Source of the DNA: Gekko japonicus
Lineage: Eukaryota
Direction of reading: 5' to 3'
DNA length: 64,000 bases
NCBI RefSeq assembly: GCF_001447785.1
Contig: NW_015175410.1
Location: forward strand, 152,230 to 216,229
Of this stretch, positions 1 to 64,000 are shown piece by piece (the first letter of the stretch is position 1; each line of letters starts with the position of its first letter). The notes beneath the pieces were generated by a model. It had not been told where the DNA came from, did not search any database, and saw nothing but the letters and a program-made list of their open reading frames with translations. A program made the position numbers and the translations under genes.

Positions 1-187
1 CAGAATCAATCTTATATGTGCTCTTTCCATGATTGGGGTAACATTTTCTTATCACTTGATTCATAACTTTCTGAAGTGGCAAAATTAGTTCTTATTCCAA
101 ACATTTATAATACATAGCTGTCAAGCCATCTGGACCCAGTGGTCTGTTTTAAAACTTTTTTATTGCTCGTGAGATTTGTATTGAAAC

Positions 188-704
188 CAGAGGTCGATTT
201 GGGGGGGATTGCGGGGGATCGCAGTTCCCCCGGGTGAGGTGATGTCAGAGGTCATTTCGAGGGGGATCGCGGGGGATCGCAGTTCCCCCGGGCGAGGTGC
301 AGGGGGGCGGGGCACATGACGAAGCCCCGCCCCTTCTTCCGGCCGCCCCCTTCTTCCAGCCTCATTCTGTTGCAGAAGGAGGAAGAAGCAGGAGGGTAAG
401 TTGGCGTCCTCCCCCTCTGCCTGGCCGAGGCCACTCCACGTGGCCTCCGCAAGGACTCCCAGCCCCATCCAGGAGCTTCCCCGAGGTAGCTGTGTTAGTC
501 TGTTGCTGCAAAATAGTCCAAGAGTTCAAATAGCACCTTTAAGACTAACAAATAGCACCTTTAAGACTAACCTTTAAGACTAAGACTAACTGAGTGGTGG
601 GTGTGGCCTTATGACACACTTCCGGTGATGTCAGGGTGTGTGGCATATGCTAATGAGTTATGCTAATGAGTTCCCCTAGCTCTTTTTCTACGAAACGACC
701 CCTG
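188..704. mobile_element. Non-autonomous hAT transposon (MITE), copy 1
   Basis: Termini CAGAGGTCG / CGACCCCTG. Perfect 8-bp TSD ATTGAAAC (180-187, 705-712). Homologous to 7412-7868. Confidence 0.88.
484..590. mobile_element. Penelope-like terminal fragment inside the MITE
   Basis: GGTAGCTGTGTTAGTCTG...GCACCTTTAAGACTAAC motif with local stutter. Related sequence at about 25685-25760, 46920-47025 and (reverse) 51680-51740. Confidence 0.55.
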
Positions 705-1224
705 ATTGAAACATTTTGATTCAGTGTATCTCTGTCTTTTACAGTTACACAGTTACTAGTTATTATAGGATAGTATTAGCCTTGTAGAAAGAAAAATGTT
801 TTCTTACTCTTTTTAAATGTTTCTAGCTTGTATGTTTTCCTACCTAGTCCCATTGATATATGGATAATGGAATGGAAATATACATGGAAATATAGTATTG
901 ATTATTTTACCATATTTTGATTTGTTATATTTTTTGCTATGATACTCTTTCATGTTTTATATTATATTATGCAATGTCCTAAAAATGTGTTTAACAAATG
1001 ATGTTTTATGCTTCTCACCTTTCCCTTTGTCCTTTTTCAATTTGTATCCCCTTAAATGGTAAAATAAAAGGTTTTTTTTTTAATTGAAATTTATATCATT
1101 GGTTTTGCCTAGCAAAGAAAATTTCACATGGGTGTGTGGTATTTGAGGTTAGAGGATTAAACACACACATATACACACACCATGGGAAAGCTCCACTACA
1201 ACAGCTAAATAGACAGGTACATGA

Positions 1225-1408
1225 GCATATTCAGTCTTATCCTTGGTCCATCAAAGTCACTATTATCTATTCACACTGGTAGCTACTCTGCAGGGTCTCA
1301 GACTGAAGTCTTTTACATCACTTCCTGGGCTTTTAACTGCAGATGGCAAGGACTGAACCAGGGACCTTCTGCATACCAGGCAGATGCTCTACTACTGAGC
1401 CACAGCCT
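1225..1408 (-). mobile_element. Old tRNA-derived SINE
   Basis: Reverse tRNA-like head GGACTGAACCAGGGACCTTCTGCAT...CTGAGCCACAGCC. A similar copy lies at about 57030-57170. Confidence 0.55.
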
Positions 1409-1489
1409 TTCGCCAGTGGGGCATCCCATGGGGGAGGATGGTTGCCTACATGCCCTACTTATAGGAGTAGGCCGGTGACATAGACTCAT

Positions 1490-2033
1490 TCAGGGTGGAA
1501 GCCGAGAGTGCTTGGCACCCCCCCAAAAGAAGCCCCTGCCACCCACACTGGAGTGGCTTAGCCGCCCCCAGCCGGCCTGGGCCTGCTTGGCACCCCCCAC
1601 AAAAGAAGCCCCCACCAGGCTGCCACCCACACTGGAGTGGCCCAGTTACCCACAGCCTGCCCAGGCCGGCCGGGGAAAAGCTCCTCAGTCAGCCTGGGTG
1701 TGCTCGACAACCCCTGCAAAAGAAGCCCCGGCCAGGCCACCCACACCGTAGCAAACTGACCCCTTCCAAACTTACCTTTCTGGCTTCTGGCAGTGGCAAG
1801 AAGAGGCAGCACGCGTGGCCCCCAGCTTGTCCTGGCCTGATTGAGGGCTGCTGTAAGCAGGTCTTAGCTGCCCTGGCTGCCTGCCTGCCCACCCACCTGA
1901 CTCTTGGAAAGGGAGGGGGAAACCTCTGCTTTGAAAGTGGGGAGGGTGCAGGTGTGGTGGCAAGCCTTGCGAGCTACAGGAGAGGGCTCCATAAGCTGCA
2001 CTCTGCTTGCAAGCCATGGTCTGGCCACCCCTG
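1490..2033. mobile_element. GC-rich partial hAT MITE with internal tandem repeats
   Basis: Ends in GGCCACCCCTG, a hAT-type TIR also seen at 48561-48571. Repeated units GCTTGGCACCCCCC...AAGAAGCCCC. No TSD found. Confidence 0.45.
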
Positions 2034-3802
2034 GCTAAGTGAACTTCTGGTTTGAGGCAGCAGGGTTCTCCTCGTTCTAGGCTCATGTAAAATCTTCATT
2101 CCCAGAGTTACATTAGAAATAAAATACAAATCTGAAGTCCTCTTTCCTTGGGGTGTAGGGTGACTTGAAGTTGCTGGTGCCCCAGAAAACCTTCTGCTGC
2201 ATTGTGACTCAAAACCAAAACCAAAACCAAAAATAAATAAATCAAGATGTAGAAATCTGAAATCCATCAGTTTCTTCCTTATGTGCCTTGATGGGTTTGT
2301 TTGTTTTTGACTGTGATTGGTGGTGCACGTTGTAAACTTGGAAGTACAAGACAACTGCCATGAATAATTGACACTACGCCTATATTAGGTCTCAAATTCC
2401 ATCATTTAGAAGTGAGCAGTCACTCTTCAAGCAATTAAAAGTAGCTCTCTGTCCCTCTGCCAGTGCTGCTGTAGGTCCTTTCTGCATTTGCCAGCTGCTC
2501 CAGATTTTCTCAGTGTTTGAGTGGAGGCAATTTAATTGCACAGCAAAACAGCATTCAAAGAACCCGGGGCAACAGCAGGCTGAAACCCGGCTGACCACTG
2601 AAGGGAGGTCATGTAATGCAGACTGGGGAAAGAAACCAGAATAAAAAGAAGGTTGAAGCCGATTTTAGTGCAGAATGGGGGAAAAAAAACTGGATTAAAA
2701 AGGCTGAATTTGATTTTAGTGCAGAATTGCTTAGCGGACACCACAGTGAACATGGATTAAAAGGAGAGAGCAGAAAGGGCTGTAGTCACTTATGTATCCT
2801 TCCCTTTATAGCTACCATAGCAGCTTCTCTTTTCTTCTCATTTGAAGAAGGAAGGCACACTGAGCAGGGAGTTGGACTAGATGGCTGGGCTGGCCCCTTC
2901 CAACTCTGTTATTCTATGATTCTACGTCCCTTTGCTCTGGATGGGAAAATGAAAGTGCCCTTTCGCATCCACTTCTCCTCCTCCTCATTCACCTGTACAC
3001 ACACACAGACCCTTGCCCTGGTTGGGAAAGGAGAATGCCCTTAACTCCCCCCCCCCCAAACACACACACATCAAAGTTGCTATTTGCTTCTTCCAGGGAA
3101 AACACAGACGTAACTGTGTATTTTTCCTTACAGACCCAGTTCCAATTTGGGGTGGGGATGGTGTTTGCATTGGGAAAATATCAAATGAAAGTTTCCAGTA
3201 CCCATACACGGCAGACGTGACTGGAAATGCTATAATTTTTGGCTTCGTTGCCATTTTGTGACTGGCTCCACCCAGGAAGCCAGAAAGAACTGAGGAAGTC
3301 GCTAACAAAGAAGGTCCACTTCAATAAGATCTACCAATAACAAAGGTAGTACATATATAACAGAGGCAGTTTGGAGCTTTAAGCAGATAAACATATTTTT
3401 GCCCACTGATGAGAGTTCTACTTAGTGAAAACTTTATTGATAGATGAAACGCAAGGATTTATTCCTAGTACAATTCAGACTGAGACACAAGGATCATCAT
3501 AGTTGTAAGACTACTAAAAGAATAGACTACAATGGTTTTGCATTAAAGAATAGTTCTGAGGAAGTCCATGCACGAAACGAAGTTCAGCCCGGGATCTTCG
3601 TTAGTTGTCTTGTTAGAGTTGTCCTGTTAGTTACTTTCATGCGTATTCATATCATTATATGTACTACCTTTGTCGAGTTGTTTTCTTAGCTATTTTTTGT
3701 TAATTGCTCTTTATGTATAGTCACATTGTCACAATGTCACTGTTATTTTGAATTATTACAAGTTATTAGTAGCTCTTATTAAAGTGGATCCACCCAGAAA
3801 AC

Positions 3803-4148
3803 TGTGGTGGCTCAAGTGGTTAAGACGCTGAACTGCAGGCTGTGGAAGGTCAGTAGTTCAGCAGTTCAAGACCCGGGTGCCGCAAGATGGGGTGAGCTCC
3901 CATCTCTAGTTCCAGCTCCTGCCAACCTAGCAGTTCGAAAGCAAGAAATTGCAAGTAGATAAATAGGTACCACTTCAGTGGGAAGGTAACAGCGTTCCGT
4001 GCGCCTTGGTGTTTAGTCATGCCGGCCACATGACCACGGAAATGTATTTGGACAGCGCTGGCTCTTCGGCTTTGAAACGGAGATGAGCACCGCAACCCTA
4101 GAGTCGGATTCGACTGGCTTTCGAGCAAGGGAACCTTTGCCTTTTTAT
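3803..4148 (+). mobile_element. Sauria SINE
   Basis: tRNA-like head GGTGGCTCAAGTGGTTAAG, core CCTGCCAACCTAGCAGTTCGAAAGC and ACCTTT tail. TSD CCAGAAAAC. Near-identical to 37901-38248. Confidence 0.9.
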
Positions 4149-4337
4149 CCAGAAAACCACCATTTTGTGACTGGTAATTCCCAAGACTCTTGAAAAAAAA
4201 AAATAGCTCAGAGAAACAAAAAGTCTTGCCCTCCCTTGGCATAAGCCATATGCTGCCAGCTGGAACACCCCTGATTGAGTCTAAAAGGTCCATTATGCAC
4301 GGAGCACTTTTTAGGTGTGAAATGAATATTGTAAATT

Positions 4338-4790
4338 AGTTGCTGTAGATTTTCCGGGTTGTGTGGCCGTGGTCTTGGCATTGTAGAACCTGATGTTTTG
4401 CCAGTAACTGTGACTGGCATCCTCAGAGGTATAAACACAGAAAGATGGAATACTCTCTGTGTCAAGGTGAGAAGAAAATGGTAGGCAGTAAATTTATGTC
4501 TACTTCAGAAGGTGGGTAGGGCTGAGTCATTGTCTTGTAGGAGTTCCCTAGGCTATGGACATGCTAATGGAGGAGCTTTCCTGAGGAGGTTCTTTTGTTT
4601 CCTGCTTCCTGAGGAGGTTGTTGAAATTCTAATCCTATCTGTACTGCTATTGTCTGATGTTAAACCTTTTTGTGTTTTTCAGGACAGGAAGCCATGTCCT
4701 ATTTATTTTTAAACTCGCTTCTATCCTGTTGAAATTATGTTTATGTTTGTGAATTTCAATGGCTTCCCTGTGTAATCTGTGTAATTTATA
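4338..4790 (-). mobile_element. Penelope-like element, 3' fragment
   Basis: Minus strand near 4740-4780 encodes RLHREAIEIHKH, typical of the GIY-YIG endonuclease C-terminus. Characteristic terminal repeat sequence at 4340-4430. Confidence 0.65.
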
Positions 4791-5434
4791 TGTGTTAAAT
4801 TAGGATGTGTAAACCACTTTGTGCCTTGGAAGGAAGCCAAGGAATAAATATTTAAACACATAAATAAATAAACGTGCATCAAGACTCTTGGTTTACAATG
4901 AGGCAGAAGTACCAGCAGCTCCGAAGAGGATTTCATCCAGAGACTACCGTGAATAAAACAAGCCTGACTGTTCAGACAGGCCATTTTCTTTGCTCTTCGA
5001 TCCCATGGATTCAATTGCTGCAAAGCTCAGTCCTGCCATCCAAATAGGAACTATCACAAAACTATGCCTCCTTCACTATTTTAGTTGCCTGCTTGAATGA
5101 CCCTGGTGGTGACAGGTATTGCACTTCCCAGTTCTGGCAAGTGTTATTTTAAACTTTCTTTTAAACCAAGAGAGCAGAATGAGGGCAGGGAATGAGTAGA
5201 GGGTTTGGGTCTCTGTTCCCCACCCTGTGTAACAGTCATACAGGAGCTGCAGGTTTCCCCATTGTCCTGATTCAGACTAGGACCATGGCGTGTTTGCACA
5301 TGCTGCACCATTTTGCTGACCTGAAATTATTGGGGGGGGGGGAGGAAGCACTGGTTGGCTTTCTGGGAAAGGCCAAGTGTTCCCTGGGATACATGTGGGT
5401 TTCTCCAATGGGACACATAACACCAGTATCATAT

Positions 5435-5620
5435 GAACATAAAAGAAACCATGTTGGATCAGGCCAATGGCCCGTCCAGTCCAACACTCTGTGTCACACA
5501 GTGGCTTAAACCAAGGTGCCATCAGGAGGTCCACAAGTGGGGCAAGAACTCCAGAAGCCTACACCCACTGTTGCCCCCCCCAAGCACAATAATACAGAGC
5601 ATCACTGCCCCAGACATAGT
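5435..5620 (-). mobile_element. CR1 LINE 3' UTR fragment
   Basis: Reverse complement matches the CR1 3' end at 20830-21010. Confidence 0.8.
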
Positions 5621-5964
5621 GTTCCAGCCAAAAGCCACTGAGAAGAAAGTGTTTTTGGGAGCTCCACCCCCGACTTCAGTCTTTTTGCACCCCAGGATCC
5701 CTTGGCTTTCAAAAGTCAGGGGCAAAGATGAAATCCATCCATTTTGATATAAGCAGGGTCTCTTGATTAAAGCAGGAATTCCCCTAGGTACTTTCAAGAA
5801 GTAGTGGTTTGACGGACCCAGTGCTCCAAGAGAATATAAATCAAGTGTCTTTTTGTTTGACACTCCAGAGCGCCTCCCACCCATAGCCAACAGCCTACAT
5901 CAATTATCTGCAGCCAGACCCATTGTCGTGCACATCGTCAGATACTTCTTTTACCACCAGAGGC

Positions 5965-6128
5965 AATAAACCTCTGAATAACAGTAGTAGGAGGTAATAT
6001 CTGAGGAAGGCCTCAGATTCTATGCCCTGTTGTTGGACCTCCAGAAGTGGTTGGCCACTTTGTGAGACAGGATGCTGGATTAGATGGACTACTGGCCTGA
6101 TCCAGCAGGGCTCTTTTTATGCTCTTAT
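5965..6128 (+). mobile_element. Older CR1 3' UTR fragment
   Basis: GGATGCTGGATTAGATGGAC...CTGATCCAGCAGGGCT tail, shared with 25400-25670. Confidence 0.65.
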
Positions 6129-6443
6129 CATAGCAAGTTTGAAGGAGGACAGCTTGGATTCAGACATCACAACAGATGCTAAAGCTGCACCACTTAAGAG
6201 TGCAGCCCAGAATTCTACCAATGGGAAGCCTGATCTGGCACTTTTGACCAATGCCATCGTGGATCCTAATTCTGTATCAAATTTGGCCAGTAGCAGTACT
6301 CCCCCTAGTTGTGCCCAGGTAAATCCAGGTGCATGAGAAGGGAATCTCAAGCCCACCATTTTTGTAGCTGGCTGTGCTCCTGAGCCTTCCTTAAATACTA
6401 AAGTCACAGCTTCCACCCCTCCACCTGGGAGTTGGTTCTGCTC

Positions 6444-7894
6444 TGTAACCCCACCAGTGTGCCCTGCATCAGAGGGCAGCCTGTCACAGGTACCCTCACC
6501 CCTGAATTAGCCCAGGGTCCCTAAGAAGGCATTGCTCCTGCGTCTGTGGTCAGTCCTAAGAGGGGACATGGACACACACATATGAACATGGGAGCTGGCC
6601 TAAAACATGGGCCCTGGAGGAAGTGGAAACAGAACATGTGTCTTGCCTACATGGAACCTGCCCCCCCCCCCCCGAAGTATCAATGTTCTTTGCATTCCAG
6701 CATGTCCCCAATATGGAGATCTTCTTTCTCCAAAAAGTTCTTTTTCTCTCTCTCATGTGTAAATACATTTCTTTATGGCTCCCATCCGGGGTCATACGTC
6801 CTTTTAAGTGTAAAAAGTTCCCTGGAAAACAGATTTATGGTCCTCTTCCTGAGCAATTCTCCTGGGTTACCAAAAACTATTAACTTTGAAGTATCAGATA
6901 GTATCAGCCATCAACACTCCATGCATCCTCCAGGATGTACCCAATAGGGTGCTATTGCAACATTTGTTTAAGATTTGGAAAACCCCTAACTGAAGATCGA
7001 AAACCTTTTGGTTCTTTTGTTCAGACCCATAGCCCTGCCCCTCAGGATACCTTCTATAATCTATAAAAACGGCTGCCCAGCCACGGCTCTGTGTGACACT
7101 CTAGGGCACCTAGCAGAGTAGCACCCTCAAACTCACAGTTTGGGTCCCCTTGTCCGTGATATGCTGGTTGTTCACAATCTCTTTCCATTGGACCTCTGCA
7201 CATCTGCATCTGTAAATATTGCCTCAAACTACCTATATGTCTCTACGCTCCTCTGTTTTGCTGTAGCCTTGTATGTGTGTGTAATTTGATTGATTTGTGT
7301 GTATGCTTTGTATTTAAATCAGTATTTTTCAATAAAACAACCTTCTTTCAGCTTAGTCCCAATTATCGGAGAGTTTCTCTCCCTGAAACTGACTGACCCT
7401 AGTATACACAGCAGAGGTCATTTCGGGGGGGGGGAACGCAGTTCCCCCGGGTGAGGTACCGGGGGCGGGGCACATGACGAAGCCCCGCCCCCTGCTTCCG
7501 GCCGCCCTGCTTCTGGCCCTCATTCAGCCAGGAGGAGGCAGAAGAGGGAGGGTAAGTTGCTTCCTCCCTGCCTCTCCCCAGCCCTGCCTGCCTGGGGCCA
7601 GGGAGTGCCTTCGCGGGGCTTCCTTGCACTCCCGCCGGCCTTGCAGGTCCACCGCCGGGCCCCTCATGGGGCTCAGCAGTGGAGCTGCAAGGCCGGCGGT
7701 GGCAGCCGGGACCGTTGGGGGCGGGGTGTGTGGCCTTATGACACACTTCCGGTGATGCCATGGGGTGTGGCCTTATGACACACTTCCGGTGATGTCAGGG
7801 GGTGTGGCATATGCTAATGAGTTATGCTAATGAGTTCCCCTAGCTCTTTTTCTACGAAATGACCCCTGATACACAGGTGTAAGATCCTGTTACA
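6444..7894 (+). mobile_element. Solo LTR (about 1 kb) interrupted by a hAT MITE
   Basis: TGTAAC...GTTACA termini. Flanks GCTC/CCTC form a 4-bp TSD with 1 mismatch. TATAAAA at 7062 and AATAAA at 7331. Confidence 0.7.
7412..7868. mobile_element. Non-autonomous hAT transposon (MITE), copy 2
   Basis: 14-bp TIRs CAGAGGTCATTTCG / CGAAATGACCCCTG. Perfect 8-bp TSD ATACACAG (7404-7411, 7869-7876). Confidence 0.92.
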
Positions 7895-9502
7895 CCTCTT
7901 TTGCCAACGCTGTCTCCTCGCTAATTCCCCCATTTAAAAGGAGACAGGCAGTTCAGATAATAGCTCTGGTACCTTCTTCTAGCACTGGCAGCATGAAATT
8001 ATTGGACTCTCCTCATTAAGACAGGCAGAGTATGCTTTCTCTCTCCCGTTCTACTTCCATTCCCAAACTGACCATATCTCTCTATCTGCCCTCCTTCTAT
8101 GAACTTCTTCCTCCCCCCTCATCTTCCCAGGTCCTTCCCCATAGCATCTTCATCCGGCTAGGGGCTCCTTCCCTTTTTATTCCCAAAATCCTTTCCCGCT
8201 TAGCGTACTTCATCTTTTGGTCCCTTTTAGGGCACCCCCTTGCCTATCTTTTCTCTTTGGGATGGTTTCTCTGAACTAAAAATAACTTTAATTGAATAGT
8301 TCGCTTCTAGTAATACAACTGAACACTATGATTGTGGAACATGAATATCCATCATGAACAAAAGGGTTAAAAACTTTTAATGTATACGTAATCCTAAATA
8401 AAACAGGTTTTATATATCAAATATGTGTTGCAACAGACTGAGGCAGCTGCCTCGCAGTCGTGACACGCTATTTTATTTAGGATCACATTAAATAGCCCTT
8501 CTTCCCACTGCTTTTGTGCTCACAGTCATCGATATAAAACAGAATCGCCACTTCACAGATTCACACAGGGAAGGAAACCACAGTGGCATTTTTGTTAGAT
8601 CATCATTACTTGCAATGGTGTAGTTTTACTAAAATCTCCCATGATCATATGGTACTAGTCGAAAACTGGGCTAAACTGTAAGCAAAACCACTGGATCTTT
8701 TCCAGAGTAGGTGGTTTTGTCGATTACAGTTTAACACTTTCTACTCTTGAGGAGAGAGAAAAAAATCTGCCAGGAGTCAGTACTGGCCTGTAAACAAAGC
8801 TTTACTATGCAACAAAGATGAATATGGGGAGATTGTTTACCTTTGGCCGCCTGCCATTTCTTTTAAAATGCAAGTTTTTCTTCTCTGCTTTTTTCTTTCA
8901 CCATTAAGCCATAAACTGGTGATAACAGAGGTAGTCTGGCTTCCCTGAGTGCAGAAGGCACATAAATGCTAGAACAGAGTAAGCACCCCCTGGCATGCAT
9001 GCCAAACAGCATCATACTCGATGCACAGGGCCAGTTTACCACCCAAAGGACTGAAGCTGAGCTGAAGGCACCAGGTGTGCCATCAGGGTGCAGCTGACTC
9101 CATATACATTCTATCCCTTCTCCACTTTGCTGGGGCACCAACATCATCATAGGTAGACATTGTGTGTGTTTTGGTACTCGGGCAAAAAGGTTACTTACCC
9201 CAGTGACAGGAGTGAGCAGTAGTACATTTCTGTGACCTGCAGGATGTCAAGAAGACCTGAACAAGGCTGTTAATGATAGGACATTTGGAGATCATTAATT
9301 CATAGGGTTGCCATAGGTTAGAAGCAACTTGACAGAACTTAACACACACGAAGATGTGTGGATAACAGAGTCTGATGAAGACATAATATGAGGACAGTAG
9401 AGTGGCTATTGGAACTGTGTATTCCAATAACAGGAACTATAAGATTAAGAAGTACAAGAAAAGTAGTTGCACATCCCTTTGGCGATACCCACTGGCCTCA
9501 AA

Positions 9503-9983
9503 GTTGTTATTGTTCAGTCGCATAGTCGAGTCCGACTCTTCGCAACCCCATGGACCAGCTCCCGCCAGGACTTCCGGTCTTCCGCCGTCCTCTGAAGTTT
9601 GCTCAACTTCATGTTCGTTGCATCGATGACACTGTGTAACCATCTCATCCTTTGCTGTCCCCGTCTTCTTTGACCTTCAATCTTTCCCAGCATCAGGGTC
9701 TTCTCCAGTGAGTGCTCCCTTCTCATTTGGTGGCCAAAGTATTTGAGCTTCAGTTTCATTATCTGGCCTTCCAGGGAACAGTCAGGGTTTATTTCTTTTA
9801 GGATGGACTGATTTGATCTTCTTGCAGTCCAAGGGACTCTCAAGAGTCTTCTCCAGCACCATAGTTCAAAAGAATCTATTCTTCGGCGCTCGGCCTTCCT
9901 TATAGTCCAACTCTCACAGCCGTACATGACTACTGGGAATACCATTGCTTTGACCATGCGGACTTTTGTTGGCAGGGTGATGT
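9503..9983 (-). mobile_element. RTE-BovB LINE, 5'-truncated
   Basis: ORF 9514-9957 reads VKAMVFPVVMYGCESWTIRKAERRRIDSFELWCWRRLLRVPWTARRSNQSILKEI. (CAA)n-type tail. Confidence 0.92.
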
Positions 9984-10140
9984 ACTTAGCATTAAATCCT
10001 GATGAGAGAGATCCTAATTTTTTCCACCATTACAACTGGCCATTAGCCTTCCTCAAGTAACTTGAAATTAGCCTGAATTATCCAGTGGCTGAGCTTTGTA
10101 TTATTGCCACTGGGTGTTCCAGATTAGTGCACTGTTAACT

Positions 10141-10768
10141 ACCTATATTAGACTCACAAAACCTTATTAACATTGTTTTTATAAGCGTCCAGTCGACCTT
10201 GCGTACCTTTCCGAGAGGTGTGTTTTTGCTTTAATCAAGCAAAGACTTATTGATATTGAGATGCAAGAACTTAGAAGTCTTGCCTCTGGTAGATGTTCCC
10301 CTTTGTGGTGGGGGATGTCCACTAATGGTGTTTTGGCTGAGTACTTCTCCAGCTTGACTATTTCTGAGCATCGGAGGGCATTTATGTTAGCTCGTTTTAA
10401 TGTTCTTCCCTCTGCGGTACTGTACGGGAGGTTTAAAAAAATGCTATATTCCTCTAGGCTTTGTTCTTGCGGTCTGGGGGAGATAGAAAGTACTGAACAT
10501 GATCTCCTGCACTGTATATTTTACTGTGATATTCGTGCCATATATATAGAACCTCTGCTACAAATTCACACGAGTCAATCTGATGTTTGCAAGACAGGTT
10601 TTTTTTACTATCTTCCCATAACTCTGAGATCATTGATTTGGTGGCTAAATTTCTATGTTGTGCCACCAAGAGGAGAGGAATGTTTCAACTCCAGCAATGA
10701 AGGTTGTACCCTTTATCCCTTGATGATCTATGTTTTGTTGTGATGCCAATAAAGGTAGCTGATGATGA
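10141..10768 (+). mobile_element. LINE 3' fragment (RTE-X-like) with C-terminal Cys/His knuckle
   Basis: RRAFMLARFNVLPSAVLYGRF...RLCSCGLGEIESTEHDLLHC, then AATAAA and a (TGA)n tail. TSD TGTTAACT (10133-10140, 10769-10776). Confidence 0.7.
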
Positions 10769-11089
10769 TGTTAACTGCTTGGTACCAATTAAAGGTCCTT
10801 GAATGTGTAAATTATGTGTGATGTCATTTGGGGTATAAGACCCTCTGCCCTTCCTGGTTTAATCGTAATTTCCCGTTTTAATTGCAATAAACAGATATTC
10901 TTCTAACTCATTGGACTCTGACTGTGTGATTGCAATTCGGGGTCAAGGTGGAGAAGTGGGGAATCAAACCCGGTTCTTCATATTAGAGTCTGCTGCTCTT
11001 CACCACTACACCACACTGCCTCTTTGGTTCAACACTTTGAACCAGGAGCTGGCTCACAGGACTCCACAGCTCGGAGGAAGCATTGTAGC

Positions 11090-11289
11090 CAGTGTTCCCC
11101 CTAAGCTAAGCTAGTGTGAGCCAGCTCACAGTTTCTTAGCCTCCAGCACACACATTTTTTGTCTTTGCCCAGGAAGGAGGACTCCAGAGCCAACCGATTT
11201 AGGCAGCAGCCAGATCACCCTGCCCACCACTTTAATGCCAGGAACTCGCAAAGTAGGATTTCTGCTCGCAGGAATCAGAGGGAGCACGG
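11090..11289. mobile_element. Short hAT-type MITE
   Basis: Degenerate TIRs CAGTGTTCCCCCTAA / TCAGAGGGAGCACGG. No clean TSD. Confidence 0.45.
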
Positions 11290-11392
11290 ACAACTACACT
11301 GGACTCCCGGCTCCAGCCATTCGAGAGGGATGCAGAACGGCGCACTGTCACGTCTGTCGCCGCCTGAGCACCGGGTCTCTCCCACACACACA

Positions 11393-11570
11393 CAGGCTGG
11401 CATAGTGGTTAAGTATGTAATCTGGGAGAACTGGGTTTGATTCCCCCACTCCTTGGGTCAGCCATAAATTCTCTCAGGGCTGTCCTTGAAAAAAAGCAGT
11501 TTCTGTCAAGAGCTCTCTCAGCCCCGCCTACCTCACAGGGTGTCTGTTGTGGGGAGGGGGAGGGAAAGCT
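11393..11570 (+). mobile_element. tRNA-derived SINE fragment
   Basis: Reverse complement of the SINE at 52457-52738 (GTGGTTAAG...CTGGGAGAACTGGGTTTGATTCCCC). Confidence 0.75.
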
Positions 11571-13589
11571 TCCCTTGCACGCTGCACTCACCCTGTGTGA
11601 AGTCTTGGGGCTTTCTGAGCCAGCCTCCTGTGCTGCTTCTGCGCACTTTCAGTGTCGCACCATGTACCCGCCCATCCACCCAACTTCCCCCACACCGGAT
11701 GGCTGGAGAAGGCAGCACTGGACCGGCATGCTGGAGGAGAAGGTGGTGCAGCCCCCCCAACTGGCAAGCCTGTAAAAACTCCCCCCGCCCCACTGACAGC
11801 TATGGCTCCCAGCCGTTGGCCCCACCAAGGCTTCTCTCCTCCCCAACAGCGGCAAGGAGCCTGCTCCACCCCACCCAGCTCCACGCGCGGCGGCAAGGAG
11901 CCGGCTCACCCCCACCAAGCTCCGCAGCAGTTCCCAACGGTAAATCCATTTCCTACGCATGCGCACAGAACGCGGTTTACTTTGGGGAGGATTTAAGTAT
12001 TCCCCCTATATTTTTTAAAACATGTCAGATTTTTGTGCACACCTGGGGAGTACCCCAAGTGTGCAGGAATATCTGTTGACCCTCCATGTCCCCCAGATCT
12101 GTGGAAATAAGTACCCGCACGCAGGGGGCCATGTTGGGAATTAGATATATAGATGTCATTTGGGGTATAAGACCTTCTGCCCTTCCTGGTTAAGGCAGAA
12201 TAGAACTTGGTGTTGCTAAGTGCTGTTAAGGTACTCAGCCCTGTATTTCCTGTTTTAATTGCAATAAACAGATATTCATCTATAAGCGTCCTGTGCACAG
12301 AACTGTATGATGGCATGAAGGGACAGGCTGCCGAGGGTCACTTTTCTGCCCCACTTCTCTGCTGGCTGCATCAAAGGCATCTTCGGTTCTTGAGTCAGAG
12401 ATGCTTAAATAGTACCATTGTGTGTATAGATTTTGTGTTATTAAAAAAGTGTGTGTGTGTGGGGGAGAAGCCCTGTGGTGTTTTCTTCCTACAACAAACA
12501 GTGCCCCATATTCTCAGGTTTAAGCAGAACGAATGAACACACACACACACACACACTTTTTAGTGAGAGAAATATTTTAAACCCAAGATTACACAACAAT
12601 TTCAAATCACTTATAGGGATTTGAACCACCATTACACATTGCTCCATGATACATTAAAGAATAACACAATTCAGCTCGAATCCCACTGAAAATTTCAACT
12701 GACTAGAAGGAATCACACCAGCAGAGCGTTACACTTCCTTGCTTCCTCCTTCCACCATAGCCCCAAACACCCCACAATGCTGCCCCTGGAGGCAGGGGAA
12801 TCCCAGGCGTGGATTCAGTAGTCTAAATGGGAGGGGGGATAGCAAAAATTGCCCCTTTTCCATCAGCAGAAATCCCGTGTCATCCAAACAGCTGTGTGGA
12901 AAGAGCTTTCCTAAGCAAGAGCCAGCATCATTAGATAAAACCTGAAGAGCCATGTTTACTCTGAAGCAAGTTCTGACACTTACTTCCAAGCAAGTATGTT
13001 TGGGATTGCAGTATCAAAATGCATCTGTAGGGGGCATATTTTGAGAAATGTTAAACTCTCAGGTGCTCAGTAACCTTCCCTTTTTCACAGATGTTGGCTG
13101 GAAGCAAGGAAATAGATTCCTCCTCTGAGACTCAAAGCTGGTAGTAACTGCTATAAGTCTGGTTCTGATGGCCGGCCCTGCCTCTGCAGCTGTCATTTTG
13201 TCACTTTGCACAGCTGCTTTAAATGCTACTACTAAAAATGCCTCTTTAGAGGCAATACTTTGCTGTGTTTTGTATATTTACCTCTTAAAGAGGTATACAG
13301 AAAGATGGGGGCAAGTGATGGTTGTACAAGCTGGTCTCAAGAGTAACTTCAGATAAGAATAAGCCTGAAAAAGCAGTCACCACCCATCAATCACATTGAC
13401 ATCTGGGGTCTTTTTGTTTTGTTAGAGGCAATACAGAAACAGGAGGGCAGGGCAAATGAATGAATGCAGATCCTTTAAAAAGAAAAAGAAAAGAGGTGGA
13501 TGGGTAGGAAAAAAAATGGATGAATGATCTACTTGCGCCACTTTCTTGCCAGAGAGTGACCACGCAAATATAAAGATTTAGGCAATTAT

Positions 13590-14627
13590 GACAGACAAGA
13601 AAATTAGTCTTTATTTCAATTAACATTTCTTGGCATTAGGCAGATATTAAATAACACTGGAATGCACAAGACTATTAACAGAGATTGACAACAAAAAGGT
13701 AGAAGGACCCTAGCGCATGTATACGCATGTGTGTGTATAATCACTTCATCTCACTCCCCCAAAAGCCATTTTAATGCTGCAGCCACTGCAAGTGGCACAG
13801 CAGTGAGATACGCAGAAGCAGAACTAGTCCTTGTTAGATTTCATTAATACTGTAAATGCTCAATCAATGATAAAAACGAACCAAGTGTTGCAGTCAGTAA
13901 TTATACAGTGTTCTAGCCACAAACAACTAATCATGTAATGTCTTAACAGCAATTGTGCTATTGCATAAATATCACAATTTAAAAAAAAGGTTTGAATAAA
14001 CACAGACAACTAGATGAAGCATGAATTCTACTTGATATATTAAATATGACCTAAATATTAAAATTTTACTTCACCATATATATATAGTTTATATATATAT
14101 ATATACACACACACACATATATTTAAAAAGAATGTAAAGACCATTATGTAAGTGCAAGCAATTTTCCAGAAAGGAAATTGGTATCATGCTTTTAAAAAAA
14201 ATCTACTTAATTTAGTCCACATTTCATAGCCATTTTCTGGGAAGCAAATTAATTGCCTGACATTTGCTGTGTTGGACAAAAATAATATATAGCATCTATT
14301 CTTAAGGGCTACTATAAAGTCACCCACTCATATTAACCAAGTGATGTGCAATCAACCCCTTTAACCTGTATGTAAACATACCCTTATGTTACATGTGGAG
14401 AGTGAATCACAACATTGTACGGGGTAAGAAAAATAGACCTGAAATTGTAGAAGTAGGAGTTGCATCAATGTTGTTGAGAGGTTCTCTTTCACTTGGATAT
14501 ACAGACAATCTGGCAGTGGCACCTCATCCACTAACCACTGAGGAATGGTTGAGAAGGCATCTATTTTACGAGCGAAGCTTGAACAACAAGCCAGTAATTT
14601 TCTTTGCAAACTGTTCAGGAGTTTAAA
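13590..14627 (-). other. HPCAL1: Probable HPCAL1 3' UTR
   Basis: AT-rich sequence with no recognisable transposon, running from the stop codon to AATAAA at 13615-13610. Contains a (TA)n(CA)n tract near 14076-14118. Confidence 0.6.
13610..13615 (-). terminator. Candidate polyadenylation signal AATAAA of HPCAL1
   Basis: tttatt on the + strand about 1 kb past the stop codon, followed on the minus strand by U/GU-rich sequence. Confidence 0.55.
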
Positions 14628-14834
<207 letters not shown>

Positions 14835-17800
14835 TCAGCTGCGAAAGAGTTTTAGGTGGAATATATACTCCTGAATTAATAAGTCAGGCAGTTACCATGA
14901 CAAACCAGTCTGCTGAGGTTGCATTTAGATGAGATTTGGTAAACTTAGTGTTAGGTTGTGTCACCAGCTGTAACACACACCAGTTTCAGATAATGGCCTC
15001 TGGACCATCCCTTTCACAGGATTCTTATTCAGGAAAATCTAGCAGACCAAGGAAATGTTGATACAATCTAGGGTACAGAATAATAATAATGGGAATAAGG
15101 ACCAAATAAGATTTTCACATCCTGTTACAAATCCAAACCAATCATGGCAAATACAACAATATGGGCCAATTTAATGGAATCCACATGGAAACCATGTAGG
15201 GATCGATTATTTCCTTGAATAGACCACTTGCAGAGGTGAAAACTTGAATAAATCCAGAGGGATGAATCTCACACAGAGATTTTTTGAAACTAGTATCACC
15301 TTCATCCACTCTAGCAGTGACATATGAACCAAAGTGCAGCCAAAGTATTTGCAATTCAGTGATCATTAAATCCGTCTACCGCATCGTAACTTGGCTATCT
15401 GAATCACACTTTCAAATCAAGGCGGAGCTAAAATAAGGGGTTCCTCCTGCAAATGGTATGTCCTTATACTACCTCTTAGTAATATCTAGTAAATAGCATG
15501 CTTTTATATGATGCAGGGAGTTTCCCTGCTATTACTGGCAGTAGCTAATAATTGGTGCTGGCAAACTCACAGCATGATGATGGGTAAAGGAAAAAGATCA
15601 ACAGTTCCTAAAATATGAAGTGCCACCCATCAAGCACTATCATTATATCAGCTTATTTAATATCTGATTGGGGGAGTTCAAAGATCTCTCCTACACGTTC
15701 CCCCCCCCCCAAAAAATAAAAAGTCTGCTGCTCTCTTTTTCACACACCTCATATACGGGCCAGGTCTATACATTACACAATGTGGCAATAAAGTCTTGAA
15801 CTCTTCAAGTTGCAGATATGGGATCCCATTTTTAAATGTTCCCCTAAATTAAAGAGTCCCCTGCAAGTAGATAGTTGGTTAAGAAGAGAGCTAATATCCC
15901 CTTTCCCTGATGCGCAAATGTTTCTACTTGTGGGGAACACTCAAGTTCTACCACCACTTGGGGGGGGGGGGAATGACACAGTTCTACCACCAGAGCATTC
16001 TCTCTCGCCTCTGCTGTACGTACAGAGCTGCATAGACCTGCAAAAGAAGTTATGCAGCTATTTTTGCCCAAGCAGGGGAGGAAGTTAGGGAACATTTTTA
16101 GAGCAGATGACTGAGATCTGGGTTGATCTTCTGTTCTTTTCTGTTTGCAAGGATCTAGCATGGGTGGGGCCAGAGACATGAGCCAAAGGGCTCATGGCTA
16201 TTGGCTCTTCGCCTGAGACCTTAAGTGGGTCAGTACAGTGGATTCAGGACGAGCCTAAGATGTGCTGCACTGTATTTTTAGATGTCGTTTCCTGTCTGTT
16301 TATCTAAATTGTATGTTTGTAAATTGTATTCTGTAGGTTGCTCTGGGTCTTCTTTGAGAGAAAAGAGGGATTTAAATACTGAAATAAACAAAGCACAGAT
16401 GACCTCTACAAGGCATCGTTTCATAACTGTGTTTGTTCAAACAATGTGGCAGGGCTGGAAAAAGTACAGCTGGAATATATGCTGCTGTTCATTTTTCTAA
16501 CAGCCACACGAAGGTCAACATTAGAAAGCCATTATCTTGTGCAGCAGCCATGAATAAAGCCCTGTGCACATGCTGTAAATGTGGAGGAGGGACAAATGCT
16601 ATGGTCTCACATCCTGCATGTAACGAAGTGCCACTGACCATGTCCATATTCACTCAATGTAGGCATCTCACCTAAAAGCTGTGCACGTGGCTGGTTCCAT
16701 CCCAGTGATGAGGACGATGAATTCTCCACAGTTCCCAATCACAGGGAGAGAGTTGACATGCAGTTAGGCTCTGCATCCATGTCCAACTGAACATATGTAA
16801 GAAGGACACAGTGCAGCCAGGCAGTGCATTGATCTCGTGCACCAATTAACCATGCAGGGTCACAGTTACCCCTTCTACTTTGGTTCTTCCACAGCTGGTG
16901 TGGCAACAGGGTACATTGGGCAGTATTCTTCTTTCCCTTTTTTGGAGATTTTATATATACTCATAGATGTGCTTCAGACTTCAGGAAAAGAAATTACTAG
17001 AGTTTATAAAACATTGGCTTTTCCAAATGTCTCAGTGACAAACGCGTATCAATGATCCAAGTAGGCAATTAAGCACAATGCATTCTGAGGCAAGTCTTAA
17101 CCCACTTCCACTTGTTCCAATTGTGGAAAAAACTTCCTCTACATTTGTTTTGCCAAAGGGAAGGATATTCATGTTGAAGTTGTGGGCTGCTTTGCATCTC
17201 ATAAATTCAAAAAAGAGGGCCTTGATACTCTGAATGCCATTAGCCTCAAATGCAATAAACATAGAGCATCTTGATAGAATTCACTTGTGGGGAGTTTTCC
17301 ATTACACCCATTCTATCTGCCATTTATTATTACTATTACTGATTTTGATGACAATTTGCACATATTTCTTTATCATTAAAGGATTAGTGATTCATAGCTA
17401 GTCTTCCTGCAACAATATCACTGTTCTATTCAGTCATAACTGGATTAGCTATATGTTCATGGTATGAGTGAAACAGTGGCTTGAACCCAGATGTAAGTTT
17501 TGATAATCACAACCTGGCTGGAGGCATTACTGAATCAAATATATAAAAGGTATTCAAATCTAAGCATTATAATGCCTCAGGCTAGACTGGGACAAACCCC
17601 GTTGGAGAAACATCTAGTTTGGTGGCAGTTTGAGACCTCAGCTACTTATTAAAAACTGATGTCAAGATCTCCAAGGACCAGGACGGTGAGACAATTTCCA
17701 GGAAACAACAGTGGACTGAATGCTTTCTTCCAGAGACTTAAGTGCCCACCTGTGTGGAGATACTTAAAGAACACCTCTGTCCTGCCTTATCTGCTTTGAA

Positions 17801-17973
17801 TAATAAGCACCATAACACCTGGAAGAGCCAACTTCAAAACGGACCTTTGGATACTCACTGTGAAGGGTCCTTCTCCTCTGAGGAAACAAGGACATCTTGT
17901 GGGTGATCCCCACTGTCCTATCAGAGAGGCAGGAACTAGTTTTATTCCTCTTCCTGTTTGGTGAGGGAATCAC

Positions 17974-18179
17974 CCTTTCCTCAGTTCGGATAACTCCAAA
18001 AATCAGTAAACTAGATAACTCTTAATCTACATGTAATAGAAACTTGAGAACGTTGAACACACAAGAATGAGAACACCGCCTTTCCTCAGTTCGGATAACT
18101 CCAAAAAGCAGTAAACTAGATAACTCAACCTACATGTAATAGAAACTTGAGAACGTTAAACACACAAGAATGAGAACAC
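17974..18179. repeat. Direct tandem duplication, about 105 bp x2
   Basis: CCTTTCCTCAGTTCGGATAACTCCAAAAA...GAATGAGAACAC occurs at 17974 and 18079. Confidence 0.9.
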
Positions 18180-18394
18180 TGATAGGTAAGAGGAAGCTTA
18201 TGTGAGACAGGGAAAGAAACAGACTGAAGCATGATTTACAATGACTTTGGGAGGGGCAAGATGTCCTCCTTTCCTTGGAAAAGAAGGACACTTCACATTG
18301 AGTATCCAGAGGTCTGTTCTCTCTCTGAGGAAGAGGACATCTTGTGGGACCTCACACAACAGTGAATTTTAACAATTGGGCAGGTCATTGCCTT

Positions 18395-19325
18395 TGTCAG
18401 GAACTATGTGCTGCAAGATTCTTCTGCCAAAGGCTGCATTGGCCGAATCACATAGGTTCATTTTGTAGTGCCTCAAAAATAGCAAGATTGATTACCTGTT
18501 GCTGCTCTGCATACTTCCCCAACTGACACATGTTTAGTGAAAGCTGCATTTGTGGCAGCACTCCTTACTGAATGCGCTATCCCAGGTCTTCTACCTTGAG
18601 GGACTTGTAGGCCTCAATGACGCATGCTTTAAGCGTAGCACTAATTGCTGCTTTTGATATCTTCCCACCTATGTTAGGAGCAGAGATGTTCATGAATAAG
18701 GAATCCATTTTCCTGAATTGCTCAGTTCTAACTAGGTAGGTCCTGAGAGTCCATCTGACATCCGGTGTATGCCAAAGTTGCTCCTTGAGGTGTATGAGAT
18801 TCAGACAGAATGACTGAAGGCCTATGAAATTTGGAATTGACCTTAGGTTGGAAGGTAGGACCTGTTCTGAGAACTACTTTGTCCTTGTGGAAGGTGCATA
18901 ACTCAGACTTGACCAATACGGCACCCAATTCTGGGACCCTTTGAGCTGAAGTCATCGCTACAAGAAAGATAGTCTTCACTCTCAGCCAGCGTAAAGCTAT
19001 TACTGTAATTGGTTCAAATGGATATCTAGTCAGGGCTGATAAAACTGTGTGTAGCTTCCATGTCAGAAATCTATGCATCTGAGGTGGTATATATGTATAT
19101 GAGGATGATTGGATAAATTGCTACCCTCGATTTGTGGAAGAACTGATGCGAATGCAGCTACTTGTCTTCTAAGCGTGGAGGGTTTGAGTCCTATAGTCAA
19201 GCCATCTTGTAGAAATGCCAATATCACTTCCAAGAAAGGGCTGAATGTATTGACTTTCTCATGCACCATCTACCAAATTCATTCCAAAAGTTGTTGTATA
19301 TTTTAATACCTGATGGTCTTCTAGA
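18395..19325 (-). pseudogene. DIRS tyrosine recombinase (frameshifted)
   Basis: SRRPSGIKIY..W..F.RWC; ILAFLQDGLTIGLKPSTLRRQVAA; WKLHTVLSALTRYPFEP...KTIFLVAMTSAQRVPEL...FHKDKVVLR. Manual translation further gives AHSVRSAAT (HxxR) and FLRHY (catalytic Tyr). Confidence 0.88.
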
Positions 19326-19932
19326 GGTTTTCTTGGATGATGCCGCTGTCCTGGACCCATTCCACTCTGGCTTCTGCCCTGCCCATGGGACAGAGACAAT
19401 GCTAGTTGCCCTTGCAGATGACCTCCAGGGACATCTGGATTGGGGAAGGTCAGCACTGCTGTTGCTTCTTGATCTAACAGCAGTGTTCAACATGGTTGAC
19501 TACGACCTTCTGACCCACCGCCTCACTGATGCTGGAATATGGGGGACTGCCTTACAATGGCTTTCCTCCTTCCTTCATGGTCGGGGACAGAGGATGGTAC
19601 TCGGAGAGAAATTGTCCCAGCAACACCCACTAAAATGTGGGGTGCTGCAAGGGGCTATCCTCTCCCTGATGTTATTCAACATCTACATGTGCCCCCGTGC
19701 CCAGTTAGTCTAGGGGTATGGGCTGGGTTGTCATCAATATGCTGATGACCCCCAGCTCTATCTGCTGATGGATGGATAGACCCAGAGGTACTGGACAGGA
19801 CATTACAGGCTGTGACTGGACGGTTTAAACAGAGCCAACTGAAACTGAATCCAATGAAGATGGAGGTCCTTGTACCTGAGTCGTGGGGAGCTGAGATTGG
19901 GAATCCAGCTCCGAACCCTTGGCAGGGAGTAA
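19326..19932 (+). mobile_element. L2 LINE reverse transcriptase fragment
   Basis: LDPFHSGFCPAHGTET...LLLLDLTAVFNMVD...GVLQGAILSLMLFNIYM...QYADD. Confidence 0.85.
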
Positions 19933-19934
19933 GC

Positions 19935-21011
19935 AGTGAAGTGGCTAAATTTGCGGATGATACAAAGTGAAGTGGCTAAATTTGCGGATGATACAAAGTT
20001 GTTCGGGGTGGTGAAAACCAGTGAGGATTGTGAGGCACTCCAAGGGGATCTGTCAAGGATGGGCGAGTGGGCGTCAACATGGCAAATGGGGTTCAATGTG
20101 GCCAAGTGCAAGGTGATGCACATTGGAGCCAAAAATCCTAAATATAAATACACATTGATGGGGTCTGAACTGGCAGAGACTGAGCAAGAGAGAGATCTTG
20201 GAGTTGTAGTGGATAACTCACTGAAAATGTCGAGACAGTGTGTGACTGCAATAAAGAAGGCCAATGCTATGCTGGGGATTATTAGGAAGGGTATTGAAAA
20301 CAGATCAGCCAATATAATAATGCCCCTATATAAATCAATGGTGAGACCTCATTTGGAATACTGTGTGCAGTTCTGGGCACCACACCTTAAAAAGGATATT
20401 ATAGCTTTGGAAAAAGTGCAGAAAAGGGCAACTCGAATGATAAAAGGGTTGGAACACTTTCCCTATGAGGAAAGGTTAAAGCGCTTAGGGCTCTTTAGCT
20501 TGGAGAAAAGACGACTGAGGGGTGACATGATCGAGGTTTATAAGATTATGCATGGGAAAGAGCAGGTAAAGAAAGAGGTACTTTTCTCCCTTTCTCACAA
20601 TACAAGAACTCGTGGGCACTCCATGAAACTGCAGAGCGGTCGGGTTAGAACGGATAAAAGGAAGTACTTCTTCACCCAAAGAGTGATTAACACATGGAAT
20701 TCACTGCCACAGGAAGTGGTGGGTGCTACAAGCATGGACGGCTTCAAAAGGGAATTAGATAAGCATATGGAGCAGAGGTCCATCAGTGGCTATTAGCCAC
20801 AAGGTATAGCTAGGGGCTCTGGGGCAAGTGATGCTCTGTCTTCTTGGTGCTTGGGGGGGGTCAACAGTGGGAGGGCTTCTAATGTCCTGGCCCCACTGCT
20901 GGACCTCCTGATGGCACTGGTATTTCTGGCCACTGTGTGACACAGAGTGTTGGACTGGATGGGCCTTTGGCCTGATCCAACATTGGCGTCTCTTATGTTC
21001 TTATGTTCTTA
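19935..21011 (+). mobile_element. Young CR1 LINE, 5'-truncated
   Basis: Uninterrupted ORF KFADDTKL...PLYKSMVRPHLEYCVQFW...WNSLP, followed by a 3' UTR and (TTATGTTC)n tail. Confidence 0.95.
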
Positions 21012-21051
21012 AATGTAGGAGCAGGACCAGGGTACTTTAATCCATCAGGGA

Positions 21052-21628
21052 NNNNNNNNNNNNNNNNNNNNNNNNNNNNNNNNNNNNNNNNNNNNNNNNN
21101 NNNNNNNNNNNNNNNNNNNNNNNNNNNNNNNNNNNNNNNNNNNNNNNNNNNNNNNNNNNNNNNNNNNNNNNNNNNNNNNNNNNNNNNNNNNNNNNNNNNN
21201 NNNNNNNNNNNNNNNNNNNNNNNNNNNNNNNNNNNNNNNNNNNNNNNNNNNNNNNNNNNNNNNNNNNNNNNNNNNNNNNNNNNNNNNNNNNNNNNNNNNN
21301 NNNNNNNNNNNNNNNNNNNNNNNNNNNNNNNNNNNNNNNNNNNNNNNNNNNNNNNNNNNNNNNNNNNNNNNNNNNNNNNNNNNNNNNNNNNNNNNNNNNN
21401 NNNNNNNNNNNNNNNNNNNNNNNNNNNNNNNNNNNNNNNNNNNNNNNNNNNNNNNNNNNNNNNNNNNNNNNNNNNNNNNNNNNNNNNNNNNNNNNNNNNN
21501 NNNNNNNNNNNNNNNNNNNNNNNNNNNNNNNNNNNNNNNNNNNNNNNNNNNNNNNNNNNNNNNNNNNNNNNNNNNNNNNNNNNNNNNNNNNNNNNNNNNN
21601 NNNNNNNNNNNNNNNNNNNNNNNNNNNN
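21052..21628. other. Assembly gap (N run)
   Basis: Continuous N characters. Confidence 1.
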
Positions 21629-21649
21629 CCCCCCGGACTACTTTGACCA

Positions 21650-22640
21650 TCATGCCTTTGGGGATTTACCCTCACGGTCTGATCTTTCTGGTCTGGCAGT
21701 TGATTGCTTGGGAAATCTTGGACTGAATGATCCCCTTTTGAATGTTTGTCTGAAGGATCCCTGGTTGGCTCTTTCGGAGTCTTGTTTAAGTCTGGAAAGT
21801 GTATGTTGGGAGCAAAAAGAAAAATTACCAAAAGATCTCCTACTGGCACATCTGAGCATCTTAGGCATTGCCTTCTTCTGGTCTCTGGTCTCAGTCAGTA
21901 TTTTGTCAAGGGCATCTCCGAACAGTCTATCAACCCTGGAAGTGATAGGCTGTAACGATATTTTTGGAGTGGAGGTCTGCTTGCCATGCTTGCAGCCAGA
22001 GCACCCTCTTTGCGGCTGCTGCTGTGGCCAATGCTCTTGATGAGAAGATCATGATAACAAAGGTAGCTTCCATTGTAAAGGCATTGGCTTTCAAAAATTC
22101 TGTTAGCCCCCTCTAAGAGTCTCCTGCTGTTTTGTGGAAATAGTTGAATCTGTTTCCTAATCCATACGATGGCTGTCCTGGAGACAATGGAGGCTGTGAC
22201 TGAGGCTTTGATAGCCATGGCGATAGCCTCACATGTCTTCTTCAGAGCTGTTTCTGCTCTTTTGTCAAAGTTGTCTCTGAGTGACTCCTGGCCATCTTCA
22301 GAGAGAAGACCATATGACTGAAGGGCAAAAAACCAGGGCATCCACTAGGGGAACTTGTAAAATCTCATTTGCACATAATGGCAATGCATAGAGTTCCTTA
22401 ACAAAATTAGGAAATCGGCAATTGGTGATTGGCTTTGCCCATTCTGCCTTAAGGTGTCTTTCAAAAAATTCAGGGAGAGGGAGTACCCTCTCTGATGGAT
22501 TAAATCTGGGGAAGAATTCCTTGTTCCCCCTGAGTCTAGATTTTGACTTTGACTTTGATCAGAGGGGAGTCTTGGAGTTCCAGTGTTTACAGGGTCTTCT
22601 GGCTTAAAAACACGCAGACTGTTCTGGCACACTGATCCCT
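21650..22640 (-). pseudogene. DIRS gag-like ORF remnant (LAP2alpha-like domain)
   Basis: SEDGQESLRDNFDKRAETALKKTCEAIAMAIKASVTASIVSRTAIVW resembles vertebrate DIRS gag / LAP2alpha. It lies between the ITRs, on the same strand as the YR. Confidence 0.7.
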
Positions 22641-23044
22641 TCGTCTTCTTCGTCCGAGAAAAAAAAATCCCTGCTCCTCCCTGTCCTCTGTTTCAGTATC
22701 AGAGGAACGATGCCTCTCCCAGTGAGCCTCCCTACTCCTCTTTCCACCAGAAGTTTGTTTCTGGGCAGCTTTGGCTGTTCACTCAGTGCCCCTATTGTGG
22801 GAAGCAACATCCAGCCTGGGAGTGGCGGGGAGAGGAAGAATTGGACTGGACCCTGTAAGAGACTAAGCCTTCTTTGTGACAGAAACCATACATCTCCTCC
22901 TCATAGGTAGTCTAAACATATTCATAATTGCTGAGGAAATGCCCATCACCCTGGAGCCAGGTACATCCACCTGAAGAGCGATGTCCAACTGGATTGCAGA
23001 GGCTTGACCCGAAAAAGGCAGCTCTACTCCTGGTTCTCCCAGCT

Positions 23045-23892
23045 TTTGTTATTGTTGTTCAGTCGCACAGTTGAGTCCGACTCTTCACAACCCCATGGAC
23101 CAGATCACGCCAGGCCTTCCTGTCTTCTGCCGTCCTCTGAAGTTGGCTCAATTTCATGTTCGTTGCATTGATGACACTAACCATCTCATCCTTTGCTGTC
23201 CCCGTCTTCTTTGACCTTCAATCTTTCCCAGCAACAGGGTCTTCTCCAATGAGTGCTCCCTTCTCATTTGGTGGCCAAAGTATTTGAGCTTCAGTTTCAT
23301 TATCTGGCCTTCCAGGGAACAGTCAGGGTTGATTACTTTTAGGATTGACTGATTTGATCTTCTTGCAGTCCAAGGGACTCTCAAGAGTCTTCTCCAGCAC
23401 CATAGTTCAAAAGAATCTATTCTTCGGTGCTCGGCCTTCCCTATAGTCCAGCTCTCGCAGCCATACATGACTACTGGGAATACCATTGTTTTGACCATGC
23501 GGACTTTTGTTGGCAGGGTGATGTCTCTACTTTTTATCATGCTGTTTAGGTTCGCCATCGCTTTCCTCCCAAGGAGCAGGCGTCTTTTAATTTCATGACT
23601 GCTGTCACAGTCTGCGGTGATCTGGGATCCTAGGAACGAGAAGTCTGTCACTACTTACACGACTTCCCCTTCTATTTGCCAAGGAGTGATGGGGCCGGAT
23701 GCCATGATCTTAGTTTTTTTGATGTTGAGCTTCAAGCCCACTTTTGCGCTCTCCTTTTTTTCTCCCTGAGCAAGAGGCTCTTAAGGTCCTCTTCACTTTC
23801 TGCCATTAGAGTGGTATCGTCTGCATATCTGAGGTTGTTGATCTTTTCCCCAGCAATCTTAATTCCCGCTTGTGATTCATCCAGGCCAGCAT
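23045..23892 (-). mobile_element. RTE-BovB LINE, 5'-truncated, inserted in the DIRS element
   Basis: ORF 23154-23651 is BovB-type. 11-bp TSD TTCTCCCAGCT (23034-23044, 23893-23903). Confidence 0.93.
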
Positions 23893-25404
23893 TTCTCCCA
23901 GCTAGAGATTGGCAAAAGTCTCTTTGGAGTTGGTACGGGGGCTGGAAGCTTGTATAGGAACTCTGTCCACCAAAACTGGCATCTCAAGTTGGCTGCTGCT
24001 CTCTGCTGAGAAGCAGGAGCGGAGCACAGATTGCCAGGTGAGAAGGTGGCCCTTTTTTGCACACTTTCCCCCCACTGCTGTGGTTGTCATCATCAGTAGC
24101 TCATGCAAGCCCAGAAGGCATGCCGGCTCTGGGACAGTCATGCTCCTTCTGAGAGGAAACTGTCCGGATAGCCGTGGCTGTTTCAAATGTTTTTGTGGCC
24201 GAGAGGCTGGCGGCAGCAGAGAACCTTCCACGGATGAATAGAACTCCACAAGTAGAAGGAATAGATGAAAGGAAGAATAAAGGAGGGAAGGGAAGGGAAA
24301 ATGAGGAAGAGGTAAGAGGAAAAGCCTAAAAGAGCCGAATAGAAGGGCTGAGCCTGCTATGGAGCTTCTCTCCCTGTTGAGGCAGGAATAGAACTGAGGA
24401 AAGGGTGACTCCCTCAACAAGCAGGAAGAGGAAGAAAATTAGTTCCTGTCTCCCTGATAGGACAGTGGGAATCACCCACAAGATGTCCTCCGCCTCAGAG
24501 GGAGAACTAGTTTCCCCTATTACTGGTCTCAAATATTAAACTAACTCTAAGCCCTGCACCTGATAGAATTCAAAAAAGCATTATTTTGAAAGACTTTTCC
24601 CAGAAGACAGCATTAGAAGTCAGCCTCCCAGGCAAAATGATGTTCATCATGGCCATGGATCCAGTTGCAAGAATATGGATATTGATTCTTGGTCTAGTAG
24701 ATTTTGAAGTTTCAAGTGCCAGTTCAGCAAACTATAATTAATGTGAACTCAGAGTAATTTTCTTTTTGTCTTTTTTTGTTTCTTTTCTAAATAGCATGTA
24801 TTATGCTTTTATCTGTGTTCATCATTAAAATACCTTTTGTGTGTGTTCTAAATGCCTAGAAGATCAAGAAACATTACTGATCTGTAGAGGTGTGTGTGAG
24901 GTTCAAAAGCCCCATGTGCAGATACAGGGGTTTCTAGGCACAGTTAGACCCTACTTTGGTGAAAGAATATATATTATAGAGGTCAGGCAGCAGCACACTT
25001 AACTGCAAAAGTACTCAGCAGAGGAGATTTTAGTCAGAGTGACAAGATTCTGGCTTGGATCCTACATTTTCCAGCAACAGAAGGCACTTTTGCCAATTAA
25101 AATGCTGCAACTTTCAAACTCTCCAAACCCCTTATAGCTTCTCCAAAGGTCCACGTTGAGGCATACATACATAAAAACTTAGAAGTGTTTATACAAATTC
25201 AAGAAGAGATTAAGTGCACAAAACTATTTTATACAGCGAATATTTAGAAGATAGATTTAAGCTGTCAGACGTGCTCCTGTTTATGTACTGTGTTTGTTTT
25301 TGTCTAGTGTGTTTTGTCTTGTTTATATGTTTGTGGAAACTTAATAAAAATCTTTTATGAAAAAAAAATTACTTCTTACATTCTTATCACCTTATGTTCT
25401 TATC

Positions 25405-25670
25405 ACAGGAATAAACAGCTTTAAAAGGGGATTAGGTAGATTCATGGAGGATAGATTTATCAACGGCTACTAGCCATGGTGACTGAGGGGACCCTCCACA
25501 TTCAGAGGCGCTAAGCCTCTGAATCCCAGAGCCAGGAGGCAACATCAGGGGAAGTCCTCAGCCTCTGTGCCCTGTTGTTGGCCATCCAGAGGAACTGGCT
25601 AGCCACTATGTGATGCTCAGCTAGATGCACCACTGGTCTGATCCAGCAGGGCTCTTCTTATGTTCTTATG
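25405..25670 (+). mobile_element. CR1 3' end fragment
   Basis: TTCATGGAGGATAGA...GGCTACTAGCC stop region and TTCTTATGTTCTTATG tail. Confidence 0.8.
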
Positions 25671-26604
25671 AGGTCCCACAGAACATCGTTTGAGTCCAGT
25701 GGCATCTTTAAGACCAACAAAATTTTAATTCTGGGTATACGCTTTTGTGTGCATGCTGAGAGAAGGGGTCAAGCCACACAGGAGACCTGTATTCATATTT
25801 CCAAATGTTTACTTTCTTTATCTAAAAAGCAACTGCATGGGCCTCTGAATCTGACTTAAAACCGTAGAGACAGAGTTCAAGTCTTCACATACCCCTCTAA
25901 ATCACCACCCAAAATGTTGCAAACAGGTAAGAAGGAAAGCCATTTATATTGGGGAAATAGTGCAGGGAGAAGAGTCCTCAGATCTGCTGTTTCAAAGAAA
26001 TCTGGAGCCTTCTACAGATGCTTCCAATAAAAATAAGCATGAGGGGGTTGATTATTGATCTCACATGTAGCATCTAGCTTGATCCTGAATTAGGTTCAGT
26101 TCAAGCAACACAGCTGACGATCTCCAGCATGTTACACTGTGTTTCACAGAATACTTGAACTGATACATCTGCAAGAGGCAGTAGCAAAAAGTCTCAAAAT
26201 ATGGCAAACCCAAAAACATATGATAATTCTTTCCTGATTCCCGTAGTAAAAGTTATTTAACATAAGATTTTATATTGCTTGGCAGAGGATGGAGCATTGG
26301 AAACAAGGTGTGAATGGGATATTGATGGGGAGAGAGATGTGCCATGCAAGTGTGAAAGACATGGAAAGGAAATAAATGTATTTCTCAACTGCTGCCTTCA
26401 GTGGGTCGGGTTCTTCTACATCTGTGGACATCTAGAACTTTGAGAGTTTTGTTTTAAATAAAGTGAGCAAAGTCAGATTTCTCAGGATTCTGTATCTGGC
26501 AAAGATTCTGACCATGTGGATTTCTAGATCCTAGATTTAAGGAGCTGTGAAAACTCGCACATTAAGAGATGCAGAGACAAGAGGTCTACATGCAGAAATC
26601 ATAC

Positions 26605-26710
26605 CATCATTGTTTGTGTCCATCTGTCTGAAGATTTTGTCTGTTCGTTTCTCTGGAGTAGATTCATCCTCTGGCATTTTCATTACTGAAGACACCATTT
26701 TGTAGATGGC
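26605..26710 (-). CDS. HPCAL1: HPCAL1 second coding exon (106 nt)
   Basis: Encodes [35 protein letters not shown]+G. Acceptor cttcctttacag at 26711-26712, donor GTATGA at 26604. Confidence 0.97.
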
Positions 26711-27283
26711 CTGTAAAGGAAGCAGAATAGGAGGAAATCTGTCGTACGACATTATGGGAATTGTAAGTCTACTGCTAACAAGACTGACATAGTGGATGCT
26801 TACATAACAAGTTATGGAAAGTAAAATATTTGCCAGCTTATCCCATACTTCTAGGGATTGTTCCAACTTTTAAAAAGACAACAAAAGCCAAGCCAAGACC
26901 TAGTACTTATGGAACTGTCTTACTATTTCTATATGATCATACTGTTCCTTAGAACTTTCATATGCTTAATTGTAGAAAGATCATTAATCTGTACCTCTTG
27001 CCATTTTGTATATGTTTATGGTAATTTATTCTGCCTTTGATTATTCCATGATGTTGTTCTTTCTGGCATTACATTTTCCAGATATGGTTTGTAATTACTC
27101 TGCCTTTTGTAAGTACTAGATCTTGGTTCTGCTTCTGTTGGCGTGTCACTTAAGAACCTCTCCTTTTCTTTGGCTCAACGTTTAACAAGTCTAGCACTTT
27201 CAAGCATGAAGACAGGCACTGTAGTTTATGTGTCATGTGTTCCTATCATACTGCTTGCACTTGTTTGTATTTGTTATGCTTAA

Positions 27284-28370
27284 CAGGGGTGGGCATTTTT
27301 TTAAAACCAGTATTTCTTGGTTTGGGTCTATTAGACCTGAAACAAAGAAGAGATTTCCAAAAAAATCCCGGATCCCAATACTGGTATGTTATTCGGATCC
27401 AGGATTTTTTGGAAATCCTGAATTTTTTCAGGTCCAATAGATCCAAGAAGAAAAATACCAGTCGGGGGCTGCAGGATAAGCCAGCCCCATGATCTGCTGT
27501 GCCACGGGGAGATGGTGTCCCGTGGCACACAGATCCTGGCTGGGATGGCTTCTCCTGCAGTCCAGTTTAAATCGGGCTGCAGGAGAAGCCAGCTCCAGAG
27601 TATGCTGTGCCACGGGGAGCAATCTGCTCCTCACGGCATGTATATCCTGGCTGGGCTGGCTTCTTCTATACCGGGCTGCATGAGAAGCCAGCCCAAGGCC
27701 AGCCGGGGGAACACTTTGCTTCCCCACCACAGCTGATCCTCAGGCTGTCTTCTGCAGCCCCTTTAAACTTTAAAGAGACTGCAGCAAAAGCCCAACAAAC
27801 AGCTTGCTCCTGCCTCTCTGCTATTTTTTTTAAAAAACATTTTATTAGGATATAATAAACATAATCAAATATACTTCACACACTTTTAAACCACTACATC
27901 CTACCCTCCTCCCTCCACCCCCCATTCGGCTTCCCACAGTGCTCCAACCTCCTGCACAATTCTTAAATCAAGTTCACCTCCTCCTTTCTTTTTCCTTACA
28001 CACATCTATAGGTAACTTACCCTTCTATAATTTGGTATTACATCTTAATCTAATTTTTAATATCTATTAACAATTAGTAATTGTCAAAGCTAAATAAACC
28101 ATCCCTTACATCCCAGTTCTTTTCTAAATAGTCCTTAAAATCTTTCCAGTCTGTAAAAAAATCTTCTGCTTCCAAATTGTTAAGCTTCCTTGTCATTTTG
28201 TCTGCATATCCTGCTTCCAACATTGAGCATAAATCATTCTGGCCGTTGTAATCATGTACTCTCTCTGCTGTTTTTGGATCTACCCAGTGATTTCTGAATA
28301 TATCTGGGATTTTTTTCTGTTTTCCCAAGAAAACCCGGATACACTTGGGATCTTGAAATGCATACCGCTA
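27284..28370. mobile_element. Old hAT-type MITE with hairpin repeats and an L1 insertion
   Basis: Degenerate TIRs CAGGGGTGGGCATTT / AAATGCATACCGCTA. Flanks ATGCTTAA and ATGCCCAG match at 5 of 8. Confidence 0.55.
27829..28260 (-). mobile_element. L1 LINE 3' fragment
   Basis: Minus strand gives YMITTARMIYAQCWK and KMTRKL...FFTDWKDFKDYL (L1 ORF2 C-terminus), then AATAAA and poly(A). TSD CTCTCTGCT(A/G)TTTTT at 27814 and 28261. Confidence 0.75.
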
Positions 28371-28811
28371 ATGCCCAGTGATACAAACTGCTATAGACTG
28401 TGAAGTCAGTTAAGAGGTATGTTGGATTTCTGAGTGTTCAGTACACAGATGCATATTCATATATTAGCATACAGAATTGCTTTATACAGAATCATGCCAT
28501 TGCTCCATTTATCTCAGCAGAGTCTACTATGAATTAGCAGTGGCAGGCTATCAAGCAAAGATAAGTTTGTGCTTGCACAAGAAACTCTTGTTTTCTGCAA
28601 GCACAAGGTCTTGCTGTCCACAAGCTTCCAAATGTTCTGCCTTCTCCCAAATCAGCTGTAGGCAGCTCCACAGAGCCAACAAAAAGGGGGGATCTAAATA
28701 AGATGACACTGATTTTAGAGAGCAGCTGCAAAGGGCAGCAACCTGTCTGTTGAAGGAATTAAAAGGAATTGGGCTGGGCTAGATCTTCACACAGCATGGC
28801 AATTAACTTAC

Positions 28812-29189
28812 CTGTACTATCTCAAGCATTTCTGCTCGGCTGATGTAGCCATTGCCATCGAGGTCATACATGCTAAATGCCCATTTCAACTTCTGTTCAA
28901 GCTTTCCCCGTGAAGTGACACTCAGTGCTATTATAAATTCCCGGAAATCAATCGTCCCATCTCCATTGGTATCGAAAGTGCGGAACACATGCTCGGCAAA
29001 TTTCGAGGCATCGCCATAGGGGAAGAAGTTAGCGTATATCTTTTTGAACTCGTCAACAGTCAAGTGGCCAGTTGGGCAATCTTTTAGGAAACCTTTGTAC
29101 CATTCTTGGAGCTCGTGGTCTGTGAATTCAGTATTTTCTCGAAGATCCTGGAGTACTTCAGGTCTCAGCTTACTGTTCTGCTTCCCCAT
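28812..29189 (-). CDS. HPCAL1: HPCAL1 first coding exon (aa 1-126), neuronal calcium sensor with EF-hands and N-myristoylation motif
   Basis: Translates [56 protein letters not shown]...EMLEIVQ. ATG at 29189. Donor CAG|GTAAGT at 28811. Acceptor tttctttcattgcag puts the exon start at 29213, leaving 24 nt of UTR. Confidence 0.97.
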
Positions 29190-30723
29190 TCTGTTCTCGA
29201 TTAATGTCTAGGGCTGCAATGAAAGAAATCATGTCAATTTTAAATCCACAGCTGCATTCAAAATCCAGTCATAGAAGGGTTCCCAGAAGTATGGAAGCCT
29301 CTGTATCTTAACCCTTCTTTCCTTTTGGCTCCCAGCTGCCAACAGTATGAAACCTGGGGAGGTTTGTGTTGTGTGTGTTTTTTTTTTTAAAGCAGTTCAG
29401 ACTGATATGCAAGTAATTTCCTCCTTTAATTTGTGCAGAATTATATAATTCATAATCCTTTTTTCCTCATTATGTCCTTGTGTTTACTGAAAGCATAAGG
29501 ATTGACAATAAACAGGGCTGTATAGGTATTGCTAACACCCAACAGGTACTTTTGCCTACTTTAAGTTTCTTCTCATAACCTTGAAAATTATATAATTTAG
29601 CTGCAAATTAGACATTAAATATCATAACCTCTCCCAGTATCTTTCCCCCCCAAAGCAATTCACTAAAATGTCTAACTTTTGTGGGACTCAACCCATATGG
29701 TCTGGACACACACACACACACTGTGGCACTCACCTATGTGGGCAAAAGTTATAGAAATATTTTGAAAGTAGATTCAAGAATTTCAGACCAAATAACAACG
29801 ATGTAAGGACAGTGGGGAAAACCAAAGTGAAACCTGGGCCAAAAATCACCCCCAAATTTAAGAAAATTACTCTGGAGGACCTTTCACTCCCACTCCATAA
29901 CACATGCTACAGGCATGTTATCTTAGGCAAATACAGTTGTGAGCACAGAAGTGATTCAACTAATCTAGTATTCACTTCAAAACAAAACAAATCAAAGCAA
30001 GCCACCACCTGCCATTATGCAATCAGGAAAGTACAGGGAAAATAAGTTCAAATATTTTCCAAGATTACTATAAATTACAGGTAAGTACCTGCATTCAACC
30101 GTGTTGTTGTTCTGGTACAAGCATTTGCCTGGAGAATGGCATACCTAAGTCTGTGACTGTGTTCCACCCTGGGGCACTGCACCTTTTAGAAAGCTTCTTA
30201 AAAATAGCAACCCACAGTTTCAGCCGTGTGAACTTTTCCAAAGGGTTTTTCTGTGACGAAGCTTAATCAGGCAAAAGGACTAATGGCAACAGACCAGGGA
30301 TTTCCCAACTGTACTTTTTACAGCCAGTTCACCAAGCAAGAAATCTTGTATACAAAATGGAGAGGTGCAAAGTGCCTGCTACTTCACAGGGAGTGTGATG
30401 CTGGCATTCAAGATATGCCACAACTGCCTAAGAAATCTGCCCAGATCTCTTCCACTCAGTCTTTAAGCATCAAAGAGATCAGAGATAAATTTTGCTGCAG
30501 AGGCTAAATTGTATGCTCAGCTGTCCCTCTCACCACTCTCCCCCAAATTGCATGCATGAGTTGTTCAGACTAAGACCATGTTTGCTGCCTTGAGTGACCC
30601 TAGACAGACTTCTCTAACTACCTCTCAATTTCCATATAAAACAGACTGTGTAGTGCATTTGCCCAGAGGGGTCAAGTGATCGCCTAACAATCACTTGGAT
30701 TTGTATGTGGTCAAATTAACAAG

Positions 30724-31237
30724 GGCTGCGGTCACACGTAACAGAAGCCACACAAGTGAGACAGAAAACAGCCGGAGTTTCCGGGCGCGATCTCACCAGC
30801 ACATCTGGGAAGCGTAGCACTCCCGTGGCTCAACCGAGGCTTCCAGCCGAAACTGCGTGGCAAAAAACTAGTACCTTGGAGATACTAGTTTCCGGAAACT
30901 GCGGGGCAAAGGCGGGCGTCTGATCGCGTTTCCGGTGGCATCCGGCGCCCGCCCATGTCCCCTTGCAAATAAGGTGGGGTTTTTTTGTCCAAGTCTCTGT
31001 GGATGCGCATGCGCATTTGTCATGTACACAAAAATAAAAAACAGTTTGCCGCGACGCGCGCTTCTTCGTTGTGCGCCGGCTTGTCCTGTGATCGGCACCT
31101 CTCCCTTGCCATGGAACCTCCACGGTACCTCCACAGGACCTCCACAGGAGGTCTGATCACGTAACTGCGCAGTAGTTTGCCCCAGGGCAAACAGCCACGC
31201 TTCTCCTCTGCAGTTTCCTGCCCGTGTGACCGGGGCC
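30724..31237. mobile_element. PIF/Harbinger-like MITE, CpG-rich
   Basis: TIRs GGCTGCGGTCACACG / CGTGTGACCGGGGCC. 3-bp TSD AAG. Confidence 0.7.
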
Positions 31238-32321
31238 AAGGATTGGTTTAAAGCCCTGGAGGAGAGGCAGGACTTTTGGGGATGATCACCATACCATGTG
31301 TAGACTTTTTCCCATTCCACCCCACCCTCCAGCCTTTCACATGCATGTCACCACTTTATGAAGAAGGACTACTGTGAAGAACTCTGGCCGAGCAATAGCA
31401 AACAAAACAAACCATCACAAGACAACCACCACACCTCATGAAAACTAAACACTTTCCTGGCCCAATCTGAATATCTTCATCTGAACATTTTTTGGGGAAG
31501 GGGGCAGTTAGCAAGAAAAGGATGTCATTACTGAAGGTTACCAAAACCCGAACTCCACACAGGGCTAATTATACTCCTTTAATTTCTACGCCGGCTTAGC
31601 AATATTCAATCCTATCCTGCTCAGAGAGAAAAAGGGGGGAAAAAGCAACCAGCTGCTCATTAATAAAACACATCAGGTTTAAAACAGAAACCTGTGTTTA
31701 TATCATTAGCTACTTCTGTGTCGCAGAAACCATAAACATTCCAACCTCCTCGCTTCATTTCTATTCACTGTTTGCTCTAATGGAACCCTGCTTGCTTCCA
31801 AAATGTTGAAATGTTTAAGCTAAGCTCCCAGCTGGCAGAGCTGTAAGCCATGTAAAGAGCACAGAGGAACTCTCCAGCTAATTGTACACACTGACAGCTA
31901 GGCAAATAAATTGCTTTCCATGTTTATTTCAAAGCGTTATTCAAGGTATGCTATTCATACAAGGATTGGGGGAGGAAGGGAAAAGAAAAGAGAGAAAGAG
32001 GAAAGAAACCAAACACTTTCCATTCTGAAGTACTATAAGGAGCAAATGGAATCTCCAGCCTCACTATAGAAACAACTTTTCACTCCCAAGGTTATGAGGA
32101 AGGAGAGAAAAATGGCCTTCACATAGTGACCGCTCTAGAAAATTCCTCTGGTTTCTATGGTAAAGATCAAAGATGGGGGAGGCAGCCTAGAGCATTGCCT
32201 AGAGATGACACCACATTCTCCCCAAACGCCACCTTCTCCAAACACCCCCCCCCCGATCCCCCAGCATTTGTTGAAGCATTGTTAGCATTCTAGTTTTTAA
32301 GAGTATCAGGCACTAAACAAT

Positions 32322-33014
32322 GGGTGCGTTCAGACCCATCTGAACATTTAGTCTTCTTTCGGCATGCTTCAGTAACTGATTTTATATCCACGTTCACACA
32401 TCCAACATCTGCGCACTGTCCCCAGCTGTTGCTTTCCGGCACAAACCCCATTTAAAATGGAGTATTTTGTTACCAGGTTCCCAAGTGGTGTTTTCCTGAT
32501 TCTCCGGTTCTAGCCGCACTGTTCTGACGTCTGATCGCTCCTGCGGTGTCGAGCCACTTCTGCTCGGAAGCCCGAGGCTTCCGCCCTTCGCCCGCCATTT
32601 TATTTTAGCGTCGGCGGTATGCGCACAGGCGGAGCTCCGCTCCTGCGTTATTAAAAACAATGTTTAAACGGTGCCTAGTTTTGTTGGTTAGACGAGTTTG
32701 GGATCTCACAGAGGCCAGTTTCGGGGTAAAAGTTTAAAGGGAAGTGTTACAGCAGTTGGGTTGAAGTGGAAATTGCTGTTCTGCGCATGTGCGAAAATTT
32801 TAATTCTACAGATGGCCGCCTGTGCGCATGCCCAAACTGAGAGGAAAACCCCCCCACTGACGCACGCTCCCACATGTGGACAGCAGAGAGCGATGTGGCT
32901 GTGCAGCGATCCGGAACAAGGAGGTGAGTGTGATCGCAATTCTCCAGGTTAAAAAAAAAAGCTTTGGGCCTGGAGCAATTTAAACTGCTCCCAGCACGCC
33001 ATCTGACCACACCC
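32322..33014. mobile_element. PIF/Harbinger-like MITE, CpG-rich
   Basis: TIRs GGGTGCGTTCAGAC / ATCTGACCACACCC (11 of 14 match). 3-bp TSD AAT. Confidence 0.65.
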
Positions 33015-34054
33015 AATATGTTTTATCCTGCTCCATGAAGGAAGACCAGGATAAAAATGACTAGATAGAACATACTAGCCTAGGCAATGGTAACAGAGAT
33101 CCCCCATGAAGGGCCTAACTTTCCCAAGTTAGCCTTTGCAATTTTTTAAACCTCTTGTAACAGTTGTATTATGTATATTTACGCAATTTCAAAATAATAC
33201 AAATACACCAATTATGTTTCAAGAAGGTTTAATACTACTTCAGGGTGGAATGGCTGCTCATTGGCTGGACTGTTTTTCTGCTCCGGCATCTCCTCTCACC
33301 AAGGCGCTTATACCAAGGTCCCATCAGGAGGCCAGTTGACCTGTGGAACTTCCTGGATTTATGTTCAGGTCAGTTTCTGTGAATATCAAGACAGTCAGGA
33401 TGAGATAAGGTTATCAAGAGCAGTCCTACCTTCTATCTCTGCATTTACCTTTTTTCTGTTTTCCCCGATATTTGTGTTTAGTATTTACTGTTTCATTGTA
33501 TTTCAACAAGAGGACATGATAGAAAAATTAAGCAATTAAGTAGATCAAGAGACTTTAATTTTCTCCCCTTTCAACTCACTTTTTATCTGTTTTTGAAAAC
33601 CAGGAAGTGTGCCAGCTAAAAGGAATATGTTTAGCTGAAGGAGAAGTTTTCTCTTTCTGTAATTTGCTGCAAGCATTTGTGAAGCTGTTAATCTTTACTG
33701 GGGTGAAACAAAAGCACAATTTATTCTAATAATATTGGATTTAACTTCTGAATGGTGATTAGAGACTGATGACCACACAGAGTTGCAAACCATAGCCGCC
33801 ATATTTAACTCTGATTTTTCCCCAGCAACTATAGATTTAAACCAGAAATATCCAGAGGGCTGTGTTTGCTGATAGGATTTTAATTAGTATTAAATCACAG
33901 ACTCTGTGATAGATTTTATTACTGGACTATAAATGACTCCAACCGGGCCGGGGGGGAGTCTAACTTACTGAGTTATTGTGATTTCTATTTCCCCCTTATT
34001 GAAAGAAGCCTCGTGTCTCTTTTTTCTCTTGGCTGCAATTTTAAAAGGATATAG

Positions 34055-34500
34055 CAGGGGTGTCAACCATGTGGATAAGGCCTCGGAGGGTCCCAATCTG
34101 GCCCACAAGGACCTGGCTGTTTCCTGCTTCATTTTCCAGTTCTGCTGCTGCTGCCATGTCACAGCTTGCTTTACCAATCTCCCTCAATCGCACAGGAGAG
34201 ATAGATAGGCAAGCCTCTCCTGTGTGATTGAGAGAATCTGGTAAAGAACTGTCTGAGGCTCCTCCCCTCCTCTTCCCAGGGGGGAGGGAGGAAACAGCCA
34301 GAGCTTGCTTCGTGGCTAGGCTGGAGACAAAGGAAAGTATTTTCTTCCACTGGCTGAGGTTTCTCCATGAAGGAAGGAAGAAAGGGAAGGAACGAGGGAG
34401 AGCTTGCTTTGCTGGGCTGCCTCAATTACAAGGGAGAAATACCAAGCACCTTTAAGACCAATAAAGTTTTGTTCAAGGTATGAGCTTTTTTGTGCCTTGC

Positions 34501-34539
<39 letters not shown>

Positions 34540-35278
34540 TTGTTGGGCTCTTTATGCCAGGGCTCTCCTGGGTGCAACTGGGTTCCCTCCTCCTTTTCAC
34601 TGTATTCATGCCCTCATGATCCAGTCTTTCTCAGTAAGAAAGCAGTATGAACTATTTTAGAGGAAGAATAACAACAAGCCAGTGAAGTGAATTAGGCTGA
34701 GAGTGTGTGTCCAGACCAAGTTCACCCAGCACATTTCCTTTGTAGGAAGTTGCAGTTATTACTCTGGGCAAGACTATAGTTTTGTAGATAAACACATGAC
34801 CCTCAGTCTGTGTCAGGATGCCTTCTCATGTTCTTGACCAGCACATGAAGCAACTTATGTACAAAAGGTTGCAATGCCCAGCCATTTCATGTTTTCCCCG
34901 GGTCCTAGGCTCAGAACACTGAACATGAGTTTTCTGTAATGAGTTTCAATAAATCAAAAGTAGGTTTACAGCTTACAGATATGCACCTAAACAGCATACT
35001 CAAGATTGCTACAGCACAGACATTTTGATGCAATAATTCAGAGCAAGAGGTGTCAATTATCAGAGACTGTTAAACAGACAAAATATTGCAAGAGTGCTAG
35101 TGTTTTAAGCATGTTTTACTTAAAGTTTAAAAAATCTTTACTCGTGTTTGTTTGTGTCCTTTATAAAGTTTATATCTCCGCTACCTGGCATTACATTTTA
35201 TGACACTCATGGCCCGGTCCAATAAGGTCTCATTTATGTCAGATCCGGCCCTCATAACAAATGAGTTCAACACCCCTG
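34055..35278. mobile_element. Non-autonomous hAT (Charlie-like) element
   Basis: TIRs CAGGGGTGTCAA / TTCAACACCCCTG. Flanks GGATATAG and GGCTACAT match at 5 of 8. Confidence 0.6.
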
Positions 35279-35949
35279 GGCTACATTATTTGTGTCATTC
35301 GCTTCTCTGGCAAGATTTGGCAAGACTCCTTAACTGGACTAATTACGGGACACTGCATTGAGGCATTTCTTTTTTCCGTCTTCGACTACCTATCCCAAAC
35401 TATTTTGGATTCTATGATCTTTGGCTCCAGCTAATGGTGAAGTTTGCAAATAAAATCATGAATAATATAAAAAATATTTAATGAATCGACAGATTGGAAA
35501 AGACTTCCTTAATAAACAATACTAATAAATAATTACTAATCACTATCTTTTTATCTTTTTAAAGTAGTATTAGGTGTTAAATATATTAATTCATTATTTG
35601 AGTGACATTACTATGATTTGTTTTTGGATTATTTCTATTTTCTGATAACCTATATCTTTCCTGTGGAATAAGTTTTGCTTTTCCTCCTACTAACATATTT
35701 TAGAAAACTGTTGATCGTCTGCATATATGAAATAAGTTGTAATACCCTGAAATAATATTGATGTTATATTGCATTCAGAAATTAATAAAAGGATTTATTT
35801 GTTGAGCTTCTGGAGCTTGCCGAAGCACAGTAATTGTGTAGGGGGAGCTATGATTAATCGATAAACAGTTATTTTTGCTGATTTCATTGAACGCTAATAA
35901 TAACTAAGCTTATGGTTGACTCATTGGTATTGCTACTGATAGATGAAGA

Positions 35950-36693
35950 AATTGTATAAAATATTTAGAAGGAGAAGGGTACTTAGAAAAATAAGAATGT
36001 CAACAAGATTAAAAGATAAGGATAAGAAGGGGAAAGGAAAGGATGAACATGATGTTTTAGATTTTAAAAAATTCAAGACGTAAGCCTCCAAATCAAACAG
36101 CGTGAAGAACACACTGATCAAAGGCTCAAAAAGAAATCTCAGACATGAAAGAGGAATTAAAATTAGGACTAGAAGATATCCAGAGTAAATTGCAAGAAAA
36201 TTCTCAAGAGATTAAGAAAGCTAAAGACAAATTTAAATATTTGGAATTGCATTAACAAGCTCAAGATATATGCTTGGATAGAGAAGATCAGAGAATTGAG
36301 ATTCTGGAGGTCCAAAACAGAGTCAATAATCTATGATTTAGAGGTTGAAGATTTTGGTAAAACAAATCTGAACGATTGCTTCCGTAAAGTGTTACAAGAT
36401 TATTTAAAGATTCAAGGAGACTTTCCAGATATTGATCAGATATAAAGAGTTAATTCAAGGTTTGCTTCAAGGAACAGGTTACCTCGAGATAACCTGATTA
36501 AATTTGTATACAAAAAGACAAGAGATACCACACTGAACAAACAGAGAGACCCTCCCCTTAAAATTGCAGAGAAAGAGATCAAGATATTTCAAGATTTACC
36601 TACAACAGCCTTAAGGAAAAGAAAAGACTTTGATTTTTTTTTTTGCGGTAAATTCTGCAAAAAGAGAGAGAGAATTTTGTTTTGTATATATAG

Positions 36694-36751
<58 letters not shown>

Positions 36752-37140
36752 AGATACCACTGGAGAATCCCATGTGCCTTAGAGGTTTCATTACCTAAAG
36801 GCAGAAGATTAATATCTCAACAGTTGAACAAGCTAAACAATAGGCAGAAGAACTATCAACAGAGGACACACAGGATGATTTTGAAAATTCTGAGGATTCT
36901 GAAAAATCTAAAAAAAAAAAAATTAAAAAAAAAAATCCAGACAAGGAAGAAGATAAACTAGACCAAGCTGCAGCATCTTGACAAAATGAACAAATAAAAG
37001 ATAATATTTTTGAACATAAAATCCAGGCAAGGAAGAAGATAAACTAGACCAAGCTGCAGCATCTTGACAAAATGAACAAATAAAAGATAATATTTTTGAA
37101 CATAAAGAGGAGAAGAAAAGAAGACTATTGAGAAGACTAA
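35950..37140 (+). pseudogene. Degenerate L1 ORF1 relic
   Basis: Broken frames give LEVQNRVNNL*FRG and DIDQI*RVNSRFASRNRLPRDNLIKFV, paralleling the ORF1 at 55523-56455. Includes (AG)n at 36701-36747. Confidence 0.65.
36932..37106. repeat. Tandem duplication, period 86 bp
   Basis: ATCCAG(A/G)CAAGGAAGAAGATAAACTAG...TTTTTGAACATAAA occurs at 36935 and 37021. Confidence 0.9.
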
Positions 37141-37142
37141 GT

Positions 37143-37336
37143 GAGAAGAAGAGATTGGATTTATACCCCACCCTTCACTACCCAAAGGAATCTCAGAGCA
37201 GCTTACAATTTCTTTTCCCTTCCCCTCCCCACAACAGACATCCTGTGAGGTAGGTGGGGCTAAGAGAGCTCTTCCAAGGACTGCTCATGAGAGAACAGCT
37301 CTGAAATAACCTGTAACTGACCCAAGGTCACACCAG
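37143..37336 (-). mobile_element. tRNA-derived SINE, truncated
   Basis: Matches the tail and body of 52457-52738. Confidence 0.8.
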
Positions 37337-37900
37337 AGAGTACCAAACCCCCCACATATTGTGTCACTTGGCAAAACAGTCCTTGCTGGATTAGGGCACC
37401 TTCAGAGACTGCTTTATATTCTTTCCTAACTTTTTAAGACTTCCAACCACCTTATCAGGCATTCAAAGTGACACCTTTCCTGACTGGGTATATTTTACAT
37501 CATTTGTACCCAACTCTTTTCCCCATTGGGGGACCCAAAGTGGCTAACAATGTTCTCCCCTTCTCCATTTTATTCTCACAACTACCCTGTAAAACAGGTT
37601 AGGCTGAGTGTCTGTGTGTGTGTGATTGGGCCATGGTTACCCAGCAAGCTTCCATGGCAGAGTGGCGATTCAAATCAGCAACTCTGATGGATCTCTGATT
37701 GGGTACAGACAGCCCATTGATTCACTAATATCTCCCTTTGTGGAGGGAATGCCTGTCCTGTGACCAAACAATCATGTTTAAACTGCTGTCAGATTAAGCT
37801 AACAAACTCTTCTAAAAAGCAGCAAGAAACGTTATGCTTACTTTTTATTGTTACGATATATTAATGAATACAAAATATTAAGTCGAGCTATTCAGTTTCA

Positions 37901-38248
37901 TGGAGCTGCGGTGGCTCAAGTGGTTAAGACGCTGAACTGCAGGGTGTGGAAGGTCAGTAGTTCAGCAGTTCGAGACCCGGGTGCCGCATGATGGAGTGAG
38001 CTCCCATCTCTAGTTTCAGCTCCTGCCAACCTAGCAGTTCGAAAGCAAGAAATTGCAAGTAGATAAATAGGTACCACTTCGGTGGGAAGGTAACAGCGTT
38101 CCGTGCGCCTTGGTGTTTAGTCATGCCGGCCACATGACCACGGAAATGTCTTCGGACAGTGCTGGCTCTTCAGCTTTGAAACGGAGATGAGCAACGCAAC
38201 CCTAGAGTTAGATTCGACTGGCTTTCGAGCAAGGGAATCTTTACCTTT
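37901..38248 (+). mobile_element. Sauria SINE, full length
   Basis: Head, core and tail as in 3803-4148. 12-bp TSD TATTCAGTTTCA. Confidence 0.92.
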
Positions 38249-39535
38249 TATTCAGTTTCAGTGGGATTTTTAAAAATCTGGATCTCAGTGTGATAGACTC
38301 CAATAAAAATCTCACACTGCCTAAACCAATTTATTAAGGGCAATTAAATAACTGACATTTATCTCAATCTATTACGATTTCTGATAGGATAGCCCTCAGG
38401 CATGACTTGTGCTTCAGGTAGCTCCTACAAAATTAAACACCTAAATATCTCATTAATCATGACAAAGGAAGAGACCCTTGCTGGGAGCATCCAAATAACA
38501 TTTCACTCAGTAGCTATAGAAAGATTTCATCAAATCAGTTTCTTCAAATCTGACTTTGCCATGGAAACTCCTGGGCTGTAAAGCGGGAAAAGCGCCCACC
38601 TAAGTGCAATTCGTATCAGCTGTTAAACAAGATGTTCTGCAGGCATGAAGTACTACAAAACTTAAAAGCTTAAAGGTTAGCAGGTTGAAATCTCTAAAAC
38701 AGAAGTGCAACACAAACAGGGCAACCTTGGTTATCAGCAACCAGCAGTGTGCCTTGTTCTTTAAGAATTCAAGACTGAAAGGGGAGAGTGGAATGGAGCT
38801 TCTCCTCTAGAGGCTAAGCTTCTGAGGAGAAACTGAAGACGCTTCCAAGGCAGATAACTGGGAGTACTTAGAAATATCTTATAGGCTCTGCATACAGGGT
38901 TTTATATTGGGCCTACAAGGCAGAAGGAGCCTAAGCTAGAGCTTTGCCTCAATTAAAGAGGCCATCTCAGCAAGCAGCACAGATTGTAGACTGTAAAAAG
39001 AAAGAGTAACTTGAAGTATTATATGATTGTACTCAAATTCATAGCTTTATGTCAATAAATTTACTCTTTATATGTTTCTGTAATCACCTCTCATTTTCTT
39101 TAATAGAAGTTCCCGAGAGTACTCTGCAGAAGTAGAAAACAAAACAAGCAATCCAACAGCACTTTTTAAAGACTGATAAAATTTCTTCTAGCCATAAGCC
39201 TTAGCAGAGGTTACACATGCAGACACACAAAATGATAAGATGGGATGACACTAAAGTTGTTGAAAGCTTAAAGCAAAACCAGTCTCAATGTAAGTTGTAC
39301 CCAAAAGGCCAGGAAACGGTTAACTTTTCAAGTGTATGTCCCACTAAGTGCCCTGTGGCATTTTTTTTATTAATGAATCAGCTTAAAAGCTGGCAATGAA
39401 CAACCTTAGAGAGATACACCACCTTAAGAATGTTCCCTGAAGTATTAAGAAAGCATTAAGAGATGAAAAAATGTAGAATAATAGGTCAAATAATAGGTTT
39501 ATGATGTTCTATAAATGGAAGTCCTATATACACCG

Positions 39536-40243
39536 TGTAACTGTCAAAGCCCAGGGCACCCTACTCCTGCAGGAGAAAGGGTGGAGCAGGGACACAGTGC
39601 CAAGGAAGGCAGCAGCCCAGATGCTGAGGTGAAGGAAAAGCCAGCCATTGCAGTTGACGAGAGCAAGGGAGGAACAACCAGGAAGCAGGACACCAGTTCT
39701 AGCTCCCTATGGAGCAGCAAAGGCTTCCTCTGGGGGTAAAGTCCTTCTCAGGAGCAGGGAATTAGGAATTAGGTGCCCAGGGGGAGAGGGATAAAAGGCC
39801 CCAGTTGAAGGAGGCAACGGAGGCTGCTGGCTCGAAGCTGTGAAGGAGTTGTGGGCAGTCAGGCCTGGAATCTTTGCAGGCTAGAGAGTACATAACCTCC
39901 TAGATACTTGCAAAGCAACATTCCCAGCCCAGGGGAAAGCCAGATGGAACTTCTTCCACCTAACCCAGGCTGATGGGCTCCCCCTGGATCTAACCTTGCA
40001 GAGGGGGTACAGGGGTCAGGACAGGAGCTTAAGGGGTTGGGAGAAGGGCTCAGGCTGGGAGAAGAACCCAAGCATCTAGGTATGAGCAAGTGGAGGTGAG
40101 GAGAAGGGGACTGGCTGGGCTACAGGGTAGTGATTGACCTCTGGTACTGGTATTGTAAAATAGCAGTGTAATTAAAGGGCAATCCATACCATTCTGGTGT
40201 GTCAGACTGTCTGTGGCACTATGGAAAGAAGATGGCAGCAACA
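39536..40243 (+). mobile_element. Possible solo LTR
   Basis: TGTAAC...GCAACA ends, a GATAAAAG TATA-like motif near 39790 and ATTAAA near 40171. No TSD, so boundaries are uncertain. Confidence 0.35.
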
Positions 40244-40728
40244 GAATAACTTCTTGTACTAAGCATTGTGTATCAAGAAATTTAGGTATACTAGACAAAC
40301 ATTACATTTATGATGCACCAGAATGTATTACTATAAACACTTTAAAATAGGATGCACAGAATCAATGCACTACTTTTTAACTCTACTGGCTTACCAACGG
40401 AAGAATTGTATGTACCACAAATAACGGAAAGGAGCAAAGCCTGCCTATATGTTCACAATGAACAATGAAGTGCCAACTGGGTCAATATACATGGGGCTTT
40501 ATTGCTATATAATTCTTTTCTCTGCATCCCTTTGTTAGTGTGTGTGAGGGAGAGATGGAGGGAGTACTGTCGAATTTAGAGACTTTTCTCTTGTATCAAT
40601 CTATTTAACCTTTTAGTGTCTTTCAGTGACTTCAGGCAAGTTTAGCTGAGGATTAGTGTCTGCAAGAGGTTCAATCTCCCTCACCTTCAGTGCTGGAGAA
40701 TATTCAGGCAGCTCTGAAAGGTCTGGGC

Positions 40729-41353
40729 TAGAGGTGTGCACTCAGTATATACTGAGCCGAATAAATACCCCAAAAATACTTTATTGGTATTATTCGGGTA
40801 TTTATTCAGTCAAATCAGTTTCTCTAATCTGATTCAGCTACCGATCTAGCTGAGCCCAAATAAAAGACAATCTTATTCAGTTTTTATTCGGGCTAAGCTT
40901 CACTTGCTGAGTAGAACTGAAGCCAGAAGGCATTTAAACTTTAAGTACATTCTGAATTCACTTGCAGAGTCGTGCCGCTGCTGTGGCATGACTCGGCGAG
41001 ATAAGTAGACTCAGAAGGCATTTAAACTTTAAATGCCTTCTGAGGTCATTTGCCTGTGCTGCTGCCGTGGCGGCAGCTTTGAGAAGGCATTTAAAGTTTC
41101 CCTTTAAATAACTTTTGCAAAGCCAATCTGTGTGCTAGTGAACCCGGAAGTGGTGCAAGTTCATCAACCCCCTTCTCCATTATACCATATGGGGACTGTC
41201 TCCATAGGGTATAATGGAGCCAAATGAATTTGACAATCTCAATTATTTCCTGAATCCGAATATCATACCGATACTGGAATTTGGAAATATCAATATTTTT
41301 CGGGTTCTATTTACTCAAACCAAAAAATACTGTTGTTTTTTTTCACACCCCTA
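40729..41353. mobile_element. hAT-type MITE
   Basis: TIRs TAGAGGTGTG / CACACCCCTA. TSD GTCTGGGC / GTCTAAGC (6 of 8). Subterminal CCGAATA repeats. Confidence 0.75.
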
Positions 41354-41371
41354 GTCTAAGCTAGGTAAATG

Positions 41372-42500
41372 TGTTGCCATGCAGCCCCTTCAGATGGCAT
41401 TATTAAAGACTCTTAAACATGCCTGCTTTGCTGAAACTGTGAAAAGAGTGTGTCAGGGCAATGGACAGAACTGTAGCCAAAGAGCAGTGTCCTTATACTG
41501 GACTATGGAATGTACTTTGGCCAAGGGGAGCCTTGTGCCTAAGCAGCATGCCAAACCAGATGCGGATCCCTGGACTACAGGAGCCTCTTGCCCTTGCAGC
41601 TTTGCAACCATGCCAGCGCTGGGATGCAGACTGGCAGCCCCGACCTCCACATACACAGAAACGGCAGCAGATCACTGAAGGATGCCATGCTGTGCAAAAA
41701 GCTCAAGGTGTTCCTGCACAGATGCCATGAAAAACTCCCTTCTCCATCATGCAGGAATTCCCCCTCACCTTCACGTATTAATATCACCAGGAGAAACACA
41801 CATTCCTCTCCAGCCTAAGACAAAAGGATGTGCCCGATGACAATAGCAAGCCATCAAGTCTTCCTGCTACCCATCAAGATAACGCAGCTGTCAAACATCT
41901 GGTCATTAATCCAAAGTACCAGTCCTGCAACCTGATTGGTTTTCTTCCTTCTCTCCTTGTCTACCCCTTTCCCTCAAGAGGTGTCACTCCCAGCCAAAGC
42001 ATTACTTGCAATTGTCCAACCATTAATCCCTTTTCTGCCCCATTCTTAGTTTACGTTTTCTTTATATTTCCTGGGAACTAGGTGACCAAAGCAGCCCTGC
42101 CACAGGTCACGCTTTCAGGTATAAAAGAAGAGGCTTGCGCTCTTGCTCGCTCTTTTGCTTTTACCTCTTCTAACCCCACCCTATCTTGCTGGTTCCATTT
42201 CTTGCGCAGTTTGGGACCTCTCCATGTGTGTTTCTCGTCAACTCATGGCCCCTTCCCTTATTTTATCCCTTTTTTGCTGCAGAATCAACTCGTCTCGCCG
42301 GACACCTCAACAATGATACTTCCTGCTAATGCAAACGTCTCTGTATTTTTTCTCTCTGAATTCTTAGTCCTGTATTGAGTATGTGTGTGCTTGATTTTAT
42401 ATTTGTATGTCTGAGATTCCTTTAGTAAAGAAATCACTACTTTAGTAATCTAGCCTCAGCGTCTATTCCTGGGTACTTGGAACTCAAACTCTGGTATACA
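41372..42500 (+). mobile_element. Probable ERV-like solo LTR
   Basis: TG...CA ends, TATAAAA at 42120 followed by a CT-rich R-like tract, AGTAAA at 42424. Flanks AATG/AAGG. The left boundary is tentative. Confidence 0.5.
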
Positions 42501-44191
42501 AAGGTTATGGTCCTATAATTAATGCCTATTGCCACTTAATAATCATAATTCCCCACATTTATTAATAAAATAAGGCCATTTGGCTAAAAAATGAAGTCAG
42601 AAAACATATTCCATTGATGCCTCTCTTTAGCAAGCTGCATGGGAACATCTTATTTTATTCCAGATGCACTTATGTTTCTCAAGGTGACTTCTACTGTAAA
42701 GGTTGTTTGTACAGCAAATAAATGTTACAGAGGCTTCTAGGAGGAAGAAAGAAAACCTAACACCACACCATCGCAGTGCTGAGTCATAAAAAGCAAAAGC
42801 TCTTCTAAAATCAATTAAGGTCTTCAAAAAGAAGAACAATGTGCCTTTGAGACCATGGCTGCCCAAAGCAAATGGAGAACTCGGGCATAAAATACTAACT
42901 CAGATTTGAGGGGGGGTGGGAAGAGCTTTCTTTATCACTTTTTGGAAATTCTCCTCCCCCATTGTAATGGATTCTTGCAGGGATTCAGGGGTTTGCACTT
43001 CCCTGACAGGTAATATAGGAATCTCAAAACAAAAGGTGTTAAAAATGCATTAAAGCCAAGCAGCTGAAACAAAAGATTGGCAACCTATGCATTTTTTTTC
43101 TCCTGGTGCATGGAGGCTGTCAGAATTCTGCAATACAATTGGCAGGGGGGGGGAAGCTACATGGTGCCTTTGTCGTGAGTGAGGGAACAGCTACTACTGA
43201 CACAGAAGAATGAGGCAGCTACCACAAGCAGAGCAGCCTGCTCCATACATCAGCCCAGAGACTACCCATGAGTCCCTGAGAGACTGGTATACTAATCCAA
43301 TTAAGGAGGGTGGTTTAGGGCTCTGCTAATGTGTAGATATTGTGTAGAAGATCTTAGTAGCCTGTTTTGTAAAACTGTTTGCTGTTGAGTATGTTCTGAG
43401 GAAGAGTAAATCCAACAGACCAGGATGTCTTCCTCCTGATTTTGCTGTAACTTTTTAAAACCAGAAGTTTCACTGCATGAAAGACTTCAAGAAAGTGACA
43501 GAGTTACAGAACAACATTTAACCCCACCAGTTTGTTTGTTCAAAGGGCAATACTGAGAACGGCAGAAATCAATGTGCAATAGAAATGGATTCAGAATCAA
43601 GGTTCTGCTCTCTGATTTCAGAAAGATGCAAAATGGGTTATTCATTTAGATCATGACAATGTGGATACCCTTTCCGTGCCAGATGTCCTGTAACTGTCAG
43701 CATCAAAGCTTCTTTAGGGCTTAGCAAGCTTGTGTACAGGGTCAATGGAAGAATCCTGCTCAATGTTTAAACCATATATAGGATGTCTTTTTGCCGGCAA
43801 GCCAAAATACATGGTGCATTATTAAGATACTTGCTATGCTGTGCTGCACCATCCAGTAACATAAAGAAATGATAGCAGATCAAACACTTTTTCCTTTCCT
43901 TGCTTTGGTCCATGAGGCATATTTTTTTAAAATACTCCCCAGCATGCTTACTACTCTGATAAAATATTTGTGCTGCATTTCTCCCCAAATCTACTTCTTG
44001 AATATCAACACACACACTGTTATCATTAGACTCCCGTGACTAATGTTTTGCCTGCCTTTCATGCTCTTTAGTCTGACAGAATCTTCACAGATAGGGGACT
44101 TAATTTGTACCGTTTTGCATTTTCAGACTTGTTTACAAAATTCACTTCATTGTAGAAAGCAACAGAATTGAAGGCGGGTGACTCTCATGTC

Positions 44192-44280
44192 ACAGACAGG
44201 AAGGAGAAAAAGTAGTTCCTGCCTCCCTGAATAGACGGTGAGAATCACCCACCAAGATGTCCTCCGCTTCAGAAGTAGAA
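44192..44280. mobile_element. Isolated DIRS terminal-repeat fragment
   Basis: Aligns by eye to 24418-24506 (TAGTTCCTG.CTCCCTGA...AATCACCCAC.AAGATGTCCTCCGC.TCAGA). Confidence 0.75.
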
Positions 44281-44404
44281 GATCCTGCTATTAGCTCTAA
44301 TATAAGTGGAACAGATTCCATGGGATCCAGTCCTGTACTGTGCCAGGAGCACAATTGAGGGTTTGTAAACAACCACCTTGCAACAATGGTTTTTGAAATA
44401 AATA

Positions 44405-46853
44405 TCATGCTTTCAGCCAAAGAGTGCTTGTTAATGGTTCCTCATCTTCTTGGAGAGGAGTGACAAGTGGAGTGCCTCAAGGATCTGTCCTGGAAGGGAT
44501 CTGTTTTGTTCAACATCTTTATAAATGATTTAGAGGAAGGAATAGAGGGAATGCTTATTAAATTTGCAGACAATACTAAATTGGGAAGGGTAGCAAATAT
44601 GGTAGAAGACAGAATCAGGATACAGGATGATCAAGGTGCCCTAAGGGAAATCGTCAACAAGTCCCTCTCAGAGGGTCTGTTCCTGGGGGCACTCAAGCGG
44701 TGGTATGTCCTCTCTGAAAAAAGCTGTCTCTGGACCCGACTGAATTGGCGAACTACCATCCGGTTTCCAACTTGCCCTATTTGGGCAAGATAATAGAGAG
44801 GGCTGTGGCAATGCAGGTACAGAGCTTTTTGCATGACGCTTCCATTTTAGACCCCTTCCAATCCGGCTTTCGCCTGGGTCATGGCACAGAGATGGCACTG
44901 GTTGCCCTCACAGACGATCTCTGGAGGCATCTGGATCGGGGTGGATCGGCAGTGCTTTTGTTGTCGGACCTGTTGGCTGCGTTCGACATGGTCGACCATC
45001 AGCAACCGATCCACCGCCTCGCCAACACTGGAATTCAGGGGCCTGCCTTGCAATGGCTCACCTCCTTTCTCCAAGGTCGGGGACAAAGGGTGGCCCTGGG
45101 GAACAGCCTTCCCGAAGGCACCCATTGGATTGTGGAGTGCCTCAAGGGGCGGTGCTGTCCCCGATGTTATTTAACATCTACATGAGCCTACCGATAGCAT
45201 ACCGGATTCACTTCAAGGTGCTGGTTCTTACCTTTAAAGCCCTTTATGGTCAGGGACCTACATACCTGAGGGACCGCCTTTTCCCACATGTTCCCCAGAG
45301 AGCACTGCGATCAGGGTCCCAACACTGACTGACCCTTCCCGGACCAAAGGATGCCAGGCTGGCTATAACCAGGGCTAGGGTTTTCTCAGTGGTGGCTCCT
45401 CTCTGGTGGAATGAGCTTCAAGAGGAGATCAGGGCCTTGCAGGACCTTATGCAGTTCCACAGGGCCTGCAAGACTGAGATCTTCCACCAGGCTTTCAATT
45501 AGGAGCCTCCCCAAGGGAGAACCATGTTCCCTGGAAGTCATCAACACAGCCTGTGCCAGCCGCACAATGTGAGATCTGGGTCGACCACTAGGATGATATA
45601 ATGAAGGTCAACCGCCATCTTACATTTATTTTTAACTTGTTAATCTTCTAATAACTTATTAGGATCACTACCTGTTAGCAACTTTTAATATTGAAACTGT
45701 AATATGGTTTTAGGATTATTTGAATTACTTATTGTTGTTTTTACTTCTTCTGTAAGCAGCCCGGATCCAGCCTTGGCTGGGAGGGCGGGGTATAAATTTA
45801 ATAATAAATAAATAAAATAAATACATCGTGACAGGCTGGAAATCTGGGTTAAAACAAATAAAATGAATTTCAATGGGGAGAAATGTAAAGTTCTGTATTT
45901 AGGTAGGAAAAATCAAATGCATAATTATAGGATGGGGGAGACTCATCTTGGCAGTAGTATGTGTAAAAAGGATCTAGGGATCTTAGCAGGCCATACACCA
46001 TACACAGAACATGAATCAGCAGTGTGATGCGGTGGCTAAAAAGGGAAATGCCATTTTGAGCTGTATCAATAGAAGTATAGTGTCCAGATAATGCTAAGCG
46101 ATGGTATCACTTTGCTCTGCTCTGGTTAGACCTCACCTAGACTGTGTTCAGTTTTCGGCACCACACTGCAAGAAGGATATAGACAAGCTGGAATGTGGCC
46201 AGAGGAGGGCAATGAAGATGGTGAGGGGCTTGAGACCAAGTCCTATGAAGAAAGATTGAAGGAACTGGGTATGTTTAGCCTGGAGAGGAGATGACAGAGA
46301 GGTGATATAACCATCTTCAAGTACTTGAAGGGCTGTCATATAGAGGATGGTGCGCAGTTACTTTCTGTTGCCCCAGAAAGTCAGACCAGAACCAATGGGT
46401 TGAAATTAAATCAGAAGATTTTTCGGCTAAACATTAGGAAGAACTTCCTGACAGAGTGGTTCCTTAGTGGAACAGGCTTCCTCAGGAGGTGGTGGGCTCT
46501 CCTTCTTTGGAGGTTTTCAAGCAGAGGCTAGATGGCCATCTGACAGCAATGCTGATTCTGTGAACTTAGGGAGATCATGAGAGGGAGGGCAGGAAGGATT
46601 GCACCAGTGCTTAGTTCTTGTGGCCTTTTCTTACACTCCCAGGGAAATGCTGATCACTACTTTGGGGTCAGGAAGCAATTTTTCTCCAGGCCAATTTGGC
46701 TGCAGATCCTAGGGTGTTTTTGTGTGTGTCATCTTCTGGGCTTGAAACAGCGGTCACTGCGGGTGTGGAGGGGGAGGTATTTGTGAATTTCCTGCATTGT
46801 GCAGGGGGTTGGACTAGGTGACTCTGGGGGTCCCTTCCAACTCTATGATTCTA
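44405..46853 (+). mobile_element. Older CR1 LINE split by an L2 insertion
   Basis: GSVLFNIFINDLEEGIEGMLIKFADNTKLG before 44631. The element resumes at about 45826 and ends in TTCCAACTCTATGATTCT. Confidence 0.85.
44632..45822 (+). mobile_element. L2 LINE fragment (internally deleted) with 3' tail
   Basis: NYHPVSNLPYLGKIIE...LDPFQSGFR...GVPQGAVLSPMLFNIYM is joined to LPIAYRIHFKVLVLTFKALYG. (TAAA)n tail. Confidence 0.88.
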
Positions 46854-47359
46854 AGCCAGCATTATTAAGCATTTTTGCCCCCATAGTTTTGGGTGCTGTA
46901 CATAACATAAAAATAGATTCAGGTGGGTAGCCGTGTTGGTCTGAAGCAACATAACAAAGTTTGAGTCCAGTGGCACTTTTAAGACCAACGAAGTTTATTT
47001 CTGGGTCTAAGCTTTTGTGTGCACGGATGCAGAGGAAACAAATATCTAAGTCCAAGACTTATATTCATGTGAACTGAATCTCAGCCAGGCAAATCTTGAA
47101 GCAAGGAACAAAGGCTGGGAAAAGGATGGGCTGACAACTATATTCAGGGAAGTCCATCTCCAGTGGGGCAAAATTAAGAACAATACTAAATCCTGTTCCG
47201 CTGATCAATCAATCACTGACAAAATGGCAAGAACTAACATTTAAGCTAATGCTGCAAAGTTAAAGATGCTCAGCATCCATAAGTATGGGTCCAGTGTAGA
47301 TGTGGGGAACATAAATAGAGCACAATGTAAATTCTGTCAAAGTATTACGCTATCTGACT

Positions 47360-47915
47360 TGTGCGTGTGCGTGTGTGTTAAATGCAGTCAAGTCACTACC
47401 AACTTATGGCAACCCTATGAATTAATGACCTCAAGATGTCATGCCATTAACAGCCGTGCTCAAGTCTTGCAAACTAAGTGCTGCGGCTTCCTTGATTAAG
47501 TCAATCCATCTCATCATTGCATCTTCCTCTTTTCCTGCTGCCTTCAACTTTTCCTAGCCTTAGTTTGGTCACCTTAGTTTCTAGGGAGAGCTCAGGCTTG
47601 ATTTGATATACAACCCACTTATTTATCTTTTTGGTGGTCCACAGTACCCCCAAAGCTCTCCTCCAGCACCACATTTTAAAGGAATCAGCTTCCTTCCTGA
47701 CAGCTTTCTTCATTGTCCAACTTTCACACCCATACAAAGTAATTGGGAATACTATGGTAAGAATGATCTTGATCTTGGTTGCCAGCAGCACATTCTTACA
47801 TTTAAGAATCTTTTTGAGCCCCTTCATGCCTGCCCTTCCTAGTCTCAGTCTCCTTCTAATTCCTCAGTTGCAGTCTCCCTTTTGGTTGATGATGAAACCA
47901 AGAAACAGAAACTCT
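47360..47915 (-). mobile_element. Older RTE LINE fragment
   Basis: IVFPITLYGCESWTMKKA...SFKMWCWRRAL. (CA)n tail. The same 3' end occurs at about 9250-9350. Confidence 0.8.
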
Positions 47916-47939
47916 AACAATTTCAGTTTCTTCACCATC

Positions 47940-48571
47940 CAACCCCTCCACACCAGCCAGCTTAGCTTGGAGAAGGGATTTAAAGAGACAAATGGCTTCT
48001 CAAGCCAGCAGACTAAGCCGTGGGGTGGGGTCTTGGAGAACGCCTTTAACTTTAAGTGTGTTCTCCAAGCCCCCCACCACCAGTGCCGCGCCGGCCTGGC
48101 TTAGAGGATTTAAAGAGATAAATACCTTCTCTGAGCCAAGCCGGCTGGCTGCTCTGGTGCTGGGGTGGGGCCTGGAGAACACATTTAACTTTAGATGGGG
48201 AGGGAGGAAAAGAGAGAGAGAGAAACAGACAGACAGACAGAAAGGAAGGAAGTGGAAAGAAAGCAAATAGATGGGGAGGGAGGGAAAGGTGGAAAGAAAG
48301 CGACTTGAACTTTAAATGCATCCTCCAAGCCCCCTTCCCCACCCAGCCGTCAGGGAGGGGGGCTTTGAGAATGCATTTAAAGTTAAAGTTGCTTTCTTTC
48401 TCTGCTCCCCCATCTCAAAGCCTACCCAGGGAGGGGAACATTGGCTGGGGAAGGGAAGACTGATCAGGGAGGCATGCCTCCCCTTCACTTCCCCAGCTGC
48501 TCTGCCGGGAGCCGTACAGTATGTGTGAAAGAGCCTCATGCGACTCCCGAGCTGCAGTTTGGCCACCCCTG
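47940..48571. mobile_element. Partial hAT MITE with TTTAAA-centred repeats
   Basis: Ends GAGCTGCAGTTTGGCCACCCCTG and contains internal inverted repeats. Confidence 0.55.
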
Positions 48572-49916
48572 CTATAAATGCTACCTAATGAGTGCCTGCA
48601 TAACTTTCAACATCAAAAACTCACTACAATGCTTGCTGGTACAATAAAAGCACAATCATGGAGAGAGCACGGCAGTTTTTCAACTTCATAAGCACGTCCC
48701 CATATCATGACTTCGAGACAGCCAGCAGCATATAACATCTTAACCCTTTTATGTTCTTAATTCAAGCGCAAAGTGAATATCAGATCAGAAGGGGAAGAAT
48801 GGCGTCCATCAACCAGGATTCTCTATGTAATTTCCCTGTATTATCTTGCCATTCTTTTTTTGGATGCTGTGCTTAACTTAGTCTATAATAATGCCTGAAT
48901 CATATCCTGATTCAAAGCTGGAGCATAGGCCAAGAATTCTGCTAGTACAAAAAAGATACTCTTTCTGCAATTAGATATTTCTAATATATATTCAATTTAA
49001 TGAGTACACAAAATATCAATTCCCCCCCCCCTTAGTTAACAGCTCCCATTTTTTAAAATATAGTTCCCGATATTTAAAGTTCTGTTGAAATTCCCCTCTT
49101 GGCATGCATATATATTGCAAATTAATTGTCTCTTCATCACTTTCCAACAGCTTGACAACAAGAATCCTAACAATGCTACTGTGCTGCTTTAATCTGCCAC
49201 TCGCTTAATGAACCATAATGTGCAACAGGCAGCCCATTTAGTTCTTCCCTGGGGATTATCAGTGCTTTGGAGGGAGTAATACTGGCTTCTTATATGTGCT
49301 CTAAGCTCATATACATTTTCTTTTAATGATGGCGCAATATGGTTGCTGGTTTATGGCCTACCAAACTAAAAACTGTCTCTGCCCACACCTTTCCTAGAGA
49401 CCTTTCCTTTACGGTAACATTTAAAATGTGTGCCTTACTTTTATTTGTTACTGGGCTCTTATGCTTTTGTGCCCCTGTAACATGTTAGCTAGCTTGAGTT
49501 GAAAGAAATAAGACAGAATGTAAATATTTTACATGAGTAAAGTATATTCAGCTTCATGTTGAACAGTGCAAGTTTGAGGCACCTTAAATTTATTGGGGCA
49601 TAAGTGCTGTAAATTCTAGTCCGCCAGGTGCATGAAGTGAGTTCCCAGGTAGCAAGATTTACATCCATAGGAGAACAGTATCCAATGGTTGTTTCCTGCT
49701 AGCAGAACAGCACTTTTGCAATTGTCACTGTCAGAGACCCAAGCCCTGTGGGTCCTCGAGGTTAAATGCACACAAATAAAGCAGACCTTTGTAAAAACAT
49801 ATAAAGGTTTATTTAAAGGTTTTAAGAAGGCTATCGCTATGCAGCACAGTCTCTGTAGCTTAGCAACAGAGAAAATAAAAAGCTAATTTTTCTATCTAAT
49901 AAATTTTATTTATTTA

Positions 49917-50702
49917 CATAAGAACATAAGAGATGCCAATGTTGGATCAGGCCAAAGGCCCATCCAGTCCAACACTCTCTATCCCACAGTGGCCAGAAAT
50001 ACCAGTGCCATCAGGAGGTCCACCAGTGGGGCCAGGACATTAGAAGCCCTCCCACTGTTGACCCCCCCAAGCACCAAGATGACAGAGCATCACTTGCCCC
50101 AGAGCCCCTATCTATACCTTGTGGCTAATAGCCACTGATGGACCTCTGCTCCATATGCTTATCTAATTCCCTTTTGAAGCCGTCCATGCTTGTAGCCGCC
50201 ACCACCTCCTGTGGCAGTGAATTCCATTTGTTAATCACTCTTTGGGTGAAGAAGTACTTCCTTTTATCCGTTCTAACCCGACCGCTCAGCAATTTCATGG
50301 CGTGCCCACGAGATCTTGTATTGTGAGAAAGGGAGAAAAGTACCTCTTTCTCTACCTGCTCTTTCCCATGCATAATCTTATAAACCTCAATCATGTCTCC
50401 CCTCAGTCGCCGTTTCTCCAAGCTAAAGAGCCCTAAGCGCCTTAACCTTTCCTCATAGGGAAAGTGTTCCAACCCTTTTATCATTCGAGTTGCCCTTTTC
50501 TGCACTTTTCCCAAAGCTATAATATCCTTTTTAAGGTGTGGTGACCAGAATTGCACACAGTATTCCAAATGAGGTCGCACCATTGATTTATATAGCGGCA
50601 TTATGCTATTGGCTGATCTGTTTACAATACCCTTCCTAATAATCCCCAGCATAGCATTGGCCTTCTTTATTGCAGTCACACACTGTTTCGACATTTTCAG
50701 TG
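49917..50702 (-). mobile_element. Young CR1 LINE, 5'-truncated, inserted in an L2-type tail
   Basis: Near-identical to 20220-21011 in reverse orientation. It interrupts TTTATTTATTTACAT...GATTTATACCCTGCCCTCCCC. Confidence 0.93.
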
Positions 50703-52171
50703 ATTTATACCCTGCCCTCCCCACTGGAGCAGGCTCAGGGCGGCTTGCATAAAAGATTAAAACAGATAAAACCAGAATGTTTATAATACATTTAAAAGTG
50801 CTAGTGTGCAATACTACAAATATGATGGCTGAACGCAGTATCAGATCAATCATAGCGGGAATACAGTCAGCAATAATTTTGGGACAATTATCTCGGTCCC
50901 ATACTAAATTCCAATTTATACCGGCAAGGAACAGGCTGCTGCTGATGGCTCCAGGGCGCACAAACCTATACCACTTTCTATCAGATTCAGAAACCTACTG
51001 ACCACTACAGATATCTCCAGACTTCTAGCTAACATCTAGAACATGCCACACAATCCATTGTATACAACCAAGTACTATAGGAAAACCACATTTGTGTGGG
51101 TTCCTTGGACAGAGACTCCCACTTACAGGATTTACGTGAGGTGTTCTTGAAATTACAATACCCATTCAAGTGACAAATCAGATTGATATGGCGAGACTGG
51201 TAAATGGAGATAGATCACTACAGAACAGACCAAAGATGGTGACAGAACGCCACCTAACTAAAGCTACTGCAGTTTATCTACAGTCTGTTCTGGACAAAGA
51301 GGATTCTCTCTCATGGGCGGTAGACTTTTGTTTACAAACAGTCTTCTAGAGAGTTATTTACCTAACAGAGACAATAGCCCAGGGATCAGACCCTGAACAA
51401 ACCCAGATTGCCAATCTGTCACCATATGCACTCAGGCAGAACTCTACACTGGACAAATAGGCCATTTTCTGCATGAAAGATTAGAATAAACACACATTTG
51501 ATATTAAAAACAGGCAATTTTAGAAACCAGTGGGAGGATGTTTCAGTCTACTGGGACACTCTGTTGCTGATCTATAAATCAGCATTCTTCAGAGGAAAAC
51601 CAAAAATTAGACTCCAACAGAAATTACTGAATCGGAATCAATAATTTGATAGTATTTTATGCTACATCACATCTGTTTTTAAGGTACCACAAGACTTTTT
51701 TTTACTTCAAAAGACTAAAAATGGCTACCACACTGAAATTTAAGTTGTACAATGGAAATATTGCCTCAATTATTCAAGCTTGTTTTGAAAGGAAACATTG
51801 TCTCCTTATGATTCCCACCCTTACCATAGGTTCTGGATTGCACAACTAGGCCAAGAATGGCACAAATTACGATGCCTCCATTTCTAGGTAAGGAAACTCC
51901 TAACAAAGTAATGTTTATGATGAAATGTGAAAATATATCCAAAAGGGTTATTTCAAATTCCCTTTTAGATATTTTTAAACTTCCTAACTTGCATGGATCA
52001 CACGTTCTTTAAGTCTTTCAAAATATTGCTTCTCCAGGAAAATATGCATTGTTTTTAACCAACAAATGTTTCACAAGCATGGTAGGTTCAAAGTCATACT
52101 GCATACAAACAAGCATTCATAAGCATCTTAGGAGAACAAACACCACCACGGTTACTTCATGTCATGATTTC

Positions 52172-53217
52172 TGTCATGGTGTGGGGCAAGACTAGCCACC
52201 GTTTTGCCCCCCTTTTTCACTGTCACCACCATCACCTCAGGGTAAAATCCTGCCTCTCTACGTCACGTGGGTTGCCCCAAGGTCAGCCTCACAGGGATGT
52301 CACACTGCAGCGTGCCAAGCAGCCAGGCAGGTGGGTAAGGACTCATACAGACACAAGTTAAACTAATTTTATTTCTACAAGGTACTAATTCAGGGTACTA
52401 CAAAAGGGCAGGATCTAGGTGCACTAGGCAAAATAAATAGAAGGATAGTCACTAAGAAGAAGAAGAAGAGAAGAAGAGATTGGATTTATACCCCGCCCTT
52501 CACTTGGAGTCTCAGAGCGGCTTACAAACGCCTTTCCCTTCCCCTCCCCACAACAGACACCCTGTGAGGTGGGTGGGGCTGAGAGAATTCTGACACAAAC
52601 TGCTCTTTTTCAAGGACAGCTGTGCCAGAGCTTGTGACTGACCCAAGGTCACATCAGCAGGTGCAAGTGGAGGAGTGGGGAATCAAACCCGGTTCTCCCA
52701 GATTAGAGTCCACACACTTAACCATTACACCAAACTGGCACTAAGGTACTATCCATGGTATATCTGATCTCTGGTAGTCGCAAGATGCCCCCGTCCCTGG
52801 TACATCTGCAACCCCCTTTAGCATCATTCTCCTCCCTCATCCTTCATGGTAAACCGACACCAAATGATGCGCCAGAAGCACTCCCAGAGTGGACTCAAAA
52901 GAGCTCTGCAAACAAAGGAACAGCTCCCATTTTCAGAGCCCACCCCACGTGTGCTCTGGAGCTTTCAGTCAATCTGGGTGCCAACTCCTGTGGGCTCAAG
53001 CCTCTCAGCCTGGACCCTCCGATCAAGAGGGGTCATCACATTGAAGGGCTTGCATGTTTTCCCTCTCAGTTGGAAAATTATGCTCTCTACCTGGGAAGTG
53101 CACCTCCTCCCCTTCTTCCCAACCACAGAGACGTCAGGCCCCCATTTTCCATCACCATAACTGTCACAGCACCTCTTGCCCCCCTCTGCCCTTCCTCTCA
53201 TCACATTCCATGTTACA
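52172..53217 (-). mobile_element. Possible solo LTR carrying a SINE
   Basis: TGTCATGG...CCATGTTACA ends and a minus-strand AATAAA near 52370. No TSD. Confidence 0.35.
52457..52738 (-). mobile_element. Full-length tRNA-derived SINE (Squam3-like)
   Basis: Minus-strand A and B boxes (TGGTGTAATGGTT, GGTTTGATTCC), (CTT)n tail, TSD CACTAAG. Confidence 0.85.
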
Positions 53218-55004
53218 GAAAAACATTTTTATATCAAACACTTACTAGTTGGCAGCTTAATCCTCCCTTTAGGTTGATGTCATGTTATTTTCACAACTAA
53301 CAAAAATATAGCATATTAAAAAGAATAGTACTGAAATATAAGAAATCTGCTCTCTGTGTAAAGATGGTGACAGGCACTCCATTCTGGGTAATATGAATCC
53401 TAAAAACTAGGGTAAAGCAAGCAGCCGTGCTTTCAATATCTTGGAGGAAAAACTAGACTCAAAGATATTTATCCCACACACACACACACACACACACACA
53501 CTTCATTTGAAACTTTGAACATAGATGGCCAATTCTGCAGGAAATACCAGCAGACATCATAGCTTATTTGGCTTTCTCAAGGGGAGTAAATAATGAGATA
53601 TACTTACATTAAGATTTCAGGATAAAAAAATTAAAACTTGAATTATCACTATGGCTTCCAGAAGCATTCCACAAGTAGTTTGGAAAAGGGAGTCTTAATA
53701 CCAAGTGCCAATCCAGAATGATGACATGGCCAGTTAATCATTACATGTTGTTTCAAAGACGTAATGGATATTATTATTTTTACAGAAACATGCAGTGAAA
53801 ACAAAGAACCAAAAATAGTGTTTCAGCAGAAGCTTAGGTCTCAGTGTTTCCTTTCAAGAATGGCAATAGTCCAAGATACACAAACAATGTACAATATTTC
53901 CAAAAGAGTAGAGATCCCTTCATTTGAGAGGGGAAAGGAGAAAAAGGGGAAAAAATCAGACAGTTGTTGAAAATAGCTTAACCCAAGCTTTAAAGAGGCA
54001 GTTTTTAGAAAGGAAAAAGACACACATCTCTGGGCAAACCACTGACACAACAAAGCTGTAGGGCAGACAGCAGGCTGGAGAATTTCCAGCTGGGGTGGAG
54101 GAGGCAGGAAAACTGAGAAAAACATCAGTGGAATTTGGGCAGAAAATCTACTGTGAGGAAACAGTTCATACTTCCTTTGCTGCTTCAGTGGAAAAGATAT
54201 TTAGATAAAACTTCTTCTTTATTGTCAAGAGAAAGGCCAATTGTTCTACCTGAACAGCAGCTCTACACCATCAGACCCTCATCCAATTTCCCTGCCTTCA
54301 GAGAAATGTGATATACAGGCACTGTGTGTGTGTATAACCTTTCCAATGTCTCTGCTGCATGGATGGGAAACATAACTACTTCACAGAGAATGACTTATAG
54401 CTTGACTTCACTTTTCTGAATTCCATCTCACTAGCAGAATAGCCTGAACAAGCACACGGCTTTCAGAGGATTCCTATCGAGAAGGTAAGCCACAAATTAT
54501 CATTCCAGGTGTATACATGGCAAATCAGAAAAATGAAGATAATCCACTCAGACATCTATGGGAAATGATGCCCATGCACCTGCAAATATCATCAGTAGGA
54601 AAAAGAGCCATTACATCTACAGTTTTTTTAAAAAAGTTATAAATACCTATATGCAGTCTTCAACTCTGTTGTGAACTTCAGTACCCGTATCCCATGTACT
54701 CTTAACTATGTATGTGCAAAACTCACTGCAGGAATTTCTTTGTTCAGGCCAGTTTCCTGATTTAAAACACTGGGTTTCCATGAAAAATTTGGCTGATAAT
54801 TTAAATCCTACTTTATTCAAAATTATCATTTCCCCTCTTAAAATAACAGGCTTTAATGTATTTTTCACACATACATTTCTTCATACCCCCACTGTATAAT
54901 GGATTTTGTAGGATTATGTGAAGGGTTATTCTTCACACATGAATCATTTCATCAAGAAGAGTGCGAAATAGACAGGAACTGTTGGTTAAGAATGCAACAC
55001 AACT

Positions 55005-56706
55005 GACTTCTGGTTTTGGCGACTCAATGGCGGACGTGTCTCTCGAGCGCTCCCGATCCGTGAACTAGTGGATTGAGAGAGGGTGCAATTGTACGCACCC
55101 CCCAGGGGCGCTTACAAGGGGTTCAAGCCGAGGGGCGCCTCTCCACTGGCGTGCTGCCAGGGGATTGAGGCACCCCAAATGCCCCGAAGGTCTCTGCCAC
55201 TGCGTTCCCTTCTTGGGACTAAGAGGCATACACAGGGACAAGCGTGTGCAGATCGAGCACTTTAAAAGTTTGAAGGCGAGATCAACACGATCGACATTAA
55301 AAGTGAGTCTGGTTGAAACGAGCACCAGAGAACCGGCTGAAAGTCCCCCTTAAACTAAGTGAGGGGCGGGGGAATTAAAATGGACTTTAAATATGATTGT
55401 TTGAGGGGGATGGAATGAAAAGCAATATGGGACTAAAGTAAGGAAGTTACAAGAGATTTCCAAGCGGTTTGCAGACTTTAGAGACTTTTGGCAAAATAGA
55501 ATAAATGTAAACATTCTCAAAGATGTCGCACAAAAAGACGGAGAAAGACAAGCTTCCGAAAACTAAGCCTCCTTCAGGAAGTGCTAGGCCAGCGAGTGTG
55601 GTCACGTGACTGGACACAACTATAGACTTTTCAAAAATGCTAACAGAGGATTTGCGACCCCTGCTGGAGCAAATGAAAATGCTCAATGAAAATTTTGCCG
55701 CACAACAACAACAACTACATAAAACTGTAAAAAAAACCAGAGCAAACAGTAGAGAACTTGAAAAAAGTGGATGCCACTACAAAAAAGCTTAAAAAACAAA
55801 TGCAAGAGATGGAAAAGAAGAGAAACTCTGATGAAGCGTAATTACTACAAGTTCAAATGGAAAAGGCAAGCTTTATCCTGAGGTTTCAGGGGGTTCCTGA
55901 GAATAAAGGGGGGAATCTCAAGCAGACTATGGCTGGAATCTTTGGGACTGGTTGCAGATTTAAAAGCAAATTTCCTTTTAAGCGAGATGGATGTGATCTA
56001 TAGGTCATATTCAGAATTTATAAAGAAAAATAATCTGCCCAGGGAGGTGGTGGTGAGGTTCTCCAGAAGACAAGTAAGGGACCAGATCCTAAAAGCATTG
56101 GAACTACCCTATTCCCTTGGAAATAAGGGAAAAGAGGAATAAATATAGAGACTTGGCATTGTTTTTACAAAAGAATAACATCTCTTACAAATGGATTCTA
56201 CCTGAAGGATTACTCTTCAAATATAAAGACAAGAGAGAAAAAATTGACTCTGTTATGAAAGCACGAGAGTTTCTGTGGCAGCAGTCGGGACCAGCGGGAG
56301 AAGATGATGAGGACAAAGGGAGCGACGATGAATCACCTGCTGAAGAAGGCTCAGACTCGGAATTTGGGGCGGCTGCCTTTAAGCAAGGCTACCGTTTGAG
56401 GGAAAGAAGACATGAAAAAAATGAGATGCTGATTCTCTCTGAAGTTTGCTTTTAACTTTATAATTGACTCTTGTTTAGAACTTTACTAAATCAGATTACC
56501 TGGACTCGAAGTATATAAGCGATTTTTATAGTTCACTTGTAACAATATAACCTTAAATATTACAAGCTATGATATGTAACAACTGTAGTATCTCCACCTC
56601 TTGAGTTTTTAGTGGTTATGCTTTACTTTCTCTCATAGTTTGTAGTTTCCCCATCCTGTTTTTCTTGTAGTTTCAGAAAACTCAAAGAAATTGTCAAAAA
56701 AGAGAA
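55005..56706 (+). mobile_element. ORF1-only L1 derivative (half-L1-like)
   Basis: TSD AAGAATGCAACACAACT(GA) at 54988 and 56707. CpG-rich 5' end with ATGGCGG, ORF1 remnant at 55523-56455, A-rich tail, no ORF2. Confidence 0.85.
55523..56455 (+). pseudogene. L1 ORF1p (coiled coil, RRM, CTD), disrupted
   Basis: MSHKKTEKDK...coiled coil...FILRFQGVPENKG...EMDVIYR...LPREVVVRFSRRQVRDQILK...IREKRNKY...ISYKWILPEGLLFKY. Confidence 0.85.
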
Positions 56707-57534
56707 AAGAATGCAACACAACTGATGAATTTTGGAATGGTCACTTGTGTTTTTGAATTAAGATTAAAAGGTGCAGGCACTACCATGTCCATCCAAAGTT
56801 AAGTTTTTCCTGAGTCTTGGGATAAATCTACATCCTCAAAATGCTTTCTGTTCTGTGTAGGGATATACTATGCCTTCAGTCTGATCAAATTTCTCCTACC
56901 ATCTCAAAAAAATGTGATTTAGTTGTACAAGGCAAGAATCACGTGAGTGACATAATTATATAAAAATAACATTTTTGTGTTGCACAGAAGTCTTCTTTGG
57001 GAGGGAAGAAAGGTAAACACACACACAAACATATGAGGCTGCCTTCTACAGCATCAAACCATTGGTCTATCAGTGTCTTTCATGTAACACACTATCTGAA
57101 CATTTTTAACTGGTGATGCCAAAAACTGAACCTGAGCCCTTCCACATGCAAAGCAGATGCTCTACTACACTACTTTCTCTCCTGGCAGACATACAGCATA
57201 TGCAGGGAATCGCTGTTTAAAATAAAGGAGAAGCTGAATGAGCTGAGCACAGCAACATGGGGAGAGGTAGGGCTCCTTTCTTCCCCTCTGTACTACTTTC
57301 CAATTGAAACAGCACTGGGGAAGGGAGTTATTTCCCCCTTTTGGCTGCTCCAGATACAGTATTCTGTGCACAAGGAGCAGCCAAAAAGTGGGAAAGAGCT
57401 CCCCCAAGCAATGAATTGGGACTTGACTCTTTTAAAAAATGTAACATTTAAGTCAGCCTTGAGCCACAGACCCTACCCCCACTTTGTGAAAGAGAACAGA
57501 GTCTCAGAAGAGATTCTTCCAATGCCTTTGGTTA

Positions 57535-57720
57535 TTCTTGGCTTATCTTTCAGGAGCTAAGCAGGGTCAGTCCTGGTTAGTATTTGGATGGGAGACTGCC
57601 AAGGAATTCCAGGGTTGACTCGCTATACAGAGGCAGGCAATCGCAACCCCCTTTTGAATGTCTCTTGCCTTGAAAACCCTGCAGGGTTGCCATTAGTTGT
57701 TTGCAAGTTGATGGTGGGGG
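57535..57720 (+). mobile_element. 5S rRNA-derived SINE
   Basis: AGCTAAGCAGGGTCAGTCCTGGTTAGTATTTGGATGGGAGAC followed by a non-5S body. Confidence 0.75.
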
Positions 57721-58186
57721 GGAGACAAAACCATAAGCTTTTCAACTGCTCTTCTATTCATACATGAATTTATGACAGTTTTTCCTAAATCTAGGCTAGC
57801 TGGCATACAACCAAATACATATTTTCTTCAACATTTTTATTCTCAAATAGTCATACTGATCACCCAGTATTTACATAGCTTTTCCTACTTAACTCGCACC
57901 TCTAGGATCAGGATAAACAAACATTCAGCTCATAATTTCTCTTAGTGTTTTCCCACCCAATATTGTAGAGAGACTTTCAAAGCAGAGTGTAAACAAAGAT
58001 AACATTAAGAAATTAAAAAAGAGAGAAAGATGGTATGTGGAAGACATTTTTCTCCTGGAAGCTGGAGACAATGTTCCCAGCAACAAAAAGTTCAAGACAG
58101 AACCACATCACAGCAACTGCCATCGTTCACTCAGCTAATTCATCAACCACAATCCTAACTTTTATTACAGGTACCTTTATTGTGCT

Positions 58187-58892
58187 TAGAGATGTAAAGG
58201 CCCAGAAAAAAACTGGGAAAATTAGGGGGGGAAAGTCCCCCCCCCATTTTTTTCCTAAAGCCTTTTTTGGTTTTTTTCCCGAAAAATTGGAAAAATTGAA
58301 AAAAGAAAAGGAAAGAAAAAAATTGATTATGGAATGTTTTATTTTAACATGATGAAATGCAAGAGATGAAAGACAAGGTGTTCAAATATTTTCCAAATCA
58401 TTTCTAAAAGAGATGTATGGTATCAGATTGATCTAATTTCTGTGCACTGAGGACAAGCAAGTCCTAGGTTACAAACTAAACTCTCCAATGCAAGAACAAG
58501 ATGCATTTCTTCCTTTAGGAGGTGCTATTGTCAGAAGAAAATAAAAAGGTTTCAGTTTTGTTTTTGCATGTGGGTGGGTATTCTGTTTGTAATAATTGTT
58601 TGGATACACTATATTTTTAATATGCTAGTTGTGATAATTTCATGCCAAGTAAAAATGTCCATAGTCATATTTTATGTTCCTAAAGTAACAGAATGACTTT
58701 CAATCTAGAAAAGACAAAAGAAATGCTAATGTAGCATTTTTTTCAATTTTTCCGAAAATCTCCATTTTTTCCCAAGCTTCAAAATTTCCTGAAATTTTAC
58801 ATCTCTAGCTGTTCCTGTTGGCAGCAGAGGATAGGACTCATAACCGGGGTTATTTTCTGAGCTTCAAAATTTCCAGAAAATTTACATCTCTA
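58187..58892. mobile_element. hAT-type MITE with a duplicated right end
   Basis: TIR TAGAGATGTAAA at 58187. TTTACATCTCTA ends at both 58807 and 58892. TTGTGCT lies near both outer flanks. Confidence 0.7.
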
Positions 58893-59074
58893 AGATTTGT
58901 GCTATATCCTTCATTAAGGTTAGGTATCAGCAAGTAGAGGAATAGATTCCATTGAAAAAGAGCCAGGGGGTATGGGGGAAATATTCATAGCATAGCAAAA
59001 AATGAAGTAGTACCATAGTTATATGTCCTTGTGTAGATTAGAAGCCATCTACCCACTATCAACAGATACGACTT

Positions 59075-59285
59075 CTTGCCCTGACTTGGATAGCCCAGGC
59101 AAACCCGATCTCATCAGATCTCAGAAGCTTAGGGCCAACTGTGGCAAGTATTTAGATGGGAGACCTCCAAAGAATACCACGGTCAGGAGGCAGAGGCAGG
59201 CTATCAAGCCACTTCTCTGAAAGTCCTCCATGCCCCAGTAGGAATCACCAGAGGTCACCATGACTTCCAGGCACAGGCACACACA
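59075..59285 (+). mobile_element. 5S rRNA-derived SINE
   Basis: CCCGATCTCATCAGATCTCAGAAGCT...GATGGGAGACC...GAATACC followed by a SINE body. Confidence 0.75.
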
Positions 59286-60699
59286 CAATGCAAAAATACA
59301 AAATAATAATACTAACAGATATGATTTCTTGAAGCCCAAGTACAGAAACATCTGAGAACTGCAAGAATGTCCAGCTTCACAGAGCAGAAGATATAATTCA
59401 AAGATGGATGTGTTGGTTGCAGGCCAAAAGATAGTCATATGTATGAGAAACTTGTAATCATCACTGTGTTTGAATAGACTGTCACTTTGTTAAATTAAAA
59501 TGTAGCCAGAATATATTTTGAGAAGATTTTTCAAGTACAGATAACCTTATATGGGGTGTGAAGTTATAAGATAATGAGCTAGCTAACAACGTGAGCCCCT
59601 ATCATGTTTTTATTTATTTATTTATCTTTAAATTTATATCCCACCCTCCCCAAAGGCTCAGGGCGGCTCACAAGGGGCATGAATGCCTAAGTTAAAACAT
59701 TAAAACAGTACAGAATAATATAAAATACAATAAATACAATTTCACTAAAATTTACTTTACGGTGCTCCAAAATTATTTAACTATAAAAGTTCAAGATGGG
59801 AGTCTAAAATTATTAGTAACAAGCCACAGTAATAACAATAACATGTGAGACAGTTAGTGCTGTTAAAGATGCTAAAATCCTATAAATAAGAGAAGTTGAA
59901 CTGGCCAAGAGGTTCTTCTCAGAAAGGGTTCCATGCCTGTCACCTGCTTATTTGGGGGGGGGGGAGGTATTTTTATGGGTTCATGTAATTGTTCTCCTTT
60001 ATTTATGTAACTATGATGGCTGGTATAACTTTCTGTTGATTTAGTCAATATTAAGAATGCAATAGTTATGCTTTAATAAAAGCTTAAAATAGAAACAGAG
60101 ATTCTCTAATAGTATCGCTTGTGTACTATACCCAGAACAAATCTAGAGCATTACTGAGGAGTACCTCTGACAAGGAGTTAAATGATCTGATATAGGAAAG
60201 CTAACTAGATGCCTAGGGCTTCTTAAGTGCACACCTGTATCTGAATCAGGTCCAACCTGAGTCATCCAGAACAATAAGCAGGAACATAATATCTTCCACC
60301 ATTGCCTCTCCTGCTCATTTTGATGCCAAAGTGCTTTTTCAAATGCATCTGAGTCATGCCTCTGGGCATCATTGGAAATATAGTCTCTAGGGTATTCTTA
60401 AATATGGCATTTGGTCAGAATGTTCAAGGGAGCAAGTCATTGCTTCAAATAACTTGTGAAGAAATGTGTTTTTTTCCTGGGGGGTTTGAAATGAGCCAAA
60501 CCTCCCCTTTGCATTTTAAAAGTCCCCCCCCCCGGCAGAGAACAGGCAGGAGGGGGAGAAACCAGTGCAACTGCTATCCAGATGTATCTCAGCCCACCTC
60601 CATACAAATGCAAATAGAACTAGCAGGAGAGATAATGGGTGGGGCAAGATCTTCCCCTTTTCCCAAGCAGGGAACAGAGAGCTGGAGGAATTAAAATAC

Positions 60700-63157
60700 T
60701 AGACAGGCTGCAGGAAGGAAATGTCTAGAATCATCAGAGGCTGCAGGAAAGAAATATCTAGAATAATTAGGAACAGCTTCCTTGACCTGGCCTGACTGGG
60801 TCAGGGGGTGGGGAAAAGAGAGGTGATAAAAACTCCATGCAGCAGGAAAGTGGTCTCTTTTCCTTGGGTGCTGCATCCATGACAGCACACAGACCTCTCT
60901 CGACTGAGAAGGCAGCCACTGACCATATGCTCGCCTAAAGAGCTGGAGCAAACTTCAAGGTAATGGATACAATGTAGAGATCTGTAAGTTCTTAAAGCTA
61001 AGGAGCATGTCCTATATTTTAACATCTGATAGGGCATGTACAGAGAGAGGGACAGAAGATGGTATAACTGTACCGAGAACACCTGATATGTTATTAAATA
61101 CTTCTGCATTGAGAGTATCAATGCTGGCATCTGCAGAGAATAAAATGAAGACAGACTCTATCCCCCCCCTCAAAAAACTGGGAATTTGTGTTACAAATTT
61201 TAAGTCAATAGAAGACAGATGTTTATGTAGCAGAAAAGACAGATGTTCCCTGACTGCCCATATTTTCATCCAGTTTATAATCTGGCAATTATAGGGTAGG
61301 ATATTCAGCACTGTTTTGTTACAATCAAGTATCAAAGGGTATGTGTGAGCGGATCCAGATTTGATACAGGATTTAATTTATCCCCATTGTTTTCTTATAT
61401 CAGTCATCCCATCCTTCCAATCCTTACCCTTAGATTGATAAATTGCCCCTTTTCCTTGTTTACTTGAATTTTGCTCTCATTGGTGTGGTAGATGTCACTA
61501 TTCCCTTTGTTTCTAAATTCCCACTTTCCTTACTCTCCTTGTTGTCCTTATTCCCCTTTACCAGGAGATCTTCTATTCATTTTGATAATATATCTAATTT
61601 CTCAAAGATTTTCCTTTAAGTATTAGATCTTAAGAGTGTCTGATTTGCCAGCACTTCCAGATCTATTTGTTGTTTTCCCCATTTTTAATTTTTCCCAAGA
61701 GCTCATCTATAATAGCAATGTGGGTTGGAGATCCTAAAGGAGGGTCTGAAGAAATGTTTAAGAGACTTGGGGTGGACATGTCCCTACCCCTAGGTAAAGG
61801 AAATCCGTTAGGAGTTTTTATAGTAAAACACTTCTCCATCTTGCTTTGCTTACAAGGGGGTAAATCCTCATCAAGAGGACACACCCTTTTCCTTCTCCTC
61901 TTTTTATATGGTGCTACTCCGCAAAGTAACTCTACTAAAGTTTGTTCAGTTTGACTAGATAGCTGAAATATGTTTAAAATCAAATTAATAAAATATATCT
62001 AATATCAAATTTAAATCAAATTGAGCTACTAAATTCCCAATACTTAATTTATTATGGTAAGACACAAATAAATTTACAATGGTTAAAATACCTAACCATT
62101 TTGCTTAGTAAAGGTAAAACCCTCCTCCTGCATACAATAAGATATTGTTAATGGCAATCAAGAGGCAAATAAAATTAGAAGCAAAAAGATAATCATACAA
62201 CCATAAAATAACACGAAACACACAAGCCAAACTCTGCCACACCCTACCAAAACTCTGTCAAACCCCGCCACACCCTGCCAAAACAACAACACACAAACCA
62301 TTCAGCTTCAAATTCTATCATGAATGCTTAGCTCATAAGTGAGCTCATAGGTGAGGTATACAAAGCAACAAAGCAACTTTTCCCTCCCCACTGCTGGCTC
62401 TGTAACCATCCCTCAGCAAGCAGAAGGCTTTGGTATCAGGCTTGCTCTGGCTTTATAGAAGTTTTTAGAGAGCCACCAGAGCAATTTCCTATTACTACCT
62501 CCCTTAATAATATGAACACCAGCCAATTAGCAAGATAAGACAACTATGTTAACAAGCAAATATAAGACATAAAAATATTAAAGATAAAACCCTCCTCAAA
62601 GCAAAGCACAGCACACAGCGTTGTTCTCAGCACATCCAGAAATGCCCAAGTCTCAGAGGGACAAACAATTGCATTTTTACCCATTTCTTTTCTGGCACTT
62701 TCTCAATCTGGTGCTGTGCTTGTGAACATTTTCTTTTTAAAGAATACTTTATAACTTTTGATGCTGGCTGTGGTTCTCTATACCACATAGACCTCCAACA
62801 TCTCAGACATGCTATTTTAAAAGGAGCGCCAGGGAGAAGGTAGGCAGTTGGCAAGTGGCTATTCCTCCAAGGGCGTGCAGGGCAGTAAACTGTCCCTGTG
62901 GTGACCAGGCTCTGGCAGCAGGAGACACAGAGGCAAGGCCTCAGAACTTGGAAGGGAAGCTGGGAGCCCTGACCTCCCAGTGGGTAATTCCGGTAAAGGT
63001 CAGGTGATGGTGGCGGGCTACCCGAGCGTGGAAGAAGAGCCCCTCCAGGGGTTGAGCAGGCCCATTCCACCACATAACTAATCTTGCATTCTGTTTTAAG
63101 GAAAAGAGACAGGAATTTACTCAGTTGAGGTGAGCAAGGAGGGGGAAAAAAGCTCAC
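60700..63157 (-). mobile_element. Possible degenerate LINE 5' region with ORF1-like remnant
   Basis: Collinear minus-strand ORF pieces at 61663-61983 and 61012-61335, linked by a broken coiled-coil frame (IFEKLDILSK*IEDLL). Family and boundaries are uncertain. Confidence 0.35.
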
Positions 63158-64000
63158 AGTACCATTTATTTCAGACAGTTTTTAAAACCTATATTAGAAC
63201 CTGAACTGGAGAACTTCTGACAGGATTTTGCAATAATTTATACCAGCAGGAGTTAAGCACAATCTGAACTACGGAAATCAGGTGCATTCTACTGTACATA
63301 CAAATTTTCATGAACAGAAGATTAGATTCCATTTACAGTAAAGTAAATTAAGATTAAAGTTTCTGTAGCAATAGTTAAGGTCACTCTGCTGCCTTCCTGA
63401 AGGGGGTAGGGGAAGAGGTGGCTAGGGAAAAAATGCAGTACTAGAGTAATAGCCTTAACATTAAACAACCCAATGGGAAAAAATCTTTAAAGGCCATCTG
63501 GCAGCCAGCTTTTTAAAAGTTAACTTCCAAAAGCTTAGGGGGGGGGGGAGATTACTGAGAGCATCACCGGAAAAGAATTAGAGCAAGAGTGTTCAGAATG
63601 TCCACAAGCAAAAACAGACTCTTAATACAGAATTCAACATAGGATTAAGTGCAATACTTCCCATACCTTATTTGAAAGATGACAAAGATGGTGTTATGAA
63701 AAGTGCCTTTCAGTGGACAGGGTGTATTTACTTATTATGAATCTCAGTTTTCAGTGGTACTGTTAACTCTGAGGACCAGCAAAAATGCTGAAAGCTCCTC
63801 TGGGTCAGACCGAACGGAACATCTTTTATTAAGTAACCATCCCAATTTAAACCAACCATTACTGCATTATGGTTTTACTAGGAATAAGGCCTGTTGTGGG
63901 AATAAATACAACGGCCTCTAGAAAGAGGCTTTGGGCCAGTGCCCCAACCTTGGCTGGGGAGGTTGGGGAGGGAAGGGAAAGATAGAGGGAGACAAGGCAT

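Follow-up and report, generated by a model that had tools for sequence, protein, structure and literature searches.

A retroelement of 1,702 nt (55005-56706) with the 5' end and ORF1 of an L1, but no ORF2, was found in the 64-kb window, which is the whole stretch of DNA analyzed. Both termini, the target site duplication (TSD), the identity of ORF1 and the absence of ORF2 were observed directly. The element is probably a HAL1-type non-autonomous derivative of L1, now dead, which would have arisen independently in squamates and been moved by borrowed ORF2p. The features of the element are listed in Table 1.

Table 1. Features of the ORF1-only L1 element and its flanks (positions are those of the window).
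Feature	Position	Strand	Basis
5' TSD (17 bp; 19 bp counting 55005-55006), after TT	54988..55004	+	exact repeat; null maximum 14
L1 5' terminus, anole clade-1 type	55005..55032	+	consensus given in PMC5381506; best of 3 relaxed matches
5' leader, ~520 nt, CpG island in first 300 nt, presumed Pol II promoter	55005..55522	+	
Disrupted L1 ORF1: N-terminal region, coiled coil, RRM, CTD, acidic tail	55523..56455	+	73 relatives, profile matches
Non-coding 3' segment, putative 3' UTR	56425..56674	+	composition; no ORF2 domain
A-rich end, 62% A: non-canonical AAGAAA at 56685, short degenerate tail 56696-56706	56675..56706	+	
3' TSD	56707..56725	+	exact repeat

The element is bracketed by a direct repeat that is exact over 19/19 nt (54988-55006 and 56707-56725) and encloses 1.70 kb. 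The length of the TSD is given as 17-19 bp because the repeat's final two bases double as the first two of the 5' motif. Among 20,000 pairs of 46-nt windows drawn at random from the 64-kb window, exact matches reached 14 nt at most, and a chance repeat was therefore rejected. The left copy is preceded by TT, giving the site TT/AAGA, which we take to be a variant form of the site cut by the L1 endonuclease. The perfect TSD at this site around 1.7 kb, as described in the first-pass annotation, was thus confirmed. The same annotation regarded the element as inserted in one unit. This was correct with regard to the two ends, which the TSD assigns to a single insertion; the TSD says nothing about the length of the insert, and a length of 1.7 kb at the time of insertion is deduced from the precision of the ORF2 loss. 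A 17-bp TSD would still be perfect with a probability of 0.18 after 5% divergence and of 0.03 after 10%, and the insertion is therefore fairly young.

Boissinot and Sookdeo (PMC5381506) report GACTTCCGGTG-N8-ATGGCG for the 5' terminus of anole clade-1 L1 and CAAGATGGC for the YY1 site of mammals. The 5' terminus of the element is complete. Its start at 55005 fits the anole terminus with one mismatch, which affects a CpG, and with 3 nt more in the spacer, and it was the best among three relaxed matches to the clade-1 consensus in the 64-kb window. The bases before ATGGCG differ from the CAAG of the mammalian site. The ATGGCGG motif had been labeled as YY1-type, which is only partly right because CAAG is missing; ATGGCG is present, but as part of a lizard clade-1 terminus and not of a full YY1 site. 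The leader was found to be CpG-rich, as previously proposed. CpG observed/expected was 0.80 at 55007-55340 (the first ~330 nt of the leader) compared to 0.27 window-wide, and the start of the leader was one of four 300-nt windows passing the CpG-island filter. With ~520 nt the leader is shorter than all nine anole clade-1 leaders reported, which range from 792 to 1465 nt (PMC5381506).

ORF1 presumably starts at the ATG at 55523; its end falls at 56424 or 56455, an A run near 56415-56421 deciding between the two. Homology spans ~55625 to 56419, and ORF1 extends as far as its natural C-terminal acidic tail. A Pfam search with four pieces of ORF1 resulted in only a sub-threshold match to Transposase_22 (E 0.084). 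An exhaustive protein search with the C-terminal piece gave 73 relatives, and Transposase_22 was detected at E <=0.01 in 10 of the 30 relatives scanned, two of them above the curated cut-off. The top four PDB matches of a profile made from 16 relatives were human LINE-1 ORF1p structures (E 6e-12 to 9e-09). A profile from 31 relatives of 260-420 aa matched three frames of the element, with E values of 2e-16, 2e-14 and 2e-27, and the N-terminal piece matched one relative (pairwise E 9e-06). A profile search of proteins returned two matches, both among the relatives already found, and no matches came from word-index searches of proteins with the CTD piece as query, at longer and near lengths. The highest protein identity found was 48% over RRM and CTD, and ORF1 has no close relative among these proteins. 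The sole named relative among the 73 is a protein of the agamid Phrynocephalus forsythii (38% identity over 55 aa), whose Atlas neighbors include L1 ORF1 clusters. The element is L1-derived, with a CC-RRM-CTD ORF1p and an L1 5' end. Together with the clade-1 terminus and the agamid relative, this agrees with the L1 origin and squamate affinity suggested earlier. In a single-sequence search of ORF1 against human ORF1p no match was obtained at E values up to 10, which argues for an origin separate from mammalian HAL1.

L1 domains were searched for across the 1.4 kb that follow ORF1 (three frames) and within the 3' segment (all six frames), and none were found; one frame of the 3' segment compared with the PDB also gave no match. 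A possible decayed ORF2 start just after ORF1, judged by eye alone, had no support in the six-frame domain search or the PDB search and was rejected. The 250 nt of the 3' segment contain 64 A (26%) and 107 T (43%), with 32% GC. L1 ORF2 averages 42% A in mammals and lizard, and the A content of the segment is very improbable for such a sequence (P 5e-08), as is that of its first 100 nt alone (P 0.003). ORF2 is absent from the element, as the first-pass annotation had it, and the A content excludes it from the segment; a decayed remnant of less than ~20 codons could escape detection. ORF1-ORF2 spacers in anole clade-1 elements are 0-110 nt (PMC5381506), and ORF2 would therefore be expected immediately after ORF1. 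The same source, in its available part, describes lizard clade-1 3' UTRs as 194-570 nt long with 33% GC and poly-C/poly-T tracts, clade-2 spacers as G-rich or purine-rich and fish L1 spacers as long and T-rich (PMC5381506). The 3' segment ends in a tract of 77% pyrimidine (56622-56674). In length, GC content and pyrimidine tract it resembles clade-1 3' UTRs and not clade-2 spacers, and a true 3' UTR is therefore the best interpretation, the lizard 3' UTRs being compared by description and the spacer data being from Anolis only. A 3' UTR of about 250 nt followed by an A-rich tail had been proposed. The T-rich non-coding segment is of that length, but the tail is weak: a degenerate A-run of ~11 nt, in a terminal 32 nt of 62% A. 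Neither AATAAA nor ATTAAA occurs after 56138, where only AAGAAA at 56685 was seen; all L1s are said to end with AATAAA (PMC5381506). Rfam gave nothing in the element, and folding of the 3' segment was no better than that of shuffles (z -0.8).

The lack of a canonical AATAAA and the short tail would also fit an autonomous L1 copied with truncation at the 3' end. The 3' segment would then be a long T-rich ORF1-ORF2 spacer. The RNA, prematurely polyadenylated at a weak signal, would have been retrotransposed in trans; such events can happen repeatedly even where no family propagates itself. Premature polyadenylation together with retrotransposition of ORF1-only RNAs is a recognized route (PMC4859970), and the fish L1s do have spacers of this kind (PMC5381506). 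However, the anole clade-1 spacers are too short and the clade-2 spacers G-rich, and the terminal pyrimidine tract matches a lizard 3' UTR (PMC5381506). Early polyadenylation is considered unlikely, and is the most probable of the alternatives. Less likely still is a one-off internal deletion, where a full-length L1 was inserted, or copied with a template jump, and then lost ORF2 while the TSD survived. Internal deletions are a known mode of decay of L1 inserts (PMC5872511), and the present copy shows one already, of 41 nt, besides having a short leader. On the other hand, both breakpoints must hit the ORF2 boundaries, and the searches found nothing left of ORF2. When random deletions were simulated one at a time in a full-length element (a toy model with our own tolerances), ORF2 was removed as cleanly in 0.13-0.63% of the trials. 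Because such a clean loss is rare under random deletion, a process yielding ORF1-only RNAs is more likely, and a HAL1-type derivative is therefore the best reading.

The ORF1 of this copy is dead. Two stops (55607 and 55839) and at least three frameshifts were found, the latter near 55730 in an A run, near 55945 and at a deletion of ~41 nt at ~56097-56110. The size of the deletion was estimated from anchor codons between RRM and CTD, which are 37 nt apart here compared to 26 residues (78 nt) in 26 of the 27 relatives (out of 73) that could be aligned. ORF1 had been described as full-span but disrupted; it is disrupted as stated, but incomplete due to this internal deletion. The 41-nt gap could be family-wide, having been inherited from the master copy. 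ORF1 has kept 23 of the 27 conserved positions covered (85%), very similar to the leave-one-out median of 83% for the relatives, and was therefore under constraint until recently. This conservation fits selection in an autonomous parent and selection after the loss of ORF2 equally well. All ORF1 lesions can post-date the insertion. At least five lesions in ~900 nt next to a perfect TSD might instead indicate that ORF1 is a passenger in a multi-copy non-autonomous family, with a master copy that was already non-coding and borrowed both ORF1p and ORF2p. Against this, the conserved residues are retained as well as in intact relatives, and neutral decay of ~5% would allow a 17-bp TSD to stay perfect (P 0.18) and, by a rough estimate, would also allow for the number of lesions, making a passenger ORF1 very unlikely. 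The least probable explanation is a SpIRE-like spliced retrocopy, with ORF2 excised as an intron from full-length L1 RNA into repeated dead-end copies sharing one junction: spliced L1 retrocopies, mostly dead ends, are known in humans and splicing would account for the precise ends, but the human splices described in the available part of that work sit within the 5' UTR or join the 5' UTR to ORF1 and do not remove ORF2 (PMC5860796), and both donor and acceptor would have to be inside the removed part. No donor-like splice motif was observed at 56380-56520, although a used donor would be gone anyway.

If the element is a HAL1-type derivative, its history could be as follows. A clade-1 L1 in squamates would have lost ORF2 and become a HAL1-type element. 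Its master copy, presumably with an intact ORF1, would be transcribed from the CpG-rich 5' leader and would make its own ORF1p, coating its RNA as in the HAL1 model. ORF2p, probably supplied by an autonomous L1, would nick at the TT/AAGA site observed here. Target-primed reverse transcription would then copy the RNA to the extreme 5' end, leaving the 17-bp TSD, and the stops and frameshifts would be acquired after insertion. Such mobilization in trans fits the prediction that anole L1 is relaxed and mobilizes other RNAs in trans (PMC5322556).

HAL1 (half-L1) is an ORF1-only derivative of L1 with several origins within mammals (Smit 1999; Bao and Jurka 2010, as represented in papers citing them). 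Mammalian HAL1 and the present element are both L1-derived, contain ORF1 only, are flanked by a TSD and are immobile without the ORF2p of a full-length L1. The element differs in its squamate host, its lizard clade-1 5' end, its weak tail and in being known from a single copy. The HAL1-like layout had been recognized from the start, along with the remark that ORF1-only elements are known mainly from mammals, and HAL1 is indeed mammalian in the literature consulted. Descent from mammalian HAL1 does not fit the lack of a human ORF1p match, the lizard-type terminus and the agamid origin of the named relative. The element works like HAL1 but is not descended from mammalian HAL1, and it probably belongs to a HAL1-type family. 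A literature search for HAL1 in reptiles or other non-mammals, with most subscription papers outside its scope, found no report. The design is already known, and the host group appears to be new.

HeT-A and Ag-Sponge are found in insects. They belong to the Jockey and CR1 clades, respectively, and are ORF1-only non-autonomous LINEs (PMC5786205). Like the present element they keep an ORF1-type protein and need an autonomous partner, but they represent other LINE clades (PMC5786205). The closest autonomous comparison is L1 clade 1 of Anolis carolinensis (L1_AC1 to L1_AC15), which has a similar 5' terminus, a CpG-rich leader, a CC-RRM-CTD ORF1 and a 3' segment comparable in length and GC content (PMC5381506). 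The clade-1 elements described there are 6.2-6.7 kb with ORF2 and AATAAA, whereas the present element is 1.7 kb and has neither (PMC5381506). It thus shares the 5' terminus of an autonomous clade-1 element and lacks the ORF2 of ~3.7 kb straight after ORF1 as well as the AATAAA. An L1 ORF1 without ORF2 is also seen in L1TD1 (PMC4161310) and in Lyosin, the latter found in lizards (bioRxiv 2024.04.25.591049). According to the available parts of these reports they are conserved host exons, in contrast to the broken ORF1, the fresh TSD and the antisense orientation to a nearby host gene found here. A domesticated host gene was rejected, as ORF1 is broken and lies on the strand opposite to the host gene.

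A wider claim is that the element represents an undescribed, independent half-L1 lineage outside mammals, in the form of a multi-copy squamate family with a selected ORF1 that is a parasite of clade-1 L1 ORF2p. This is put forward tentatively, at somewhat below an even chance. BLASTN of the element against the 64-kb window gave no second copy, so that one copy is known, and membership in a family, possibly an uncatalogued one as the first-pass annotation suggested, is presumed. If an autonomous L1 were repeatedly polyadenylated too early or spliced, many copies with the same junction would likewise result. If the claim is true, keeping ORF1 and dropping ORF2 would prove to be a general strategy rather than a peculiarity of the single mammalian L1 lineage, and ORF1-only parasites would be convergent across amniotes. 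It would also offer a non-mammalian test of the need for ORF1p in cis during trans-mobilization. Many L1 families are reported to coexist in lizards, and it can therefore be asked which of them supplies ORF2p and whether the partner is chosen by the 3' end or by ORF1p. Surveys based on reverse transcriptase would miss half-L1s because the enzyme is absent from them. Since the design is known, the gain would be a wider range and a test system, and no new mechanism.

A second and more decayed L1 ORF1 relic was found at ~36,000-36,980 and was matched by 32 of the 73 relatives. The two relics are ~30% identical over 64 positions. No ORF2 domain was detected downstream of the second relic. The 35-37 kb region had no supported TSD, the score of its best candidate being reached by 840 of 1859 null scores. 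With no TSD support and no DNA similarity to the element, the second relic was rejected as a second copy, and it is not counted as another half-L1. At 36986 an ATG is followed by a few codons that by eye resemble an ORF2 start, and then by a SINE-like insert. A Pfam search of 300 of the 310 ORFs of at least 62 aa in the window resulted in three reverse transcriptase matches and no endonuclease, in a search that is insensitive and missed the known ORF1 relic. A scan of the window for ORF2 motifs, which is a weak test, gave no L1-type match. Because both L1 ORF1 relics in the 64 kb are without detectable ORF2, the proposed half-L1 lineage, if it exists, may be common.

The first coding exon of the hippocalcin-like 1 gene is located at ~28815-29200 on the minus strand. 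The element lies 26 kb upstream of this exon on the opposite strand, and may be located within a 5' intron of the gene. Both the lizard-type terminus and the agamid relative speak for a squamate host. Other relics in the window, which we take to be BovB, Sauria SINE and Squam3, likewise point to a squamate. The Squam3-like relic has a CTT-type tail, a feature tied to Squam3B of geckos and lacertoids in the available part of PMC7983390.

The second L1 relic was older than the main element, the ORF1-only L1 derivative lacking ORF2, and belonged to a different family. Its leader was rich in AT, an (AG)n expansion was located in the CTD of its ORF1 and the end of this ORF1 was covered by an 86-bp tandem duplication. 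At 36,986 a short stretch resembling the start of ORF2 was opened, followed by a SINE-like insert. No ORF2 domain was found downstream of the ORF1 of this relic, and no TSD was supported for it. Both L1 relics were located on the forward strand, opposite to the hippocalcin-like 1 coding exon and the additional EF-hand ORF.

Features in the window besides the main element
Feature	Position	Strand	Remark
GC-rich repeat, first copy	188-700
GC-rich repeat, second copy	7,400-7,860
tRNA-like match	1,348-1,409	-	Rfam, 32.8 bits, barely over cut-off
LINE relics	9,514-10,029; 19,213-20,796; 23,154-23,654; 44,718-45,328; 50,125-50,994
DIRS-type-like ORF fragments	18,728-19,120; 21,650-22,344	-
EF-hand ORF	26,540-26,869	-
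Hippocalcin-like 1 coding exon	28,806-29,207	-	PDB match, E 7e-88
CpG-island-like windows	30,801-31,300; 32,401-32,700
Second L1 relic	35,300-37,140	+
ORF1 of second L1 relic	35,997 to ~36,980	+
SINE-like insert	37,140-37,340	-	CTT-type tail
SINE-like insert	37,905-38,245	+

RT matches were observed among the LINE relics at 19,213, 44,718 and 44,837, and the remaining LINE relics resemble the 3' ends of BovB and CR1. The two ORF fragments, which we take to resemble a DIRS-type retrotransposon, flanked a CR1-like relic together with an assembly gap (577 N, near 21,050-21,630). The SINE-like insert on the reverse strand is assumed to be Squam3-like and that on the forward strand Sauria-SINE-like. 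The tRNA-like match is probably the head of a SINE. The two copies of the GC-rich repeat were related, with tandem units inside and exact matches of at most 58 nt.

In the PMC5381506 supplement, several anole clade-1 L1 consensus leaders carried, as judged by eye, a splice-donor-like GTAAG some 230-370 nt in from the 5' terminus. Speculatively, an intron in the leader could account for short leaders such as that of the main element.
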